Part shown: one piece after another, positions 1 to 64,000 of the stretch
Layout: every line of letters starts with the position of its first letter
How positions within the stretch are numbered: the first letter of the stretch is position 1
Source: Deltaproteobacteria bacterium
Lineage (GTDB): Bacteria > Desulfobacterota > Syntrophia > Syntrophales > UBA5619
Direction: 5' to 3'
Assembly (NCBI GenBank): GCA_016935075.1
Contig: JAFGRP010000167.1
Location: forward strand, 6,170 to 70,169
Length of the DNA stretch: 64,000 nt
Notes under the pieces: model-generated
Databases searched by the model: none
Told to the model about the DNA's origin: nothing
Seen by the model: only the letters and a program-made list of their open reading frames with translations
Translations under genes and position numbers: made by a program

Positions 1-503
<503 letters not shown>

Positions 504-507
504 AGCC

Positions 508-1065
508 ATGAAGGAATTGATTTTTGAGGAACTGCGGGAGAGCATGGAAAAGGCAATCCAGGCGCTCGAAAAGTCCTTCAGCAAGGTCAGAACGGGAAGG
601 GCTTCCCTGGCCCTTCTGGATGGCATTCGCGTGGAATACTATGGAACGCCCACACCTTTAAACCAGTTGGCTTCCCTCGCGGTTCCCGAGAGCCGGCTGA
701 TTGTTATCTCTCCCTGGGACAGTTCCGTTCTCGGTGCTATCGAAAAGGCGATCCAGAAATCAGACTTGGGACTGATGCCCAGCAACGACGGCAAATTGAT
801 CCGTCTTTCGATTCCGATTCTGACCGAGGAGAAACGCAAAGAACTTGTGAAGGTCGTTCGCAAGATGGCGGAAGAGGGCAAGATCAAACAGCGCAACGCA
901 CGGAGGGATGCCAATGAGCAAATCAAGGCATTAAAGAAGGAGAATGAGATATCGGAGGACGAACTCTACAACCTCCAGGATGAGGTGCAAAAGCTGACTG
1001 ACCGGTACATTGAGAAAACCGAAGCGGTTCTTACATTAAAAGAGAAGGAGATCATGGAGATCTGA
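508..1065 (+). CDS. frr: ribosome recycling factor
   Basis: RRF-like sequence throughout ([36 protein letters not shown]). ATG at 508 is preceded by GGAGG at 495-499. The longer TTG start at 490 overlaps pyrH and is less likely. Confidence 0.93.
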
Positions 1066-1090
1066 AATATCGTCTGATCCGGTTTTTCAC

Positions 1091-1119
1091 GGGGAGCCCG
1101 CGGGCTCCCCGTTTTATTT
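1091..1119 (+). terminator. rho-independent terminator after frr
   Basis: Perfect inverted repeat GGGGAGCCCG/CGGGCTCCCC (1091-1110) followed directly by GTTTTATTT. Confidence 0.75.
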
Positions 1120-1198
1120 GAATCTGTCTTGAAAAATCGCCGTTGATGTGTTAGTCGCTGATTCAAAAGGGTACATTGCCACCGACTGAAATGGACTT

Positions 1199-1936
1199 AT
1201 GAAAGAAACAAACACGGAAAAGCTTCCCAAGCATATCGCAATTATTATGGACGGCAACGGAAGATGGGCCGAGAGCCATACCATGGGCAGAATCCTGGGA
1301 CACCGGAAGGGGGCTGAATCGGTCCGGATTATCACGAAGACCTGCCGTCGGATCGGGATTCGCTTCCTCACCCTCTATGCCTTTTCCGTCGAAAACTGGC
1401 TTCGTCCGAAAGCGGAGGTCCGCGCCCTTATGAACCTCCTTCTGGAATATCTGGAAAATGAGACCCGGGAAATGATGGACCAGGACATACGTCTTACCGC
1501 CATCGGCGACCTGGATTCGCTCGATGCCCATATCCGCAGTAAACTTTACGAAATAATGGAGAAAACATCCGAAAATCAAGGGATGCTCCTGAATCTTGCA
1601 CTCAGTTATGGCGGGCGCGACGAGATCGCGGCAGCCGCAAAACGTATGGTCGAAGATGCCGTGGCCGGAAAGATCGCGCCGGCGGATGTTACACGGGAAC
1701 TCTTTTCAAAATATCTTTACACGACCGCGATTCCCGATCCGGACCTCCTGATACGAACCGGCGGGGAATATCGGGTCAGCAATTTTCTTCTCTACCAGAT
1801 GGCCTATACTGAATTCTACTTTACGGACCTGCTCTGGCCCGATTTTGGCGAGACCGATCTTCTCACTGCGATTGACGAATATCAGCGGCGGGAACGGAGG
1901 TTCGGAATGACCAGCGAGCAGATCGGCGGCAGGTAA
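1199..1936 (+). CDS. uppS: undecaprenyl diphosphate synthase (cis-prenyltransferase)
   Basis: Motifs HIAIIMDGNGRWA and RTGGEYRVSNFLLYQMAYTEFYF. Confidence 0.93.
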   Translation: MKETNTEKLPKHIAIIMDGNGRWAESHTMGRILGHRKGAESVRIITKTCRRIGIRFLTLYAFSVENWLRPKAEVRALMNLLLEYLENETREMMDQDIRLTAIGDLDSLDAHIRSKLYEIMEKTSENQGMLLNLALSYGGRDEIAAAAKRMVEDAVAGKIAPADVTRELFSKYLYTTAIPDPDLLIRTGGEYRVSNFLLYQMAYTEFYFTDLLWPDFGETDLLTAIDEYQRRERRFGMTSEQIGGR

Positions 1937-2025
1937 GGGGAATACCAGGGAGGGTCGAGGGAATCGGTACCGCGGACTCAGTGATACAACGGTGTGGACT
2001 GCAGCCGCTCACGGGGAGGTGAAAA

Positions 2026-2832
2026 ATGACGCCCCATATGAAGAGATGGATCACCGGCATCATCGCCATACCGATACTGTTCGGAATCATCGCCTACAGC
2101 GGGAAAGAAGCCTTCGCAATTCTGATCATTGTCGCATCTCTTACGGGTATGCAGGAGTATAACCGGATGGCCTTCGGCCGGGGTTTTTCAATCGAAAAGA
2201 TGGAGACCTTGATCATCGCCCTGCTCATCCTCCTGGCCTCCTGCAGCGCAAAAGCGCCTCTGGTATTGGCTGTACTGACCTTCGCAGTTATGACGATTCT
2301 GATCCTTAACCTTCTTCGGATACGAAAACAGGGGTTGGATATGTCGCATGCCGGTCGGGTGATCCTGGGTATTCTCTATATCCCCCTCCTGATGGCCCAT
2401 TTCATCCTGATCCGCCAGACGCAGTCGGGCGTCCTGTGGATATTCTTCATCTTGGTTATGGCCTTTGCCGGGGATACCGCCGCATACTATATCGGACGGC
2501 GGCTGGGAAAACGAAAGCTTCTCGCTGAGATAAGCCCGGGGAAGACCGTCGAAGGGACGATCGGTCTTGTCGCAGGAAGCATTGCGGGTTGTATTGTCTT
2601 CAAACTGTTTTTTTTCCCGATGCTTACCGTTGCGCATGCCGCTGTTCTGGGGCTGGTGGGCAGCGTTACAGGACAGCTTGGGGATCTATCCGAATCGGCT
2701 CTGAAAAGGGCGGCAGGGGTGAAGGATTCCGGAACGCTGCTGCCCGGTCACGGGGGGATTCTCGACCGGCTGGACTGCCTTATGTTCATCACGCCTATCG
2801 TTTATTATTATCAGGAATTCTTGATTCGATGA
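2026..2832 (+). CDS. cdsA: phosphatidate cytidylyltransferase (CDP-diglyceride synthase)
   Basis: Multi-pass membrane protein with the CTP-transferase signature SESALKRAAGVKDSGTLLPGHGGILDRLD. Confidence 0.9.
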   Translation: MTPHMKRWITGIIAIPILFGIIAYSGKEAFAILIIVASLTGMQEYNRMAFGRGFSIEKMETLIIALLILLASCSAKAPLVLAVLTFAVMTILILNLLRIRKQGLDMSHAGRVILGILYIPLLMAHFILIRQTQSGVLWIFFILVMAFAGDTAAYYIGRRLGKRKLLAEISPGKTVEGTIGLVAGSIAGCIVFKLFFFPMLTVAHAAVLGLVGSVTGQLGDLSESALKRAAGVKDSGTLLPGHGGILDRLDCLMFITPIVYYYQEFLIR

Positions 2833-3992
2833 AACGAATTTCCGTACTCGGCTCCACCGGTTCAATCGGGGTCAGCACACTGGATGTCATCCGCGCCCAT
2901 CGGGATCAATTCGTCGTCACGGCGCTCACGGCAGGCCGCAACATCAACCTCATGAAGCAACAAATCGAACAGTTCCAGCCGCGATTGGCGGCAGTCGTCG
3001 ATGAGGCACATGCCAGCAAGCTTCGCAGGCTTCTGGGTCCTGCAACGACAACGGATATCCTTTACGGACCGGATGGCTATCGGGAGACGGTCGCATCAGC
3101 GGATGTCGATATGGTCGTATCCGCCATTGCCGGCGCAGCCGGATTGATTCCGACGCTGAACGCAATTGAAGCAGGAAAGGATATCGCGCTGGCGAACAAG
3201 GAGACGCTCGTGATGGCGGGAGATCTCGTTCTTCGCAAGGCGGCCGAAATGGGGGTGAAAGTCATCCCCGTTGACAGTGAACACAGCGCTATCTTCCAGT
3301 GTCTGCAGGGTCACAGGAAGCAGGATGTCCGCCGGATCATCCTCACGGCCTCCGGCGGACCCTTTCTCCATGCCTCCGAGGAAGAACGATCAAGGGTTAC
3401 ACCCGCACAGGCCCTTCGGCACCCGACTTGGTCGATGGGAAAGAAAATCACGATCGATTCGGCTACGATGATGAACAAGGGTCTGGAAGTAATTGAAGCC
3501 GGGTGGTTGTTCGGACTTCCCGGAAGGGCGATCGATGTTCTCATCCATCCCCAGAGCATTGTCCACTCCCTGGTGGAGTACCGGGACGGGAGCGTGATCG
3601 CCCAAATGGGAATGCCGGATATGAAGATTCCCATTGCCTACGCCCTGTCTTATCCGAATCGCCTGGTCCGGGAAGAAAATACTCTCGATCTTAGAAAGGT
3701 CGGAAATCTTGCATTTCTCGACTGCGATCCGATTCGCTTTACCGCACTCCGGCTCGCTTATGCGGCGGCGAAAACCGGGGGGACAATGCCCGCTGTTCTC
3801 AACGGGGCGAATGAAATGGCCGTGATGGCCTTTATTGAAGAAAAGATACGATTTGACAGAATTGTTTCTGTAGTGGATGAGGTCCTCTCCCGTCATCGCG
3901 TACAGGCGAATCCGTGTATCGACGCGATCCTTGAGGCGGACCGCTGGGCAAGGCAAGAGGCGGGAAAAATCATTGAGGGAATAAAAAATTGA
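2829..3992 (+). CDS. dxr: 1-deoxy-D-xylulose 5-phosphate reductoisomerase
   Basis: Homology begins at MKRISVLGSTGSIGVSTL (ATG 2829, ATGA overlap with the cdsA stop). Motifs LANKE and DSEHSAIFQC. The 80-aa extension from 2589 overlaps cdsA and is rejected. Confidence 0.93.
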   Translation: MKRISVLGSTGSIGVSTLDVIRAHRDQFVVTALTAGRNINLMKQQIEQFQPRLAAVVDEAHASKLRRLLGPATTTDILYGPDGYRETVASADVDMVVSAIAGAAGLIPTLNAIEAGKDIALANKETLVMAGDLVLRKAAEMGVKVIPVDSEHSAIFQCLQGHRKQDVRRIILTASGGPFLHASEEERSRVTPAQALRHPTWSMGKKITIDSATMMNKGLEVIEAGWLFGLPGRAIDVLIHPQSIVHSLVEYRDGSVIAQMGMPDMKIPIAYALSYPNRLVREENTLDLRKVGNLAFLDCDPIRFTALRLAYAAAKTGGTMPAVLNGANEMAVMAFIEEKIRFDRIVSVVDEVLSRHRVQANPCIDAILEADRWARQEAGKIIEGIKN

Positions 3993-5089
3993 TCGGAATC
4001 AGCATCGCATCAGTGGTTGTTTTATTGGGAGTCCTGATTTTCGTCCATGAGTTCGGTCATTTTTTAATGGCGAAGCGGGCGGGCGTCGGCGTTTTGAAGT
4101 TTTCACTGGGCTTCGGCCCGCGGATCATCGGCAAAAAAATAGGTGAAACGGAATACATCCTCTCGCTGATCCCTCTCGGCGGTTATGTAAAACTCCTGGG
4201 AGAATCCCCTGGGGAAGAATTGCCGGAGGAGGATCAAACAAGATCCTTTCTGAAACAAAAAGTCTGGAAAAGGATCTTCATCGTGGCAGCCGGACCGTTA
4301 TTCAATATCCTGCTGGCTCTTGCGATCTTCACCCTCGTCAACATGATCGGCCTTCCCGTCCTGACGACGGAAATCGGTTCTATACAGCCGGATTCCGCCG
4401 CGATCGAATCCGGAATAAAGATGGGGGATCGGATTACCGTTATCGACGGAAAGTCCTTAACAAAGTGGGATCAGATCTCTGAAATCGTTGCGAAATGCCA
4501 GGGAAGACCGCTCAGGGTTACGATTCTCCGGAACGCCGTCTCCTTGGATATCACGGTGAAGCCACGATCCATGAAAACCCGAAACATTTTTGGGGAAGAG
4601 ATTGAAGCTTACAGGATCGGCATCAGCCCGTCACCGAATACCGTCATCGAAAGGCATAACCCCCTTTCGGCTTTCGGCGAAGGCATCCGCCAAACATGGG
4701 TTATCAGCAAACTGACCGTAATCAGCATCTACAAGCTTTTTCAAGGAGTCATATCCCCCAAGACGCTGGGCGGTCCGATTCTCATCGCCCAGATTGCCGG
4801 GGCACAGGCGAAGGAGGGAATCGTCCATTTCCTTTTGTTCATGGCCCTGCTCAGCATCAATCTGGCGATCCTGAACCTCCTGCCGATTCCAGTCCTGGAC
4901 GGTGGTCATCTGTTATTCTACGGAATTGAAATGGCGACGGGCCGCGAAATCAATCTCCGCTGGCGGGAAATGGCCCAGCAGGTAGGTTTTTTCCTTCTGA
5001 TTTTACTGATGATTTTCGTCTTCATGATCGATATCGAAAGGCTGAATTTGAAGTTTATTAACGATTTCATCCGAACATTTACGGGATAG
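3989..5089 (+). CDS. rseP: RIP (site-2) zinc metalloprotease, single PDZ domain
   Basis: HEFGHFLMAK zinc motif, central PDZ-like segment, C-terminal NLLPIPVLDGGH motif. TTG start overlaps the dxr stop. Confidence 0.9.
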   Translation: MIGISIASVVVLLGVLIFVHEFGHFLMAKRAGVGVLKFSLGFGPRIIGKKIGETEYILSLIPLGGYVKLLGESPGEELPEEDQTRSFLKQKVWKRIFIVAAGPLFNILLALAIFTLVNMIGLPVLTTEIGSIQPDSAAIESGIKMGDRITVIDGKSLTKWDQISEIVAKCQGRPLRVTILRNAVSLDITVKPRSMKTRNIFGEEIEAYRIGISPSPNTVIERHNPLSAFGEGIRQTWVISKLTVISIYKLFQGVISPKTLGGPILIAQIAGAQAKEGIVHFLLFMALLSINLAILNLLPIPVLDGGHLLFYGIEMATGREINLRWREMAQQVGFFLLILLMIFVFMIDIERLNLKFINDFIRTFTG

Positions 5090-5091
5090 CC

Positions 5092-5802
5092 ATGATTACC
5101 CTGGCGATGGAATGCGCAACGGATACCTTGGGACTGTCGCTCCTGGAGGGGAAGGAGATCCTGACCGATTTTTATCTGGGTGCAGGAAGACACCATGCGG
5201 AGGTTCTGCTGCCCGCCCTGGAACAGCTCCTCTTTTTGACGGGAATCACCATGGGGCAGATCGATCTTCTGGCCTGCACAACCGGGCCCGGTTCGTTTAC
5301 AGGAGTAAGAATCGCAGTGAGCACCGTGAAAGGCCTCGCCCTTGCTACGGGAAAACCCATCGTTGGAATTTCGACGCTGGAAGCTCTGGCCATGAATGCT
5401 TTTCCCTCCCCGGGGCTGACCTGTCCGCTGCTCGACGCCCGCAGGGAACAGGTCTATGCAGGATTGTACCGGATGGATCCGGATGGTTTTCCAGAAATCG
5501 TGACACCGGATCGACTGACCGATATCGCGCAATTAATACGGGATCTTCCGGCAGACAAAATCGATTTTATTGGAGGCGGGGCGCTGCGTTATCGGAATCG
5601 TCTCCTTGAATCCCGGCCCGGATGTTGTGACCCGGCCGGAAGCAGGAAACACAGACTCCATGCATCGGCCGTAGGCCTGATCGCCGTTCACCGGTATTGT
5701 CAGGGACAAGGTGAAGATCCGCTGACTTTTTCTCCGAATTATTTTCGCCCGTCCGACGCGGAGGCCGGGAAACCTATCCGGGTTGAAGAGGCACATCATT
5801 GA
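5092..5802 (+). CDS. tsaB: tRNA t6A37 threonylcarbamoyl transfer protein TsaB (YeaZ)
   Basis: YeaZ-like N-terminus (LAMECATDTLGLSLL), GPGSFTGVRI motif. tsaD is also present in the window. Confidence 0.85.
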   Translation: MITLAMECATDTLGLSLLEGKEILTDFYLGAGRHHAEVLLPALEQLLFLTGITMGQIDLLACTTGPGSFTGVRIAVSTVKGLALATGKPIVGISTLEALAMNAFPSPGLTCPLLDARREQVYAGLYRMDPDGFPEIVTPDRLTDIAQLIRDLPADKIDFIGGGALRYRNRLLESRPGCCDPAGSRKHRLHASAVGLIAVHRYCQGQGEDPLTFSPNYFRPSDAEAGKPIRVEEAHH

Positions 5803-5815
5803 CATGAGACAAAGG

Positions 5816-5844
5816 TTGACATCTTGATCGAATTACGGTAAGTT
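5816..5844 (+). promoter_or_regulatory. sigma70-like promoter candidate for psd-pssA
   Basis: TTGACA (5816-5821), 17-nt spacer, TAAGTT (5839-5844). ATG of psd lies only 9 nt after the -10 and no Shine-Dalgarno is visible. Confidence 0.35.
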
Positions 5845-5853
5845 ATAAAAGTT

Positions 5854-6501
5854 ATGAATCATAACGGTTTCATTATGGGTGAGGGTTTCCCCTTTATTAT
5901 TGCACTGTGCGGAGCGACTATCCTGGCTTTTGCAGCCGGGCTCAAGGTGGTTTTGTGTGTTTTTTTGATCGTCACTCTTTTTGTGATCTGGTTCTTCCGC
6001 AATCCGCAGAGATATCCGCCGGCATCGGAAAAGGAGGGCCTGATCATTTCCCCTGCGGACGGCAGGGTGATCCGGATTGAAGAGACGACCAGCGATGAGA
6101 AACCCGGCCAAACTTTTCTGAAGATCAGCATCTTTATGAATATTTTCGATGTTCATGTCAACCGGATCCCCTGTGCCGGCGAGGTCCGATCCATCCGTTA
6201 CCGGGAGGGGAAATTTCTGTCGGCCAACCTGGACAAGGCCTCGGAGTTTAACGAAAGAAACACCATCCTGCTGCAAACGGCAGACGGACGCGAGATCATA
6301 ACCGTCCAGATCGCCGGACTGATTGCGAGGAGGATCGTCTGTTGGCTGAAGGAGGGTATGCAGGTGTCAAGAGGGGAACGATTCGGTATGATTCGTTTCG
6401 GTTCACGGCTTGAGGTGTTTCTGCCGCTCGGTTCCACCCTTCTCGTCAAGGTTGGAGAAAAGGTGCGGGCAGGCGAGACGCCCATTGGAGAACTGACATG
6501 A
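5854..6501 (+). CDS. psd: phosphatidylserine decarboxylase proenzyme (short, membrane-anchored type)
   Basis: N-terminal TM helices, FGSRLEV self-cleavage-type G-S motif near the C-terminus. Overlaps downstream pssA by 4 nt. Confidence 0.88.
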   Translation: MNHNGFIMGEGFPFIIALCGATILAFAAGLKVVLCVFLIVTLFVIWFFRNPQRYPPASEKEGLIISPADGRVIRIEETTSDEKPGQTFLKISIFMNIFDVHVNRIPCAGEVRSIRYREGKFLSANLDKASEFNERNTILLQTADGREIITVQIAGLIARRIVCWLKEGMQVSRGERFGMIRFGSRLEVFLPLGSTLLVKVGEKVRAGETPIGELT

Positions 6502-7280
6502 AAAACAATGCGACATTCAGGCGCGACCGGATGAAAAAAGGAGTCTATGTCCTTCCGAATCTCATTACCACGGCCAACCTTTTCTGCGGTTTCTACTCCG
6601 TGATCGCCTCCATGAAAGGGGCTTACGAGATTGCAGCGGTGACGATCCTGATCGCGGTGGTTCTGGATAGCCTGGACGGCCGAATTGCCCGGATCACCCA
6701 TACAACAAGCAAATTCGGTGCGGAGTACGATTCCCTCTGCGATCTGGTGACATTCGGGGTGGCACCGGCGATCTTGGTGTACAACTGGTCGTTGTTTTCT
6801 TACGGGAAATGGGGGTGGCTCGGTGCTTTTCTGTTCGTCGTCTGCGGGGCCCTTCGCCTGGCCCGGTTCAATGTTCAGATCGGCGTGATCGACAGCCGCG
6901 TCTTCAATGGCTTGCCTATACCGGGAGGCGCCGCGGTTGTGGCCACGGGTGTGCTTCTGTTTTATTACCTTGGAGGAGAGGGTAATTTCACCGATCCTTC
7001 GATCATGATCGGCGTAGTTGCCATTGCGTCCTTCATGGTCAGCAGCATCAAGTATTACAGTTTTAAAGACCTCCACTATTTCTCGCGCAAGCCATTCATG
7101 TCCTTCGTCCTGATTGTCATGATTTTGGTGATCGTTGTAGCAGAACCGCAGATTATGCTTTTCACTTTTGCTTTCGGATACAGTCTTTCGGGACCGGTAT
7201 GGACCCTTTGCCGGATCTACAGAAAAATGTTGACGGAATTCAAGGCAAGAAAGTCGCAATGTCAGGATCATCCGTTATAA
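6498..7280 (+). CDS. pssA: CDP-diacylglycerol--serine O-phosphatidyltransferase
   Basis: CDP-alcohol phosphatidyltransferase motif DSLDGRIAR...GAEYDSLCD. Polytopic membrane protein. Confidence 0.9.
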   Translation: MKNNATFRRDRMKKGVYVLPNLITTANLFCGFYSVIASMKGAYEIAAVTILIAVVLDSLDGRIARITHTTSKFGAEYDSLCDLVTFGVAPAILVYNWSLFSYGKWGWLGAFLFVVCGALRLARFNVQIGVIDSRVFNGLPIPGGAAVVATGVLLFYYLGGEGNFTDPSIMIGVVAIASFMVSSIKYYSFKDLHYFSRKPFMSFVLIVMILVIVVAEPQIMLFTFAFGYSLSGPVWTLCRIYRKMLTEFKARKSQCQDHPL

Positions 7281-7406
7281 AACGCATCACAGCCTGAGGA
7301 AAGAACCGGGGCATCTCAGACTGAAGGCAGACGGGCTACCGGATCACCCCAGCCTTCATTCAATAGTCCAGAATTGTTATTAATTTATATTCGTAAGGGG
7401 TTTTTT

Positions 7407-8423
7407 ATGAAAAGTTACAATGTTGCCGTTGTGGGTGCCACGGGGGCCGTGGGCAATGAGATGATCCGGGTCCTGGAGGAGCGTCAATTTCCGGTTGGAA
7501 AGCTGACCCTCCTTGCATCGGAAAGATCGATCGGAAAGGAGCTCACTTTCCGTGGAAAGGCGCTACAAGTAGAGCTTTTAACCGATAATTCATTCCGGGG
7601 AATCGAAATCGGGCTCTTCTCCGCGGGGGGAAGCATCAGTGAAAAATTTGCCCCCATCGCGGCCGGCGCCGGTTGTGTCGTCATTGACAACACGAGCGCC
7701 TTTCGCATGGTTCCGGAAATTCCTCTGGTTGTTCCGGAGGTGAATCCCGAGGCCGTTGCCCTGTACAAAAACCGGGGAATCATCGCAAATCCGAATTGTT
7801 CCACAATTCAGATGGTCGTTGCCCTGAAACCGATCCATGACGCGGTGCGGATAAAGAGAATTGTGGTTTCGACGTATCAGGCCGTGTCCGGAACGGGGAA
7901 AAAGGCTATTGAAGAGCTTTCTCTCCAGACTCAGGACCTCATGAACTGCCGGGAACCGGTCGCTAAGGTTTATCCACACCGGATTGCATTCAACTGTCTT
8001 CCCCATATCGATCTCTTCCTTGACAATGGTTATACAAAGGAGGAGATGAAGATGGTTAACGAGACTCAAAAGATCATGAATGATCCTTCGATTGCGGTCA
8101 CGGCGACAACGGTCCGGGTACCGGTTTTCTATGCGCACTCCGAATCCATAAACATCGAAACAGAGAAGAAAATTACTCCGGATGGGGTCCGGAGGCTTCT
8201 TTCAACGGCACCAGGCGTTCGGGTGGTTGACAATCCGCGGGAAAAGCAATATCCGCTTGCGATTGATGCCGCGGGTCATGATGAGACACTGGTCGGAAGA
8301 ATCCGGGAAGACGAATCCATTCCGAACGGTATCAACATGTGGGTCGTGGCGGACAATATCCGGAAGGGCGCCGCGCTCAATGCCGTTCAGATCGCCGAGA
8401 TCCTGATCCGTAAATATCTATGA
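7407..8423 (+). CDS. asd: aspartate-semialdehyde dehydrogenase
   Basis: VAVVGATGAVG Rossmann motif, NPNCSTIQM active-site Cys. ATG 7407 is preceded by AAGGGG. The 11 codons upstream from 7374 are not needed. Confidence 0.93.
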   Translation: MKSYNVAVVGATGAVGNEMIRVLEERQFPVGKLTLLASERSIGKELTFRGKALQVELLTDNSFRGIEIGLFSAGGSISEKFAPIAAGAGCVVIDNTSAFRMVPEIPLVVPEVNPEAVALYKNRGIIANPNCSTIQMVVALKPIHDAVRIKRIVVSTYQAVSGTGKKAIEELSLQTQDLMNCREPVAKVYPHRIAFNCLPHIDLFLDNGYTKEEMKMVNETQKIMNDPSIAVTATTVRVPVFYAHSESINIETEKKITPDGVRRLLSTAPGVRVVDNPREKQYPLAIDAAGHDETLVGRIREDESIPNGINMWVVADNIRKGAALNAVQIAEILIRKYL

Positions 8424-8989
8424 AGATCATCGGGGGAGATGCCAGGGGAAGACCGATCCGACTTCCAGGGAAATGCCGGATCCGGCCTACCGCCGATCGG
8501 GTCAAAAAATCCCTTTTTGATATTCTTCATCCCGTCACGGAGAAATCGTTCCTCGATCTGTTCGCCGGCAGCGGAAATGTCGGACTGGAGGCCTTGAGCC
8601 GGGGGGCTCGTTTTTCGATCTTTGTTGAGAAGGATCTCCATCTGGTCAAGGCGATCGGGGTTTGCCTCTCTCAGCTCGGATTCAGTGAGCGGGCGGAGGT
8701 GATTGCCCTGGACGCGCGCAGAGGGCTGGAATACCTCGTTCAAAGGGGAATTCTGTTCGATATCATTTTTGCCGATCCGCCGTATGATCAGGATTCGGTC
8801 CGTCAAACTCTCCAATGGCTTGGGAAAGGAAATCTCCTGACAGAGAACGGCATCGTTGTGATCCAGCATTCGGTCAGGGAAAAATTGGAAGGATCACGGG
8901 TACAGAGGTTGGTTATAGCGGATCATAGACGGTACGGTGATACGATGTTGTCCTTCCTGCATAAAAAAGATCAAGGGAAAGCCTCATGA
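8420..8989 (+). CDS. rsmD: 16S rRNA (guanine966-N2)-methyltransferase
   Basis: RsmD-like sequence with the FADPPY motif. 4-nt overlaps with asd and coaD. Confidence 0.85.
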   Translation: MKIIGGDARGRPIRLPGKCRIRPTADRVKKSLFDILHPVTEKSFLDLFAGSGNVGLEALSRGARFSIFVEKDLHLVKAIGVCLSQLGFSERAEVIALDARRGLEYLVQRGILFDIIFADPPYDQDSVRQTLQWLGKGNLLTENGIVVIQHSVREKLEGSRVQRLVIADHRRYGDTMLSFLHKKDQGKAS

Positions 8990-9480
8990 AAAAGATAGCG
9001 GTATATCCGGGTTCATTCGATCCGATCACCAACGGTCACGTGGATATTATCAAAAGGGGCATACGGATGTTTGATGAACTCATCGTTTTAATTGCCCACA
9101 ATCCGAACAAGAAGGCGCTTTTTACCGTGGACGAAAGGTTGGAAATGATTCGTGAGGTGATCCGGGCCTGCGAGAATGTCCGCGTCGACAGCTTCGACGG
9201 ACTCCTGGTGGAGTATGTGAAAAGGACTGGGGCAAACGTGATTCTCCGGGGGTTGCGCGCCCTTTCCGATTTCGAATACGAGTTTCAGCTTGCCCTCATC
9301 AACCGCCGTTTAAACCGGGATGTCGAAACCGTATTTCTCATGTCCGGTTTCAAATGGTTTTATACGAGCTCGAAAATCATCAATGAGGCGGCAAGCCTGG
9401 GGGGATCGGTGAAGGGGCTGGTGCCGGAGATCGTTAATCTGAAACTGCTGCAGAAATATTCACGCGACGGCGGCAAATGA
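8986..9480 (+). CDS. coaD: phosphopantetheine adenylyltransferase
   Basis: YPGSFDPITNGHVDII (T/HxGH nucleotidyltransferase motif). 164 aa, typical length. Confidence 0.93.
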   Translation: MKKIAVYPGSFDPITNGHVDIIKRGIRMFDELIVLIAHNPNKKALFTVDERLEMIREVIRACENVRVDSFDGLLVEYVKRTGANVILRGLRALSDFEYEFQLALINRRLNRDVETVFLMSGFKWFYTSSKIINEAASLGGSVKGLVPEIVNLKLLQKYSRDGGK

Positions 9481-9513
9481 ATCGAGATTCCTTTCAGGAA
9501 GGGTAGAAGAATT

Positions 9514-10920
9514 ATGGGAGGGATATTCGGCGTCGTATCGGAAGGAAATTGCGCAAAGGCCCTGTTTTACGGAACGGATTACCACTCTCATCTCGGAACC
9601 GAGAATGCTGGACTGGCCGTATGGGATGAAGGGTTCAGCCATACCATTCACAGCATCAGCGAAGCCCAGTTCAAGTCCCGTTTTGTAGGGGATTACAAGG
9701 AGATGACCGGTCATATGGGCATCGGGGCGATTGATGACGACTCCCCGCAGCCGCTGATCGTCCGTTCCAAATTCGGGACCTATGCAATCGCTGCAACCGG
9801 ACTGATCACCAACAAGGACGAACTGACGCGCAATCTTCTCCGGAACGACGACTCTTTCAACGAAATGGCGGGCGGCGGTGTAAATGGCGTTGAACTGGTC
9901 GCGAAACTGATCAATCGGGGTGAAAGCATTGTCGATGGAATCATCCGGATGCAACGTGTCATTGAGGGATCGGTTTGCCTTCTTTTGATGACCCGGGAAG
10001 GGATTTATGCGGCAAGGGACCGTTGTGGCCGATTTCCCCTGTCAATCGGGAAGGGGATTTGTGGAGCGGAATCAACCCCCAGCTATGTGGCGGCATCCGA
10101 ATCGAGTTCCTTCCCCAATCTCGGTTATGCGTTGATCCGTTCACTCGGACCGGGTGAGATTGTACGACTTGATATCAACGGTATTCATGTTGAATGTCCC
10201 CCCGGCGCAGAGAAGCACGTCTGCGCCTTCCTATGGATCTACACGGGAGATCCCTCCTCGATCTATGAAGGAATCAGTGTCGAGAATGCGCGTGAACGGT
10301 GCGGCAGGGCCATGGCCCGGAACGATCGTATTGAAGCCGATTTCGTAACGGGTGTCCCCGATTCCGGTATCGGTCATGCCATCGGTTATGCGATGGAATC
10401 CGGTCTTCCGTACCGCCGGCCTCTGGTCAAATACACGCCCGGATATGGAAGAAGCTACACGCCTCCGTCCCAGGACATCCGGGACCTTGTGGCAACGATG
10501 AAACTCTGCGCCGTCCGGGACGTTATTCAGGGAAGCAGGATGGTCGTATGTGACGACTCAATCGTCCGGGGAACCCAGCTCAAGAATTACACGATCCGGA
10601 AACTCTGGGACAACGGGGCGAGGGAAATCCATGTCCGTCCGGCTTGTCCGCCCCTGATGTTTCCCTGTAGATATGCCTCTTCCACGAGAACGATCTCCGA
10701 ACTGGCATCCCACCGGGCGATCCGCGCCCTTGAAAGCGAGAGAATGAATCCGATCGATGAATACCTGGACCACGCTTCCGATCAATACCGGAAAATGGTC
10801 GAATGGATCCGGAAGGATCTGGACGTAACCTCCCTTAAATACATCCATATCGAGGAGATGATTGCGGCCATCGGTCTGCCGGAGGAACAGCTTTGCCTCT
10901 TCTGCTGGCGCGGCCGGTAG
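9514..10920 (+). CDS. amidophosphoribosyltransferase (PurF) homolog lacking the N-terminal nucleophile cysteine
   Basis: PRTase motif VVCDDSIVRGTQ. PurF-like Cys positions are retained (VCAFLWIY, FPCRY, CLFCWRG). The N-terminus reads MGGIFG (codon 2 = GGA) instead of MCGI, and ATGLITN replaces HNGNLxN. Confidence 0.8.
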   Translation: MGGIFGVVSEGNCAKALFYGTDYHSHLGTENAGLAVWDEGFSHTIHSISEAQFKSRFVGDYKEMTGHMGIGAIDDDSPQPLIVRSKFGTYAIAATGLITNKDELTRNLLRNDDSFNEMAGGGVNGVELVAKLINRGESIVDGIIRMQRVIEGSVCLLLMTREGIYAARDRCGRFPLSIGKGICGAESTPSYVAASESSSFPNLGYALIRSLGPGEIVRLDINGIHVECPPGAEKHVCAFLWIYTGDPSSIYEGISVENARERCGRAMARNDRIEADFVTGVPDSGIGHAIGYAMESGLPYRRPLVKYTPGYGRSYTPPSQDIRDLVATMKLCAVRDVIQGSRMVVCDDSIVRGTQLKNYTIRKLWDNGAREIHVRPACPPLMFPCRYASSTRTISELASHRAIRALESERMNPIDEYLDHASDQYRKMVEWIRKDLDVTSLKYIHIEEMIAAIGLPEEQLCLFCWRGR

Positions 10921-10970
10921 GAAATGGGTTTACGATCTCCGAGTATTTGATCTGAAAGCGTTGAGGTGCG

Positions 10971-12065
10971 TTGTTGAACCCGGTCATCCGAAGAAAAAAG
11001 ACGAAATCCATCGATCTCGGAGGTGTCCGGATTGGCGGCGATGCACCGGTTGTGGTCCAGTCCATGACCTCATCGGACACCCGTGACACCCGTGCAACGG
11101 TCGAGCAGATCCACGCGCTGGAAGAAGCGGGTTGTGAAGTTGTCCGCGTCGCCATTCCCGATGAGGCGGCTGCGATCGCTATCCATGATATCCGTTCCCG
11201 GATTCATATTCCCCTGATAGCCGATATCCATTTCCAATATCCTCTTGCACTCCTTGCCATGAATCACGGCGCGGACGGTATCCGGATTAATCCCGGCAAC
11301 ATCCCCGCAGAGGGAATTCGCAAAATCGTCTCCGTTGCCAAGGCAAACCGGAAGGTGATCCGGATCGGAATCAATGCGGGATCCTTGGAGAAGGAGGTTG
11401 CTGTCCGCCACGGCGGTCCGAGTGCGGAGGCCTTGGTCGAAAGCGCCTTGAAGAATATCCGTATCCTGGAGGATATGGATTTCGACGCGATAAAACTCTC
11501 ATTGAAATCATCCGATGTGTCGACCATGATTGCGGCCTATCGATCCATCTCCAAGAAGAGCGATTACCCCCTGCATCTTGGCGTCACGGAGGCGGGCACC
11601 CTCATTCAAGCGGCAATTAAATCCGCCCTCGGTATCGGAACCCTGCTGTATGACGGTATCGGCGACACAATCCGGGTTTCCGTGACCGGAAATCCCTTCC
11701 CCGAAATTAATCTGGCGTATGGCATCCTGCGGGCACTCAACATCCGAAACGTTGGTCCCGATATTGTTTCCTGTCCCACGTGCGGCCGCTGCGAAATCGA
11801 TCTTGCGGGCCTGGCCGAGCAGGTGGAACGTGAACTCCGGGGGATGAAAACCCCCATGAAGATCGCCCTCATGGGTTGCGTGGTCAACGGGCCGGGGGAA
11901 GCCGCCGAGGCGGATATCGGTATTGCAGGTGGAAAGGGTTCCGGCATGTTGTTCCGAAAAGGGAAGGTCGTACGCAAGATCCGGGAAGATGAATTTGTCC
12001 CGGTGTTGCTGGAAGAGATCCGGAAGATGGAGAAGAATTCCGGACGGAATGAAGGTTCATCGTAA
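10971..12065 (+). CDS. ispG: 4-hydroxy-3-methylbut-2-en-1-yl diphosphate synthase
   Basis: GcpE-like throughout (VVVQSMT, IRINPGN, CPTCGRC Fe-S ligands). TTG start at 10971 or 10974. Confidence 0.92.
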
Positions 12066-12075
12066 AGGAGTTAGC

Positions 12076-13794
12076 ATGCGCTATTCAGAAATGTTCCTGC
12101 CCACGGAGAGGGAGATTCCTTCCGATGCAGAACTGATCAGTCACCAGCTCATGATCCGGGCAGGCCTGATGAGAAAACTTACCGGCGGGATTTATTCATA
12201 TCTTCCATTAGGTTACCGGGTGATCCGTAAGTTTGAACAGATTGTCCGGGAGGAGATGAACCGTGCAGGCGCCCAGGAGGTCTTTCTCCCGATGGTTCAG
12301 CCGGCGGAACTCTGGCAGGAGTCCGGGCGATGGGTCCATTACGGCAAAGAACTGCTCCGCTTTCGTGATCGTCATGATCGGGAGTACTGTCTCGGTCCGA
12401 CCCATGAAGAGGTTATTACCGATCTGGTCCGGAACGAAATCAAAACCTACCGGCAGCTTCCTCGAAATCTCTATCAGATCCAGACGAAATTCCGCGATGA
12501 AATCCGGCCGCGGTTCGGGGTGATGCGCTGCCGGGAATTCGGCATGAAAGACGCCTACAGTTTTGATATGGACGAGGCAGGCGCGGAGATCAGCTACCGG
12601 AAGATGTTCGATGCCTATCAGCGGATCTTTACCCGTTGCGGCCTGAACTTTCGTCCGGTGGAGGCGGACTCGGGAAGCATCGGCGGCAGATATTCCCACG
12701 AATTCATGGTCATGGCCGATTCCGGAGAGGATGCAATCTGTCATTGCAGCGTATGCGACTATGCGGCAAATTTGGAGAAGGCCGATATTGCCAAGCCTGT
12801 GGAGTACGACGCTGCGGTGTCGACCTTTGATATCGAAGAGGTGAAAACCCCTGGGGTCAGAACCATCGAGGAGGTATGCGGCTTTTTAAAGGTTGCACCG
12901 GATGCGGTCGTCAAGACCCTGATCTTCTCCGCGGACGATACCCCTGTGGCCGTTCTCATCCGCGGGAACCAGGAGGTCAACGAGATCAAGGTCAAAAATT
13001 TTCTCGGTTGCAATTCCCTGGAACTGGCCGATGATGCGATGATAAAAAAGGCCACCGGATCTCCCCGGGGATTCGTTGGCGCTGTCGGAATACAGGCCCG
13101 GGTTATTGCCGATTATTCACTTTTGGGAATGAGCGACTGTATCATGGGGGCCAACCGAGAGGATTACCACCTCCGCCACGTGAAGCCGGGTCGGGACTTC
13201 ACGATTGCGGACTTTGCGGATCTCCGTATGATCCGGGAATCAGATCCCTGTCCGCGCTGCGGAGGAAAGATCCGCTTTGCGCGCGGAATCGAGGTCGGTC
13301 ATGTTTTCAAGTTGGGGACCCGATACAGCAAGGCCATGAAAGCCGTTTTTCTGGACCAGAACGGAAAAGAAAAGATCATGGTGATGGGATGTTACGGTAT
13401 CGGCATCGGCAGAACGGTCGCCGCGGCCATCGAACAGAATCACGATGCGGATGGTATCGTCTGGCCCTTGTCGCTCGCCCCCTATGCCGTGATCATCACC
13501 CCGGTGAACGTGAGAGAAAAAACGCTCTGCGACGCCGCGGAGGTACTTTATTGTATCCTGACCGAACAGGGCGTGGAAGTGATCCTGGATAACCGGGACG
13601 AAAGGGCCGGCGTCAAATTCAAGGATGCCGATCTGATCGGAATTCCCTATCGCGTGACAGTCGGTCCCAAGCAACTGGCCGAAGGGAAAATGGAAATCAA
13701 AGCGCGACGATCCGGAGAGGTCGCGATCCTGCCGGTTTCCGAGGTTGCTCCTTTTCTCATGGACCGCATCAGTGAAAAATGTGCGGTACGATAA
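12076..13794 (+). CDS. proS: proline--tRNA ligase (bacterial type with editing insertion)
   Basis: Homology starts at [10 protein letters not shown] (ATG 12076, AAAGGAG upstream). Class II motif [20 protein letters not shown]. The upstream 51 codons overlap ispG. Confidence 0.93.
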
Positions 13795-13870
13795 GTGAGG
13801 TATAGAGCATGATACCTTATTTGATCCCTTACGCCTTGCTCTTCACTTTTTACGCTGTAAACGGGAGAGG

Positions 13871-16024
13871 ATGGTAGCCCTCATGCTCCGCATCAACGAC
13901 ATCCTTGATAAGATCCAGTCTTATCTTTCCCCTTCCGAAATCGGCATGATCGAAAAGGCCTACATCTTTTCGGCGTCTGTTCATCAGGGGCAGATTCGCC
14001 TTTCCGGCGAACCCTATTTGACACATCCCATGGAGGTCTGCGGCATTCTCGCAGACATGAAACTCGATGCGGCGACGCTCGTGACCGGTCTTCTGCACGA
14101 TACAGTCGAGGATACCCTCACCACGCTGGAACAGATCGAAGAGGCCTTCGGCAAAGAAGTGGCCTTTCTCGTCGAGGGGTTGACGAAGATCAGCAAAATT
14201 ACCCTCGGCAATCAGGAGGAGAGACAGGCGGAAAATTTCCGGAAGATGATTCTGGCGATGTCGTCCGATATCCGGATTCTTCTCATCCGTTTGGCGGACC
14301 GGATACACAATATGCGGACTCTCGAGTTTCAGACGCCGGACCGGCAGCTCTATATTTCCAAAGAATCCATGGATCTGTATGCGCCTCTGGCCAACCGCCT
14401 GGGAATCAATTGGATGAAAATTGAGCTGGAGGACCTTTCTTTCCGGTATCTCGACTATGAGGCATACAATGAACTCGCAAAACGGATCGTTAAAAAAAAG
14501 AAGAAACGGGAAGAGTATGCGGAAGAGGTCAGAGGGATCATCCGGCAAGAGCTGGAACGTTCCGGAATACGGGGTGAAGTGGAGGGAAGAGCAAAACATT
14601 TCTTCAGCATCTTCAAGAAAATGAAAGAACAGCACATCGATTTCGACGAGGTTTACGATCTCACGGCCTTCAGGATCATACTCGATTCGGATAAGGACAA
14701 AGACTGCTATGAGGCCCTGAGCATGGTTCATGCCCTTTGGACACCGGTCCCCGGAAGATTCAAGGATTATATTGCCATGCCGAAAGTCAACCACTACCAG
14801 TCCCTCCATACAACGGTGATCGGCCCTTACGGGGAGAGGGTTGAGATCCAGATCCGGACCCGTCCGATGCATGATTGGGCCGAGGAGGGGATCGCCGCCC
14901 ACTGGCGTTATAAGGAAGGGCGGGCCTTTTCAACCGATGTTGATCAGATCAAGAAACTCCGGGATTTGTTGGATGCACAGCATGAGATCGAGAATCCCCG
15001 TGAGTTCATGTCCAACCTGAAGGTGGCTCTGTTCCCCGAAGAAGTTTATGTGTTCACCCCGAACGGGGATGTAAGATCCTTTCCGAAAGGGGCAACCCCC
15101 ATCGATTTTGCCTATAGCATCCATACGGATATCGGCAACCAGTGCATCGGCGCCAAGGTCAACCGGAACATCGTGCCTCTGAAATATCAATTGAAGAATG
15201 GGGATAGAGTCGAGATCATCACCCAGGCGGGCCACCATCCCAGTAAAGACTGGCTGAAGTATGTAGTCACATCCCGTGCCATGGCGAAGATACGCAACTG
15301 GGTCAAGATCGAGGAACGTAAGAAGAGTGTAATGCTGGGCCGGGATCTCCTGGAGAAGGAATTCAAGAAACACCACCTGAAATTCGGCCAATCTTCAAAG
15401 ACAAAGGAAATGCAAAAGCTATTAAAAGAATATCACGTCGAATCCATAGACGATCTGATGGCTGTCGTCGGTTACGGAAGGGTCTCTCCCAAGCACATCG
15501 TTCATCTTTTCCTCCCGGAGGATGAGGTCAAAAAAGGAGAACCGCCTGACCGAATGAAAAAGAAAGGTGTGGAGACTGAGCCGGTCGGCGTGTCACTGAC
15601 CGGGATCGATGATATCATGGTCCGGTTCGGAAAATGCTGTGATCCGATTCCCGGTGACGAGATTATCGGTTACATCTCGCGAGGGCGGGGGATCACGGTT
15701 CATACGGCCAATTGCATGCATGTCCAGGATATGGATTCAGAACGGCTGGTAGATGTTCATTGGGATATCCATGAAAAAAAAGAATACCCGGTCCACATGA
15801 GAATCATCTGCCATGACAAGAAAGGGGCTCTCGCCGACATCAGCGCCGCCATATCTTCACTGGATGTCAATATCACCCACGCGGAGATCAATGCGCTTCA
15901 AGATGGGCAGGCCCATTGCGAATTCAGCGTAAATGTTGTTGATTTGAATCAGTTCAATAAGATTGTTGCGGCCATCAGAAAGTTACGGGGAGTCATCTCC
16001 GTGGAGAGACTCTGCCGATCCTGA
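13871..16024 (+). CDS. rel: bifunctional (p)ppGpp synthetase/hydrolase (long RSH)
   Basis: HD hydrolase motifs (HPMEV, LLHDTVEDT), synthetase motifs (DLTAFRIIL, YQSLHTTV), TGS and C-terminal ACT-like regions. The start may be 13883. Confidence 0.92.
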   Translation: MVALMLRINDILDKIQSYLSPSEIGMIEKAYIFSASVHQGQIRLSGEPYLTHPMEVCGILADMKLDAATLVTGLLHDTVEDTLTTLEQIEEAFGKEVAFLVEGLTKISKITLGNQEERQAENFRKMILAMSSDIRILLIRLADRIHNMRTLEFQTPDRQLYISKESMDLYAPLANRLGINWMKIELEDLSFRYLDYEAYNELAKRIVKKKKKREEYAEEVRGIIRQELERSGIRGEVEGRAKHFFSIFKKMKEQHIDFDEVYDLTAFRIILDSDKDKDCYEALSMVHALWTPVPGRFKDYIAMPKVNHYQSLHTTVIGPYGERVEIQIRTRPMHDWAEEGIAAHWRYKEGRAFSTDVDQIKKLRDLLDAQHEIENPREFMSNLKVALFPEEVYVFTPNGDVRSFPKGATPIDFAYSIHTDIGNQCIGAKVNRNIVPLKYQLKNGDRVEIITQAGHHPSKDWLKYVVTSRAMAKIRNWVKIEERKKSVMLGRDLLEKEFKKHHLKFGQSSKTKEMQKLLKEYHVESIDDLMAVVGYGRVSPKHIVHLFLPEDEVKKGEPPDRMKKKGVETEPVGVSLTGIDDIMVRFGKCCDPIPGDEIIGYISRGRGITVHTANCMHVQDMDSERLVDVHWDIHEKKEYPVHMRIICHDKKGALADISAAISSLDVNITHAEINALQDGQAHCEFSVNVVDLNQFNKIVAAIRKLRGVISVERLCRS

Positions 16025-16088
16025 GCGGGTGCGTGTCATCTTCGTTCTCCGCGATGATTCGAGTTGACGACGGGTTGCCGATTGCTGT

Positions 16089-16844
16089 ATGAATCAACCC
16101 GCAAACGACATGAAGGACGGGATGGAAGCGATGGCATTTATGAATGGGCGGCCGACGAAGTTCGGTTTGATTGCACTGACAATGTTCGTGTTCTGCATGC
16201 TTCCTCTGACCGCAGCGGGGGCGCAGCGACCGGCAGCACATTTGGTGCTGATCGATCCGGCGCACGGAGGAGAGGATTCCGGCGTTTTTTCGGATAAACT
16301 GCATGAGAAGGACCTGACCCTGAACCTTGCCATCCTGATCCGACAGGAGGCACAAAAGATGACGGGCCTTCAGGTTCAATTGACACGTTCGTCGGACAGG
16401 AGAATGACGATCGCGGAGAGGATCAAGGCGGTCGGGACGACGAAAGCGGACTGTCTCATCAGCCTTCATGTCAATGCCGGTTTCGGAAAGAAGGCGACAG
16501 GCTACGAGATCTATTTCCCGGGATTTCAGCAGGAGGTATCCGGAGGCAAAGATTCATCGCCCATCATCAAGGATATGACTCGGAATAAATCCCTCAACGA
16601 TTCCGTGCGGCTTGCGCAACAGATCCAATCCGGTCTTGAAACGGTTTTACCCCGCAAGGGGCGGGGGTTACGCGAGGCCCCAAGTCCGTTGCTGGACGCA
16701 ATGAACATTCCCGGCCTGGTTGTCGAGATCGGTTTTGCAACCAACCCGGACGACCTGAAGAAACTGACCGGACCCAAAACGCAGAAAGCCATTGCAAATG
16801 CCGTGGTCAAGGGCCTGCAAAATTATTTTTCTTCATTACCTTGA
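16089..16844 (+). CDS. N-acetylmuramoyl-L-alanine amidase (Amidase_3 family), secreted
   Basis: Signal-peptide-like [21 protein letters not shown], then [12 protein letters not shown] and ISLHVNAG motifs. The exact start is uncertain (several in-frame Met). Confidence 0.8.
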
Positions 16845-16854
16845 TAGGTTACGC

Positions 16855-17580
16855 ATGGGAAGACCGGACGGCAGAGGCTGGAATCAAATGCGTGATTTTC
16901 GAATCACGCGTCCATACCTGTGTTTCGCGGAAGGTTCTGTTTTAGTGGAGATGGGCCTTACAAAGGTGATCTGTGCCGCTACGATTCAGGATACGGTCCC
17001 CGGCTTCCTCAAGAATACCGGAAGGGGTTGGCTGACGGCGGAATATGCGATGCTTCCCGCTGCGACGCAGAAAAGATCCAATCGAGAATCAACCAGCGGC
17101 CGCATTGGCGGAAGGACCCATGAGATACAGCGGCTGATCGGCCGCTCGCTCCGGTCTGTAACCGACTTGCAAAGCTTTGGTGAACGCACCGTTACGATCG
17201 ATTGCGATGTCATTCAGGCCGACGGGGGAACGCGCACGGCGGCTATTACGGGGGCGTTTGTCGCCCTTGTCGATCTTTTCCGGAAGTTGAAGGAACGCTC
17301 CGAGGTGTCTTTCATACCCGTAAGGGATTATGTCTCGGCGGTCAGCGTCGGCGTCGTGGATGACGAGTTGAGGCTCGATCTGGCTTATGAGGAGGATTCG
17401 AGGGCGGAAGTCGATATGAATTTTGTAATGACCGGCGGCGGTCTATTCATAGAGGTCCAGGGAACCGCGGAGGGTTTGCCTTTTGATCGCGACCGCCTTT
17501 CCGCCATGACGGATCTTGCCGCAGCCGGGATCGCGGATCTCACCCGGAAGCAGCGGGAGATCCTCGGAGGGCTGCGCTGA
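16855..17580 (+). CDS. rph: ribonuclease PH
   Basis: MGRPDGR N-terminus, [19 protein letters not shown] motifs. The upstream 21 codons of the long ORF overlap the amidase gene. Confidence 0.93.
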
Positions 17581-18167
17581 AAAAAATCGTCTTCGCCTCG
17601 CGAAACAGGGGCAAAATTCTTGAAATCGGGTCGATGATCAAAGGCAGTGAGATTCACCTCAAATCCCTGATGGATTACCCCGACCTTCCCGATATCATGG
17701 AGGACGGAAACAGTTACCTGGAAAATGCCCTCAAGAAGGCCCGGGTCGTTTCAGAATGTACCGGTGAGACGGTTCTTGCCGATGACTCGGGGCTTGAGGT
17801 GGAGGCCCTGGGCGGCGCACCGGGGATCCATTCCGCCCGGTATGCCGGAGAGGATACTGACGATGAAAAAAACATCCAAAAACTCCTGGACGACATGAAG
17901 AACATCGCGTCCGAAAACAGGGGAGCGAAATTTCGGTGCATTCTTGTCCTCTATTCCGCCGATGGGCGCTATGAAACCTTTGAAGGATGCTGGAAAGGTA
18001 GGATTGCGGAAAAGCCTGTAGGCCGGAGTGGGTTCGGATATGATCCGGTTTTTTTTCTCCCAGGAGAGAAAATGACTGCAGCCGAGCTTCCACCCGAGGT
18101 CAAGAACAGGATCAGCCATCGGGCGCAAGCTATTGCAAAGCTGAAGGAAAGTTTCCTAAAGAGATAA
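17577..18167 (+). CDS. rdgB: dITP/XTP pyrophosphatase (RdgB/HAM1 family), apparent CTG start
   Basis: The conserved N-terminal segment [15 protein letters not shown] is encoded in frame at 17580-17624, upstream of the first ATG (17634). There is no ATG/GTG/TTG in frame there. CTG 17577 overlaps the rph TGA (CTGA). C-terminal FGYDPVFF and SHR motifs are present. Confidence 0.8.
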
Positions 18168-18180
18168 AAGTACAAATAAC

Positions 18181-18257
18181 CGGGGCGTAGCGCAGCCCGG
18201 TAGCGCGCCTGCTTTGGGAGCAGGATGTCGAGTGTTCAAATCACTCCGCCCCGACCA
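18181..18257 (+). tRNA. tRNA-Pro (anticodon UGG), CCA encoded
   Basis: Hand-folded cloverleaf: acceptor CGGGGCG/CGCCCCG, D stem GCGC/GCGC, anticodon stem CCTGC/GCAGG with loop TTTGGGA, T arm GAGTG-TTCAAAT-CACTC, discriminator A, CCA. Confidence 0.9.
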
Positions 18258-18303
18258 TAGTATTTAGTCGATTGGCTGTTCCGGCACGAGCAACATTCTG
18301 AAA

Positions 18304-19659
18304 TTACTTGACGGACATCAAGACATTGTTCAGGACGGATCCCATCTCTCGCCGGATCGAATCCAATCGTTCCTGTGTTGCCGCTTCGAATCGCAGAACG
18401 AGAACAGGCTGCGTATTGGATACCCTGAGAAGCCCCCAACCGTCACCGAAAGCCACCCGCACGCCGTCAATATCGATAATTTCATGGCTGTGACGGTAGT
18501 ATTCCCGGACGGCCTCCACCACCCCGAATTTGATCCGGTCGGGGCAATCGATACGGATCTCGGGTGTGGCAAAGGTTCGGGGGAGATCGGAGAGGAGGTC
18601 GCTCAGCCTTTTTCCGGATTCGGATAGAATCTCCAGCAGACGGACGGAGGCATATATCGCGTCGTCAAATCCGAAATAACGGTCCGCGAAAAAGATGTGA
18701 CCGCTCATCTCTCCGGCCAGGAGGGCCTTTTCCTCTTTCATCTTCCCCTTGATCAGAGAATGCCCGGCCTTCCACATGATGGCCTGCCCGCCATTCCTGA
18801 AAATGTCGTCATAGAGTTTCTGCGAACATTTGACCTCCCCGATGATGACTGCGCCGGGATTTTTCTTCAGGATGAAGCGAGAGAAGAGCAGCAGCAGTTC
18901 ATCCCCCCAGAGAATATCGCCGCGATCCGTGACTACGCCGATCCGGTCGGCATCCCCGTCATAGGCGATACCGGCTTCGGCCTTTTCTGATAGAACCAGT
19001 CGGGTCAATTCCTGCAGGTTTTCAGGAACGGTGGGATCGGGAAAGTGGTTGGGAAAGCGGCCGTCCGGATCGCAGTAGATGTCGGTGACACGGCAGCCGT
19101 ACCGCTTCAGCAGAGGGAGGGCGAAGAATCCGCCGACGCCGTTGCCGCCGTCGATAACGATTCGGTGACCCGGCATCACCTTCACATGCTCGAAGAGATA
19201 ATCACGATATATTTCGGAGATTTCCCGGCGGGAGGATCTTCCCGTGCCGTCAATATAGACCCCGCATTCGATGATCTTCCGCAGCGCCTGAATATCCGTT
19301 CCGTAGATCGTATCCGGGCCGATGCAAATCTTGAAGCCATTGAAATCCGGTGGGTTATGGCTCCCCGTGACCATGACGCCGCCATCCGTATGGAAATGGC
19401 GGATCGAAAAGTATAGCATGGGTGTGGCGCAGAGACCGATATCGGTAACATCGATGCCGGCGGAGCGGATTCCCCTGCCGACGAGATCCTGATAAAGACC
19501 GGAACTGAGCCGACAATCCCGACCCAGGGACATTGTCCTTACTCCGTGACGGACGGCATAAGTGCCGATTGCCCTTCCCAGAAGGTAGACAAAATCCTGG
19601 GTCAGATCCTTGTCCACAACACCTCTGATGTCATACTCGCGAAAAACATCAGGATTCAT
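18304..19659 (-). CDS. phosphomannomutase/phosphoglucomutase (alpha-D-phosphohexomutase)
   Basis: FREYDIRG N-terminus, phosphoserine loop TGSHNPPDFNGFK, metal loop GIAYDGDADR. The GAGG RBS overlaps the stop of the upstream gene. Confidence 0.9.
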   Translation of the reverse strand: MNPDVFREYDIRGVVDKDLTQDFVYLLGRAIGTYAVRHGVRTMSLGRDCRLSSGLYQDLVGRGIRSAGIDVTDIGLCATPMLYFSIRHFHTDGGVMVTGSHNPPDFNGFKICIGPDTIYGTDIQALRKIIECGVYIDGTGRSSRREISEIYRDYLFEHVKVMPGHRIVIDGGNGVGGFFALPLLKRYGCRVTDIYCDPDGRFPNHFPDPTVPENLQELTRLVLSEKAEAGIAYDGDADRIGVVTDRGDILWGDELLLLFSRFILKKNPGAVIIGEVKCSQKLYDDIFRNGGQAIMWKAGHSLIKGKMKEEKALLAGEMSGHIFFADRYFGFDDAIYASVRLLEILSESGKRLSDLLSDLPRTFATPEIRIDCPDRIKFGVVEAVREYYRHSHEIIDIDGVRVAFGDGWGLLRVSNTQPVLVLRFEAATQERLDSIRREMGSVLNNVLMSVK

Positions 19660-19666
19660 GTTTACC

Positions 19667-20707
19667 TCACGGCTGCATCAGGGCCTGAAGATTGACATGG
19701 GTGCGGACCATCTGTTCGATCAGGGCGATCTTTTCAAGGTCATCCTTTGTCGGAAGGGATTCCATTCCTTCAATCTGTTTTGCAATCTCATATGTATCCG
19801 CCGATACGAGCAGGAGGGGGATCCCGCATTTGGCGGCCTTGGAGATGAGATTGGACGGAGGGAGTATGTTGTTGGTCAGGATGATCGCAGAGGTGTTGGT
19901 TCCCAGGGCGGCTACGATCATATCAAACTGGTCGCCGCTCGTGATGATCAGATTGCTTTCCTGCTGGAAAAGGGTGTTTTTCAGTGCGGCACCGGCGGAC
20001 ATCGATCCGATGAAGATGTTTTTGACGATCCGTCTCAGGTTTTCTTCCCCGGTGATGATTTTCGCGAACAGGCGATCCGCCAGATAACCGACGGAGAAGT
20101 AGGGGAGTTCCTTGTAATAGGGGATCACGCCCAGGACTTCAACGCCGTGCCGTTGGATTTCCGACAGGCGTGTATCGCAGAAATCGGCAACGTTGGCTAC
20201 TTTGTTGATGATCACTCCCTTGAAGCGGACATCTCCCGTCTGAATGTATTTTTTAAGAAAAATCACGTCATCGAGAATGGTCTCCTCGTCGCCTCCCGCG
20301 ACCACGATCAGTTTAGCGTCGATATCTCTGGCAATGGTCAGGGCATCCAGGTGTACCGAAACGCCGTAGGTGATGTCCTTTCCACACTCCGCAAAAAAGA
20401 TCTCTTTGCCCTCACCGGAGCTGATCACGAGTTCCCGAAGCTTTTCGCGTGTGGTGTCTTCATCCAGCATGGAGAGAAGCTTGGAATGATAAAAACCGAT
20501 GCTCATGTTTTCCGGATTTTCCTCCAGGCCGAATATGTGGGTGATTAACGCGGCGTCGTAGTCCCAGAGTCTTTTCTTGCGATACAGGAATCGTTCTCCG
20601 AAAGGTTTGATATAGCCGATCTTGCGGTTTAATGCCTTCGTGGCGCCGATGATGAAACTCGTTTTGCCCGCACCCTGGCGCAAGGATGTAACCACAAACT
20701 TATCCAT
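19667..20707 (-). CDS. stand-alone phosphotransacetylase-N-terminal-like protein (BioD/CobQ-type P-loop + DRTGG-like domain)
   Basis: P-loop RQGAGKTS near the N-terminus. DRTGG-like segment IITSGDQFDMIVAAL...ILTNN...GIPLLLV. No PTA_PTB catalytic domain. ATG 20707 has GAGAGG upstream. The long ORF start is 20725. Confidence 0.7.
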   Translation of the reverse strand: MDKFVVTSLRQGAGKTSFIIGATKALNRKIGYIKPFGERFLYRKKRLWDYDAALITHIFGLEENPENMSIGFYHSKLLSMLDEDTTREKLRELVISSGEGKEIFFAECGKDITYGVSVHLDALTIARDIDAKLIVVAGGDEETILDDVIFLKKYIQTGDVRFKGVIINKVANVADFCDTRLSEIQRHGVEVLGVIPYYKELPYFSVGYLADRLFAKIITGEENLRRIVKNIFIGSMSAGAALKNTLFQQESNLIITSGDQFDMIVAALGTNTSAIILTNNILPPSNLISKAAKCGIPLLLVSADTYEIAKQIEGMESLPTKDDLEKIALIEQMVRTHVNLQALMQP

Positions 20708-20742
20708 CGATCCAACCTCTCTCATTCCAGATACATGTCTGT

Positions 20743-22653
20743 TTATCCCCGAAAGGCCATTTTCAAATCGTAGACCCCCGCGTCGCTTTTTTTCTTGATG
20801 TCGAAGCCGCCTTTTTCGAATACGTGCAGCATGGGTTTGTTGTCGACCAGGACCTCAGCCGTAAAGCCCAGAAGACCTTCCTTTCTGGCAAGATAGGTCA
20901 GGTAGGAGAGCATTTCCTGCCCGATGCCTCGATTTTGCTGATCATCGCGAACGGCAAATGCGACCTCCGCCGTATGGGATTTTTCATCAATTCCGTACTG
21001 TCCCACACCGACGATCAGTTCATTTTCCGCTGAACCGACGATCCCCAGGATGACCACCTCGCGGCTGTAATCAATAATTACGAAGTCCTGGAGACGCTCG
21101 TGCGGCATGTCCTTTCTTATGGAAAGAAAACGGCGATTCATGCTTCGGTCCGACAGAGAATAGAAGAAATCCTTCAGAAGCGGCTCATCGCTGATCTTAA
21201 CGGGACGCAGGAAAAGATGGAGGCCGGTTTTGGTGGTGCGGTGCGTCTCGAGGTCCTCGGGATACTCCCCCCGCTTTCCGGGGATGAAGGCCTGATCCCG
21301 GTAAATGATCCCCCGTTTCTTCGCCTCTTCAATAAGCCAGGGCCTGAATTTCGGATGGGCAATGGAGATGAGCGTCATTGCCCTCTCTCGCACATTTTTT
21401 CCGTGGAGATAGGCGATGCCGTATTCGGTGACCACATATCGGACATCCCCCCGGTTCAGCGTGATGCCTGCAGATTCGCGCAGAAAGGGAACGATACGGG
21501 AGACGGTGTCTTTCATGGCCGTGGATTTTATCGCGAGGATGGTCCTGCCGCCTTCGGCCAGGAGGGCGCCCCGCATGAAATCTTGATGACCCCCGACGCC
21601 GCTGTAAAATGTGCTGCCGATTGAATCCGATGTGGCCTGGCCCGTAAGATCGATTTCCAGGGCGCTGTTGATGGCGACCATGTTTCTCAGACGGGCGATG
21701 TTGAGGGGGTTGTTCGTATAATCGATGGTCCGGAAGAGAATGGAGGGGTTGTCATTGAGAAATTCGTATGTTGACTTCTTCCCCATGCAGAAGGCGGCTA
21801 TAGACATTCCGGGATTAAGGCTTTTCTGGGAATTGTCGATGACCCCGGCGTTGATCAAATCCACCAGACCATCGCTGAAGAGTTCGGTGTGCACCCCGAG
21901 ATGTTTCTTGTTGTAGAGGTTGGCGAGAACCGCGTTCGGAAGACCGCCATAACCCACCTGGATCGTGTCGCCATCCTGAACAAGCCTCGCCACGTTGTTG
22001 CCGATACGCTGGGTCGTCTCGGTTTGTTCGGTTCCCGGAAGTTCAAGGATGGGCTCATCATGACGGACGATGAAATCGACATCCCGGATGTGGATGAATC
22101 CGTCTCCATGCACGCGGGGCATTTCGGCGTTGACCTGGGCAATGATCACGGAGGCTTGATCCGTGGCGGCCTTGACCATATCTACACTGATCCCAAGGCT
22201 CAGATAACCGTGTTTATCTGGGAGACAGGTCTGCACCAACGCCACATCGATCTTGACGGAGCCGCTTTTGATCAGGGCGGGCACGTCCGAAAGGGAAACG
22301 GGGGCATAGTCGGCAAGCCCCTCATTGACCGGGCCGCGGGTGTTGTTTCCGACGAAAAAGGAGGTGAGTCGAAAATTGCGTTTAAATTTAGGGTCGGTAT
22401 AGGGGGCAATTCCGAAAGAATAGATATGGATGATTTCGGTATCGAAAAAGGCCTTGGGATGGGATTCCACATAATTCACCAGGGCCTGGACAAGATATTG
22501 AGGCTCCCCGCAACCGGAGACGACAAAGATGTGATCCCCCCGACGGATGTGGCTGAAAATATTTTCCTCCGCGGCGAATTTTTCAGGGTAAAGTTTTTTC
22601 CAGCCATCCAGAGAATGCATGTCGTTTTCAAAACCCATCAGGAGCAACCTCAC
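20743..22653 (-). CDS. acetyl-CoA hydrolase/CoA-transferase family domain fused to a C-terminal Pat-type GNAT acyltransferase domain (paralog 1)
   Basis: The N-terminal ~450 aa resemble 4-hydroxybutyrate/acetate CoA-transferases (VHTELFSDGLVDL, SGVGGHQDF). The C-terminal ~170 aa carry a GNAT with the Pat/PatZ-like pattern (RPVKISDEPLL..RRF..IIDYSRE..QNRGIGQEML). Start could be GTG 22653 or ATG 22638. Confidence 0.8.
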   Translation of the reverse strand: MRLLLMGFENDMHSLDGWKKLYPEKFAAEENIFSHIRRGDHIFVVSGCGEPQYLVQALVNYVESHPKAFFDTEIIHIYSFGIAPYTDPKFKRNFRLTSFFVGNNTRGPVNEGLADYAPVSLSDVPALIKSGSVKIDVALVQTCLPDKHGYLSLGISVDMVKAATDQASVIIAQVNAEMPRVHGDGFIHIRDVDFIVRHDEPILELPGTEQTETTQRIGNNVARLVQDGDTIQVGYGGLPNAVLANLYNKKHLGVHTELFSDGLVDLINAGVIDNSQKSLNPGMSIAAFCMGKKSTYEFLNDNPSILFRTIDYTNNPLNIARLRNMVAINSALEIDLTGQATSDSIGSTFYSGVGGHQDFMRGALLAEGGRTILAIKSTAMKDTVSRIVPFLRESAGITLNRGDVRYVVTEYGIAYLHGKNVRERAMTLISIAHPKFRPWLIEEAKKRGIIYRDQAFIPGKRGEYPEDLETHRTTKTGLHLFLRPVKISDEPLLKDFFYSLSDRSMNRRFLSIRKDMPHERLQDFVIIDYSREVVILGIVGSAENELIVGVGQYGIDEKSHTAEVAFAVRDDQQNRGIGQEMLSYLTYLARKEGLLGFTAEVLVDNKPMLHVFEKGGFDIKKKSDAGVYDLKMAFRG

Positions 22654-22853
22654 CGTGAGATTAGGAGCAAGATGAAAATCATTGCTTGCGGACGGGTAAT
22701 CCTAATCATTATGACCGTTTTCTGTCAAGAAAAGAAAAAAACCACGGCGATAAATTCCCCTGAGCAAACCGGACCCATTTTCGTATTAATCCCCGCATAA
22801 AGGATCGATCCTGATGAGGTTCGGAGCTCCAATGTCTTGAGCAGGGTGCGTTA

Positions 22854-25010
22854 TTATTTGGAAGACGGCGGTTTGAGGATGATCCGGCAATCCGCAACGG
22901 TTGCCCCCTTCCCCTCCTCATGGACCAGAAGGGGATTGATATCCAGTTCAATGATCTCCGGATGGTTGATAACCATGTCGGACAGCCGGACGATGTTTTT
23001 CTCCAGGATCTCGACATCCGATTTGGGGCGTCCGCGGAAACCGGTGAACATCTTGTAGCTTTTGATCTCGTGGACCATCCGGTGCGCCTCGTCGCGGTCG
23101 ACTGGAGCCAGACGGAATACCACATCCTTGAACAGCTCAACGAAGATGCCGCCCATGCCGAACATGATCAGTGGGCCGGCAGCGTAACGGTTCATCCCGA
23201 GGATGACCTCATCCCCCGCCTCCGCCATCTTCTGAATGAGAACCCCCTCGAGATGGGCCTCGCCATCGAACTTTCCGGCATTCGACATGATCCGCGTGAA
23301 ATCCGCTTTTATCTCCGCCTCCGTTTTGACCCCGACGACGACGCCGCCCGCGTCCGATTTGTGGAGAATCTGAGGGGAGACGATCTTCATAACGACCGGA
23401 AAACCGATCTCTACGGCGATTTGCACTGCTTCCGCCGCGTTCTTCGCCAGTTTCGTGGGCAGCGTGTTGAAACCATAGCGTTTGAGGAGTTCCAGGCCGT
23501 CCAACTCACCCAGACGGGTCTTTCCGGCGGCCAGACAGCCCCGGATGATCTTCTCGGCCCCCGCGCGATCATGGGCCTTCAGTTTGAACGGCGGCAGGTG
23601 CTCGCGGTTGAGCCAGTGGGAATATTTATAGAGCGCCCCAAGGGCCTTGGCCGCGTTTTCCGGAAACTTGTAAACCGGATATCCGTGCTCCTGGAGGTAT
23701 TTCACCCCGGCTGAGACATCTACGATCCCCATGAAGCAGCAGAGGATCGGTTTGGAAGAGCGGCGGGCAACGCGCACGATCGCCTCTGCCGTCCCCAGCG
23801 CATTCGTCATGGACTGAGGTGTGAGTATAACCAGGGCGCCATCCACGCCCTCGTCCTTGATCACGGCGGAGAGGGCCGTTTCGTAACGGTCTGATGGGGC
23901 GTCTCCAATAATATCCACCGGGTTGTTGATGTTGGCCGTCGTGGGAAGGCAGCGGGCCAATTCGGTGATCGTTTCCGGCGCGAAACTCGCAAGTTCAAGG
24001 TCGGAGGAAACGGTCATGTCGGTTGCCAAAATTCCCGGACCGCCGGCGTTGGTCACGATCGCCACCCTTCTGCCGCTGGGAATCTTCCTTTTCGCCTTCC
24101 CGAGGGCACTTTCGCGCTTGTAGGCAAAGGCATTGGCGAAATCGAAAAGCTCTGCGATGGAATTGGCCCGGATGATCCCGGCCTGCTTGAAGATGGCGTC
24201 GTAGACCGCCTCCGTCCCGGCCAGCGCACCCGTATGGGAGGCGGCCGCCTGGGCGCCGGCCTTGGTCCGGCCCGACTTGATGATCAGCACCGGGGTGGGC
24301 CGGTGGCCGGAGGTGATATTCTTGACCGCTTCAATAAACTCCTGTCCCTTGCGAAGCTCCTCAAGGTAGAGAATGATGACCGCTGTGTTGAGGTCGTTGT
24401 GCAGGTAGAGCAGAAGATCCAGCTCATCGACGTCCGCCTTATTGCCGATGGAAATGAATTTTGAAAAACCGAAATTACGGTCAGCGGCAAAATCGAGGAC
24501 GGCGGTGCAGAGCGCCCCGCTCTGGGAGATGAACGATATATTCCCGCAGATGGGCATCCGCTTGGAGAAACTTGCGTTCAAGCTGACGTCGGGAACGGGG
24601 TTGATGACGCCAAGACAGTTGGGACCGACGAGGCGGACCCCGGCTTCTTTGCAAAGCGAGACGATTCGGTTTTCGATCTCCAGACCCTCGCCGCCGACCT
24701 CGCGGAAACCGGCGGAGACGATCACGATCCCTTTGACCCCCTTTTCGATGGACTCCTCTACTGCCTTGAGGCAGACCATGGGCGGCAGGATGATGATGGA
24801 GAGATCGATCGTGTCAAAGATTGCATTGATAGCCGGATACGTCTTCACGCTCAGAATGGACTTGGCCTTGGGATTAACCGGATAAAGAGTTCCCTGGAAA
24901 CCGCCCTGAAGGATGTTGGCAAAGATATCATGCCCTACCTTGCCGGGGGTATTGGAGGCGCCGATAATGGCGACGGATTCCGGGGAAAAAATGGCATCAA
25001 GACCTTTCAT
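22854..25010 (-). CDS. ADP-forming acetyl-CoA synthetase (acetate--CoA ligase, fused alpha/beta, NDP-forming)
   Basis: CoA-binding IIGASNTPGKVG, phosphohistidine loop ASHTGALAG, C-terminal ATP-grasp. ATG 25010 (MKGLDAIF) lies downstream of a strong promoter. The TTG at 25100 is part of that promoter's -35. Confidence 0.88.
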   Translation of the reverse strand: MKGLDAIFSPESVAIIGASNTPGKVGHDIFANILQGGFQGTLYPVNPKAKSILSVKTYPAINAIFDTIDLSIIILPPMVCLKAVEESIEKGVKGIVIVSAGFREVGGEGLEIENRIVSLCKEAGVRLVGPNCLGVINPVPDVSLNASFSKRMPICGNISFISQSGALCTAVLDFAADRNFGFSKFISIGNKADVDELDLLLYLHNDLNTAVIILYLEELRKGQEFIEAVKNITSGHRPTPVLIIKSGRTKAGAQAAASHTGALAGTEAVYDAIFKQAGIIRANSIAELFDFANAFAYKRESALGKAKRKIPSGRRVAIVTNAGGPGILATDMTVSSDLELASFAPETITELARCLPTTANINNPVDIIGDAPSDRYETALSAVIKDEGVDGALVILTPQSMTNALGTAEAIVRVARRSSKPILCCFMGIVDVSAGVKYLQEHGYPVYKFPENAAKALGALYKYSHWLNREHLPPFKLKAHDRAGAEKIIRGCLAAGKTRLGELDGLELLKRYGFNTLPTKLAKNAAEAVQIAVEIGFPVVMKIVSPQILHKSDAGGVVVGVKTEAEIKADFTRIMSNAGKFDGEAHLEGVLIQKMAEAGDEVILGMNRYAAGPLIMFGMGGIFVELFKDVVFRLAPVDRDEAHRMVHEIKSYKMFTGFRGRPKSDVEILEKNIVRLSDMVINHPEIIELDINPLLVHEEGKGATVADCRIILKPPSSK

Positions 25011-25071
25011 GGTTTTCCTTTCTTCTCTGTTAGTGTGCCCCTTCCGGACGGGGTACTGTTGTTCCTTTAAA

Positions 25072-25100
25072 ATTATCGGCCAGTGTTTCCCGCCTGTCAA
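25072..25100 (-). promoter_or_regulatory. sigma70-like promoter for the ACD operon
   Basis: On the minus strand: TTGACA (25100-25095), 17-nt spacer, GATAAT (25077-25072). About 55 nt upstream of ATG 25010. Confidence 0.5.
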
Positions 25101-25274
25101 GAAGAAACCTCCGGGAATACGGGCAAATCACATTCCGTAACCGACTGGGGGAATGACGATCTCTTGGTTAAACCCTCTTTTTGAAGGGCGCGACGCAGCC
25201 AATTACACAAGAAGGCTCCGTTATTTCGATGCGGATCCCCATGCCCCGTTTCCGAAGACCCGGATGGGGGCTGC

Positions 25275-26138
25275 TCAGGACGGGGGGCGCCCGGTCAGGT
25301 AATCGAAAGGTAATTTTTTGAAGATAACGGGACCTTTTCTCCAGTCGGGAAGGCGGTAATCTGTAACGATCCCGAGAAAACCGACGATGATATGGAAAGT
25401 TGCCCCCCAGAGGATCTCTTCCCCGCCATCGGAATCCCGATGAATCAGGCAGGGGTATTGAAGCAATCTGCGTCCTCCAGCAGCGGGCGCATCGATCTGA
25501 TAGCACCCGAAAAAATCCTCCCGGTAAAAAGACGAAAGGGGGATGACCACGATCTTTTCCACCTCACGGTTCGGACAGAGCGTTCCGGGATTCTCCACAA
25601 ATCCGGCCAGAGGAAAAATCGTCCGTCGGAAAAGAGTCAGGTTGTGCGTAGGCAGAGGGCCGAGGAAGCGGACGCGGTAAGGGGGAAGCCGGATCTCCTC
25701 CCAAGCTTCGCGAAGGGCGTTGGTTAGAAAAAGGGCGATGAATCGAAAGGAGGACGCTTGTTGCTGAAGCGCGTATGCACGCGCCTTTCCTCTGAGAATG
25801 GAGAAAGGTCCGTGGATCAGAAGCGGTCTCAGAAGTCGGTCCAGAACCGGGTGCAGCATGCCCCCCGGAAGGCTCAGATCGCCGGACTGGGGGACGAGGG
25901 AGGAGCGCTTGATCAACTGAAACACGAATTGCCCCTTCCCTTCAAAAGGGGATTCCTGAAAGAGAAGGGGAAGGAGTACCCCGGCTGCACGACGGTGGTG
26001 ATCCGTCTTCCCTGAAGGGGTAAGCTTCCGGAAGGTTTCTTGAAAATCGCAGACAGGCGTTCCGAGTTTTTCTATCACCCTGTCAAGAAACGCCTTGCAG
26101 TCCGTGAAAAGTCCGGGATCCGGAACAGGTTCAGTCAT
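25275..26138 (-). CDS. Nudix hydrolase, CoA pyrophosphatase-like
   Basis: Nudix box ...ALREAWEEIRL. The upstream LIKRSSLVPQSGDLSLPGG resembles the CoA-pyrophosphatase (NudL/Nudt7) LTxRSx(n)GxxxxPGG motif. ATGA overlap with the upstream hydrolase gene. Confidence 0.65.
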   Translation of the reverse strand: MTEPVPDPGLFTDCKAFLDRVIEKLGTPVCDFQETFRKLTPSGKTDHHRRAAGVLLPLLFQESPFEGKGQFVFQLIKRSSLVPQSGDLSLPGGMLHPVLDRLLRPLLIHGPFSILRGKARAYALQQQASSFRFIALFLTNALREAWEEIRLPPYRVRFLGPLPTHNLTLFRRTIFPLAGFVENPGTLCPNREVEKIVVIPLSSFYREDFFGCYQIDAPAAGGRRLLQYPCLIHRDSDGGEEILWGATFHIIVGFLGIVTDYRLPDWRKGPVIFKKLPFDYLTGRPPS

Positions 26139-27124
26139 ATTTCCTCTTCCTGTTCGAGGATTTCATCGATTCGCTTCTCATACCAGCAGCTCATGGGAAA
26201 AGGATCCAGGAATCCGCAATGTCCGCCGTACCGCTGAATGGAAATATCGAGATATCGGTTTTGCGGCAGATGCCGGAAATCCTCCACGGGAACAACGGGA
26301 TCATCCGCAGAGGTCATGATTGTGACCGGCATGGCGAGAGAGGCAAGTGCGTTTCCCGTAAGCGTGTAAAGATTAAAATAATCAATATAATTATCGAATT
26401 CATTATACCAGGGCATGATGGCCTCGGTCAAATTCATGCAGGTCTTGTGATGGAGGATCCCTTCAAAACGGTAGAGTTCCGGGAAACAGCGTTGTTTCCG
26501 CCGGAGAGACCTCTTCCACTTGGCCAGAAAATAGATGCGGTAGATGGGAAGACTTTTGTCGATGGCCAGCGTCGATCGATAGGGATCGAGAGCAGGGCTG
26601 ATGGAGAAAACCCGCCTGAGGTTGGTAATTTTGGAGAGGGATTGCCGAAGAGCAATCCTGAGCACAAAATTCCCGCCCAGTGAAAACCCGATGAGATAGC
26701 AGGGTCGATCCGGCAAAAGCCGTGCAATGTTGCCGACCGCTTGAGCCGTCTCATCCGTCAAAGCGCCGTGAAAGAGTCCCTGATTCAGATGATGGCTTTT
26801 CCCGTGGTCTCTCAGGTTGAGGCGGAAGATGTCGTATCCCCGCCGGAAAAAATAACGTCCCGTTGAGATGACATAGGTGGAATCGGAACTTCCTTCCCAC
26901 CCGTGAATCAGGATGATCAGCCCCCGAGGCCGAACAGGTTGCCGGGAATGATAACCCAAAAGACGACAGCCATTGCCGGCGTTGATGATCACTTCCCGTG
27001 CAACGGCGGCCATCTCGTTTTTTCCCGTTGCCCTGAGCCCCAGACTCCCGAAGATCGTCTGTATATGGGGGCTTCTGGCCCAGACGGCGGGAAGAAAAGG
27101 CTTAATGACCATGTGCGTTCCCAT
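26135..27124 (-). CDS. alpha/beta hydrolase (YheT/ABHD1-3-like)
   Basis: HGWEGSSDSTY and GFSLGGN (GxSxG nucleophile elbow). About 330 aa, typical for this family. Confidence 0.75.
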   Translation of the reverse strand: MGTHMVIKPFLPAVWARSPHIQTIFGSLGLRATGKNEMAAVAREVIINAGNGCRLLGYHSRQPVRPRGLIILIHGWEGSSDSTYVISTGRYFFRRGYDIFRLNLRDHGKSHHLNQGLFHGALTDETAQAVGNIARLLPDRPCYLIGFSLGGNFVLRIALRQSLSKITNLRRVFSISPALDPYRSTLAIDKSLPIYRIYFLAKWKRSLRRKQRCFPELYRFEGILHHKTCMNLTEAIMPWYNEFDNYIDYFNLYTLTGNALASLAMPVTIMTSADDPVVPVEDFRHLPQNRYLDISIQRYGGHCGFLDPFPMSCWYEKRIDEILEQEEEI

Positions 27125-27135
27125 GACGGATGCAC

Positions 27136-27163
27136 AAAAGCCCGATCTTTTGACCGGGCTTTT
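27136..27163 (-). terminator. bidirectional hairpin terminator between tRNA-Met and the hydrolase gene
   Basis: AAAAGCCCG-(10 nt)-CGGGCTTTT. It reads as stem plus U-tract on either strand. It lies 8 nt after the tRNA 3' end and about 12 nt before the hydrolase ATG. Confidence 0.5.
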
Positions 27164-27171
27164 GTATTAAT

Positions 27172-27248
27172 TGGTGGCGGTGCAGGGAATTGAACCCCGG
27201 ACACTACGGATATGAGCCGTATGCTCTAACCGGCTGAGCTACACCGCC
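27172..27248 (-). tRNA. tRNA with CAU anticodon (elongator Met or lysidine-modified Ile2), CCA encoded
   Basis: Reverse complement folds as GGCGGTG-TA-GCTC-AGCCGGTTA-GAGC-A-TACGG-CTCATAT-CCGTA-GTGTC-CGGGG-TTCAATT-CCCTG-CACCGCC-A-CCA. G1-C72 pairs and the anticodon stem has no 3xGC run, so it is not an initiator. Confidence 0.88.
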
Positions 27249-27319
27249 TGGTCTATCGCGCATCAAAAGACGGCATACGCGTCTTTCAGCCTTCGAGTAT
27301 GGTTAACGTCTATTATTAG

Positions 27320-27348
27320 AACATATAATAGATTTATTACAATGTCAA
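27320..27348 (-). promoter_or_regulatory. sigma70-like promoter for tRNA-Met
   Basis: Minus strand: TTGACA (27348-27343), 17-nt spacer, TATGTT (27325-27320). The 8-bp inverted repeat TCTATTAT/ATAATAGA (27309-27316 / 27325-27332) brackets the -10. Confidence 0.45.
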
Positions 27349-27394
27349 TCCCTTCTATTGACATCTGTCTATTGACATCCCGTCTATTCGACAT
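27342..27394. repeat. array of TCTATT(G)ACAT motifs (one inverted, three direct copies, 14-15 bp period)
   Basis: ATGTCAAT 27342-27349 (inverted copy). TCTATTGACAT at 27354-27364 and 27368-27378. TCTATTCGACAT at 27383-27394. AT-rich island in an otherwise GC-rich sequence. Confidence 0.6.
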
Positions 27395-29075
27395 TGAGCT
27401 TGTAGGCGACGATCACACTTCTGTCTCTGATGGCGCCGCCCACGGAGAGGACCAAGGCGAGCACCACCTCGTTTTCCCCGTCGTTGTCGATGTCTCTGAA
27501 CTGATAATCCGCAACGTAGCCGCCGATTTTTTTCGTCCGCCAGTTCTCCACTATAGCCATGCCGTCCCATTCCAGATCATAAACCTCCGCAGAGGTGAAG
27601 AGTTTGACTCGCTGAAGCAGACGATTGGTTGAGGAAAGGTTTTTTACGATGATGATCTCCCGCTTTCCATCCTTGTTGGTATCGTAAGTCAGAATCCTCA
27701 AATTGATATAGTGATAGGGTTCATCGGTGTCGGCATTGGGGTCATTCATGCCTTCGATGATGGTATTGCTTCCACCGAATACATCCTCGCTCTTCCAGAT
27801 GAATTCATCGCTGCCCCCTACGACGGCTACCTTGGAAAGAGGCTTATCCGTCTTCTCGTAGATGCACATGTAATCGTAGTCGTCCAAGGCGATAATTCTC
27901 TCCTCACCACCCGTACCGAGTTTGTCCAGGGTCAGACCATAAACGGAGAGCCCCTGCGGAATTCTCATCTTCTGACCTTCCCGGTAATCGCCGTTCTGCC
28001 AAACGATTTCGTATATCGGGGTATCAAAGGGTTTGTCCATGCCTCTTCTTTGGCCCAGCAGAAGGGGGATCCCCGAGGCGTTGTCGATTACCCTCATGAA
28101 AAAGGGAAGACCGGCGGCGATCGTCGTAAACTTTCCATTCCGGAATTCAATGATGAAAGAATCGACCTGCCGTCCTCGGTAGCTCGAAACAATGATTTCC
28201 TTGATGCCGTTCGCGTTGATATCGGCGACGTCCAGACTGATGTAATTGTCATATGATTTTCCGGAAATCTGTTGAATAAGCTTGAATTCATTTCCCTTTT
28301 TCCGGTAGATAAAAATATTGTTCGGATCAATTACGACGGTTTCGTTCAGTCCGTCCCCGTTGACGTCACCGATATCGACCCCCCTGAATTCATTTGAAAA
28401 CTGTTGGCTCTTCCAAAAGGTTTTCCGGTCGAGTGGTTGTGCGGCGTTGATGAAGTCAGGGTTGATGGATGAGGTATAGGTGCCTTTTCGTCCGCCTCTC
28501 ATTCCGGAGATGATCTCCGCTTCCCGGGTGGCCTGGAGGGAAGGCTGGCGGGAAACAATGATCTCTTTGGGGACCGGCGGGGATTCATTCGCCTGGAATT
28601 GCCCGCCGAGGATATGGGTGTCGATCCGCTGAGCAAAGTCATTGATCTTCGGAATGACTTCGTCCATGGTCGGGCATTGTGCAAAGATGTTGACGGCCGT
28701 CTTCTGGGCGGCAATATCGATCAGCTTGCCGTCGATGCTCAGACTGTTGCCGATCTTTGTAATACTGCCCCATACAACGAAGTCCGCATTGAGTTTTTTC
28801 CCCAAGGCGTAGGCATCGGCCAGCGCAAGTTCCCTGCCCGCGGCCTCCTGAAGGGCGGCAATGACCGCGTCTTTGCCGATGACATCGATCTTGCCGTTGA
28901 CGGAGATCCGGGAGGCGAGCATGTCTCCGATCCCCTGGCGGACATAGTCAATGTTTTCCGCGCTGTGGATGGAAAAGGGCAGAACGGCAACGGTGTTTCT
29001 ATCCTTAGCACACAGCGGCTGAACCGAAACGATCAGAAAAATAAGACACGCAAACCACCGATATATATTTTTCAT
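27384..29075 (-). CDS. secreted FG-GAP/VCBS-repeat protein with N-terminal LpoB/TolB-N-like domain
   Basis: Signal peptide MKNIYRWFACLIFLIVSVQPLCA (ATG 29075, GGGAGAA RBS). N-domain VAVLPFS...GIGDMLASRI. At least four Ca-binding-like FG-GAP loops (DVNGDGLNE, DINANGIKE, DTNKDGKRE, DIDNDGENE). Confidence 0.7.
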   Translation of the reverse strand: MKNIYRWFACLIFLIVSVQPLCAKDRNTVAVLPFSIHSAENIDYVRQGIGDMLASRISVNGKIDVIGKDAVIAALQEAAGRELALADAYALGKKLNADFVVWGSITKIGNSLSIDGKLIDIAAQKTAVNIFAQCPTMDEVIPKINDFAQRIDTHILGGQFQANESPPVPKEIIVSRQPSLQATREAEIISGMRGGRKGTYTSSINPDFINAAQPLDRKTFWKSQQFSNEFRGVDIGDVNGDGLNETVVIDPNNIFIYRKKGNEFKLIQQISGKSYDNYISLDVADINANGIKEIIVSSYRGRQVDSFIIEFRNGKFTTIAAGLPFFMRVIDNASGIPLLLGQRRGMDKPFDTPIYEIVWQNGDYREGQKMRIPQGLSVYGLTLDKLGTGGEERIIALDDYDYMCIYEKTDKPLSKVAVVGGSDEFIWKSEDVFGGSNTIIEGMNDPNADTDEPYHYINLRILTYDTNKDGKREIIIVKNLSSTNRLLQRVKLFTSAEVYDLEWDGMAIVENWRTKKIGGYVADYQFRDIDNDGENEVVLALVLSVGGAIRDRSVIVAYKLNVE

Positions 29076-29145
29076 TTTCTCCCATTCCCCGGTTAGAATC
29101 AATAGTGCATTGGCGGGCATTTTCTAACATGTTGCAGCGAAGAAT

Positions 29146-31035
29146 TCAACTCGGATTTGAGATAAAAGGAATGGTCAGGTTGTAGATTCCGAATTCCATG
29201 ACCGCACGGATCGGGAATGGCGCCTTTTCGAAGACCTTGAGCATGGCCTTGTTGTCGGCGAGAACGTCCGCCGTGAATCCTTCGATTCCCTGTTCGCGTG
29301 CCACACGGATGAGGGTTTCGAAAAGGAAAGAAGCGACGCCTCGTCCCTGAAAGTTTTCATCCACCACAAAGGCCACATCCGCGAAGGGGCGGTCGCTGTA
29401 ACGGACATAACGCCCTTCCGCAATGAGCTTCTCCGTTCCCGATTCCACAACCGTTCCCACGATCGACATGATGCGCTGGTAATCGACGTTCACATACTCC
29501 TGCATTTTGCGGTGGGGCATCGACTTGATTGCGCTGAAATAGCGATAATAGACGGCATTGTCGGAAAAACGGTAGAAGAGTTTCCGCATCTCTTCTTCGT
29601 CGGAGGGTTTGATCGCTCGGAAACGGACGGTCAGTCCCCCCTGAAAAGCGTGGGTACACGCCAGACGGCCGGGGTAAAGGGAACCGGAGCCCGGCAGATA
29701 GAGCTGATCCGCATACAGGATGTTGGCATCTTTGGCCTGAAGAATCAGTGCCTCGCGGTCATTGGGATGGGCGATGTCAATCAGCGCCTGGGCGCGCTCC
29801 CGGACGGTCCGCCCGATCATCGAAGCGATGCCGTATTCCGTTATGATGAGATCAAGTGATTCGCGGTTGGTGAACTGATTCGGAAAATCCTCCACCGACA
29901 GGAGAATATTGGACCGGCCCATTAGATTGCGGCTGGGAAGGGCGAAGATCGTCCGGCCTCCGCGGGAACATTCCGCCCCGGCAAAAAATTCCTGCGCCTG
30001 CCCCGGACTCGGTGTGACGTTTCCCTTGCCGATGTGCAGGGCGATGCCGCCGGTCAGATCGACTTTACGTGCGGGGAGGATGGCGATCATTTTATCGTTG
30101 AGGCTGATCCGCTGATGATCGGAGACCACATCAATTCCCTGAAACTCGACCAAGGGGTTGCGGTGGAGCCATTGTAAAAGCTCGGGAGTGCCCTGGGCGT
30201 AGGCGGTCAGGGATTTGTCGCGGAAGTGGTTCTTTTTCCGATTTGTAATGGCGCCACACTTGATCAGATCCATAAGGGGATCGGTAAAGAAGTAGGTGTG
30301 CACACCCAGGTTGTGCTTGCGGGCAAGGTGGCGTCCCAGCGCCTCGAACAAGGCGCCGGAATAGAAAGAGATGCAACTGCCGTCGTCCACTACGGAAGCG
30401 ACGTTCGCGGCAACCTTGTCGATCACATCATCGACCGGCCAGCGGGGAAAGTAGATCGGCGGCTCCGTCGCCCGGACAAGATAATGAAAATCATCCAGAT
30501 GAACGAAGGTATTGCCCATCGTTCGCGGGATGCGGCTGTTGATTTCGCCGACGACGATGGTGGCGCGCTCCATGGCATACTTGGCAACATCGACCGAAAC
30601 GCCCAGACTCGCATAGCCGGCCTTGTCCGGGGGGGTGATCTGGACGAAGGCGACATCGACGCGGATCGCCCCCGACTCCACAAGGCGCGGGATCCGGGAA
30701 AAGCGGCAGGGGATCATGTCTACGAAACCGGAGGTAATCGCATCGCTGGCGAGCCAGCCGGCGAAAAAGGTTTTCAGCCGGTATTTGTGATCAACAGCGG
30801 CGTTTCGGAAGGCGATGGCATCGCCGAGGCTTACGAGCTGAACGAGTTCCAGATCGGTCAGGTTGGTCATTTCCGAGGTCGTGAGACTTTTTACGAGGGT
30901 CCGGGGTTCGGCCACGCCGGTTCCGAGGAAGATGCTCATCCCCGGTTCGATCCGCGAGAGAAAGACCTCGGGGGAAACGACTTTCTGTTCCCATTGGGAA
31001 TCCACATCGTCGAACATACCGTCACCTTCCTTCAT
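29146..31035 (-). CDS. acetyl-CoA hydrolase/CoA-transferase family domain fused to Pat-type GNAT domain (paralog 2, divergent)
   Basis: Same architecture and length as 20743-22653 (629 vs 636 aa). The GNAT part is well conserved (FRAIKPSDEEEM..YRYF..NVDYQR..QGRGVASFLF). In the transferase part HTYFFTDP replaces HTELFSDG and SPGQAQEF replaces GVGGHQDF. Confidence 0.75.
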   Translation of the reverse strand: MKEGDGMFDDVDSQWEQKVVSPEVFLSRIEPGMSIFLGTGVAEPRTLVKSLTTSEMTNLTDLELVQLVSLGDAIAFRNAAVDHKYRLKTFFAGWLASDAITSGFVDMIPCRFSRIPRLVESGAIRVDVAFVQITPPDKAGYASLGVSVDVAKYAMERATIVVGEINSRIPRTMGNTFVHLDDFHYLVRATEPPIYFPRWPVDDVIDKVAANVASVVDDGSCISFYSGALFEALGRHLARKHNLGVHTYFFTDPLMDLIKCGAITNRKKNHFRDKSLTAYAQGTPELLQWLHRNPLVEFQGIDVVSDHQRISLNDKMIAILPARKVDLTGGIALHIGKGNVTPSPGQAQEFFAGAECSRGGRTIFALPSRNLMGRSNILLSVEDFPNQFTNRESLDLIITEYGIASMIGRTVRERAQALIDIAHPNDREALILQAKDANILYADQLYLPGSGSLYPGRLACTHAFQGGLTVRFRAIKPSDEEEMRKLFYRFSDNAVYYRYFSAIKSMPHRKMQEYVNVDYQRIMSIVGTVVESGTEKLIAEGRYVRYSDRPFADVAFVVDENFQGRGVASFLFETLIRVAREQGIEGFTADVLADNKAMLKVFEKAPFPIRAVMEFGIYNLTIPFISNPS

Positions 31036-31257
31036 CCGCGCGATCGGCGGAAGAGGCCTTCCTCAATCAGATCCGCAAGGTCTTTCCGTCCGCGAGGGAA
31101 CTCCCGTTCCTGTAACTTCTCCTTGTTGTATCATTAAGGGCGGGGGGCGGATTTGTCAACCCCTTTGAACCCGTTTTCGTCATGAACGTAACATTTGCAT
31201 TGCGGGGTGTCCGGATCTGCGCCGGGATCACAGGGTCAATCTCAGAAGGTAAATCTC

Positions 31258-31286
31258 TTGACTCAAATGTGAAGTCGTAATAGATT
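31258..31286 (+). promoter_or_regulatory. sigma70-like promoter candidate for purB
   Basis: TTGACT (31258-31263), 17-nt spacer, TAGATT (31281-31286). Confidence 0.35.
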
Positions 31287-31372
31287 AACATCCAGTCCAA
31301 TGGTTTTCAACGCGTCGGTCAGAATGACCAACCGGATAAACCGTTTGCCCGTGTTGCCACAGGAGGAGAGGA

Positions 31373-32674
31373 TTGATACAGAGATACTCGCGAGCGCGGA
31401 TGGAGGCGATCTGGAGTCCGGAGAACCGTTACCGGAAGTGGTTGGATATTGAGATCCTGGCCTGTGAGGCTATGGCAGCGCGGGGAGAGATCCCCGAGGC
31501 ATCGATGAAGAACATTCGTGAAAGGGCCGGTTTCGACGTGGGCCGGATTGATGCAATCGAAAAAACGACGAAACACGATGTGATTGCCTTTCTCACATCC
31601 GTGACGGAGAAGGTAGGTCAAGACGGCCGTTTTATTCACCGGGGACTGACCTCCTCCGATATACTCGACACCTCTCTCGGGCTTCTCCTCCGGGAGGCGG
31701 CCGACATCCTTATTGAGGATATAGACCTTCTGCTGGCCGCTATCAGAAAAAAGGCCTTCGCCCATCAAAATACGCTCATGATCGGAAGGACGCACGGAAT
31801 TCATGCAGAACCGATCACCTTCGGCCTGAAGATGGTGCTCTGGCATGCGGAGATGAAACGGAACCGTGAAAGAATGGTCCGGGCGAAGGAGACGATCAGC
31901 GTGGGAAAACTTTCCGGCGCCGTGGGAACATTTTCCTTCGTCGATCCCGCGATCGAAGAATATGTCTGCCGAAAATTGTGTCTTAAGCCGGCGCCGGTTT
32001 CCTCCCAGATCATCCAGCGGGATCGCCATGCCGAATATTTTTCGACACTGGCCATTATTGCATCATCGATCGACAAGTTTTCCCAGGAGATCCGCCTTCT
32101 TCAGAGAACCGAGGTCCGCGAGGCAGAGGAGTATTTCTCTCCGGGACAGAAGGGATCATCCGCCATGCCCCACAAGCGGAATCCCGTCCTTTCGGAAAAC
32201 CTGTCCGGCCTTTCCCGTCTCATGCGCTCCTATGCCGTGGCCGCTCTGGAGGATGTCGCCCTCTGGCACGAAAGGGACATCAGCCACTCCTCCGTCGAGA
32301 GGGTTATCGGCCCGGACGCAACAATTCTTCTTGATTTCATTCTGAGCCGATTCACCGGCCTGATTGATGGCCTCGTCGTCTATCCGGAGAGAATGCTTGC
32401 CAATATCCGGATTACGAAGGGGGTCATTTTTTCGCAGATGGTTTTGCTCAAACTGATTGAAAAGGGGATCTCCCGTGAAGCAGCATACGCCATCGTTCAG
32501 CGAAACGCCATGAGATCCTGGCAGGAGGAACTTGAATTTCAGGATCTGCTTCTGCAGGATGACGAGGTCATGGCGCGACTGAATGCGGATGATCTTGCCG
32601 GGGTATTTCAAATGGGAAATTTTCTTAAACAGGTCGACTTTATCTTTAAGCGGGTCTTCGAGGATAAACCATGA
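31373..32674 (+). CDS. purB: adenylosuccinate lyase
   Basis: Fumarate-lyase signature GSSAMPHKRNP. PurB-like N-terminus RYSRARMEAIWSPENRY. TTG start with GGAGGAG RBS. Confidence 0.93.
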   Translation: MIQRYSRARMEAIWSPENRYRKWLDIEILACEAMAARGEIPEASMKNIRERAGFDVGRIDAIEKTTKHDVIAFLTSVTEKVGQDGRFIHRGLTSSDILDTSLGLLLREAADILIEDIDLLLAAIRKKAFAHQNTLMIGRTHGIHAEPITFGLKMVLWHAEMKRNRERMVRAKETISVGKLSGAVGTFSFVDPAIEEYVCRKLCLKPAPVSSQIIQRDRHAEYFSTLAIIASSIDKFSQEIRLLQRTEVREAEEYFSPGQKGSSAMPHKRNPVLSENLSGLSRLMRSYAVAALEDVALWHERDISHSSVERVIGPDATILLDFILSRFTGLIDGLVVYPERMLANIRITKGVIFSQMVLLKLIEKGISREAAYAIVQRNAMRSWQEELEFQDLLLQDDEVMARLNADDLAGVFQMGNFLKQVDFIFKRVFEDKP

Positions 32675-33285
32675 AGCTCTGTGGCCGTCTTGTGATCGGT
32701 TTGCTGTTTCTTATCGGTATCGCTGCATGCAGCCCTGTTCAGGGATATCTGGATATAGCAAGGGGAAAAAGGATGTCGGAGGCGTATTTGAAAGCGCTCC
32801 AGCATTGGACGCGCTCACAGATCGTCTATTCCCAGTTCGAAACGAAGGCCCGAATCGAAGCGACCCTGCGCAGTCCGGAATTCAACCGGAGCTATCACCA
32901 GGAATATTCCCGCATATACCAGCTCAGCGCCGACGAACGGAAAAAAGGGGAAGAGATGCGGGCCGCAACCGCTTCTGATTTCACGGAATTCATATTTTAT
33001 GCCTACATCCCGGACAGGGCGGAAAATGATTTTGACCGTCGCGGATCGATCTGGTCCATTTTTCTCGTCAACGGCAAGGGGGAGAAGATCACTCCGATAG
33101 AGGTGCGGCGGATCGACCCGGTCACGCCGGTGGTGACGGAATTTTTTCCTTACGGCAATCCCCATTACGGCATCTTCTACCGGCTTCGCTTCCCGCAGCA
33201 ACAGACCGGCCGGGGAAACAACCCTCTGAAACTGGTTTTTACCGGCGTGATCGGAAAGGTCGACCTGGAATTTCAGGGGCTGTAA
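32671..33285 (+). CDS. hypothetical lipoprotein
   Basis: Lipobox LIGIAAC after a hydrophobic signal sequence. ATGA overlap with the purB stop. I recognise no family. Confidence 0.55.
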   Translation: MKLCGRLVIGLLFLIGIAACSPVQGYLDIARGKRMSEAYLKALQHWTRSQIVYSQFETKARIEATLRSPEFNRSYHQEYSRIYQLSADERKKGEEMRAATASDFTEFIFYAYIPDRAENDFDRRGSIWSIFLVNGKGEKITPIEVRRIDPVTPVVTEFFPYGNPHYGIFYRLRFPQQQTGRGNNPLKLVFTGVIGKVDLEFQGL

Positions 33286-33306
33286 TTTACGGCAACAGCC
33301 GGCTTT

Positions 33307-34929
33307 TCAAGTCCTCCGCCACGAATCGTCGCGGGATACGACTGTGTCCTTAAGCCAGACACGATCGTTTTTCTCCGGATAGTCAAGATTGTATTGAAGC
33401 CCCCGGCTTTCCTTCCTCATCCGGGAGCAGGTCACGATGAGCTTGGCGGTCACCGCAATATTCCGCAGTTCCAGAAGATCCCGCGTGACGATGAAATCCC
33501 GATAATATTCATCGATCTCCCGGTTGATGAGATCGATACGGCGTTGCGCCCTCTCGAGCCGCTTGTCGGAACGGACGATGCCCACATAGTTCCACATGCA
33601 CCGGCGGATCTCATCCCAGTTGTGGGAAACGACGACCGATTCGTCGCTTTCCGTGGCCCCCCTCGCATCCCACGGCGGAATGGGAACCGGATCTTCCCGG
33701 GCTTCGGTGAAAAGCTCCTTGACGCGTATGGATGAGCGATGCGCAAATACGATCGCTTCGAGGAGCGAGTTGCTCGCCAGACGGTTTGCTCCATGCAATC
33801 CGGTGCAGGAGACCTCACCGCAGGCGAAAAGCCCCCGGATGCTTGTTTCGCCCATGTCGTTCACCATGACCCCGCCGCAGAGGTAATGTTCGGCCGGGAC
33901 GACCGGAACGGGATACCTCGCCATGTCGATGCCGAATTCCAGGCACTTTTTATAGATGTTCGGGAACCGGGAGATCAGAAAATCCTTCTCGCGATGGGTG
34001 ATATCGAGCATGACGCAGTCATCCCCGGACTTCTTCAGTTCGGTGTCAATCGCCTTGGCGACGACATCGCGGGGCGCGAGGCTCTTCATCGGATGGTATT
34101 TCTCCATGAAGGTGGTTCCGTCTTTCAGTTTCAGAATCGCCCCCTCGCCGCGAACCGCCTCGCTGATCAAAAAGGATTTTGCGTCGGGGTGGTAAAGACA
34201 GGTCGGGTGAAACTGGATGAATTCCATATTCGCGATTTTCGCCCCCGCCCGGTAGGCGATGGCGATTCCGTCAGCCGTAGCGATGTCGGGATTTGTGGTG
34301 ATCAGATAGACCTTGCCGACGCCGCCGGTGGATAACATGACGAACTTCGCCCGGAAGGTATGAATTTCGTTGCGTTCAATATCCAGGACATAGGCGCCCA
34401 GGCAGCGATCGCCGCACCCCATTTTCTGGCCGAGAACGGAAGACTTCATGATCAGATCGATCGCGATGTGGTTTTCGAAGATCCGGATATTTTTATTTTT
34501 ACCGGCCTTTTCGTGAAGCGCCCGCTCAATCTCCCGCCCGGTCAAATCCTTGGCATGGATGACCCTTCTCATCGAATGGCCCCCCTCCCGGCCGAGATCG
34601 AACCGCTTCGGATCCGCTTCGGAACGTGTGAATTCGACGCCCCATTTCACCAGCTCGCGGATCCTCTCCGGACCCTCCGTCACCACGAATCGGACGACCT
34701 CTTCGTTTGAAAGTCCTGCGCCGCAGGCCAGCGTATCGTTGATGTGATACTCGAAACGATCCATCTCGTCCTGGACGACGGCAATTCCCCCCTGCGCCAG
34801 ATTCGTATTCGAATCCATCATGTTCTTCTTTGTAACCATGGCGACTGTTCCCTGTTCCGCCGCCTTGATGGCGAAGCTGAGACCCGCAATGCCGGTGCCG
34901 AGAACGAGAAAATCGGTATGTATTTCCAT
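33307..34929 (-). CDS. nadB: L-aspartate oxidase
   Basis: DFLVLGTGIAGLS FAD motif, succinate-dehydrogenase-flavoprotein-like core, RLASNSLLE motif. ATG 34929 (MEIHTDF) preferred over 34962. Confidence 0.92.
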   Translation of the reverse strand: MEIHTDFLVLGTGIAGLSFAIKAAEQGTVAMVTKKNMMDSNTNLAQGGIAVVQDEMDRFEYHINDTLACGAGLSNEEVVRFVVTEGPERIRELVKWGVEFTRSEADPKRFDLGREGGHSMRRVIHAKDLTGREIERALHEKAGKNKNIRIFENHIAIDLIMKSSVLGQKMGCGDRCLGAYVLDIERNEIHTFRAKFVMLSTGGVGKVYLITTNPDIATADGIAIAYRAGAKIANMEFIQFHPTCLYHPDAKSFLISEAVRGEGAILKLKDGTTFMEKYHPMKSLAPRDVVAKAIDTELKKSGDDCVMLDITHREKDFLISRFPNIYKKCLEFGIDMARYPVPVVPAEHYLCGGVMVNDMGETSIRGLFACGEVSCTGLHGANRLASNSLLEAIVFAHRSSIRVKELFTEAREDPVPIPPWDARGATESDESVVVSHNWDEIRRCMWNYVGIVRSDKRLERAQRRIDLINREIDEYYRDFIVTRDLLELRNIAVTAKLIVTCSRMRKESRGLQYNLDYPEKNDRVWLKDTVVSRDDSWRRT

Positions 34930-35026
34930 ATCCGTCTTTCTTTTTGAAAAGTTTATTTGCAAAAAACGTCAGATTCTATATATATTCTTGCCGCTTTTGT
35001 AAATGAAAATATACGGGGGATATTGG

Positions 35027-36031
35027 ATGGTGGTTCTGGGAATAGAATCTTCCTGTGACGAAACCGCGGCAGCAGTGGTCAGGAACGGGAACACTTTGCT
35101 CGCCAATGTGATTGCCTCACAGGTGACAGTGCATGCGCGGTATGGCGGCGTTGTCCCGGAAATTGCTTCACGTAAACATATCGAGGCGATCGTCCCGGTG
35201 ATCCTTCAGGCCTTGGAGGATGCGGGGATGGGTATAACCGGAATCGATGGTATCGCAGTGACGAGAGGACCGGGGCTGATCGGGTCCCTCCTCGTCGGGT
35301 TGTCCGCCGCCAAGGCGCTGGCCTTGGCACTGCGCCTGCCCATGGTCGGCGTCAATCACCTCAAAGGCCATGTCGCAGCCGCGTTCCTGATGGAAAGACC
35401 GCCGGAATTTCCGTTTATCGCCCTCGTGGTTTCCGGCGGTCATACCACCATTTACCGTGTGGAGGGTTTTCAGCGGTTTACGATACTGGGCCAGACCCGG
35501 GATGACGCGGCGGGAGAGGCTTTCGACAAGGCGGCAAAACTGCTGGAAATCGGTTATCCGGGAGGCGTGGTGATCGACCGCCTTGCAAAGCAGGGAAACG
35601 GCAAGGCGTTTTCATTTCCGCGGGCGATGCGGGAAAGTTTGGACTTCAGCTTCAGCGGTTTGAAGACATCCCTCCTCACAAGGCTTAAGAAGCGGGGCGT
35701 TCCTTTTACCCCTGACGAATTGCCTGATCTGACGGCATCGTATCAGGAGGCAATCTGCGATGTACTGGTGGAGAAAACCCTGCGGGCCGCGGAGATGACC
35801 GCGGCGAAACGCGTCGTCGTCTGCGGCGGTGTCGCCGCGAACAGCCGCCTGCGTGAACGTTTCTACACCGAAGCGGCCTCCGCGGGAATCGAGGTTTTTA
35901 TTCCTCCTCCCGTTCTCTGCACCGACAACGCGGCAATGATCGCGGTAGTCGGAACGCATCTCCTCAAGGCAGGTCGGAAGGACGGGCTTGACCTGAACGC
36001 CGTTTCCCGCTGGCCTATGGCTGAATCATGA
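35027..36031 (+). CDS. tsaD: tRNA N6-adenosine threonylcarbamoyltransferase
   Basis: VLGIESSCDETAAAV, HLKGH and SGGV motifs of Kae1/TsaD. ATG 35027. Confidence 0.93.
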   Translation: MVVLGIESSCDETAAAVVRNGNTLLANVIASQVTVHARYGGVVPEIASRKHIEAIVPVILQALEDAGMGITGIDGIAVTRGPGLIGSLLVGLSAAKALALALRLPMVGVNHLKGHVAAAFLMERPPEFPFIALVVSGGHTTIYRVEGFQRFTILGQTRDDAAGEAFDKAAKLLEIGYPGGVVIDRLAKQGNGKAFSFPRAMRESLDFSFSGLKTSLLTRLKKRGVPFTPDELPDLTASYQEAICDVLVEKTLRAAEMTAAKRVVVCGGVAANSRLRERFYTEAASAGIEVFIPPPVLCTDNAAMIAVVGTHLLKAGRKDGLDLNAVSRWPMAES

Positions 36032-36477
36032 TCCTGAAGAAGCAATTCCGCAATTTTTACGAAAAATTTATCAGCCTGCAGGGTGAGCCTGCACGGGTCG
36101 CCGCCGGACTTGCGATCGGCGTGTTTGTCGGCGTGACGCCGACCATCCCTTTTCATACGGCGATCATTGTTCTCGTCGGTCTGCTCTTTCGGCAGAACAT
36201 CACGGCCGCCTATCTCGGCTCGTGGATCATCTCCAATCCGCTGACCATCCCCCTGTTCTACCTCTCCCAGTATGAGATTGGCCGACTTCTTCTGGGGATG
36301 GAGCGCTGTCGTTTTGAATTTGCGGATCATAGTCTTGGCGCGGTCGCGGCTCTGGGGTGGAAAATCCTCCTGCCTCTCCTGACGGGCGGCATTCTCATGG
36401 CCCCTTTTTTTGCCGTGCCGGCATATTTCGTTACGCGCCGCCTGATCGTGTCGATCCGGGCGAGGAGTAAAAGATGA
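36028..36477 (+). CDS. DUF2062-family membrane protein
   Basis: Pattern GLAIGVFVGVTPTIPFHT...ISNPLTIP is typical of DUF2062. 4-nt overlaps on both sides. Confidence 0.65.
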   Translation: MILKKQFRNFYEKFISLQGEPARVAAGLAIGVFVGVTPTIPFHTAIIVLVGLLFRQNITAAYLGSWIISNPLTIPLFYLSQYEIGRLLLGMERCRFEFADHSLGAVAALGWKILLPLLTGGILMAPFFAVPAYFVTRRLIVSIRARSKR

Positions 36478-37331
36478 CCTCCGTCCGAAAGTTGCTTGCA
36501 CGATATGCCATTCAACCCCGCAATAAATGGGGACAGTCCTTTCTGGAGGACAGGAACATCATTCGCCGAATCGTTGCGCTGGCGGATCCTGCAGGGGATG
36601 AAACGGTTGTGGAAATCGGCGCCGGCCTCGGCTTGATGACGGAAGAGCTGGCAAAGAGAGCCGGCCGGGTGATTGCCCTCGAAATCGATCCGCGGCTGGT
36701 GGCTGTCCTGCAGGATCGCTTTATCGGACAGGAGCGGGTGCAGATTCTGCAGATCGATGTCTTGAAGTATGATTTTTCCGTCGCCCGTCCGGGGGGACGG
36801 ATCAAGGTCGTCGGGAATATCCCGTATACTATTTCTTCCCCGATCCTTTTTCGTCTGCTCGACTTTCGACGGTCAATCTCGTTGATGATCCTGATGTTTC
36901 AGAAGGAACTGGCAAACCGGATAACGGCGCCTCCGGGGACGAAGGATTACGGCATACCCTCGGTCCTTGTTGCGCGATATTCGAAGGCCACGTGCGAATT
37001 GACGGTTCCTCCGACCTGCTTTTATCCGGTTCCTGACGTGGTTTCGTCCGTTCTCCGGATTTCGGTTCGACCGGAGCCCAATCTTACGGATGGGGCGATG
37101 TTTACAAAAATCGTCCGGGCGGCCTTCGCCCAGAGAAGAAAAACCCTCTGGAACAACCTTCGCCATACCGGTATTCCGGAGGAGATGGTCGGCAGGATGT
37201 TCGCGGCAAGCGGAATCGAACGAACCAGAAGGGCGGAGACCCTGTCAGTCGAAGAATTTTCCTTGATAACGGCGGCATGGATCGGAAGCGGAGCCGACAA
37301 ATTTCTTGACAAGTCGTCATGCATCTGGTAA
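36474..37331 (+). CDS. rsmA: 16S rRNA (adenine1518/1519-N6)-dimethyltransferase
   Basis: KsgA motifs QSFL, VVEIGAGLGLMTEEL, VVGNIPYTISSPI. Confidence 0.92.
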   Translation: MTSVRKLLARYAIQPRNKWGQSFLEDRNIIRRIVALADPAGDETVVEIGAGLGLMTEELAKRAGRVIALEIDPRLVAVLQDRFIGQERVQILQIDVLKYDFSVARPGGRIKVVGNIPYTISSPILFRLLDFRRSISLMILMFQKELANRITAPPGTKDYGIPSVLVARYSKATCELTVPPTCFYPVPDVVSSVLRISVRPEPNLTDGAMFTKIVRAAFAQRRKTLWNNLRHTGIPEEMVGRMFAASGIERTRRAETLSVEEFSLITAAWIGSGADKFLDKSSCIW

Positions 37332-37450
37332 AGGCTCGGACACGCTTGGATCCGGTAACGGACTGGGACGGGAAGGACATCGGGGTGCATGGTAAGGGTG
37401 AGAGGCCTCTCGTCTTTGGCGCAGGGGTTTTTTTTTGTGCAGGGGGCTGC

Positions 37451-38311
37451 ATGCAAATCGTTCGATCTGCAGGAGAGATGCAGGAATTTTCGGAGGCGGA
37501 ACGCCGCCGGGGCCGGTGCATCGCCTTTGTCCCGACAATGGGATATTTTCATCAGGGGCACCTGAACCTGATGCGTATCGGGCGCCAGCGGGGCGATTGC
37601 CTCGCTGTCAGCATCTATGTCAATCCCGCCCAGTTCGCCCCGGCGGAGGACTTTGAGGACTATCCCCGTAACTTCGAAAGGGACAGCCGGCTTGCGGAGG
37701 AAATGGGCGTCGATGTAATTTTTACCCCGGACGATCGCGAGATGTATCCGGAGGGCTATCAGACCTATGTTGAGGTGGAAGGGGTTACGAACAACCTTTG
37801 CGGCATTTCACGTCCCCGATTTTTTAGGGGGGTGACAACGGTATGCACGAAACTCTTCCACATTGTCAAACCCCATGTCACGATATTCGGGAAGAAGGAT
37901 TTTCAGCAGTATGTCACGATCAAGCGGATGGTCCGCGACCTGAACATGGATATCGAGGTTGTGGGCATGGATACGACACGAGAGCCGGACGGCCTGGCGA
38001 TGAGTTCCCGGAATGTATATCTGAAACCGGAAGACAGGAAATCCGCTCTGGGTCTAAGCCGCTCCCTCGTCCTGGCGGAAGAACTTTACGGCAAAGGGGA
38101 GCGGAACGCCCGCCTGATTCTGGAAAAAGTGCGCGCACTGATCACCGGTTATTCCCATACGGAGATCGATTACGCGCGCATCTGCGATACGAAGACGATA
38201 ATGGATGTGGAGCGAATCGAGGGTGAATGTGTGCTGGCCCTGGCTGTCCTGGTCGGAAAGACGAGATTGATCGACAACCACGTCTTCGGCGAGGTTCTGA
38301 AAATCGGTTAG
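37451..38311 (+). CDS. panC: pantoate--beta-alanine ligase
   Basis: Homology begins at MQIVRS (ATG 37451). [16 protein letters not shown] (HxGH) motif. The upstream 44 codons overlap rsmA. Confidence 0.92.
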
Positions 38312-38340
38312 AATATTTTTTACGCGGGAGGACGACGATC

Positions 38341-38700
38341 ATGCAAAGGTTTATGCTCAAGTCCAAGCTCCATCGGGCTACGGTGACCGATGCGGATCTC
38401 CATTACGAGGGCAGTATTTCCATTGACGAGCAGCTCATGGAAGCGGCGGATCTGCTGCCCTATGAAAAGGTCGATGTTTATAATATATCGAACGGGGAGA
38501 GATTTTCAACTTACGTCATTCTGGCACCCAGGAAGTCCGGAACCATCTGCCTGAACGGAGCGGCGGCGAGAAAGGTCTCCCGGGGAGATCTGATCATCAT
38601 CGCCAGTTATGTCATGGTCGATGAAGCCGATGCGCCAACCTGGACTCCGAAGTGTATCTTTGTCGATGCAAACAACCGGATAAAACGCAAGCCGATATAA
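38341..38700 (+). CDS. panD: aspartate 1-decarboxylase proenzyme
   Basis: [29 protein letters not shown] with the G-S self-processing site. GGGAGGA RBS before ATG 38341. Confidence 0.93.
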
Positions 38701-38744
38701 AGCGGAATTGCGCGGCGGGATTTAACCCCGATGCTCATAAGACA

Positions 38745-38778
38745 AGGGCAGGATGTGATCATCCTGCCCTCTGTTGTG
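38745..38778 (+). terminator. hairpin terminator after panD
   Basis: Perfect 11-bp stem AGGGCAGGATG/CATCCTGCCCT with a 4-nt loop, followed by a weak U-tract CTGTTGTG. Confidence 0.5.
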
Positions 38779-38833
38779 AATAAGAATTGAAACTAACTTT
38801 GCTTTCTGATATTTTACTCTAATAACGGTCAAT

Positions 38834-39487
38834 TTGGATGGGATCAGGAATATGCTGAAGAAGAAAATAAAAATGGTCTTTCTGACCGGTCTCGCCGTCG
38901 TCATTCCGGCAGGACTGACGATTTATATCCTTTTTTTCATCATTGATATCATGGACAACCTCCTGACGGTCATTCCTGACCCTTATCAGCCGGACACACT
39001 GCTCAATTTCCACATTCCCGGACTGGGGGCAATCGTTACGGTGATCCTTATCCTGATCTGCGGTCTGGTGACAAAGAGCTATTTGGGAACACGGCTTGTG
39101 GTGTTTGGCGAGCGTCTTGTCGGCAAGATCCCCTTTGTGCGCAGCATTTATCAGGCCATTAAAAGGATCGCCGACAGCCTGTTCATGGACAAGGCTCAAA
39201 GTTTCAAGAAGGTGGTCATCGTCGAATATCCCTGCCGCGGGATTTACAGTATCGGATTTATCACCGGTACTCCAAACGGCGAGGTTCAGCAAAAGCTGGG
39301 TTGCTGCGCCGGGGTATACTTCCCCCATGCACTGACGCCCACGACGGGTATTTTCGCCATTGTGCCGAGGGAAGGGCTCATCGAGGTCGAAATGACGGTC
39401 GAAGAAGCCTTTACGTTGATCATATCGGGCGGCATTGTAACGCCCCCGAATCATCCCGCTCCGTTATCGGTCAGCAGATTGAGCTGA
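38834..39487 (+). CDS. DUF502-family membrane protein
   Basis: Two N-terminal TM helices and the VEYPRxG-like segment (VIVEYPCRGIYSIGFITG) typical of DUF502. The start could be TTG 38834 or ATG 38852. Confidence 0.65.
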   Translation: MDGIRNMLKKKIKMVFLTGLAVVIPAGLTIYILFFIIDIMDNLLTVIPDPYQPDTLLNFHIPGLGAIVTVILILICGLVTKSYLGTRLVVFGERLVGKIPFVRSIYQAIKRIADSLFMDKAQSFKKVVIVEYPCRGIYSIGFITGTPNGEVQQKLGCCAGVYFPHALTPTTGIFAIVPREGLIEVEMTVEEAFTLIISGGIVTPPNHPAPLSVSRLS

Positions 39488-39569
39488 TCCATTGATTGTT
39501 TGCATTCGCGGGGTCATGATCCCGTGAAGATGGTCGTGAACCGGCCAACAAATCCGAAGGAGACCAACC

Positions 39570-40994
39570 ATGAAATTTCTGACACTGGATCATAAACTGA
39601 AATACCGGGTGGCCGATCCGTCGCTGGCGGCCTGGGGGCGGGAGGAGATGCGTCTTTCCGAGAACGAGATGCCGGGCCTGATGGCCATCCGGGAAAAGTA
39701 CGGTCCGAAAAAGCCCTTGGCCGGACTGAAGATCATGGGCAGCCTGCATATGACGATTCAAACGGCCATGCTGATCGAAACCCTGAAAGAACTGGGAGCC
39801 GATCTCCGCTGGTCATCCTGCAATATTTTTTCCACGCAGGACCATGCCGCAGCCGCAATCGCTCAGGCTGGATCCGCCGCCGTTTTTGCCTGGAAGGGTG
39901 AATCTCTGGAGGAGTACTGGTGGTGTACCGAGCAGGCAATGACATGGCCGGACGGTAGCGGACCGAATATGATCGTTGATGACGGCGGCGATGCAACGCT
40001 GTTTGTCCACGAAGGCGTCCGGGTGGAAAAAGATCCCTCCCTTCTAAAACAGAGGTGCGGTAACAAGGAGGTGCAAATCGTTCGGGAGCGCCTATCCAAC
40101 CGCCTGAAGGCGGCGCCGCAACACTGGCATCAAGTGGCATCCCGTATCCGGGGCGTTTCGGAGGAAACCACAACGGGAGTAAACCGTCTCTATCAGATGG
40201 CCAGGACCGGGGAACTCCTTTTTCCGGCCATCAACGTCAACAATTCGGTGACCAAGTCGAAGTTCGATAATCTCTACGGTTGCCGCGAGTCTCTGGCCGA
40301 CGGCATCAAAAGGGCTACGGACATCATGATCGCCGGCAAGACGGTGGTCATCTGCGGTTACGGCGATGTCGGCAAGGGATGCGCCCAATCCCTGCGGGGT
40401 TTCGGCGCCCGTGTGATCGTTGTTGAAATTGACCCGATCTGCGCCCTGCAGGCGGCCATGGAGGGTTATGAGGTGTCCACCCTCGAAGCCGTCGCTGCCA
40501 AAGGGGACATTTTCATCACGGCGACCGGCAGCTGCGACGTGATCACCGGCAGGCATATGGAAAAGATGAAGAACGAGGCCATCGTCTGTAATATCGGCCA
40601 TTTTGACAGCGAGATCGACATGCGTTACCTGGAAAATACGACCGGCTGCAGGCGTAGGACCGTTAAACCGCAAGTGGATAAATGGACGTTGAAATCCGGC
40701 AGAAGCATTATTGTTCTTGCCGAGGGTCGTCTGGTCAATCTCGGCTGTGCGACCGGTCATGCCAGCTTTGTGATGAGCAACAGCTTTACCAACCAGTGCC
40801 TCGCACAGTTGAAACTGGCCTCCGGCAAACTCAAACCGGGCGTTTATACCCTGCCCAAGAAACTGGATGAGGAAGTGGCCCGCCTTCACTTGAAGCGTCT
40901 GGGGGTAAAACTTTCGAAGCAGACAAAGAGACAGGCGGACTATCTTGGGGTACCCATCGGAGGTCCCTTCAAACCGGACTATTATCGTTATTAA
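39570..40994 (+). CDS. ahcY: adenosylhomocysteinase
   Basis: Full-length SAH hydrolase: [30 protein letters not shown] motif [13 protein letters not shown]-terminal KPDYYRY. Confidence 0.95.
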
Positions 40995-41063
40995 AAACAG
41001 GGATGGCGCATCGGTTATCGTCGGATTCCTTGCCGGGGACCCGTCCACTATAAGCGGTCTGCG

Positions 41064-42143
41064 TCAGGTCTTCACGCGCCCCATCAGAAGAATGGAAGCG
41101 GCGACGAAAAGGATATTGGCAAACCATGCGGCTATGAACGGGGGAAGTGTTCCGGAACGTCCCAAGGACATCCCGAAGGCGTAAACGAGCCAGTAGGAAA
41201 ATCCGATGACCAGTCCGGCCCCGATTCCCTGGGCGATGCCGCCGCTCCGTTCGGACCGGAGGGGAAATGAGAAGCCGATCACAGCCAGAATGATGCTCAC
41301 CAGGGAAAATGCGATCTTGCCGTGGAGCTCGACGATGTACCGTGTCGCGTCGTAGCCTTCCGTTTGAAGTTTCCGGATATACCGTTTCAATTCGATATAA
41401 CCCATCGCCGCGACATCCTTCTGAACCACCTGAAAATCGGATGGCCTTTCCGGAAGATCGACGATCTGCTGCCGCATTTTTGAAAGAACCGGAAACGCGC
41501 CGTCATTGAAGCGTGTCAGCAGGATGTTGTGGAATAGCCAGCGTCCCTCCGTCCACTCACCCCTTTCGGCATCCAGGCGCATGACGAGATTCATTTTGCG
41601 GTCGAGATAATGGATGGTGATCCCGTGGAGCGTACCGGTCCGGGCATCAAAGAGCCGAAAATTGTAAATGCCTTTTTGCCCGCGGTACCAGATCTGATCC
41701 TGCTTGAAGCTGCCCATAGACGTTCGTTTCTGCACCTCGACCAGACGGATGTTCTCGGCTTTGTCGTTGGTATAAGGGGTGACCCATTCGCTCAGGAAAA
41801 AGATCAACAGGGAGGTCATGACGGCAATGGTCAGAACGGGGAGGGCAATCCGGTAAAGGCTGATGCCGTTGGCCTTCATCGCCGTGATTTCGTTGTGCCT
41901 TGACAGATAACCGCAGGTCACCAGCGAGGCAAGGAGGATGGCTGCGGGAAGCATCTGCGAGACCATCATCGGCAACCGGAATAAAAAGTAGGATCCAATC
42001 TGCCCGAATGTCGCATGATTGCTGAGAAACATTCTGAACTTTTCGAAGAAATCGATGATCAGGAAAAGGGAGACCAGTGACAGGATGATCAACAGCAGAT
42101 TCCCCAGATATTCATCGATCAGATAACGATCCAAGACCTTCAT
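41064..42143 (-). CDS. lptG: LPS export ABC transporter permease LptG
   Basis: YjgP/YjgQ family. MKVLDRYLIDEYL N-terminus. ATG 42143 overlaps the lptF stop (ATGA). Confidence 0.85.
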   Translation of the reverse strand: MKVLDRYLIDEYLGNLLLIILSLVSLFLIIDFFEKFRMFLSNHATFGQIGSYFLFRLPMMVSQMLPAAILLASLVTCGYLSRHNEITAMKANGISLYRIALPVLTIAVMTSLLIFFLSEWVTPYTNDKAENIRLVEVQKRTSMGSFKQDQIWYRGQKGIYNFRLFDARTGTLHGITIHYLDRKMNLVMRLDAERGEWTEGRWLFHNILLTRFNDGAFPVLSKMRQQIVDLPERPSDFQVVQKDVAAMGYIELKRYIRKLQTEGYDATRYIVELHGKIAFSLVSIILAVIGFSFPLRSERSGGIAQGIGAGLVIGFSYWLVYAFGMSLGRSGTLPPFIAAWFANILFVAASILLMGRVKT

Positions 42144-43342
42144 GATGATTTCACGCCCTTCTGCGAAGCGCCGTCCGCTGTGGCGGCGAACGGCGCAGGA
42201 TCGTCGGAAGTGCCGCAAAACAGCCGCGATATGGATGCTTCCCTTGCGGACAGAAAAAAAAGAATGATTCCGGCGGCGGCGAAAATCCAGTTCGGCATCC
42301 AGGTCCCGATGACCGGGGAGAGTCTTCCCGTTTCGACCAGCGCCTCGCCGCTGATGCGCAGCAGATAGTATGCGAGAACCAGGAAGAGGCCGATGGTGAG
42401 ACCCCGCGATCGGACGGAGCGATGGGCCCGGATCCCCAAGGGCATGCCGATGAGGGCGAAGACCAGGCAGGAGACAGGGACGGCCACCTTCTTGTTCAGC
42501 TCGATGGCCAGTTCGCGCAACCCCTCCTCTTTGAGTCCGCGGTTCCTCAATGTGGCGGTCAGTTCCGACAGGCTCATCTCCGCACTGGACTTTGTCGCGA
42601 TTTTCTTATCCCCGGAAAAGGTCGAGGCGAAGTCCAGCCGGACATCGTAGAAGCGGAAATCCATTTTCCGGTAATGGTTCAGGCCGGCATCGACCGTGTG
42701 CGTGCTGCCGTCCTCCAGTCTCAGCGTGATAACCATCGTATCGGGATTCTCAATGAGATAAGCCCGGCGGGCGACGATCGTGCTCGGTTCACGGCTGATC
42801 CGGCTGTCCGAGATGAGAACCCCTTCCAGAAAATCTCCATGCACCGGAATCCTGTCTGCGTACAGGAGAATCCCCTGAAAATCATCCATAAAGACCTTTT
42901 CGCGGATGCCGATGCTGGCCTTCTGCCTCGCCATATCAAAGAGAAGTGTCTTGGATGCAAGATTCCCGTACGGAACGAGGAATAGGGTCGTTGCCAGGGT
43001 CATCAAAAAGGCGATCAGGGCGGCACAGACTACCGGGAAGGATAACCGATAGAGGCTGATCCCGGACATCTTCAGAATGGTCCATTCATTGTCCCCTGAA
43101 AGCCTTCCCAAACCGATCAGGATTGCGATCAGAAGCGAGATGGGGATGGTGAATGCGAGGAAGGACGGCATGAGAAAAAATATCAACCGGGCGATGTCCG
43201 TAAACGCAACCCCCTTGTTGATCATCAGATCCATGACCTGCAGAATCTTCCCCATGAGCAAAACAAAAGTGAGTACAAAAAGAATCATGCAGAACGGAAC
43301 GGCGATTTCCCTTAGAATATAACGATCGATCAAGCGTTGCAT
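42140..43342 (-). CDS. lptF: LPS export ABC transporter permease LptF
   Basis: YjgP/YjgQ family. MQRLIDRYILREI N-terminus, six TM segments around a periplasmic beta-jellyroll-sized insert. Confidence 0.85.
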   Translation of the reverse strand: MQRLIDRYILREIAVPFCMILFVLTFVLLMGKILQVMDLMINKGVAFTDIARLIFFLMPSFLAFTIPISLLIAILIGLGRLSGDNEWTILKMSGISLYRLSFPVVCAALIAFLMTLATTLFLVPYGNLASKTLLFDMARQKASIGIREKVFMDDFQGILLYADRIPVHGDFLEGVLISDSRISREPSTIVARRAYLIENPDTMVITLRLEDGSTHTVDAGLNHYRKMDFRFYDVRLDFASTFSGDKKIATKSSAEMSLSELTATLRNRGLKEEGLRELAIELNKKVAVPVSCLVFALIGMPLGIRAHRSVRSRGLTIGLFLVLAYYLLRISGEALVETGRLSPVIGTWMPNWIFAAAGIILFFLSAREASISRLFCGTSDDPAPFAATADGASQKGVKSS

Positions 43343-43379
43343 ATCCCTAAAACCTTCTTCGAATATCCAGAACAGCCTG

Positions 43380-44096
43380 CTACATCATCAAATGGAGGGG
43401 CTCAATAAAGACGGGATCCTCCCTTTCCATGATCTCAATGATGGACCCGTGCATTCTCTTTTTCATCTCGCCGAATATGGACCTTTTCTTGGTATAGGTT
43501 TTTGCAAAAACCAAGGCCTCCTGCATCAGCGATTCTTGATTCTCAGACGCCTTAACGATAACGTGGTGGGATTCCAGTTCCGCGGCGCCGGTTCTTTTCC
43601 CGCTGAAAACGAGTTCTTCAAGCTTGTAGTAGGGAATCGCCTTGAGGATGATCGCCTGCATGCCGGGGAGAAAGGGGATACCAATATCAATCTCCGGAAA
43701 ACAGAAAAAGCCGCGGTCGGCCTTCATGAAACGAAAATCACAGGTACAGGCCATGATTGCCCCGTCTCCGAAAGCGTGTCCGTTGATGGCTGCGATAACC
43801 GGCATCGGATAGAGAAGGATGCGTTTGAATATCCGGTTCAGGCCGTACATGAAGTCGCGGATCGCCTGCAGATCGTTCTTCGCCATGGCGCCCGTGATCC
43901 ACTGGAGATCGATCCCCTGGGACCAGTTCTTCGGATCGCTGGAGACGATGATTACTGAAGAAATCCCCGGATCCGCTTCGACTTCATCGAATGCCGCCAG
44001 AAGGGCGCGGACAAAATCGGGGTTATGCCTGTTTTCACCGTTGTTCATCGTGATGACGCCGACCGTTTCCACCTTTTTCCATTCGATGATGGACAT
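43380..44096 (-). CDS. enoyl-CoA hydratase/isomerase (crotonase) family protein
   Basis: Crotonase-fold pattern VITMNNGENRHN...PVIAAINGHAFGDGAIMACTCDFR. ATG 44096 (MSIIEW). Confidence 0.8.
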   Translation of the reverse strand: MSIIEWKKVETVGVITMNNGENRHNPDFVRALLAAFDEVEADPGISSVIIVSSDPKNWSQGIDLQWITGAMAKNDLQAIRDFMYGLNRIFKRILLYPMPVIAAINGHAFGDGAIMACTCDFRFMKADRGFFCFPEIDIGIPFLPGMQAIILKAIPYYKLEELVFSGKRTGAAELESHHVIVKASENQESLMQEALVFAKTYTKKRSIFGEMKKRMHGSIIEIMEREDPVFIEPLHLMM

Positions 44097-44165
44097 CGCT
44101 TTAAGCCTCCTGTTGTGGGATGAATTAAGAAAGAAGGAAAATTGACGGTAGTGAAGTCTCACATA

Positions 44166-44181
44166 TTGACCCATGTGTCAA
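44166..44181. promoter_or_regulatory. palindrome TTGAC-N6-GTCAA in the divergent crotonase/arnT intergenic region
   Basis: TTGACCCATGTGTCAA at 44166-44181, flanked by two ATTGACGG copies (44141-44148, 44184-44191). Confidence 0.3.
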
Positions 44182-44356
44182 GGATTGACGGCAACGACCC
44201 GGGTGTTTGGGCTGAAGACCGAAGTGTCCGAACAGCCTTGCATCCGCACTCCATCCGCCTGCACGGTTTTGATTAAACGTTTGACAAAGCCGAACGATCC
44301 GTGGAATAAACACCCGTATACAAAGTTGGTTTTTTTTAGATCTCAGGGCAACCATC

Positions 44357-46039
44357 ATGCAGGAAAGATCCATCAAAACGGTCGTCCTTATTCTTCTTCC
44401 CCTTATGCTGTATCTGATCCCGCTTCCCTTTATCCCCCTCATGGAGCCGGACGAGGGGAGGTACAGCGCCATTTCCAGCGCGATGAACGCTACCGGCGAC
44501 TACGTCACGCCGCGGCTCAAAGCGGCTGTTTACTTTGAGAAACCACCTCTTGTCTACTGGGCTACAGCGCTATTCTTCCGGATTTTCGGAGAGAATGAAT
44601 TTTCTTCCCGTCTCTTTGCAGCCCTCTGTGCGTGGGGATGCATCCTCCTGGTCTATCGTATGGGGCTTTTTTTCCATGATGCGCGGACGGGCTTGTATGC
44701 GGCGGCGGTGCTGACTACTTTCCTGTATCATGTCGTCATCGGCCGGACCAATATCCTCGACATGCCGCTCGCCTTTTTCGTTTCCGCGGCAATCTGGTCC
44801 GGTTTCCGCTTTTTTGCGTCTGCGGAAATAAAAAAGAGACGGCTCTACCTCCTCTATCTATTCAGCGCTTTGGCGTTTCTGGCCAAGGGGTTGATCGGTA
44901 TCGTGTTTCCGTTCGGTATCCTTACGATCTGGCTTCTCATATCGGGCCGCCGGAGGGAGGTACTCTCTCTATTTTCCGCTGCCGGCATCCTGATCTTCAC
45001 AGCCGTTTCGCTTCCCTGGCTTATCCTTATCCAACGGGAAAACCCCGATTTCTTCCGTTTCTTTTTTATCCAGGAGCACCTGCTTCGCTATGCCACCCGG
45101 ATGCATGGCCACAACGAGCCCTTCTATTTCTACCTCCCCATCCTGCTGGCCGGAGCTCTTCCCTGGTTCGCCTTTCTGCCGGAAGCGATCCGGGGACTGC
45201 GAAAGGGAGAAAAATTATTCAGCAGTGCGGAAATGCGATTTCTCGCAACCTGGTTTGTACTGATTTTTCTCTTTTTTTCGATTTCGTCATCGAAACTGAT
45301 CCCCTACATTGCACCCGTTTTTCTCCCCATTGCGCTCGGCTTCGGCCATTTTTTCCGTCGGTACGAGGAACGGATCTTCGACACAGGAGGGGGAGGGTGC
45401 GTTCCGCTGCGCTACCGGCTGACGGGGATCGTGCAATCCATTCTTTTCATGGCCGGTCTCTTCGTCCCCCTTTTTCTGCGGAAACACCGGGTTTCCTGGG
45501 ACTCCTGGTGGCCATGGATCGTCGCTCCATTTCTCATACAGATCCTGATTTTATTTCTCCCGGACCGGATCCGGAGGAAAACCGGCCGGGGGTGGTTCGC
45601 GACAGTCTATCTGCTTTTCGCTCTGTTCCTCGCGTCGACAACCCTGCCGGCTGTCCAATTCCTGGCCCCCTACAAATCCGCCTATCCGCTCTCGCAGGCG
45701 ATTATGAAGAACGTTCCCGCTGATGCAACGCTCTACCAGTACGGGATGTCGCTCTACGGGGTGGATTTCTACACCGGGAAAAGAACCCCCATCGTCGACG
45801 ATATCGGGGAGGTGTGGTACGGCAGCCAACGGCTTCCGGCTGCGGAGAGAAACCGATATTTCCTGACCACCGATTCGTTTTTGAGTCTGGTTCGGGAAAC
45901 GGATGGAATCTACTGTGCCACAAAGAACGGCGATAAATTGGAGCGACTGAGAAAAAAGGTTCCCGCGCTCCGGGTCTTGTGGCATAATGACGCGTACACT
46001 CTGGTGCTATTGATGAGATCCGGAGAACAGGGGTCGTGA
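44357..46039 (+). CDS. arnT: undecaprenyl phosphate-alpha-L-Ara4N:lipid A transferase-like glycosyltransferase (GT family 83/39, ArnT-like)
   Basis: Polytopic membrane protein with N-terminal EPDEGRYSAIS...KPPLVYW, characteristic of ArnT/PMT_2. First gene of the arn cluster. Confidence 0.8.
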   Translation: MQERSIKTVVLILLPLMLYLIPLPFIPLMEPDEGRYSAISSAMNATGDYVTPRLKAAVYFEKPPLVYWATALFFRIFGENEFSSRLFAALCAWGCILLVYRMGLFFHDARTGLYAAAVLTTFLYHVVIGRTNILDMPLAFFVSAAIWSGFRFFASAEIKKRRLYLLYLFSALAFLAKGLIGIVFPFGILTIWLLISGRRREVLSLFSAAGILIFTAVSLPWLILIQRENPDFFRFFFIQEHLLRYATRMHGHNEPFYFYLPILLAGALPWFAFLPEAIRGLRKGEKLFSSAEMRFLATWFVLIFLFFSISSSKLIPYIAPVFLPIALGFGHFFRRYEERIFDTGGGGCVPLRYRLTGIVQSILFMAGLFVPLFLRKHRVSWDSWWPWIVAPFLIQILILFLPDRIRRKTGRGWFATVYLLFALFLASTTLPAVQFLAPYKSAYPLSQAIMKNVPADATLYQYGMSLYGVDFYTGKRTPIVDDIGEVWYGSQRLPAAERNRYFLTTDSFLSLVRETDGIYCATKNGDKLERLRKKVPALRVLWHNDAYTLVLLMRSGEQGS

Positions 46040-47199
46040 TGAAAACTCGGAAAAATTTTCTGCCGTTGAACCGGCCGTCCATCGGAAAGACGGAAATTGC
46101 AAATGTAACCGCATGCCTGCGGTCGCAATGGATTACAACCGGGCCTCTGTGCAAGACCTTTGAGGAGCGCTTTCAGGATCTCACCGGGGCGCGTCACGCC
46201 ATTTCCCTCTCCTCCGCAACGGCAGGGATGCACCTCACCTTCACGGCCCTCGGCATCGGTCCGGGAGATGAGGTCATCACCCCGTCGTTGACCTTCGCCT
46301 CGACGGTCAACATGATCGCGCTGCACGGCGCCCGACCCGTCTTCGCTGATATTCATTATGACACCCTCCTCATGAACGCCGACGATATCGAGGCCAGAAT
46401 CACAACCCGGACCAGAGCGATCATTCCCGTCCATTTTGCCGGAGCCCCGGCGGAGATGGACCGGATCCTGGAAATTGCCGACCGTCATCGCCTGGCCGTA
46501 ATCGAGGATGCAGCCCACGCCGTCGGGACGCGTTATCGGGGGATCCACACCGGCGGTTTCGGAAGGACCGCCATATTTTCCTTTCATCCGATTAAGAACA
46601 TCACGACCGGTGAAGGTGGCCTCATTACCCACAGCGACGATCAACTGGAAAAAAAGTTGCGACTGTTGCGGTTTCACGGCATCGAACGGGACGCCTGGAA
46701 GCGCTACGGAAAGGGTGGCAATCCGGGCTACGACATCGAGACGCCGGGCTGGAAATACAACCTGACGGACATCCAGGCGGCCCTGGGGATCGCCCAGCTT
46801 TCCCGGCTTGCCGAATTCAACCGCCGCCGGGAGGAGCTCGTTGCGCTTTACCGGGAAGCTCTTAAAGGGACTGCAGGAATGGAGCTTCCGGTCGATCCGG
46901 CCTATCCCCACGACCATGCCCACCACCTCTTTGTGGTGAAGATCCTGGCGATGGAAAGAAAACGGTTCATGGACAAGCTTTCAGATTACAACATCGGTTA
47001 CGGTCTCCATTTTCCGGCCTGTCATCTTCTCAAGTATGTCAAGGACCGTTTCGGGATCGTACATCTGCCGGAAACGGAACGCGCCGCGGGGAAAATCCTT
47101 TCGCTTCCGCTTTTCCCGGATATGACGGACGGGGATGTCGCCTATGTCTGTAAGTCGGTCCGTGAGATCCTTGGCCGAACAAAGGGAGGTGGACATTGA
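46036..47199 (+). CDS. arnB: UDP-4-amino-4-deoxy-L-arabinose--oxoglutarate aminotransferase (DegT/DnrJ/EryC1 family)
   Basis: FLPLNRPSIG N-terminus, PLP-lysine segment FSFHPIKNITTGEGG. 4-nt overlaps with arnT and arnC. Confidence 0.85.
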   Translation: MMKTRKNFLPLNRPSIGKTEIANVTACLRSQWITTGPLCKTFEERFQDLTGARHAISLSSATAGMHLTFTALGIGPGDEVITPSLTFASTVNMIALHGARPVFADIHYDTLLMNADDIEARITTRTRAIIPVHFAGAPAEMDRILEIADRHRLAVIEDAAHAVGTRYRGIHTGGFGRTAIFSFHPIKNITTGEGGLITHSDDQLEKKLRLLRFHGIERDAWKRYGKGGNPGYDIETPGWKYNLTDIQAALGIAQLSRLAEFNRRREELVALYREALKGTAGMELPVDPAYPHDHAHHLFVVKILAMERKRFMDKLSDYNIGYGLHFPACHLLKYVKDRFGIVHLPETERAAGKILSLPLFPDMTDGDVAYVCKSVREILGRTKGGGH

Positions 47200-48182
47200 C
47201 CGCAAAAATGGATGCGGGGGCTTTTGAGGAGATGATTTCACTCGTGGTCCCGGTTTATAACGAAGAGGGGAACCTGCCTGCGTTGATGAACCGGATCCGG
47301 CCGGTCATGTCCGCCCTGAAGAGACCCTGGGAGATCATCCTGGTCGATGACGGCAGCCGGGATCGCTCCCTGGAGATCCTGAAGGGATTTACGATCAATC
47401 CCGGGGTTCGGGTGGTGGAACTGACGCGGAATTACGGGCAGCATGCGGCCATCCTGGCCGGTTTTTCCATTGTCCGCGGCGGGATCGTCGTGACCCTCGA
47501 TGCCGATCTCCAGAACCCGCCGGAGGAGATTCCCCGCCTGATCGACGCGATGGAGGAGGGCGGTTACGACGTGGTCGGTACGATCCGCAGGGGAAGAAAG
47601 GATTCTCTGCTCCGGATCATTCCCTCACGGATCGTCAATATGGTCGCGAGAAAAATCACCGGCGTCCGGATGACCGACTGGGGATGCATGCTCCGGGCCT
47701 ACCGCCGGACGGTGGTGCAGCGGATGATCGACTGCCATGAACACGCGACCTTCATCCCGGCGCTCGCAACGCATTTCGGCAAGCGGGTGACGGAGATCAA
47801 GGTTGCCCATGAGGAGCGGCACGGCGGCAAGTCCAACTATTCCCTGCGGGAGCTGGTCAACCTCCAGTTCGACCTGGTGGCCTCCTTTTCCGAACTCCCC
47901 ATCAAACTCATTATGTACGGCGGGGTTCTGCTGGCGGTGCTCGGCGTCTGTTTCGGCGCGTTTCTCGTCATCGCCCGGCTCCTTTACGGGGCCGTCTGGG
48001 CGGCGCAGGGTGTGTTCACCCTGTTTGCCATCCTGTTCGTCTTTGTGGGGCTGCAGTTTTTCGCGCTCGGCCTGATCGGAGAATATATCGGCCGGATCTA
48101 TCGCGAGGTCCGAAAGCGGCCCGAGTATGTGATCGAGCATGTCCACGGGGGCGATTCTATTTCGGCCGGAGAGTCTGCATGA
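47196..48182 (+). CDS. arnC: undecaprenyl-phosphate 4-deoxy-4-formamido-L-arabinose transferase (GT2)
   Basis: VVPVYNEE, DADLQNPPEEIP motifs, two C-terminal TM helices. Confidence 0.85.
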   Translation: MTAKMDAGAFEEMISLVVPVYNEEGNLPALMNRIRPVMSALKRPWEIILVDDGSRDRSLEILKGFTINPGVRVVELTRNYGQHAAILAGFSIVRGGIVVTLDADLQNPPEEIPRLIDAMEEGGYDVVGTIRRGRKDSLLRIIPSRIVNMVARKITGVRMTDWGCMLRAYRRTVVQRMIDCHEHATFIPALATHFGKRVTEIKVAHEERHGGKSNYSLRELVNLQFDLVASFSELPIKLIMYGGVLLAVLGVCFGAFLVIARLLYGAVWAAQGVFTLFAILFVFVGLQFFALGLIGEYIGRIYREVRKRPEYVIEHVHGGDSISAGESA

Positions 48183-49108
48183 AAGTCGCGGCCTTTGCCT
48201 ATCATAATATGGGCATTGCGGGTCTCGACGCCCTCGAACGCGCCGGATATCGGATTGCCTGCATTTTTTCCCATGAAGACGATCCTTCTGAAAACTGCTG
48301 GTTCGGTTCGGTAAAAGAATGGGGGAGGAGGCGGCACATCCCCGTGGAGTGTCCCGCCGATATCGGGAGTAAAAAATGGGGGGAGCGGATCGAAGCCCTC
48401 CGGCCGGAGATGGTGTTCTCTTTCTATTACCGCCATATGATCCGGGAGGAAATCCTCCGCATTGCACCCCTGGGGGCGTATAACCTCCATGGATCCCTTC
48501 TGCCCGCCTATCGCGGTCGCTGCCCCGTAAACTGGGTTCTCGTGCACGGGGAGACGCAGACCGGTGTCACGCTCCATCACATGGTTCGAAAGGCCGATGC
48601 AGGAGATATCGTCGGACAGAGGGTCGTGTCGATCGTCCCGGACGACACGGCGTTGACTCTCTACGGGAAGCTCTGCGGCGCGGCGGGCATTCTCCTCGAT
48701 GAACTCCTGCCCCTGTTGAAAATCGGCCAGGCGCCCCGCATTCCCCAGGACTTCTCCCGGGGAAGTTATTTCGGTGGCCGAAAACCGGAGGACGGCCGCA
48801 TCGACTGGAGCTGGACCGCCGAGAGGATCTACAACCTGATCCGCGCGGTCACGGATCCGTATCCCGGCGCCTTCTGCGATCTGCCGAACGGATCCCGTCT
48901 CATGATCTGGTGGGGAACACCCGAAGAGGGAAGGGGGCGAGGGAAGACCAGACCTCCCGGTTGCGTCGAAATCGACGGGGACCGTGTCCTGGTTTGGACG
49001 GGACGGGGGCAAATTCGTCTCCAGAATGTTCAGGCCGGGGGCGAAAGGATGACCGGCAACCGTATTCTCCGCTATTTTCAAGACCAGAAAGGATTAAGGT
49101 TATCATGA
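48179..49108 (+). CDS. arnA: UDP-L-Ara4N formyltransferase (ArnA N-terminal domain encoded as a separate protein)
   Basis: Formyltransferase motif YNLHGSLLPAYRGRCPVNW. 309 aa with no dehydrogenase domain. Confidence 0.82.
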   Translation: MKVAAFAYHNMGIAGLDALERAGYRIACIFSHEDDPSENCWFGSVKEWGRRRHIPVECPADIGSKKWGERIEALRPEMVFSFYYRHMIREEILRIAPLGAYNLHGSLLPAYRGRCPVNWVLVHGETQTGVTLHHMVRKADAGDIVGQRVVSIVPDDTALTLYGKLCGAAGILLDELLPLLKIGQAPRIPQDFSRGSYFGGRKPEDGRIDWSWTAERIYNLIRAVTDPYPGAFCDLPNGSRLMIWWGTPEEGRGRGKTRPPGCVEIDGDRVLVWTGRGQIRLQNVQAGGERMTGNRILRYFQDQKGLRLS

Positions 49109-50127
49109 AGATTTTGATCCTGGGGGTTAACGGGTTTATCGGCCATCATCTGACGCAGCGGATCCTCGACGAAACGGACTGGACCGTTTTCGGGATGGAC
49201 CTCTCCGACGACCGTCTGGGGAAGAGCCTGCAGAATCCGCGCTTTCATTTCATTGAAGGGGACATCGCGATCAACCGGGAATGGATCGAATATCACGTCA
49301 AGAAATGCGATATAATTCTGCCCCTGGTGGCGATCGCCACGCCCAAGCTTTATGTGGAAGACCCCATTGCCGTCTACAACCTCGATTTTGAAATGAATCT
49401 CAATGTGATCAATCAGTGCGTCAAATATCACAAGCGGGTCGTTTTTCCTTCAACCTCGGAGGTTTACGGGGCATGCCCCGATCCTGAGTTTAAAGAGGAT
49501 GAGAGTTATCTGGTTGTGGGACCGATCCAGAAGGAACGCTGGATCTATTCCTGCTGCAAACAGCTCCTCGACCGGGTGATTTATGCCTACGGCACACGGG
49601 GGCATCTGGAATTCACCCTTTTCCGGCCCTTCAACTGGGTCGGACCCCGACTGGATTCCCTGTATGCGGCAAAGGAAGGCAGCTCCCGGGTGGTGACGCA
49701 GTTCATCGCCGAGCTTCTGATGAAGAGGCCGATCAGCCTGGTTGACGGCGGCAGCCAGATGCGGTGCTTTACATACGTGGATGACGGCATTGCGGCATTG
49801 TTGCGTATTTTGGAAAACCGCAATGACGCCTGCAAAAATCAGATCATCAATATCGGCAATCCGGACAACGAATGCTCCGTCCGGGAACTGGCCTTTATGC
49901 TGAAGAAGCTCTTCATGGCACATCCGGATCATCTTCAGGACGGGTTCTATTCGGAGATCATCGAGGTCCCCGCACAGACCTATTACGGAAAGGGGTACCA
50001 GGACATCTATACCCGAAAACCGAGCATCGAAAAGGCCCGAATCCTCCTCGGCTGGTCACCGGTCATCGGGCTGGACGATTCCCTGCGGATGACCCTTTAC
50101 TCCTTCCTTGAGGAGAACGGGCCTTGA
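49105..50127 (+). CDS. arnA: UDP-glucuronate oxidative decarboxylase (ArnA C-terminal domain encoded as a separate protein)
   Basis: ILILGVNGFIGHHL Rossmann motif, YSCCK (YxxxK). ATG 49105 overlaps the formyltransferase stop (ATGA). The 65-codon extension from 48910 is rejected. Confidence 0.85.
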   Translation: MKILILGVNGFIGHHLTQRILDETDWTVFGMDLSDDRLGKSLQNPRFHFIEGDIAINREWIEYHVKKCDIILPLVAIATPKLYVEDPIAVYNLDFEMNLNVINQCVKYHKRVVFPSTSEVYGACPDPEFKEDESYLVVGPIQKERWIYSCCKQLLDRVIYAYGTRGHLEFTLFRPFNWVGPRLDSLYAAKEGSSRVVTQFIAELLMKRPISLVDGGSQMRCFTYVDDGIAALLRILENRNDACKNQIINIGNPDNECSVRELAFMLKKLFMAHPDHLQDGFYSEIIEVPAQTYYGKGYQDIYTRKPSIEKARILLGWSPVIGLDDSLRMTLYSFLEENGP

Positions 50128-50154
50128 TCGCAGGACAAGCGATGAGGGGGTGGT

Positions 50155-51015
50155 TTGAACAGGATTCTGGGGCTGAAAATCGATGTGGACACCTATCAGG
50201 GAATGAGACGGGGGGTCCCGCGTCTTCTTTCCCTGTTGAGGCGGGAGGGCCTCCGGGCCACTTTTTTCCTGAGCATCGGGCCGGACGCTTCGGGGAGGGC
50301 CGTTTTTCAGATCTTGAAGAATCCCCGCTTTCTGAAGAAAATGGTCCGGACGCGCGCCGCCGCTCTCTACGGTTTCCGGACCGCCCTGTATGGGACGCTC
50401 CTCCCGTCACCGATGATCGCTCTTTCGTTTCCGCATCTCGTCCGGCAGATTACGGCGGAAGGCCATGAGGTGCAGTTCCATGCGTGGGATCACCGTCGCT
50501 GGCAGGATGAACTCGCTCTCCGTCCGGAGGTCTGGATCCGGGACTGGTTCAGACAGGGCATCGGGGGTTTTGAAAGCCTGACCGGAAGAAGACCCTCCTC
50601 CTTCGGCGCCCCCGCCTGGCTGATCGACGACCGCGTACTTTCCCTGGTTCGCGATCTTCATCTCGATTATCTGAGTTGCACGCGGGCGAAGGAACCCTTT
50701 ATCCATGAAGGAACGGACCTCCTCGAGATCCCGTCGGATCTGCCCTGTTTCGAAGAAACGGGCATTGACGAAGGGGAGCGAAAAATCCTCACCGGGCTTT
50801 CAGATGGCGGGATCCACGTTCTCCCCGTCCATGCGGAAGTCGAAGGCGGACGGATGAGCAATAACTTCCTTCGTCTCATTCACGCCGCGAAAATGCTGGG
50901 TTTTTGTATCATGCCCCTGTGCGACATCCATCCACTTCTGGATCGAAAAAACCTGATGACCAGACGCTTCCGTCTGCAACTCCTCCCAGGTCGCTCCGTC
51001 CCGTGCGCCGTTTGA
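50155..51015 (+). CDS. arnD: 4-deoxy-4-formamido-L-arabinose-phosphoundecaprenol deformylase (polysaccharide deacetylase fold)
   Basis: ILGLKIDVDTYQG...ATFFLSIGPD is typical of ArnD. TTG start with GAGGGGG RBS. Confidence 0.82.
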   Translation: MNRILGLKIDVDTYQGMRRGVPRLLSLLRREGLRATFFLSIGPDASGRAVFQILKNPRFLKKMVRTRAAALYGFRTALYGTLLPSPMIALSFPHLVRQITAEGHEVQFHAWDHRRWQDELALRPEVWIRDWFRQGIGGFESLTGRRPSSFGAPAWLIDDRVLSLVRDLHLDYLSCTRAKEPFIHEGTDLLEIPSDLPCFEETGIDEGERKILTGLSDGGIHVLPVHAEVEGGRMSNNFLRLIHAAKMLGFCIMPLCDIHPLLDRKNLMTRRFRLQLLPGRSVPCAV

Positions 51016-51071
51016 CCAGAACGATCTTTATTATCTTTCCAATGCAAGGGGGTAAACGGCCAAAAAAAAGA

Positions 51072-51100
51072 TTGACCGCAGAGTCTTCTCATAGTAGTAA
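51072..51100 (+). promoter_or_regulatory. sigma70-like promoter candidate for the ABC importer operon
   Basis: TTGACC (51072-51077), 17-nt spacer, TAGTAA (51095-51100). A near-HutC box GTATAAAC lies at 51151-51158 in the leader. Confidence 0.35.
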
Positions 51101-51191
51101 CGCTCATCAATCCACTGTCTTCGAAATGGCTTTACGATGACCGACTTTTTGTATAAACAGCACCAACATTTTAAATAGGGAGGGCGAGAGT

Positions 51192-52199
51192 ATGAAACGT
51201 GCAGGATTATTGTTCATTGCGGGTATGTTGGTTATGTGTCTGGCGATCAACGCAAGCGCCGCGGAAAAGGTAACAGTCTACACGTCGCTCGAAACGGATG
51301 AAACGGTAAAATATCTCGAGGCGGCCAGAAGGGATTTGCCGGACCTGGAAATCAACATCATCCGTCTCTCCACCGGTGAATTGGGTGCGCGCATGATGGC
51401 CGAAAAGGACAATCCCCAGGCGGACCTTGTCTGGGGTTGGGCCGTGACCAACATGGAAGAATTCGTTCCCCGGGGCATGCTGGTGCCCTACAAACCCAAG
51501 GGTGTGGAAAGACTCGAGAAACGCTTTGTTCACCCCCAGTATTACTACGTGGGAATCGATATGTACATCGCCGCCTTCTGCGTGAATACCAAAGTGATGC
51601 AGGAGAAGGGACTGCCCCTGCCCAAGGGGTGGAACGACCTTCTCGATCCGAGATTCAAGGGCCTCGTGACCATGCCCAACCCGGTGGCTTCCGGCACGGG
51701 ATTCCTCCAGATCGCCAGTATCCTTCAGATGTACGGTGCGAAAGAAGGCAAGGAAGACGGCTGGGAGTTCCTGAAGAAACTGGACAAGAACATCGCACAG
51801 TACATCAAGAGCGGTTCCCGGCCGGCCAAGATGACCGCCGCGGGAGAGTTTGCCGTCGGGGCCTCCTTCGAATTCGTCGTGGCTGAACTGATCAAACAGG
51901 GCTTCCCGGTAAAGTTTGTCTTCCCGATCGAGGGTGCGGGATATGAAGTGGAAGCGAACGCACTGCTCAAGGGGGCAAAAAATCCCAACGCCGCAAAGAG
52001 ATTCCTGGATTGGGCCATCACGGACAACGCCATGAAAGAGTATGCTAAATTCAAACATGGGGTGACCCTTCCCGGGATCCCCTCCCGCCCGGATCTTCCC
52101 AAATTGTCCGAAATCAAGCTCTATCCGATGGACTTCAGCTGGCAGGCCAAGAACAGCGAGGCCATCAAGAAGAAATGGGAGAGCCTCTTCTCAAAATAA
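51192..52199 (+). CDS. ABC transporter periplasmic substrate-binding protein (Fbp/iron(III)/2-aminoethylphosphonate/thiamine-type PBP)
   Basis: Signal peptide then KVTVYTSLETDE...STGELGARMMAEKDNPQADLVWGWA pattern of this SBP class. The substrate cannot be assigned from sequence alone. Confidence 0.8.
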   Translation: MKRAGLLFIAGMLVMCLAINASAAEKVTVYTSLETDETVKYLEAARRDLPDLEINIIRLSTGELGARMMAEKDNPQADLVWGWAVTNMEEFVPRGMLVPYKPKGVERLEKRFVHPQYYYVGIDMYIAAFCVNTKVMQEKGLPLPKGWNDLLDPRFKGLVTMPNPVASGTGFLQIASILQMYGAKEGKEDGWEFLKKLDKNIAQYIKSGSRPAKMTAAGEFAVGASFEFVVAELIKQGFPVKFVFPIEGAGYEVEANALLKGAKNPNAAKRFLDWAITDNAMKEYAKFKHGVTLPGIPSRPDLPKLSEIKLYPMDFSWQAKNSEAIKKKWESLFSK

Positions 52200-52207
52200 C
52201 CGCTAAT

Positions 52208-52259
52208 TTCCGGTCATCCTGCCTTGATGCAGGATGACCGGAATCCATGCTTTTTTTTT
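52208..52259 (+). terminator. 15-bp perfect hairpin plus T9 tract between SBP and ATPase genes (partial terminator or mRNA stabiliser)
   Basis: TTCCGGTCATCCTGC (52208-52222), loop CTTGAT, GCAGGATGACCGGAA (52229-52243), 7 nt, then TTTTTTTTT (52251-52259). Confidence 0.55.
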
Positions 52260-52304
52260 GACCCATTCTGTATAGAACTCTCAACACCCAAGTGAGGAAG
52301 GAAG

Positions 52305-53390
52305 ATGGGCAGAGACCTCAAACTGGAAAATCTTACAAAATGCTACGGGAACCTTACGGCCGTAGATCATGTCAATCTGGAGATCCGGGAAGGGGAGTTT
52401 ATCTGTTTTCTGGGCCCCAGCGGTTGCGGAAAGACAACGATCCTGAGGATGATCACCGGATTTGAGACCGTAACTTCCGGGAGTGTGATCTTCAACAACC
52501 GCGTGATCAACGATCTCATCCCCAAGAAGCGCGAATTCGGCATTGTTTTTCAGTCATACGCCCTTTTTCCGAACATGACCGTTGAGGAGAACATTGCCTT
52601 CGGCCTGAAGATGAGAAAGATGCCGAAAAAGGCCATCGCCGAACGGGTGGACAAGATGCTCGACCTGATCGGTCTTTCCGACTGGCGGAAGCTTTATCCG
52701 GCCCAGTTGAGCGGCGGGCAGCAGCAGCGGGTCGCCCTTGTGAGGGCTCTGGCCCCGGATCCCCAGGTCCTGCTTCTCGATGAGCCTCTGAGCGCCCTCG
52801 ATGCGAAAATCAGGCTCCGCCTCCGGGCGGAGATCAAGCGGTTGCAGCAGGAATTGAAAAAGACGATGATCCATGTGACCCATGATCAGGAAGAGGCCCT
52901 TTCCATCGCCGATCGGGTGGTCGTTATGGAAAAGGGGCAATTCCGGCAGGTGGGACGTCCAATCGACATCTACAAGAATCCGACCTGCAACTTTGTGGCG
53001 GATTTTGTGGGAACTTCCAACTTCTTTGAAGGGCGCCGCACGGCAGACGTCGTCGATATCGGCCGAAGGAGAATCAAGGTGACGCGCAACGGCAACGGGA
53101 AACACGAGGCCGTTTCCCTGGCCATCCGCCCGGAAAATGTGGAGGTGTTCAAAGACGACTCGGTTCCGCAGGTTCTCGAACCCATGAATCTCGTCTCAGG
53201 CCGGATCGAAGTGGTGGTTTTTCAGGGAGCGGCCGTCAGGCTTCTGATCCTTTTGGATGGGGAGGAGATCATCTCCGATATCGTCGAGAAGGATTTTGAA
53301 CAGCGCGCCCTGAAGCAGGGGGATCAGGTATATGTCTACTGTCCGCCCGAATCCTTTCTTGTGTTTCCTGAAAGGGAGGGGACGCAATGA
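52305..53390 (+). CDS. ABC transporter ATP-binding protein with C-terminal TOBE-like domain (PotA/FbpC class)
   Basis: Walker A GPSGCGKTT, signature LSGGQQQRVAL, Walker B LLLDEPLSALD. Confidence 0.9.
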   Translation: MGRDLKLENLTKCYGNLTAVDHVNLEIREGEFICFLGPSGCGKTTILRMITGFETVTSGSVIFNNRVINDLIPKKREFGIVFQSYALFPNMTVEENIAFGLKMRKMPKKAIAERVDKMLDLIGLSDWRKLYPAQLSGGQQQRVALVRALAPDPQVLLLDEPLSALDAKIRLRLRAEIKRLQQELKKTMIHVTHDQEEALSIADRVVVMEKGQFRQVGRPIDIYKNPTCNFVADFVGTSNFFEGRRTADVVDIGRRRIKVTRNGNGKHEAVSLAIRPENVEVFKDDSVPQVLEPMNLVSGRIEVVVFQGAAVRLLILLDGEEIISDIVEKDFEQRALKQGDQVYVYCPPESFLVFPEREGTQ

Positions 53391-55135
53391 ATCCCGTCGA
53401 ACCTTCCGGAAAACGATTCTCCTCGTGGTTCACCGCCGACAACCTCTTCACCGGGGTGATCATGACGTTTCTGCTGGTGATCCTGGCCGTTTTTCTCCTC
53501 TATCCCGTGGTGGACATCTGCCGGTTGAGCTTCATCAAGAACGGGATGTTCAGCCTGCAAAACTATCTCGATTATTTTACCGAACCGAAAATATTCCGCT
53601 CCTTTTACAACAGCATGTTCGTATCATCGGTAACCATGGTCATCACCACGGTGCTGGCATTTCTGTTCGCATACGGTCTTACACGAACCACCATGCCGGG
53701 GAAGGGATTCTTCTATACGGTATCCACATTTCCCCTCATTGCACCGACCATCATCCAGGCCCTGGCTCTTATTTTGCTGTTCGGCCGCAATGGCGTCATC
53801 ACCCGCTATCTCCTGGACACGAGCTGGAATATCTACGGCGCCACGGGCATCATCGTGGGAGAGACCCTCTACTGTTTTCCCAACGCCCTTTTTATCCTTT
53901 ATACCACTCTTTCCGCGGTGGATACGCGCCTCGACGAGGCCGCACAGAGTCTGGGGGCTTCCGCCCTGAAAACCTTTTTCAAGGTGACCCTCCCTTCGGC
54001 GAAGTACGGAATCGCCAGCGCCGCAGCGCTGACTTTCAACCTCACCATCACCGACTTCGGCATCCCGGTCGTGATCGGAGGAGACTATTCCGTTTTGGCG
54101 ACGGAGATCGTCAACAAGGTCTTCGGTATGCAGAGGTTTGACCTGGGGGCGACCATCAGCGTGATTCTCCTGGTTCCCTCCATTACGGCTTTTGCGATCA
54201 ATTATTACCTGACCCGGAAGAGCTATGCCATGATCAGCGGCCAGGCCCGGCCGTTCATCCAGCCTTCACGGCCGTTGAAGAAATGGGCGTTTACCGCTTA
54301 CTCGGGCCTCATCTGCGCCTGCATTCTTCTGGTGTTCATCACGGTTTTTCTGGGCTCCTTCGTCAAGACGTGGCCCTACGATTTTTCACTTACCCTCAAG
54401 CACTTCGACTTCCCGTCGCTCGGGGCGAGCGTCCCGCTATGGACCGCTTTCTGGAACAGCGTTTTGGAGCCGGGCACATTCCGCACCATGATCGCCATCA
54501 AGTACGCCCCCATCTGGACCAGTCTTCTGGTCTCCCTTGTGGTGGCCCTGGCCGGGGCTTCCATCACACTGGTGGCCGCATATATCATCGAAAAGAAAAA
54601 GCCCAGGGGTGAGCAGCTTCTTTACGCCCTGTCGGTTTTGCCGGCGGCCATACCCGGGGTGGTTCTGGGCCTGGGATATGTGCTGGCATTCAACAAGCCC
54701 TATTTTCTGATTTACGGAACAATCTGGATCATCATCATCAATATCGTGATTGCCAACTTCACACTTGGGGTTCTCTCCGGAACGGCGAATCTCAAGCAGA
54801 TCGACAAATCGGTTGAGGAGGCCGCGGTCAGTCTGGGCGCCGGTCCGGTGACCACCTTCACACGGATCGTGTTTCCGCTTTCCAAGGTAGCTTTTCTCTC
54901 CACGACCACCTTCTATTTCATGCGGGCGATGACCACGATCAGCGCCGTGTTATTTCTGGTATCGGCGCAGATCAAACTGGCCGCCATCGAAATCATCTTC
55001 CTCGATGTGGATGGCCGTACGGCGAGCGCCAATGCCATGTGTACCGTAGTCGTGCTGATCGTCGCCCTTTTCCTGATCGTCATGAGGATCACCACGGGAA
55101 GTTCAGGGCTTACGGGGATGAGCGGTAGAAAATGA
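53387..55135 (+). CDS. ABC transporter permease, fused two-domain (FbpB/PhnU2-like, 582 aa)
   Basis: Two tandem 6-TM BPD-type permease modules. 4-nt overlap with the ATPase gene. Confidence 0.85.
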   Translation: MNPVEPSGKRFSSWFTADNLFTGVIMTFLLVILAVFLLYPVVDICRLSFIKNGMFSLQNYLDYFTEPKIFRSFYNSMFVSSVTMVITTVLAFLFAYGLTRTTMPGKGFFYTVSTFPLIAPTIIQALALILLFGRNGVITRYLLDTSWNIYGATGIIVGETLYCFPNALFILYTTLSAVDTRLDEAAQSLGASALKTFFKVTLPSAKYGIASAAALTFNLTITDFGIPVVIGGDYSVLATEIVNKVFGMQRFDLGATISVILLVPSITAFAINYYLTRKSYAMISGQARPFIQPSRPLKKWAFTAYSGLICACILLVFITVFLGSFVKTWPYDFSLTLKHFDFPSLGASVPLWTAFWNSVLEPGTFRTMIAIKYAPIWTSLLVSLVVALAGASITLVAAYIIEKKKPRGEQLLYALSVLPAAIPGVVLGLGYVLAFNKPYFLIYGTIWIIIINIVIANFTLGVLSGTANLKQIDKSVEEAAVSLGAGPVTTFTRIVFPLSKVAFLSTTTFYFMRAMTTISAVLFLVSAQIKLAAIEIIFLDVDGRTASANAMCTVVVLIVALFLIVMRITTGSSGLTGMSGRK

Positions 55136-55151
55136 CAGGGGGTTTAAGAAC

Positions 55152-55922
55152 ATGAACGTCATCGATCCGGACAATCCCATTCCCAAGTATCTGCAGATCA
55201 GCGCCTGGATCAAGGATCTCATCCAATCCGGAAGGTACGAGAAGGGCGCCAATCTGCCGTCAGAGGTCGAACTGGCCAGAATCTGTCAGGTAAACCGGAA
55301 TACCCTGAGGCAGGCCATATCGGAATTGACGGCGTCGGGAGTGCTTCGCAAGGAAAAGGGGAGAGGCACCTTCGTCTGTGCGGATACCCCCCTGGCCATC
55401 ACACACCAGCTCAAGAGCATTTCGAGCTTCAGCGCCGACCTGTGTGCGCTCGGAATCAGGGAGAAAACAAAAATCATCAAGAAGGGTGTTGAGGAAGCCA
55501 ATGAACGGGTAGCCAGGAAGCTGATCTTAAGCCCGAACGGCAAAGTGGTGGCCATCCGCCGTCTCCGGACCGGCAACCAGGTGCCTTTTATCTACGAGGA
55601 AAGCTATCTGCCCCACTCCCTTTTCCGCGAAATCCTGGATATGGATCTGACCGGGTCCATGTACCAGATCATTAACGATCGCTTCAACGTCACCCTGGCA
55701 CGGTCGGATCAGATGATCCGGTCGGTGAATCTAAAAGGCCGCATTGCATCCTATCTGAATGTCCCCGAAAATACGGCGGCCTTTTTCATGGAAAGTCTGA
55801 CCTACGACGAAAACAACCTGCCGGTGGAGCTTCTCTATTCCTATTACCGGGGAGACAAATACGTTTTTGAGGTTGAAGTGGGTCGTTACCATATCAAGGA
55901 AAATTATTTGCAGGATGAATGA
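55152..55922 (+). CDS. GntR-family transcriptional regulator, HutC/PhnF subfamily (wHTH + UTRA effector domain)
   Basis: N-terminal PKYLQISAWIKDLI...LPSEVELARICQVNRNTLRQAISEL wHTH. About 170-aa C-terminal UTRA-sized domain. Confidence 0.85.
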   Translation: MNVIDPDNPIPKYLQISAWIKDLIQSGRYEKGANLPSEVELARICQVNRNTLRQAISELTASGVLRKEKGRGTFVCADTPLAITHQLKSISSFSADLCALGIREKTKIIKKGVEEANERVARKLILSPNGKVVAIRRLRTGNQVPFIYEESYLPHSLFREILDMDLTGSMYQIINDRFNVTLARSDQMIRSVNLKGRIASYLNVPENTAAFFMESLTYDENNLPVELLYSYYRGDKYVFEVEVGRYHIKENYLQDE

Positions 55923-56002
55923 CCCCGCATCAGGCTGCAAGGCATAAAAAATACGAAGAGAACATTTTCCGCAGCCGGCTGCAGGGAATTATCAATTTAC
56001 AC

Positions 56003-56034
56003 TTGATTTTTTAAGGACGATCATGTATATACAT
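56003..56034 (+). promoter_or_regulatory. promoter with overlapping 12-bp palindrome (candidate HutC-type operator)
   Basis: TTGATT (56003-56008), 17-nt spacer, TATATA (56026-56031). Perfect palindrome ATGTATATACAT (56023-56034) whose core GTATATAC fits the GT-M-TA-K-AC HutC-subfamily consensus as I recall it. Confidence 0.4.
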
Positions 56035-56075
56035 CTAAACAGCATAGTGCCATTAACGCGTAAAGAGGGGGAAAT

Positions 56076-57275
56076 ATGAATGAGAATAACTTGTTGGAAA
56101 AATTGGTCGCGGTCAGTCCCGGTATGGAGATCTGGTGGGATTCCTCACCTGTGATCTTCGAAAACTGGTGCCGGAAGCTGTTGGCCAAGGCAAGCGACGG
56201 GGAACGGGAAACCCTGAATCGGCAGTTCGCACGGATGGTCGACAAAGAAAACCCGGAGATATCGCTTTTCCGCGGCGTGACGACCAACCCTTCATTATCT
56301 CTGCAGGCAATCCAGGACAACGAGCCGTATTGGAAAGACGTAACCTACTGTATTATCAAGAATAATCCCGGCATAGACAAAGAATCCCTATTCTGGCTTC
56401 TCTATAAGGAAGTGGTAAAACGTGGCTCAGATATGTTCCTTCCGTTGTTTGAGAAAACAAACCATCGCGAAGGTTACCTCTCGGGCCAGGTGGATCCGCG
56501 AAAATCCTTCGACAAGGAGACCATGCTGAAGCAGGCCGCGGAACTGGCCGCCATCAATCCCAATGTGATGATCAAGGTTCCGGGCACAAAGGAGGGGTAT
56601 GAGGTCATCGAAATTCTCACCTCCCGGGGAATTGCCACCAACAATACACTAACTTTCGTCCTGCCGCAATTGATGGACTGTGCCAAATCCGTGAAGCGGG
56701 GGTTGGAAAAGGCCAAGGCGAACCGGGTGGATCTTTCCAGGTGGCGCTCCGTGATCACCCACATGGAGGCACGTTACGGCGATCTGGGAGGATTAAGGGA
56801 TTTCGGAAAGGAAAAAGGGATCGAGCTTTCCGAGGGGGATGTCCGCCTGGCGGAACTGGCCATCTTCAAGAAGGCCTATCGTCTTGTTAAAGAAGGCAAT
56901 TATCCCAGCAAGATGCTCTCCTGTTCACTCCGGGTCGGACCGAACGTGGAGGGAGTCCGGCGGATCTGGCATCTGGAGGAGAAGGCGGGCGCAAACATTG
57001 TGGTCACCTGTCCCCCCGCTTTTATCGATGAGGTGATCCATTTCCAGGGACAGGAAAACATCTCTTTTGAAAAAAACCGTATTGACCGGGATATTCCGAA
57101 AGAGACGCTGGATAAACTGCTGCGGATACCGTATTTCGAAAAGGCGTACGCAGAAGACGGCTATACCCGGGATGAGTACAACAGTCACCCATCGCTGGTA
57201 AAGACGGCACAGCAGTTTTCGAAAGCCACAAACGACATGGTGGAATTTGCGGAAAAATGTCTCGCAGATTCATGA
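56076..57275 (+). CDS. transaldolase-family protein (long form, 399 aa)
   Basis: GVTTNPSL motif and Schiff-base lysine context NVMIKVPGT. First gene of a six-gene operon. Confidence 0.8.
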   Translation: MNENNLLEKLVAVSPGMEIWWDSSPVIFENWCRKLLAKASDGERETLNRQFARMVDKENPEISLFRGVTTNPSLSLQAIQDNEPYWKDVTYCIIKNNPGIDKESLFWLLYKEVVKRGSDMFLPLFEKTNHREGYLSGQVDPRKSFDKETMLKQAAELAAINPNVMIKVPGTKEGYEVIEILTSRGIATNNTLTFVLPQLMDCAKSVKRGLEKAKANRVDLSRWRSVITHMEARYGDLGGLRDFGKEKGIELSEGDVRLAELAIFKKAYRLVKEGNYPSKMLSCSLRVGPNVEGVRRIWHLEEKAGANIVVTCPPAFIDEVIHFQGQENISFEKNRIDRDIPKETLDKLLRIPYFEKAYAEDGYTRDEYNSHPSLVKTAQQFSKATNDMVEFAEKCLADS

Positions 57276-57299
57276 CGTAAACGATGAAAGGAGAGATTT

Positions 57300-58394
57300 A
57301 TGAAACAGTTGAATGAATGGTTTGTGCCCTGGTTGTTCACCGCACGGGAATACAACACCGCGATACTCGATAAAGCCTGGGCAAAGCCCGATTATGGTCG
57401 CCTGATGCTCAATGAAAATCCTCTCCCCCCGTCCGATAAAGTAATCCGGGCGGTGACGGATATCCTTTCCAGAGGGAACCGCTATCCAGACAGCATGCTG
57501 CGGTTGCGGACCAAACTCGGAAAGCTGCACAACCTGGGACCGGAAAATATCGGCCTGTGCAACGGATCATCGGAGATTATCGATTGCATGATGCGGATCT
57601 TCCTCCAGCCCGGCGACGAGTTCATCGTCTCCACGCCCACTTTCGAGCTTTTTCCGCCTCGGGCGGAACTGGCCGGAGGCAAGGTGGTCTCCGTGCCGCT
57701 TCGCAAAGAGGATCTCCAGTACGATGTGGATGCCATGATCGAGGCGATCACACCCAAGACCAAACTGATTCTGGTCATCAATCCCAATAATCCGACAGGA
57801 ATCTTCATTGACGACAAGGATTTAATCCGCTTCTGCGAGACGGGGATTCCTTTATGCATCGACGAGGCCTATCTGGACTACCATCCCGAGATCCCGTCGA
57901 AGGATTTTCTGCTCAAGAAGTATCCCCAGGTCTTCCTCTCCCACACCTTTTCGAAGGCCTACGGCTTCGCCGGTATCCGTTTCGGTTATGTGGTGGGGAC
58001 GGAGGAGATGGTCAAGGCATTCAGAGCCATGTTCCTCCCCTGGAATGTGAGCCTGATGTCCATGGCGGCGGCGGAGGCGATCCTGGACAGCCCGGAGGAT
58101 GTTGCCGAGAAGGTGAAGCACAACAACCGCTGGATGGAGATCTTCACCAAAGAACTGGTCCAGGTCGGCCTGAAGCCCTTCCCGGCGCACGGCAATTACA
58201 TGCTCATCGACGCCACAATGACCGGTAAGACAACCGCCGAGATCCTGGCGGCCGGGCTGGAGATGGAGAGGATATTCCTCAAAAGCATCAAGCCGATCCA
58301 TGGCAGGGACGGTTATTTCCGGGTGACGCCGGGTGTGGACGAGGAGAACGAACGGTTCGTCCGATTTGTCCGGAACTATTTCGGCAAGAAATGA
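57300..58394 (+). CDS. PLP-dependent aminotransferase, histidinol-phosphate aminotransferase (HisC/CobD) family
   Basis: LNENP motif, NPNNPTG, PLP-lysine segment SHTFSKAYGFAGIRFGY. The context argues against a housekeeping hisC role. Confidence 0.8.
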   Translation: MKQLNEWFVPWLFTAREYNTAILDKAWAKPDYGRLMLNENPLPPSDKVIRAVTDILSRGNRYPDSMLRLRTKLGKLHNLGPENIGLCNGSSEIIDCMMRIFLQPGDEFIVSTPTFELFPPRAELAGGKVVSVPLRKEDLQYDVDAMIEAITPKTKLILVINPNNPTGIFIDDKDLIRFCETGIPLCIDEAYLDYHPEIPSKDFLLKKYPQVFLSHTFSKAYGFAGIRFGYVVGTEEMVKAFRAMFLPWNVSLMSMAAAEAILDSPEDVAEKVKHNNRWMEIFTKELVQVGLKPFPAHGNYMLIDATMTGKTTAEILAAGLEMERIFLKSIKPIHGRDGYFRVTPGVDEENERFVRFVRNYFGKK

Positions 58395-59167
58395 CGTTGA
58401 AGATCTTCGTATGTGTCAAGCATGTCCCCGACACGGCGGCCAACATCAGGCCTCTGGACGGGACGGCCTTTGACGAAACCGTCAAGTTCATCATGAATCC
58501 CTACGATGAATATGCCCTGGAACAGGCCCTCCAGATCCGGGACCGGGAGGGCGCATCCGAGGTGATAGCGGTTACGGTCGGAAAGGCGTCTGCCGGCGCC
58601 ACGCTGCGTTCCGCCCTGGCCATGGGCGCGGACCGGGGGGTTCTGGTCAAAACGGACACCTACTTTATGGACAGCCTGGAGACAAGCCGTCTGCTGCATA
58701 TTGCGATCGAACTGGACGGTTCCCCCGGTCTGATCTTTACCGGCAAACAATCGGTGGATACGGAAGGGATGCAGGTACCCTTTCGTCTGGCGGCCCTGTT
58801 CGATCTGCCTGTTGTGGTCGATGTTGCGGCCTTTTCACTGGCCAATGGTGTGGTCACCGTCGAGCGGGAAATGGAGGGGGATGTGCGCGAGGTGATCGAT
58901 ATGTCCATTCCCTGCATCGTCGGCGCCGCCAAGGGGCTGAACCGGCCGCGTTGTCCCACCCTTCCGGACATGATGAAGGCCCGGAAGAAAGAGGTCAAGG
59001 TCCTCAACCGGTCTGATTTCCAGATTCAAGAACCCCTGCAAACGGTGGAGCTGCTGGAATTCCAGCCGGTCCCCGACCGGGGTCGGGGAAGGATTCTGAA
59101 AGGCAGTCCGGAAAACATGGCGGATGAGCTTCTGCGCCTGTTGCGGGACGAGGCGAAAGTATTATAG
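58391..59167 (+). CDS. etfB: electron transfer flavoprotein beta subunit
   Basis: MTLKIFVCVKHVPDT...NPYDEYALEQAL is typical of EtfB. ATGA overlap with the aminotransferase stop. Confidence 0.9.
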   Translation: MTLKIFVCVKHVPDTAANIRPLDGTAFDETVKFIMNPYDEYALEQALQIRDREGASEVIAVTVGKASAGATLRSALAMGADRGVLVKTDTYFMDSLETSRLLHIAIELDGSPGLIFTGKQSVDTEGMQVPFRLAALFDLPVVVDVAAFSLANGVVTVEREMEGDVREVIDMSIPCIVGAAKGLNRPRCPTLPDMMKARKKEVKVLNRSDFQIQEPLQTVELLEFQPVPDRGRGRILKGSPENMADELLRLLRDEAKVL

Positions 59168-59184
59168 GGGCGGGTTCGGGGTCT

Positions 59185-60141
59185 ATGGCGAGGATCGGCG
59201 TTCTCATCGAAGAGAAGGACGGCAAGGTCAAGAGGACCAATCTCGGCGCGTTGACCGCTGCAAGACAGGGTTCCGTCGACAACGAGGTTTATGCACTGCT
59301 GTTTGGCGACCACGCAGAGACCTGCCGGGAAGCATTGCAGCGTTACGGTGCGGAAAAGATCGTAGCCATCCGGACGCCGGAACCTGATCCGTCGGCGTTC
59401 CCGGAGATGCAGGCTGCCGCCCTCTGTCTCGCGATGGACGCATTTTTGCTGGATGCGCTCCTCGGGGTTGCCGGCCAGTACGGAAAGGACATGCTGGCCC
59501 GGGTGGCCTCGCTGAAAGGGGCGCCTCTGGTCCTGGACTGTCTGGAAATCGATTTTTCCTCCGGCATCGTCAAGAAATCCCATTTTTCCGGAAAGACGAC
59601 GGCAACACTCCGTCTGAACGGCCGGCCCTGGATTTTGGGAATCAGACCCAATATCTTCCCCGAACTTGCGGATCCCCGGAATGCCGAAATCCTGAATTAC
59701 GAGCCGCGGATCCAGGAGGCAAAACGGCTGGCGATCCGGGAAATCAAACACGGCGGCTCAGGAGGGCCGGATGTTTCCGAAGCCGAAATCATCATTTCCG
59801 GCGGACGTCCACTCGGATCCGGGGAGAACTTTAAAATCCTGAGAGACTGCGCCGCAGTTTTCGGGGCGGCGGTCGGGGCTTCCCGGGCCGCGGTGGATGC
59901 CGGCTTCGCGACCCATGCAATGCAGGTGGGCCAGACGGGTAAAACGGTCAGTCCCCGGCTCTACATCGCCTGCGGCATATCCGGATCCGTTCAACATTTC
60001 GCGGGTATGAAAACATCCAAGATTATCGTCGCCATCAACAATGATGCCGATGCGCCCATTTTCAGCAAATGCGATTACGGCCTGATCGGCGATCTTTTTA
60101 AAGTGGTGCCCGCCTTGACAAAGGCGCTGGGGAAGGGGTGA
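59185..60141 (+). CDS. etfA: electron transfer flavoprotein alpha subunit
   Basis: C-terminal FAD signature YIACGISGSVQHFAGM. 318 aa with no N-terminal ferredoxin domain. Confidence 0.9.
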   Translation: MARIGVLIEEKDGKVKRTNLGALTAARQGSVDNEVYALLFGDHAETCREALQRYGAEKIVAIRTPEPDPSAFPEMQAAALCLAMDAFLLDALLGVAGQYGKDMLARVASLKGAPLVLDCLEIDFSSGIVKKSHFSGKTTATLRLNGRPWILGIRPNIFPELADPRNAEILNYEPRIQEAKRLAIREIKHGGSGGPDVSEAEIIISGGRPLGSGENFKILRDCAAVFGAAVGASRAAVDAGFATHAMQVGQTGKTVSPRLYIACGISGSVQHFAGMKTSKIIVAINNDADAPIFSKCDYGLIGDLFKVVPALTKALGKG

Positions 60142-60144
60142 ATC

Positions 60145-62565
60145 ATGCGCGAAAGTGCACAGGTTGTCATCATCGGCGGCGGCATCGTCGGGTGCAGCAT
60201 TGCTTACCATCTCACCAAACGGGGGTTGAAGGATGTGATCATCCTTGAAAAGGGAGAACTGACCAGCGGATCGACATGGCACGCGGCAGGCCTGGTGGGA
60301 CAGCTTCGCTCGCACCGCAACGTCACGAGGATGCTTCAGTACAGTGTCAGCCTCTACGAGACGCTGGAAGCGGAAACCGGCCTCACGACCGGCTGGAAGC
60401 GCTGCGGATGTCTCCATCTGGCCGGTACGGAAGACCGGCTTTTTGAGCTGAAGAAAGGGGCAACCACGGCGCGCAGCTTCGGTCTTGAGATGCACATGAT
60501 TTCGCCGCAGGAGGCGCTGAAGATCTTTCCGATATTGGATATGGACGGCATCATCGGCGCGGCTTTCATGCCCTCCGACGGCCAGGCGGATCCCAGCGGA
60601 CTGACCATGGCCCTGGCCAAAGGGGCGATGAACCGCGGCGCCACGGTGGAGCAGAAGACACTGGTCACCGGTTTTCAGATCAAAGACAACCGCATTCAGG
60701 CCGTGGCAACCGACCGGGGAACGATCCGCTGCGAGACGGTCGTCAACGCGGCGGGCATGTGGGGCCGGGAGATCGGCCGCATGATGGGCGTGAACATCCC
60801 GCTGGTTCCTTTTCAGCATCAGTACCTGGTGACCGAAGCCATCGAGGGCCTGCCGCCCAATCTCCCCACCCTGCGCGACAAGGACAGCCTCCTCTATTAC
60901 AAGGAAGAGGTCGGGGGGCTCGTCATGGGCGGTTACGAACGGGACGGAATCCCCTGGTCCATCCACGGAATTCCCAAGGGATTCACCCAGGAACTGCTGG
61001 AGCCGGATTTCGACCACTTCGAGCCGATTTCCAGCGCTGCCATGAAACGCACCCCTTGCCTGAATCAAGCCGGCATTGCGCGCCTGGTCAACGGACCGGA
61101 GGCCTTTACACCCGACGGCAACTGCATCCTGGGCCCGGCGCCCGAGCTGGAAAACTGCTTTGTCGCCGTGGGATTCAATGCCTTCGGCATCGCCGCCGGC
61201 GGAGGGGCCGGACGGATGGTCGCCGAATGGATCGTGGACGGCGAACCCAGCCTCAACATCTGGCCTCTGGATATCCGACGCTTCGGCCGGCACCATCGGA
61301 GCGTCAGGTATAACGTCGAAAGGACCCGCGAACTCTACGGCAAGCATTACACCATCTCCTGGCCTTATGAAGAACATGACTCGGCCCGGGGGGTCAAACG
61401 ATCCCCCCTGTATTGGCCGCTCAAGGAAAAGGGGGCCGTTTATGGTTCGAAATTCGGATGGGAGAGGGCAAACTGGTTCGCCCCGCCCGGCGTGCTGCCC
61501 CAGGATTCCCCCACCTTCGGTATTCCCCATTGGTTTGAACACGTGGCTGCGGAGCATCGCGCGGCGCGCGAATCGGTGGTGCTTATCGACCAGTCCTCGT
61601 TCAGCAAGTTCGAGGTGGCCGGATCCGGCGCCCTGAGTTTCCTGAATCGCATCGCGGCAAATAATGTAGACAGGCCCGTAGGTTCGACTGTTTATACCCA
61701 GCTCTGCAACGAACGGGGTGGAATCGAGGCGGATATCACCCTGTCAAGGGTGGCGGAAAACCGGTTCTTCATCATCACGGGCACGGCCTTCGGCGTGCAC
61801 GATTTCATGTGGCTCAAAAAACATCTGCCGAAGGACGGCTCCGTCGCGCTGCGCGATGTAACCTCCTCCTTTGCGATGATTAACGTCTGTGGGCCCCTTT
61901 CACGGAAACTCCTCATGCGCGTCTCCGACGATGACTTCAGCAACGAAGGATTCGCCTTCGGTCAGTGTCGGGAGGTTGTGGTCGACTATGCCCCGGTCCT
62001 GGCCCTGCGGGTCACCTACATCGGCGAACTGGGATACGAGCTTTATATGCCGCCGGAATATTCCGCCGGACTCTATGAGAGCCTATGGAAAAACGGTCAT
62101 GATCTGGGTATCCGCAATGCCGGATACCGGGCGATCGACTCCCTCCGGCTGGAGAAAAGCTACCGCTACTGGGGCGCAGAGGTTTCGCCGGACTACAGTC
62201 CCTACGACGCCGGGATCGGTTTCGCCGTGAATCTCGACAAGGGCCCCTTCATTGGGCGTGAGGCACTCCTGAAGATCAGGAAGGAGGGATCACCCTGGAA
62301 GCTCTGCACCTTCACCCTGGATGCCGACCGTCCGATGCTCCTTCACGGAGGGGAAACCATCACCTGCAGGGGCAAGGTGGTTGGCGTAGTCTCCAGCGGC
62401 GGTTATGGCCACTTTGTGCGAAAGACCATCGCCCTGGGTTATCTGTCCGCTTCCGACGCACAGGAGACCGACGGATTTGCGATCGAGGTGTACCGGGAGG
62501 CGATTCCGGCCACACGGCTTTTGAAGGCTCCCTACGATCCGGAACGCAAGAAGATTTTCCTTTAG
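60145..62565 (+). CDS. FAD-dependent dimethylglycine/sarcosine dehydrogenase-like oxidoreductase with C-terminal GcvT (folate-binding aminomethyltransferase) domain
   Basis: VVIIGGGIVGCSIAYHL dinucleotide motif. GSTWHAAGL, the covalent-flavin His context of DMGDH/SARDH. 806 aa with a GcvT-like C-terminal half. Confidence 0.85.
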   Translation: MRESAQVVIIGGGIVGCSIAYHLTKRGLKDVIILEKGELTSGSTWHAAGLVGQLRSHRNVTRMLQYSVSLYETLEAETGLTTGWKRCGCLHLAGTEDRLFELKKGATTARSFGLEMHMISPQEALKIFPILDMDGIIGAAFMPSDGQADPSGLTMALAKGAMNRGATVEQKTLVTGFQIKDNRIQAVATDRGTIRCETVVNAAGMWGREIGRMMGVNIPLVPFQHQYLVTEAIEGLPPNLPTLRDKDSLLYYKEEVGGLVMGGYERDGIPWSIHGIPKGFTQELLEPDFDHFEPISSAAMKRTPCLNQAGIARLVNGPEAFTPDGNCILGPAPELENCFVAVGFNAFGIAAGGGAGRMVAEWIVDGEPSLNIWPLDIRRFGRHHRSVRYNVERTRELYGKHYTISWPYEEHDSARGVKRSPLYWPLKEKGAVYGSKFGWERANWFAPPGVLPQDSPTFGIPHWFEHVAAEHRAARESVVLIDQSSFSKFEVAGSGALSFLNRIAANNVDRPVGSTVYTQLCNERGGIEADITLSRVAENRFFIITGTAFGVHDFMWLKKHLPKDGSVALRDVTSSFAMINVCGPLSRKLLMRVSDDDFSNEGFAFGQCREVVVDYAPVLALRVTYIGELGYELYMPPEYSAGLYESLWKNGHDLGIRNAGYRAIDSLRLEKSYRYWGAEVSPDYSPYDAGIGFAVNLDKGPFIGREALLKIRKEGSPWKLCTFTLDADRPMLLHGGETITCRGKVVGVVSSGGYGHFVRKTIALGYLSASDAQETDGFAIEVYREAIPATRLLKAPYDPERKKIFL

Positions 62566-62580
62566 GTTGGGGACGACAAG

Positions 62581-63336
62581 ATGCAAAAGGATATCCTTCG
62601 GCAATACCGGCAATTCCTGAAGGACAACATCCGCAAGGCGTTCGATTTTTCACGGACGGACCAGAGCCGCGGGATACCGCCGCCGCCGGTCGAGAAACCC
62701 TATCGCAAGGATGCCGTACGGCTGAACCTTCCCCCCTTCGGGGAAATCGGGAAAATGGATCTTCCCTCCGCAATCGGCAGGCGGGAGAGCCGCCGCTCCT
62801 ACGGCTCCGAGCCGCTTTCACTCGAGGAATTGTCATTTCTCCTGTGGGCCACGCAGGGAATAAGGCAAAAACTCGACCCGGGTCACGCGTTGCGGACGGT
62901 TCCCTCGGCCGGCTGCCGCCATGCACTGGAAACCTATCTCTGCATCCTGAAGGTGCGGGGACTCGACGCGGGCATCTACCGTTACCTTCCATTGGAACAT
63001 CAACTGCTGTTTGAATCCGACGAAGAAGATCTCCATCGGAGGATCGTCCGGGCCGTTCTCGGCCAGCCCTATCCCGCGGAGGCAGCCGTTACCTTCATCT
63101 GGACGGCCGTTCCCTACCGTATGGAATGGCGCTACGGCCCGGCCGCGCACAAGGTGATCGCTCTGGATGCAGGACACGTCTGCCAGAATCTCTATCTGGC
63201 CTGTGAAGCAATCGGCGCAGGAACCTGCGCGATGGCCGCCTATGACCAGGAGGTGATCGACCGGCTGATCCGGATCGACGGGGAGGAGGAGTTCACGATT
63301 TACCTGGCTTCCGTCGGGAAAAACCCCGACAAATAA
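62581..63336 (+). CDS. SagB/ThcOx-type nitroreductase-family dehydrogenase
   Basis: RRSYGSEPLSLEELSFLLWATQG, VPSAGCRHALETY and LDAGHVCQNLYLA patterns of the SagB-type nitroreductase fold. Confidence 0.75.
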   Translation: MQKDILRQYRQFLKDNIRKAFDFSRTDQSRGIPPPPVEKPYRKDAVRLNLPPFGEIGKMDLPSAIGRRESRRSYGSEPLSLEELSFLLWATQGIRQKLDPGHALRTVPSAGCRHALETYLCILKVRGLDAGIYRYLPLEHQLLFESDEEDLHRRIVRAVLGQPYPAEAAVTFIWTAVPYRMEWRYGPAAHKVIALDAGHVCQNLYLACEAIGAGTCAMAAYDQEVIDRLIRIDGEEEFTIYLASVGKNPDK

Positions 63337-63404
63337 CCTTAATCATCCATCCCTGCTGCGATGCCTGTAAGCGCGTCTGCGGGGGAAAAGCCTGCGAGGC
63401 CTGA

Positions 63405-64000
63405 TTGTTGAACAACGCGCATTGCGGCAAAATCCGACCCCTGACAATCGCCGCCCTGATATGGCTTTGTACACTGCCGGTTTCCCTCCAGGCTGACGAT
63501 GCCCGCATCGAAGAGATCATCGACAGCCCCACGGTGAGCTATCAGAAGGCGTTCGTCGTCGATACGACTCCGAAGATGTGGAACAGGGTCCTGGACCATC
63601 TCTACCTCATAGGGCGGCTCTGGGAAATATACCGCTTCCAACCCGCCTATCAGGTGACCCGGACGGGTTCAGGTATCCATGTCGTCGATCCGTCGGGCAT
63701 CATCGGCGACGTCCGGCAGGTGGGGCGATCGGAATTTTCCCGGTTTTTTAAAGGACGGGCAGAGTTCAACCACTGGGCGGTGCCTTCCTTTTTTACCGCC
63801 GATTATGTAATTATATTCGAGTACGCGGCGGAGCGAAACAGGCTCCGTGGAGAGGTGAAAATATTCATGTTGGGAAACAACTGGCTCTCAAGAATCGCCA
63901 TGAAACTCTTTCCCGGCACCCTCATCCGTCACATCGACAATCGTTTCATACACAATCTGGAGGATCTGAAGAAAATCATCCGGGATATCGACGACGAACC
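63405..64000 (+). CDS. hypothetical secreted protein, 3' end cut by window edge
   Basis: Open frame from TTG 63405 (in-frame TGA at 63402) to the window end. It is absent from the ORF track because it has no stop. Signal-peptide-like KIRPLTIAALIWLCTLPVSLQA. I recognise no family. Confidence 0.5.
   Translation, partial: MLNNAHCGKIRPLTIAALIWLCTLPVSLQADDARIEEIIDSPTVSYQKAFVVDTTPKMWNRVLDHLYLIGRLWEIYRFQPAYQVTRTGSGIHVVDPSGIIGDVRQVGRSEFSRFFKGRAEFNHWAVPSFFTADYVIIFEYAAERNRLRGEVKIFMLGNNWLSRIAMKLFPGTLIRHIDNRFIHNLEDLKKIIRDIDDE

Follow-up and report, generated by a model that had tools for sequence, protein, structure and literature searches.

The 64,000-nt window analysed here, from a metagenome-assembled Syntrophales genome, encodes a protein in which a family I CoA-transferase domain and a Pat-type GNAT domain share one polypeptide chain. 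We propose, with a probability of about 0.6, that this protein is a Pat-like lysine acetyl- or acyltransferase in which the CoA-transferase has replaced the catalytically dead domain resembling ADP-forming acyl-CoA synthetase (ACD) as acyl-CoA-binding regulatory module, and that the module is still catalytic in the window copy. Its most likely role is to turn enzymes that handle acetate and acyl-CoA on and off. At present, bacterial lysine acetyltransferases are divided into five types according to their regulatory domains, none of which is a CoA-transferase, and the family described here would add a sixth. The CoA-transferase/GNAT design is missing from the classifications of bacterial GNAT lysine acetyltransferases that we compared (including PMC8556138), and a literature search found nothing specific on this architecture for any family member, in agreement with the first-pass annotation, which had known of no biochemical characterisation.

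The fusion gene and its neighbours

The fusion gene and the neighbouring genes considered here are located on the minus strand of the window:

18304..19659, minus strand: phosphoglucomutase/phosphomannomutase gene, conserved downstream of the fusion within the order
19667..20725, minus strand: stand-alone protein resembling the N-terminal part of Pta (AAA_26 P-loop and DRTGG domains without a PTA_PTB domain; Pfam and NCBIfam)
20743..22638, minus strand: CoA-transferase/Pat-type GNAT fusion gene, paralog A (631 aa; reading frame, start context, homologue length and Pfam)
22699..22728, minus strand: tentative sigma-70-like promoter match (TTGACA-18-TAGGAT) in the gap of about 215 nt between the ACD and fusion genes
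22854..25010, minus strand: ACD with fused alpha and beta parts (likely start ATG 25010; Pfam and NCBIfam)
25275..26138, minus strand: Nudix protein weakly similar to CoA pyrophosphatase, upstream and co-directional
26135..27124, minus strand: YheT-like alpha/beta hydrolase, upstream and co-directional
29146..31035, minus strand: paralog B of the same architecture, 35-36% identical to paralog A and 6.5 kb away from it

An uninterrupted minus-strand reading frame extends over 20743..22653 and would encode 636 aa from a GTG start. This frame, as initially annotated, holds, but the GTG at 22653 falls within the likely ribosome-binding site. ATG 22638 is the likelier start because it is preceded 8 nt upstream by the Shine-Dalgarno-like sequence GGTGAGG and because the homologues have 631 aa. 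The source genome is a fragmented assembly of 265 contigs with 7.9% contamination, which might suggest that an assembly error or frameshift has joined two separate genes, and a stop codon between the domains in related genomes had been named as the observation that would reveal this. However, the domain junction is free of stops and frameshifts, and relatives in more than 100 independent genomes, single-contig ones included, read through at full length. The same unbroken architecture was found at 590 or more loci and in 72 separate clusters at 50% identity, and the rare split copies are broken inside the transferase domain, not at the domain boundary. These full-length copies refute an artefact, to which we assign a negligible probability.

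Directly upstream, the first-pass annotation had recognized a separate bona fide ACD, and this protein indeed contains all five Pfam domains (including CoA_binding, Succ_CoA_lig, Ligase_CoA_2 and ATP-grasp_5) as well as the phosphohistidine loop AASHTGAL with the His codon at 24234-24236. Its scores are below the NCBIfam equivalog cut-offs and its acid substrate is therefore not assignable. On the downstream side, the first ATG of the Pta-N-like gene follows 17 nt past the stop of the fusion gene. In its combination of AAA and DRTGG domains, the encoded protein resembles both DVU3031 from the luo operon of Desulfovibrio vulgaris and the regulatory N-terminal half of class II Pta. Like DVU3031, it stands alone without a PTA_PTB domain and accompanies acetate-forming enzymes, but the partners of DVU3031 are pta and ack, whereas those of the window protein are the ACD and the CoA-transferase/GNAT fusion. 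A scan of the region for promoters and terminators yielded no more matches than shuffled sequence did. The YheT-like hydrolase and Nudix genes are syntenic with the fusion throughout the order, and the phosphoglucomutase/phosphomannomutase is probably functionally unlinked to it. These order-conserved neighbours say little about the role of the fusion, and neither an Acs nor an HDAC gene is located beside the window copy.

Properties of the two domains

Within the fusion gene, the following parts were delimited:

21304..22596, minus strand: CoA-transferase domain, residues ~15-445 (PDB sequence matches, Foldseek, TIGR03948 below cut-off)
21883..21885, minus strand: codon of catalytic Glu252 in the HTE motif (HTELFSDG), aligned with the HTEM glutamate of 4-hydroxybutyrate CoA-transferases
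21589..21600, minus strand: GVGG (GxGG) motif within GVGGHQDF, aligned to 3eh7 and 9vag and re-read from the DNA
21208..21303, minus strand: interdomain linker with the Pat-type 'YP...' N-terminal extension of the GNAT (pLDDT, identity, Pat alignments)
20755..21207, minus strand: Pat-type GNAT domain, residues 478-628 (Pfam, PDB sequence matches, Foldseek, re-reading of the DNA)
21184..21207, minus strand: RPVKISDE motif, re-read from the DNA
20965..20967, minus strand: codon of the general base Glu558 in the AEVAFA motif, aligned with PatZ E809
20920..20937, minus strand: GNAT P-loop QNRGIG, re-read from the DNA

In a Pfam search, the protein matched AcetylCoA_hydro (E 5.8e-44), AcetylCoA_hyd_C (2.8e-61) and, among the GNAT models, Acetyltransf_1 (5.6e-10), which agrees with the original assignment of both domains to a single chain; the motifs quoted there for the fusion and for the upstream ACD were all recovered on re-reading the DNA. 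An NDP-forming acyl-CoA synthetase-like domain was not found in the fusion by Pfam (no CoA_binding, Succ_CoA_lig or ATP-grasp_5).

The transferase domain belongs to the clade of 4-hydroxybutyrate and butyryl-CoA:acetate CoA-transferases, with PDB matches to 3eh7, 9vag and 3gk7 at E-values from 1e-115 to 1e-105. Foldseek superimposed it on known CoA-transferases with target TM-scores of 0.93-0.95 and rmsd values of 1.4-2.2 Å, and both the two-lobed fold (target TM 0.93-0.95 to 3gk7, 2oas and 3eh7) and the two Pfam domains of family I CoA-transferases (PF02550, PF13336) are present. AbfT (3gk7), its homologues 3eh7, 2oas and 9vag, and RipA of Yersinia pestis (3qli) share the fold (target TM 0.92-0.95), the HTE glutamate and GxGG with the fusion at 36-42% identity in structural alignments, but are stand-alone proteins of approximately 430-450 aa, whereas the window copy carries an added GNAT. 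The HTE glutamate of family I CoA-transferases forms the enzyme-CoA thioester, and the residue mutated in the RipA entries E249A and E249D is its equivalent. Both Glu252 and GxGG are invariant in 120 of 120 close orthologues, which corroborates the earlier description of the domain as intact. Since its active site is fully preserved, the transferase domain of paralog A probably still turns over. No substrate can be assigned to it, because the NCBIfam equivalog level was not reached (271 bits for TIGR03948, butyryl-CoA:acetate CoA-transferase, compared to a cut-off of 674.8). Such strict active-site conservation in paralog A and its 120 orthologues is as expected of a working enzyme and forms a counter-point to a role as sensor only.

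Among solved structures, the only strong relatives of the GNAT domain are the Pat enzymes SlPatA, PatZ and MtPat/MsPat, with E-values between 1e-15 and 1e-9; the closest other GNAT reaches 2e-3. The domain has the catalytic Glu, a P-loop of the form Q/RxxGxG/A and the N-terminal YP...RPxxxxDE extension of the Pat subtype, and Glu558 lines up with the catalytic E809 of PatZ (9it0; equivalent to E123 of SlPatA). The best match is the type II enzyme PatA of Streptomyces lividans (4nxy; 4u5y with the C-terminal domain of Acs), with an E-value of 1.4e-15 and, against the GNAT of 4u5y, a TM-score of 0.93 and an rmsd of 1.8 Å. Alignment and fold thus both support the proposed relation of the C-terminal domain to Pat-type GNATs. 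PatA has its GNAT at the N-terminus, ahead of the ACD-like domain, whereas the GNAT of the fusion comes after the CoA-transferase. The type I enzymes Pat and PatZ (YfiQ) of Salmonella enterica and E. coli (9it0, 9isq) have the same GNAT Glu, P-loop and YP/RPxxxDE extension and, like the fusion, begin with a large domain of CoA-ester enzyme origin, which is dead in Pat and in many fusion members. The large domain of Pat is NDP-forming acyl-CoA synthetase-like, while that of the fusion is a family I CoA-transferase with catalytic residues kept in the window copy. An ACD that looks active is present next to the fusion as a gene of its own.

The linker aligns with PatZ from residue 709 and with SlPatA from residue 16, and its mean identity among orthologues is 0.89. 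In the predicted structure of the full fusion (pLDDT 90.5, pTM 0.86), the linker is ordered with pLDDT values of 83-95, and the model is confident as a single body.

Loss of the transferase glutamate within the family

Of 201 genomes sampled from the phylum, 95 (approximately half) encode full-length fusions, often in several copies. The taxonomic survey called for in the first-pass annotation thereby revealed a widespread family, whose at least 590 loci extend over many phyla and anaerobic lineages, although many taxon labels of metagenome-assembled genomes may reflect mis-binning. Across the 72 diverse clusters of full-length fusions, the GNAT motifs are nearly constant (R478, Glu/Asp558 and G571 in 68 of 72 each, D484 in 71 of 72). 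The transferase Glu, in contrast, is kept in 40 clusters and absent from 32 that retain the GNAT motifs. Glu and GG are both kept in 27 of the 72 fusion clusters, compared to 39 of 47 stand-alone transferases, 43 of which form one clade on the tree with the fusion domains outside. On this tree, the state of the transferase Glu switches at least 16 times. All 65 full-length fusions from our locus scan keep the Glu, but this set is unfit for a comparison of live and dead members, as the scan was queried with a 10-sequence alignment of Glu-intact members and patterns that include HTE.

In paralog B, HTE is changed to HTY (Glu to Tyr) and GxGG is missing, but the motifs of the GNAT are preserved. 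Nevertheless, conservation of the transferase domain in the same three genomes is 0.87, 0.84 and 0.76 for paralog B compared to 0.88, 0.84 and 0.76 for paralog A. Conservation of a dead domain to the same degree as a live one points to a selected, non-catalytic role, and judging from these sequences the transferase domain appears to have turned into a binding domain without catalytic activity, in paralog B as in many relatives. Some relatives are additionally fused to HDAC (P0181, P0183) or to 4Fe-4S domains, and the transferase Glu is absent in these proteins as well. Live and dead paralogs side by side, conserved throughout the order, constitute a natural experiment on the conversion of an enzyme into a sensor domain, in parallel to the history of ACD and Pat.

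These patterns bear on two alternative explanations. In the first, the fusion would be a coupled bifunctional enzyme, in which the transferase makes a specific acyl-CoA (e.g. butyryl-, crotonyl-, glutaryl- or 4-hydroxybutyryl-CoA) from the acid and acetyl-CoA and passes it to the GNAT for lysine acylation. The invariance of Glu and GxGG among the close orthologues and the apparently rigid packing of the domains in the model, with its ordered and conserved linker, are consistent with such coupling, as are the many different acyl-lysine marks carried by syntrophic relatives (PMC8942843). However, a GNAT can take acyl-CoA from the pool without channelling, and the Glu-less clusters that keep the GNAT, among them paralog B and the HDAC-fused and 4Fe-4S-fused members, indicate that coupling is not the general mechanism of the family. 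We consider this explanation unlikely. In the second, the chain would combine a short-chain CoA-transferase with a housekeeping role and a Pat-like acetyltransferase, active independently of each other and joined for co-expression only. Fusion of pathway-related enzymes is common and both active sites look complete in the window copy, but the linker is ordered and conserved like the domains, and the fusion and full conservation of the transferase domain outlast the death of its active site, at which point an enzyme kept only for co-expression should have disappeared. Its probability therefore appears low. Of the two mechanisms put forward in the first-pass annotation, a sensor or regulatory function of the transferase fold is thus favoured for the family as a whole, whereas obligatory coupling of transfer and acylation is not; besides the 32 clusters without Glu, this preference rests on dead members beside an ACD or in an operon with Acs and a deacetylase. 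In paralog A, with its strictly conserved transferase site, coupling may nevertheless operate.

Genomic contexts and proposed mechanism

In other genomes, an ACD adjoins the fusion in 23 of 68 loci, and a Pta-N-like protein is encoded within three genes of it in 16 of 68, 15 of these 16 together with an ACD. This association of the ACD with the fusion does not make the ACD a target. Of 80 scan loci, 8 contain Acs and 5 contain HDAC; no more than three genes away from the fusion, Acs occurs in 5 and HDAC in 3 of 68 loci. In the operon of the dead-Glu member P0169, the fusion is followed by an AMP-forming Acs, an HDAC-type deacetylase and a second AMP-binding ligase, and the dead-Glu member P0206 adjoins an ACD with a gap of 3 nt. 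Several other dead-Glu members are located on short contigs or amid housekeeping genes, and the contexts of both HDAC triple fusions were uninformative. Relatives in an Acs/HDAC operon or fused to HDAC follow the same logic of writer, target and eraser as AcsA-AcuA-AcuC of Bacillus subtilis, where a type IV GNAT and an HDAC-type deacetylase act on Acs (PMC8556138). AcuA, however, consists of a GNAT alone and belongs to another subtype, and the window fusion lacks an adjacent Acs or HDAC.

Some of these contexts could also point to a small-molecule N-acyltransferase, which would form amides independently of ATP (acid, acetyl-CoA and amine yielding an N-acyl amine) or acetylate metabolites, with the HDAC-family partners as acetyl-amine amidohydrolases. 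Both the GNAT and HDAC families contain small-molecule enzymes, MFS transporters are encoded at 7 of 80 loci (in 4 of 68, no more than three genes from the fusion), and control of benzoate catabolism by small-molecule acetylation has a precedent in BadL (PMC6191541). Against this speak the exclusively Pat-type protein acetyltransferases among the strong GNAT matches, whose specific N-terminal extension is shared by the fusion, and the position of the fusion directly ahead of Acs, the classical target of Pat and AcuA, in the best-defined operon. We regard a small-molecule acyltransferase as rather improbable.

In our preferred explanation of a Pat-like protein acyltransferase under control of its transferase domain, the C-terminal GNAT would be the constant catalytic 'writer' that uses acyl-CoA to acylate a lysine in enzymes acting at the acetyl-CoA/acetate node. 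Its targets would most likely be AMP-forming acyl-CoA synthetases, with the adjacent ACD as a further possibility. The transferase domain would take the slot of the dead ACD-like domain of type I and type II Pats, bind CoA or its acyl esters, possibly the free acid as well, and tune GNAT activity to the acyl-CoA state of the cell. Relatives are dimers, and the domain may additionally act as an oligomer scaffold. The architecture, the conserved catalytic motifs, the pattern of Glu loss and the gene contexts are direct observations; that the acceptors are protein lysines, which enzymes are targeted and that the two domains communicate allosterically is what we infer from them. In PatZ, binding of acetyl-CoA by the ACD-like domain switches on the GNAT and helps to shape the pocket for Acs (PMC12184503), which provides a precedent for the proposed regulatory logic.

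In a more specific scenario, the transferase domain would be a catalytic sensor, whose covalent Glu-CoA or acyl-enzyme state depends on the acyl-CoA/free acid ratio and gates the GNAT. Together with the active ACD and the Pta-N-like protein, the fusion would then form a three-protein acetate/acyl-CoA switch resembling the ancestral unfused state before the emergence of type I and type II Pats, in which the GNAT was fused to an ACD that later lost catalysis. We put this scenario forward as a tentative, rather unlikely possibility.

The energy yield of the host anaerobes depends on the enzymes converting acetyl-CoA to acetate (Acs or ACD) and their proteomes are heavily acylated, so that an acyl-CoA-linked writer would bear on how syntrophs and other anaerobes control the thinnest of energy margins. 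The Syntrophus acyl-proteome paper discusses sirtuins and, in the passages covered, names no acyltransferase. In line with the preferred explanation, the source genome contains the remaining parts of a toolkit for reversible acetylation, with two Acs, two SIR2 matches (one of them partial at a contig end), two HDAC proteins and one Pat-like protein of the ACD-GNAT type.

A CoA-transferase joined to a Pat-type GNAT domain

The features of the window that are discussed here all lie on the minus strand.

Features around the CoA-transferase/GNAT fusion genes
19667-20725, minus: Pta-N-like gene downstream of fusion A, with P-loop (AAA_26) and DRTGG domains
20743-22653, minus: open frame of fusion A as called
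22854-25010, minus: gene for an ADP-forming acyl-CoA synthetase (ACD), upstream of fusion A
25275-26138, minus: Nudix gene, weakly matching CoA pyrophosphatase NF007980 (E 7.5e-8, far below cut-off)
29146-31035, minus: paralog B, a second CoA-transferase/GNAT fusion (35-36% identity)

The internal ATG at 22638 was taken as the start of fusion A because it is preceded by GGTGAGG-N8 and because homologues are 631 aa long. In a Pfam search, the protein matched AcetylCoA_hydro (E 5.8e-44), AcetylCoA_hyd_C (2.8e-61) and, in its final 150 residues, several GNAT models. The first-pass annotation had described an apparently intact CoA-transferase fused to a Pat-type GNAT and encoded next to a bona fide ACD. 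Every motif quoted there was confirmed on re-reading the DNA, and the ACD indeed has its full set of domains together with the phosphohistidine loop AASHTGAL.

The transferase domain matched solved 4-hydroxybutyrate CoA-transferases with E-values of 1e-115 to 1e-105; their glutamate aligns with the Glu of the HTE motif and their GxGGQxD[FY] with GVGGHQDF. An AlphaFold2 model based on 40 sequences of the family (mean pLDDT 90.5, pTM 0.86) superimposed in Foldseek on 3gk7, 2oas, 3eh7 and RipA with target TM scores of 0.92-0.95. All of 120 close orthologues share the Glu and the GxGG, in agreement with an intact domain. The NCBIfam equivalog cut-offs were not reached by this domain, and therefore the acid substrate cannot be named.

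Strong matches of the GNAT domain were confined to Pat enzymes, namely SlPatA (1.4e-15), PatZ (6e-15) and MtPat/MsPat (1e-10), with the next-best GNATs at about 2e-3, and the Pat-type assignment thus stands. Glu558 aligns with E809 of PatZ, described as a key (potential) catalytic residue (PMC12184503), and the domain has both the extension at its N-terminus that is specific to Pat (YP...RPxxxxDE) and the P-loop (QNRGIG). Foldseek's top GNAT match was 4u5y, the structure of the SlPatA GNAT in complex with the C-terminal domain of Acs (TM 0.93, rmsd 1.8 Å). We consider it fairly probable (about 0.6) that fusion A is a Pat-like lysine acetyl- or acyltransferase, with the CoA-transferase as a regulatory and scaffold domain that would still be catalytic in this copy; a small molecule as acceptor is less likely. 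Two independent activities that are merely co-expressed are likewise a less likely explanation; the model shows an ordered interdomain linker, whose conservation among orthologues of fusion A equals that of the domains. Five types of bacterial GNAT lysine acetyltransferase have been distinguished, none with a CoA-transferase domain (2021 review, PMC8556138; 2025 PatZ structure paper including an AlphaFold DB survey, PMC12184503), and our searches for the architecture found no literature on a CoA-transferase/GNAT fusion.

Distribution of the fusion and state of its transferase

An assembly or frameshift artefact, with separate genes in relatives, had been considered in the first-pass annotation. 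Instead, 36 of 41 genomes of the same order (own genome included) had a match at E <= 1e-20, and the full-length, stop-free matches separated into orthologues of A (60-88% identity) and orthologues of B (about 33-37%). The phylum sample of 201 genomes, again including our own, had been requested at >= 90% completeness; in 95 of them the search gave a match at E <= 1e-100. These matches nearly all covered both domains, with up to five copies per genome and three in tandem in one genome. A pattern scan of public genomes (one per species), biased towards Glu-intact members, yielded at least 590 confirmed fusion loci, whose taxon labels range over many bacterial phyla and a number of archaeal lineages, although the labels may include mis-binned MAG contigs. 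Stop-free, full-length copies across order, phylum and these loci rule out an artefact. Database names for the family are automated only, such as 'acyl-CoA hydrolase/GNAT superfamily N-acetyltransferase'. The tandem triplet of the phylum relative (G182:C5:672890-678635) is 54-64% identical to A and has one in-frame TAG in its third gene.

When 50%-identity representatives were searched exhaustively with HMMER, the best 150 matches included 72 clusters of full-length fusions and 47 stand-alone transferases. These fusion clusters show very little variation in their GNAT motifs; at the position of the transferase Glu, 40 have Glu, 14 Asp and 18 other residues. Both Glu and GG are kept in 27/72 fusions, compared with 39/47 stand-alone enzymes. 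In the transferase-domain tree, one clade (SH-aLRT 95) holds 43 of the 47 stand-alone proteins, and among fusions there are at least 16 changes in Glu state. Both states appear to be present in the window, with A predicted to be live and B dead: paralog B has HTY and SPGQAQEF at the Glu and GxGG positions (Glu replaced by Tyr, GxGG lost) and intact GNAT motifs, and its dead domain shows the same degree of conservation between orthologues as the live one of A. Such retention of a dead domain resembles Pat, in which an ACD-like domain that is no longer catalytic binds acetyl-CoA and serves to activate the GNAT (PMC8556138; PMC12184503).

These counts bear on the earlier proposal that CoA transfer is coupled to acylation. 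Obligatory channelling of transferase-made acyl-CoA to the GNAT is possible for paralog A, but with the transferase dead in such a large number of members it is impossible as a rule for the family. Throughout the order paralog B is conserved as well; it usually lies 6-9 kb from paralog A and is followed by an FG-GAP/TolB_N protein.

Gene neighbourhood and genome context

Within the order, the conserved gene string is hydrolase - Nudix - [ACD] - fusion A - [Pta-N-like] - PMM, in which the ACD and Pta-N-like genes are either both present or both absent; the Nudix and YheT-like hydrolase genes are syntenic with the fusion. The ACD frame called mechanically (22854-25100, minus) begins at TTG 25100, and the ATG at 25010, where the conserved N-terminus MKGLDAIF... 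begins, is the likelier start. The first ATG of the Pta-N-like frame lies 17 nt past the fusion A stop. Its product corresponds to the N-terminal half of a class II phosphotransacetylase but lacks the PTA_PTB domain, which was also not found elsewhere in our genome (90.7% complete). Walker A is complete (QGAGKTS) in this protein and, by a simple pattern, in only 4 of 19 Pta-N-like homologues beside fusion/ACD genes elsewhere.

In other genomes the commonest arrangement is fusion - ACD - Pta-N: an ACD directly adjoins the fusion at 23/68 loci, and a Pta-N-like gene lies within three genes at 16/68, in 15 of these 16 together with an ACD. The His loop is kept in 28 of 31 neighbouring ACDs. AMP-forming Acs (8/80 loci), MFS transporters (7/80) and HDAC-type deacetylases (5/80) also occur. 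Two metagenomic relatives, P0181 and P0183, are CoA-transferase-GNAT-HDAC triple fusions (L113 and L114 being among these relatives' loci), two others, P0127 and P0132, have an N-terminal 4Fe-4S domain, and all four lack the transferase Glu. Dead-Glu P0169 is the first gene of a tight operon, in which Acs, HDAC and another AMP-binding ligase follow in that order, and dead-Glu P0206 starts 3 nt past an ACD with its His kept. Because dead-Glu members keep these neighbours, the link to ACD and Acs is independent of CoA-transfer chemistry, which points to the GNAT as its source. Beside dead-Glu P0218 (L124:6001-8411), an isochorismatase-family gene starts right where the fusion gene stops; it might encode a nicotinamidase and so hint at a sirtuin link.

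Our genome has one acetate kinase match, two Acs genes, two HDAC genes and two SIR2 matches, one of them partial at a contig end. The open frame containing the acetate kinase match (C65:2063-3241, plus) is 781 aa long, roughly double the size of AckA. The related Syntrophus aciditrophicus has a heavily acylated proteome (PMC8942843), and its chief enzyme for making ATP is the AMP-forming Acs1 (PMC4992975). Our genome also encodes a 920-aa ACD-GNAT Pat-like protein on contig C39 (L003:1444-3462, minus), with THTG in place of the SHTG of the window's ACD. This protein thus apparently retains the histidine that type I/II Pat is said to lack, and from its sequence it might be a fusion of a GNAT to an ACD that is still active.

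Follow-up and report, generated by a model that had tools for sequence, protein, structure and literature searches.

The window analysed here is a stretch of 64,000 nt from a Deltaproteobacteria bacterium (Syntrophales; UBA5619; GCA_016935075.1, contig JAFGRP010000167.1, positions 6,170-70,169 of the forward strand). Profile searches of the translations identified ten ORFs in the operon region, all on the + strand and arranged in two units. The first unit comprises an SBP gene (51192-52199; SBP_bac_6/8 with an N-terminal signal peptide; TIGR03261 at 331 bits), an ATPase gene (52305-53390; ABC_tran and TOBE_2; TIGR03265 at 435 bits), a fused two-domain permease gene (53387-55135; two BPD_transp_1 stretches; TIGR03262 at 496 bits) that shares 4 nt with the ATPase gene, and a GntR/HutC-family regulator gene (55152-55922; GntR and UTRA). 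The second unit encodes a transaldolase-like (Tal-like) protein (56076-57275; 399 aa, PF00923), a HisC-like class I/II aminotransferase (57300-58394), EtfB (58391-59167; ETF domain, PF01012; ATGA overlap with the HisC-like gene), EtfA (59185-60141; ETF and ETF_alpha), an 806-aa DMGDH-like protein (60145-62565; DAO, FAO_M, GCV_T and GCV_T_C) and a SagB-type nitroreductase (62581-63336; TIGR03605). These gene identities and their order, together with spacings of 24, -4, 17, 3 and 15 nt in the second unit, were as the sequence-only reading had given them, the spacings being reproduced exactly. That reading had counted eleven genes rather than ten and had wrongly placed the start of the block at 51072, where a TTG lies in the SBP frame but meets an in-frame TGA at 51138; the SBP gene begins at ATG 51192, preceded by a GGGAGGG ribosome-binding site. 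No transketolase, alanine dehydrogenase or kinase gene was found in the 64-kb window. Immediately upstream, the window holds a lipid A modification (arn-like) operon, which beyond Syntrophales does not stay with the cluster.

We compared the operon with related loci in Syntrophales, Desulfobacterales and Thermoleophilia, 80 in all; the compared loci share kinship and their counts overstate independence. The Tal-like and HisC-like genes were adjacent in 67 of the 80 loci, spanning three phyla at 60-94% identity, and a nine-gene block from the SBP gene through the DMGDH-like gene was kept in Syntrophales loci L001-L014 and L095. This recurrence answers the neighbourhood check on which the sequence-only reading had depended: the gene arrangement is not due to chance, and its conserved core is the pair of Tal-like and HisC-like aminotransferase genes. 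Three further enzymes accompanied the pair, namely a transketolase (38/80 loci; TIGR00232 at 879 bits, above cut-off), an alanine dehydrogenase (27/80; TIGR00518 at 521 bits, above cut-off), whose gene separates the Tal-like gene from the HisC-like gene in those 27 loci, and a choline/ethanolamine-kinase-family protein (16/80; PF01633 at 105 bits). APH kinases in L069 and L112 showed a weak likeness to type II homoserine kinase. In Thermoleophilia the cluster is found together with NTase-like and phosphoesterase genes. Stand-alone copies of the Tal-like gene (77-81% identity) without the operator were present in L013, L016 and L017, adjoining LptFG in the same chromosomal neighbourhood in L013 and L017, and because of these copies the enzyme may also be an ordinary transaldolase.

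The regulator (GntR at 60 bits, UTRA at 122 bits) resembles PhnF and PhnR and has the composition of the GntR/HutC family, with an N-terminal GntR HTH, a C-terminal UTRA domain and a palindromic operator in both promoter regions. A HutC-type operator-like site, TGTATAAACA (51150-51159, + strand), lies 42 nt before the SBP start codon. Ahead of the second unit, a promoter-like site (TTTACA-17-GATCAT) and an abutting operator span 55996-56033 on the + strand; the operator, TGTATATACA (56024-56033), is a perfect palindrome 52 nt before the Tal-like start codon. Both sites fit GT-n-TA-n-AC, the HutC subfamily operator consensus. The pattern TGTATAWACA occurred in the 64 kb window only at 51150 and 56024 against 0.04 expected, a post hoc count, the pattern having been drawn up after reading both promoter regions. 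A motif of this type was also conserved in independent loci. In 13 of 14 Syntrophales loci (those among L001-L015 and L018 that bear the operon's HisC-like gene), the form TGTATATACATC preceded the Tal-like gene at a distance of 46-52 nt. More widely, the operator TGT[AC]TATACATC precedes the Tal-like gene, the transketolase and the regulator, and is also present in the divergent TRAP-transporter/kinase promoter. The GntR regulator was encoded in 42/80 loci, 34 of which carried the operator motif, and 71 of the 76 pattern matches in regulator-bearing loci fell within such promoter regions (perfect palindromes can count twice). The GntR/HutC protein is thus a predicted repressor of both units, and the transporter/kinase, transketolase and Tal-like genes of the sister loci, together with the units of the window, would appear to constitute one regulon.

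The top NCBIfam matches of the three transporter proteins were PhnS2, PhnT2 and PhnU2, each below its equivalog cut-off (331 vs 393, 435 vs 458 and 496 vs 593 bits). The solved structures nearest to the SBP were 4R72 (142 bits), annotated as an Fe3+-type ABC SBP and presumably the sugar-phosphate-binding AfuA, and 6WCE (126 bits), a pyridoxal-phosphate-binding protein and the closest structural relative with a named ligand. The predicted ligands of the SBP are phosphoethanolamine and its N-methyl forms. In sister loci, an ethanolamine-type TRAP transporter was paired with the choline/ethanolamine-family kinase. The TRAP binding protein of one sister regulon (L059, 3556-4605) matched 4UAB at 1.1e-138, with the next match at 1e-19; 4XF5 has the same sequence as 4UAB. 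Structure 4UAB is Csal_0678 with ethanolamine bound (PMC12410723), and its homologue EtoX binds ethanolamine with a Kd of 7.9 uM (PMC10132767). The sister-locus protein, which is not encoded in the window, falls well within the e-60 cut-off for EtoX homology used in that study (PMC10132767). The window-type ABC importer was present in 16 loci and the kinase in 16 loci, with zero overlap (Fisher p = 0.03, phylogeny ignored). Since importer loci lack the kinase and kinase loci lack the importer, phosphoethanolamine is the likely shared intermediate, and the ethanolamine transporter and kinase of the sister regulons narrow the substrate to the phosphoethanolamine type.

The Tal-like protein belongs to the transaldolase family (PF00923; 116.6 bits against a gathering cut-off of 27), reached none of the NCBIfam transaldolase cut-offs (best NF002881, 105 bits vs 367) and, among solved structures, matched best to a transaldolase, 3R5E, with a score of only 74 bits. 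It is approximately 28-30% identical to any solved transaldolase, and 70-90% identity is maintained across the three phyla. Lys167 (MIKVPGT), Asp22 (WWDS), T69-T70-N71-P72, Ser284 and Arg286 were invariant in 11 family members; residues were mapped by a computed alignment to 3R5E and by TalB, FSA and B. subtilis Tal reference sequences. Every aligned solved transaldolase, including 3R5E and 7BBW, has Glu where the Tal-like protein has Gln138, so the protein lacks the classical TalB-type Glu. That Glu is the transaldolase catalytic acid/base (TalB Glu96). Gln also occupied this position in almost all of 50 more distantly related proteins. The protein was not assigned to FSA, which shares the Gln (FSA Gln59), because the Tyr131 position is Phe194 and TIGR00875 scored 51 bits vs a cut-off of 246. 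With Gln replacing Glu while Phe is kept at the FSA Tyr position, the chemistry of the enzyme is uncertain; with fructose 6-P or sedoheptulose 7-P as donor, it is predicted to transfer dihydroxyacetone to glycolaldehyde 2-phosphate.

The HisC-like protein has the features of subfamily I-beta, with Lys219, Asp188, Tyr191, Arg227, Arg341 and Asn conserved, and scored 251.7 bits against the TIGR01141 (HisC) equivalog cut-off of 276.55. Lys328 stands at the position of E. coli HisC Arg322. The imidazole pocket is altered at three positions (Asp85 to Ser, Tyr110 to Phe and Tyr243 to Trp in E. coli HisC numbering), and Ser/Phe/Trp were invariant in 11 members. In M. tuberculosis the imidazole-binding tetrad is Asn103, Tyr127, Met129 and Tyr261 (PMC4703992); the conversion from E. 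coli numbering is our own and the comparison covers the three E. coli positions. A true histidinol-phosphate aminotransferase was rejected on the sub-cut-off TIGR01141 score and the loss of the imidazole-binding residues at these three positions. Arg341 and Asn, the phosphate/carboxylate-binding positions, are retained. The best PDB match was an M. tuberculosis aromatic aminotransferase, Phe115 is in the aromatic-aminotransferase state, and the candidate phosphate-binding residues are those that bind carboxylate in aromatic aminotransferases. The enzyme is predicted to convert phosphoethanolamine to glycolaldehyde 2-phosphate with pyruvate or 2-oxoglutarate, and the alanine dehydrogenase gene lying inside the pair in 27 loci indicates a pyruvate/alanine transaminase.

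The DMGDH-like protein scored 588 bits against the rat and human DMGDH structures and has the architecture of dimethylglycine/sarcosine dehydrogenases (DAO, FAO_M, GCV_T and GCV_T_C), with an STWH46AAG motif and EtfBA directly upstream. Its gene joins the Tal/HisC pair in at least four different gene orders (L050; L055; L068/L077/L098; L069/L130; and the Syntrophales order), several of them independent, with EtfB conserved beside it in Syntrophales, L077 and L098. In L069 and L096 its neighbour is an MttB-family methyltransferase gene, and in L068, L077, L097 and L098 a gene for a membrane CCG/4Fe-4S oxidoreductase; such neighbours would fit stepwise demethylation of choline-type amines. DMGDH is absent from most Tal/HisC-like loci (67/80), and the demethylase/ETF genes are best read as an accessory module rather than part of the core. 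The enzyme is a predicted FAD- and folate-dependent demethylase of N-methyl- and N,N-dimethyl-phosphoethanolamine; it could alternatively be a true dimethylglycine/sarcosine dehydrogenase. The SagB protein (TIGR03605 at 115 bits against a cut-off of 78) recurred in one of the 80 loci (L010), and its position was taken by a second ABC system in L008 and L014. The YcaO cyclodehydratase that goes with SagB in TOMM azoline dehydrogenase systems was not evident in the adjoining genes, which are the DMGDH-like gene upstream and a Pfam-less ORF (63405 onward) downstream. SagB is probably a passenger or a lineage-specific add-on. The N-methyl catabolic gene set of the sequence-only reading therefore stood as to linkage and fell as to SagB membership and to the demethylase/ETF genes being core.

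Taken together, the likeliest reading, at about even odds, is that the locus is a repressor-controlled operon for the catabolism of phosphoethanolamine-type phospholipid head groups, including N-methylated forms. From the computed gene families, synteny, common operator, TRAP orthology, importer/kinase exclusivity and active-site changes we infer the substrates, products, flux direction and repressor effector. The PhnS2/AfuA-like ABC importer would bring in phosphoethanolamine, as well as its N-methyl and N,N-dimethyl derivatives, in phosphorylated form, and for this reason a kinase would not be needed. The DMGDH-like flavoenzyme would strip the N-methyl groups, passing the one-carbon unit to tetrahydrofolate and electrons to EtfAB. 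Phosphoethanolamine is histidinol phosphate minus the imidazolylmethyl side chain, and the HisC-like aminotransferase would convert it to glycolaldehyde 2-phosphate. The Tal-like enzyme would then take a dihydroxyacetone unit from either fructose 6-P or sedoheptulose 7-P and join it to this aldehyde, giving D-xylulose 5-phosphate for entry into the pentose phosphate pathway. The GntR/UTRA repressor would bind the TGTATAWACA sites ahead of both units. In kinase-bearing sister loci the regulon enzymes are a kinase, an aminotransferase, an alanine dehydrogenase, a Tal-like enzyme and a transketolase, and the route as proposed would employ each of these once and leave no gap. The earlier outline of import, ETF-linked demethylation, transamination and a Tal-like step gained support from the conservation of the pair, the DMGDH linkage and the common operator, and the claimed absence of phnW/X/Y/A, sulfoquinovose and betaine-pathway genes held for the locus, where the AEP transporter cut-offs were also missed. 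Glycolaldehyde 2-phosphate is not known to occur free in any natural pathway, and a literature search, as far as accessible, gave no description of the proposed route. With confidence somewhat short of even, we suggest that Syntrophales, Desulfobacterales (sediment/peat anaerobes) and Thermoleophilia share an undescribed B12-independent head-group route via a Gln-type transaldolase, in which ethanolamine, N-methylethanolamines and perhaps choline would be funnelled to phosphoethanolamine. If true, a new Gln-type transaldolase would form xylulose 5-phosphate from glycolaldehyde 2-phosphate and a three-carbon unit.

The same logic would hold for another small phosphorylated or anionic amine, such as alaninol, serinol or aminopropanol phosphates or N-methyltaurine/taurine. 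The SBP ligand is a prediction, choline-kinase and APH-family kinases phosphorylate many alcohols, the APH kinases of L069 and L112 weakly resemble a homoserine kinase, and Csal_0678 was reportedly also crystallised with an amino-propanol (4XF5, identical in sequence to 4UAB). Such a substrate is nevertheless unlikely. Serinol phosphate would yield dihydroxyacetone phosphate and aminopropanediol phosphate would yield glyceraldehyde 3-P, neither needing a transaldolase or transketolase, and sulfonate or phosphonate products would keep a C-S or C-P bond for which the cleaving enzyme is absent. Of the compounds weighed, the C2-phosphate aldehyde alone would give a normal sugar phosphate via transaldolase, and ethanolamine is by far the commonest candidate. 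More doubtful is a glycine route, in which a genuine dimethylglycine/sarcosine dehydrogenase with ETF forms glycine and the HisC-like enzyme, as a glycine/small amino acid:pyruvate aminotransferase, forms glyoxylate. The score against mammalian DMGDH, MttB-family neighbours that could be glycine-betaine methyltransferases yielding dimethylglycine, and an aromatic-aminotransferase-like pocket, in which an Arg binds carboxylate and a bulky Trp admits only a small side chain, would all suit it. On this reading the kinase, the ethanolamine TRAP transporter and the organophosphate-type SBP would be left without a function, the Tal/HisC-like loci without DMGDH speak against it, and we know of no role for glyoxylate as a transaldolase or transketolase acceptor giving a central metabolite.

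Kinase and phospho-lyase pairs for amino alcohols occur in mycobacteria and mammals, and the HisC family holds a non-transaminase, the CobD decarboxylase, whose profile scored 146 bits on the HisC-like protein. An ETNPPL-like phosphoethanolamine phospho-lyase giving acetaldehyde, ammonium and phosphate, with transaldolase and transketolase only adjusting sugar-phosphate pools, is still improbable given the alanine dehydrogenase inside the pair, which points to a transaminase, the operator common to Tal, transketolase, transporter and kinase, and the absence of a linked acetaldehyde dehydrogenase. Just as improbable is an anabolic direction, making or salvaging phosphoethanolamine from pentose phosphates for cell-envelope modification: the core reactions are all reversible, the lipid A modification operon is adjacent and the Thermoleophilia clusters carry NTase-like and phosphoesterase genes, but HutC/UTRA and DeoR repressors with importers typify catabolism, the oxidative demethylase with its ETF and the alanine dehydrogenase both belong to catabolism, and the arn-like operon does not follow the cluster beyond Syntrophales. 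A variant AEP or N-methyl-AEP utilisation system, to which the transporter matches and the PhnF/PhnR-like regulator might point, is less probable again, with all three transporter scores under the equivalog cut-offs, phnW, phnX, phnY, phnA and other C-P-cleaving enzymes absent, and the ABC importer swapped in sister loci for an ethanolamine transporter and kinase, which would be senseless for a phosphonate. That a housekeeping transaldolase and hisC came to lie beside a DMGDH/ETF pair and a transporter by chance is very unlikely, the least probable reading of all; the stand-alone Tal-like copies beside LptFG would suit it, but the pair is conserved across three phyla with a common operator, both proteins score under the housekeeping cut-offs and the imidazole pocket is gone.

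The proposed phosphoethanolamine route shares with the EtoXVW/Csal_0678 systems of Chromohalobacter, Agrobacterium and Phaeobacter an orthologous ethanolamine-binding TRAP protein, present here in Desulfobacterales sister regulons, and the use of phospholipid head groups as a nutrient (PMC10132767). The EtoXVW route proceeds by gamma-glutamylation and then oxidation to glycine, whereas the loci described here have a kinase, an aminotransferase, a Tal-like enzyme and a transketolase, with an ABC importer for the phosphorylated form in the window. Like the Eut microcompartment with its B12-dependent ethanolamine ammonia-lyase, the proposed route would break down ethanolamine-type head groups in anaerobes. 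No EutBC, shell proteins or acetaldehyde dehydrogenase were found in the operon or among the annotated subset of panel-gene neighbours, and unlike Eut the route would have no predicted B12 need and carbon would enter as a sugar phosphate rather than acetyl-CoA. AEP catabolism (PhnW, PhnX, PhnS2T2U2) is alike in transporter family and repressor type and in the transamination, predicted here, of a 2-aminoethyl-P compound to an aldehyde with pyruvate/alanine. It differs in that the present substrate would be a phosphate ester and not a phosphonate, with no C-P hydrolase and an aldehyde that is condensed, not hydrolysed. PhnW is a class V aminotransferase, in contrast to the HisC-type class I/II enzyme.

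Transaldolase and transketolase paralogues act on non-canonical anionic C2/C3 aldehydes in the sulfo-transaldolase and sulfo-transketolase sulfoquinovose pathways, and taurine:pyruvate aminotransferase works with alanine dehydrogenase. Both the use of such paralogues on an anionic aldehyde and the aminotransferase/alanine dehydrogenase pairing would be repeated here, in the opposite direction to the sulfoquinovose pathways, with the aldehyde as an acceptor built into pentose phosphate and no sulfonate chemistry. The Tal-like enzyme has the fold family, Schiff-base Lys, Asp, TTNP and Ser/Arg phosphate site of transaldolase B and FSA. Unlike either, it combines an FSA-type Gln at the Glu96 position with a transaldolase-type Phe at the Tyr131/Phe178 position and is approximately 400 aa long with extra C-terminal segments. 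Finally, mitochondrial and bacterial dimethylglycine/sarcosine dehydrogenases share with the DMGDH-like protein the four domains, the STWHAAG motif, the adjacent EtfBA and the folate-binding domain. They differ in that the genomic context here predicts an N-methyl amino-alcohol phosphate rather than an N-methyl amino acid as substrate, and in that the host is a strict anaerobe, with related loci proposed to pass electrons to a membrane CCG/Fe-S oxidoreductase.

The ten genes of the cluster all lie on the + strand, and the identities proposed for them in the sequence-only reading were confirmed for every open reading frame. Unit 1 encodes a solute-binding protein (SBP; 51192-52199), an ATPase (52305-53390), a fused permease (53387-55135) and a GntR/UTRA regulator (55152-55922). 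Unit 2 encodes a divergent transaldolase-family protein (Tal-like; 56076-57275), a HisC-family aminotransferase (HisC-like; 57300-58394), EtfB (58391-59167), EtfA (59185-60141), a dimethylglycine-dehydrogenase-like flavoenzyme (DMGDH-like; 60145-62565) and a SagB-type protein (62581-63336), and its previously reported spacings of 24, -4, 17, 3 and 15 nt were reproduced exactly. The same reading had counted eleven genes beginning at 51072; we counted ten, and placed the start of the SBP at ATG 51192 because the frame opened by TTG 51072 closes at TGA 51138. A terminator scan detected no + strand terminator-like site between the operon genes, and its two + strand hits were within coding sequence and below chance. 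No riboswitch or other RNA element was found in the operon by an Rfam scan of the window, the sole matches being two tRNA genes outside it (18181-18254, +; 27175-27248, -). A homologue search of the window returned no transketolase, alanine dehydrogenase (AlaDH), kinase, MttB or membrane Fe-S oxidoreductase.

Directly upstream (44357-51015, +) is a six-gene operon resembling arnT/arnB/arnC/arnA/arnD, with arnA split into formyltransferase and epimerase/dehydratase genes, which suggests lipid A aminoarabinose modification. It is unrelated to the present finding and is kept upstream of the cluster in Syntrophales loci (c24, c28-c30). Before it, 39570-44174 carries genes for S-adenosylhomocysteine hydrolase (+), LptF and LptG (-) and an enoyl-CoA hydratase (-). 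Downstream of the operon, an open reading frame reaching past the window end (63405-64000, +) encodes an exported protein whose N-terminus resembles a signal peptide and which matched no Pfam family.

Eighty genome loci encoding the Tal-like protein were screened with a panel of query proteins, the nearest coming from Syntrophales/Syntrophaceae MAGs with protein identities of up to 91%. The sequence-only reading had treated unit 2 as a possible recurrent syntenic block, and this held for the Tal-like/HisC-like pair (67/80 loci, several of the remainder being truncated contigs) but not for SagB (1/80). The other neighbours were the GntR/UTRA regulator (42/80), transketolase (38/80), AlaDH (27/80), a choline/ethanolamine-kinase family protein (16/80), the window-type ABC importer (16/80), the DMGDH-like protein (13/80) and EtfA/EtfB (10-13 of 80), and all such counts overstate independence since the compared loci are phylogenetically related. 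The whole block from SBP to DMGDH was found in Syntrophales, and one Desulfobacterales MAG (L055) has a rearranged version of it. The typical Desulfobacterales arrangement is a TRAP transporter on the - strand next to kinase, transketolase, GntR, Tal-like, AlaDH and HisC-like genes, in that order, and profile scores identified the AlaDH and transketolase of the related loci as bona fide equivalogs. Thermoleophilia clusters consist of a DeoR regulator, Tal-like, HisC-like and transketolase genes, also with APC permeases, kinases, a metallophosphoesterase and an NTase-like protein. Together, the neighbour counts and lineage gene orders identify the Tal-like/HisC-like pair as the conserved core.

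Further neighbours recurred around this core. A trio of APC permease, metallophosphoesterase and an NTase-like protein without a confident Pfam match (c37) accompanied kinase/Tal-like/HisC-like/transketolase clusters and DMGDH paralogues (L032, L065, L071, L072, L078, L105, L112 and L137; example L076:3885-4886 and L076:7879-8667), and might act on a head group in phosphodiester or CDP-linked form. Downstream of a Desulfobacterales Tal-like/AlaDH/HisC-like set (L081:7029-12301) was a run of D-amino-acid genes, encoding a class IV aminotransferase, alanine racemase, CapA-like, Asp/Glu racemase, D-Ala-D-Ala-ligase-like and N-formylglutamate-amidohydrolase-like proteins, which was kept in several loci (c16, c18, c19, c32, c33). 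In two loci (L008 and L014, ~16860-21000), the position after the DMGDH-like gene that SagB holds in the window was taken by a second ABC system of Fbp/PhnS2-like type, a distant relative at 33-44% identity. A DXP reductoisomerase paralogue (L069:3880-5193, -; also L020 and L021), with 40% identity to the window's own dxr at ~2829-3980, was divergent from the regulon's GntR gene; it is a suggestive neighbour because the retro-aldol/aldol mechanism of this enzyme passes via a glycolaldehyde-phosphate fragment.

Each of the two window promoter regions contained a HutC-type palindrome, TGTATAAACA at 51150 and TGTATATACA at 56024, the latter directly bordering a promoter-like site. The palindrome pattern matched twice in 64 kb against an expectation of 0.04, a post hoc figure as the pattern was defined after reading both regions, and the real test therefore lies in independent loci. 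In Syntrophales, TGT[AC]TATACATC was found ~50 nt upstream of the Tal-like gene, and in Desulfobacterales operator sites were located before transketolase, before GntR and between the divergent TRAP binding-protein gene and kinase. The operator was present in 34 of the 42 GntR-bearing loci, almost exclusively at such promoters, and was nearly absent where the GntR gene was missing, most such loci being Thermoleophilia with the DeoR regulator. From this distribution over promoters, the transporter, kinase, transketolase, Tal-like, AlaDH and HisC-like genes are predicted to be targets of one repressor.

The regulon's TRAP binding protein matched PDB 4UAB at 1.1e-138, with the runner-up at 1e-19. 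The ethanolamine TRAP binding protein was reportedly first described by Vetting et al. in 2015. The protein in 4UAB is Csal_0678, with ethanolamine bound in the crystal (PMC12410723). Its Phaeobacter homologue EtoX has a Kd of 7.9 uM for ethanolamine and binds neither phosphoethanolamine nor phosphocholine (PMC10132767). The kinase beside the TRAP gene belongs to the choline/ethanolamine kinase family. One Thermoleophilia permease was assigned to TIGR00907, a subfamily of amino acid permeases that we take to be an amino acid/choline transporter family. Among the 80 loci there was no overlap between those bearing the ABC importer (n = 16) and those bearing the kinase (n = 16), and in the related loci the importer never occurred together with TRAP or APC transporters. 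The simplest reading is that phosphoethanolamine is the meeting point of the two versions: the ABC version would take up the phosphate ester, and the other would take up the alcohol and then phosphorylate it.

The HisC-like protein scored just below the hisC profile cut-off. Aligned to E. coli HisC, it retains every PLP contact and the equivalents of Arg335 and Asn157, with Arg322 replaced by Lys (E. coli HisC numbering). The retained Arg and Asn are the residues that grip the phosphate of histidinol phosphate in true HisC and the carboxylate in aromatic aminotransferases (PMC4703992). All members examined have Ser, Phe and Trp in place of the imidazole-binding residues. Such a site would fit a substrate that resembles histidinol phosphate in its aminoethyl-phosphate part but has no side chain; a small amino acid may be the substrate instead. 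Within PF00923 the Tal-like protein is highly divergent: its best PDB hit scored 74 bits, and it fell far below the cut-off of every NCBIfam transaldolase model. It retains the Schiff-base Lys167, Asp22, the TTNP motif, Ser284 and Arg286. Its Gln138 occupies the position of a Glu in solved transaldolases, presumably their catalytic residue, and its Phe194 that of the catalytic Tyr in fructose-6-phosphate aldolase, making the catalytic set, as judged from the alignment, non-canonical. The Gln is common to a broad clade (117 clusters at 50% identity, E below 1e-30). Distant relatives (P0124, P0125, P0131 and P0137; 37-46% identity) either came from short contigs or had unrelated gene contexts. 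A locus scan found no operator and no HisC-like neighbour at three stand-alone Tal-like copies with 77-81% identity (L013:4696-5901, L016:10001-11200, L017:4349-5554), which may be paralogues with a housekeeping role or a different wiring; their existence indicates that the enzyme may double as an ordinary transaldolase. The L013 and L017 copies have an LptFG neighbourhood as in the window, and the L016 gene lies after a GlcD-like FAD oxidase and a CCG Fe-S protein and before a GntR/UTRA gene.

Over its full length, the 806-aa flavoenzyme is homologous to DMGDH (588 bits against the rat and human enzymes). Its gene joins the Tal-like/HisC-like pair in differing orders (L050, L055, L068, L069, L077, L098, L130 and the Syntrophales order), and three ABC-bearing loci do not contain it (L018, L047, L053), from which we conclude that the demethylase is an add-on. 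A membrane CCG/4Fe-4S oxidoreductase, the likely ETF re-oxidising partner, adjoins the DMGDH-like gene in L068, L077, L097 and L098. Distant MttB-superfamily methyltransferases, 73% mutually identical, adjoin it at L069:8518-9795 and L096:6003-7298 and are candidate demethylases of a quaternary amine, for example choline or phosphocholine. Distant DMGDH paralogues (L112, L119) occurred with APC permease, phosphoesterase, NTase-like protein and DeoR regulator, and also with APH kinase, transketolase and HisC-like genes. These contexts fit a stepwise demethylation of choline-type amines to (phospho)ethanolamine, in which the MttB-type enzyme would take the quaternary step; from general enzymology, we know of no flavin amine dehydrogenase capable of it. 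A metagenome scan with the DMGDH alignment, whose N-terminal patterns were generic, returned mostly ordinary DMGDH-family genes, the informative loci being nine at at least 63% identity and a few at 48-51%.

We propose that phosphoethanolamine and its N-methyl forms are taken up and that, judging from family membership, the DMGDH-like enzyme with EtfAB would strip the methyl groups to give methylene-tetrahydrofolate. The HisC-like enzyme would then convert phosphoethanolamine and a 2-oxo acid, probably pyruvate in AlaDH-bearing lineages, into glycolaldehyde 2-phosphate and an amino acid. The Tal-like enzyme would combine glycolaldehyde 2-phosphate with fructose 6-phosphate to yield D-xylulose 5-phosphate and glyceraldehyde 3-phosphate or, with sedoheptulose 7-phosphate as donor, D-xylulose 5-phosphate and erythrose 4-phosphate. 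Given the known 3S,4R stereochemistry of transaldolases, the product would be exactly D-xylulose 5-phosphate. Transketolase and the remaining pentose phosphate pathway would rebalance the pools. The main argument for this scheme is that in the TRAP/kinase loci it employs every regulon enzyme once and needs no further enzyme. We give the scheme as a whole roughly even chances of being right, and to our knowledge glycolaldehyde 2-phosphate has no free natural occurrence as a metabolite.

Several competing readings, each less probable than the proposed scheme, bear on the same genes. Utilisation of 2-aminoethylphosphonate (AEP) would be one use of an importer of this type; in the TIGR03261/03262/03265-type profile check suggested earlier, none of the three transporter proteins reached the PhnS2/T2/U2 equivalog cut-offs. 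Among solved structures, the best relatives of the SBP were 4R72, which carries the annotation of an Fe3+-type ABC binding protein and which we take to be AfuA, a binder of sugar phosphates, and 6WCE, which binds pyridoxal phosphate; this suggests an organophosphate-binding clade. Another amino-alcohol phosphate could be the substrate in place of phosphoethanolamine. Conversion of dimethylglycine or sarcosine via glycine to glyoxylate would draw on the full-length DMGDH homologue, the very module that behaves as an add-on. A phospho-lyase activity and an anabolic direction are further rivals. Chance adjacency, by which the genes would not be conserved together, can be set against the 80-locus comparison, in which the Tal-like/HisC-like pair did stay together.

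Every part comes from a known family, and as a repressor-controlled catabolic operon the system is ordinary; there is nevertheless a substantial chance that the pathway is truly new. Full-text literature searches returned no description of this route, and nothing relevant on a phosphoethanolamine aminotransferase, on glycolaldehyde phosphate as a metabolite, on ethanolamine kinase with transaldolase/transketolase or on a B12-independent ethanolamine route. The head group of phosphatidylethanolamine, the main lipid of bacterial membranes, makes up a large C, N and P pool in anoxic sediments, peat and digesters. If true, the scheme would account for head-group use by abundant uncultured Syntrophales, Desulfobacterales and Thermoleophilia, make glycolaldehyde 2-phosphate a new intermediate of central metabolism, and provide a function for a large transaldolase clade with a non-canonical catalytic residue and a substrate class for the DMGDH-like enzyme of strict anaerobes; the enzymes would also be of interest to synthetic C2 assimilation.

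Known ethanolamine routes comprise the Eut microcompartment, EtoX-linked gamma-glutamylation, amine oxidases and the animal kinase/phospho-lyase pair; such routes depend either on B12 plus a microcompartment or on gamma-glutamylation with subsequent dehydrogenase steps. We know of none that combines a transaminase with a transaldolase. The nearest analogies to the proposed route include PhnW-type AEP transamination, the taurine aminotransferase/AlaDH pair, and the sulfo-transaldolase and sulfo-transketolase pathways of sulfoquinovose.
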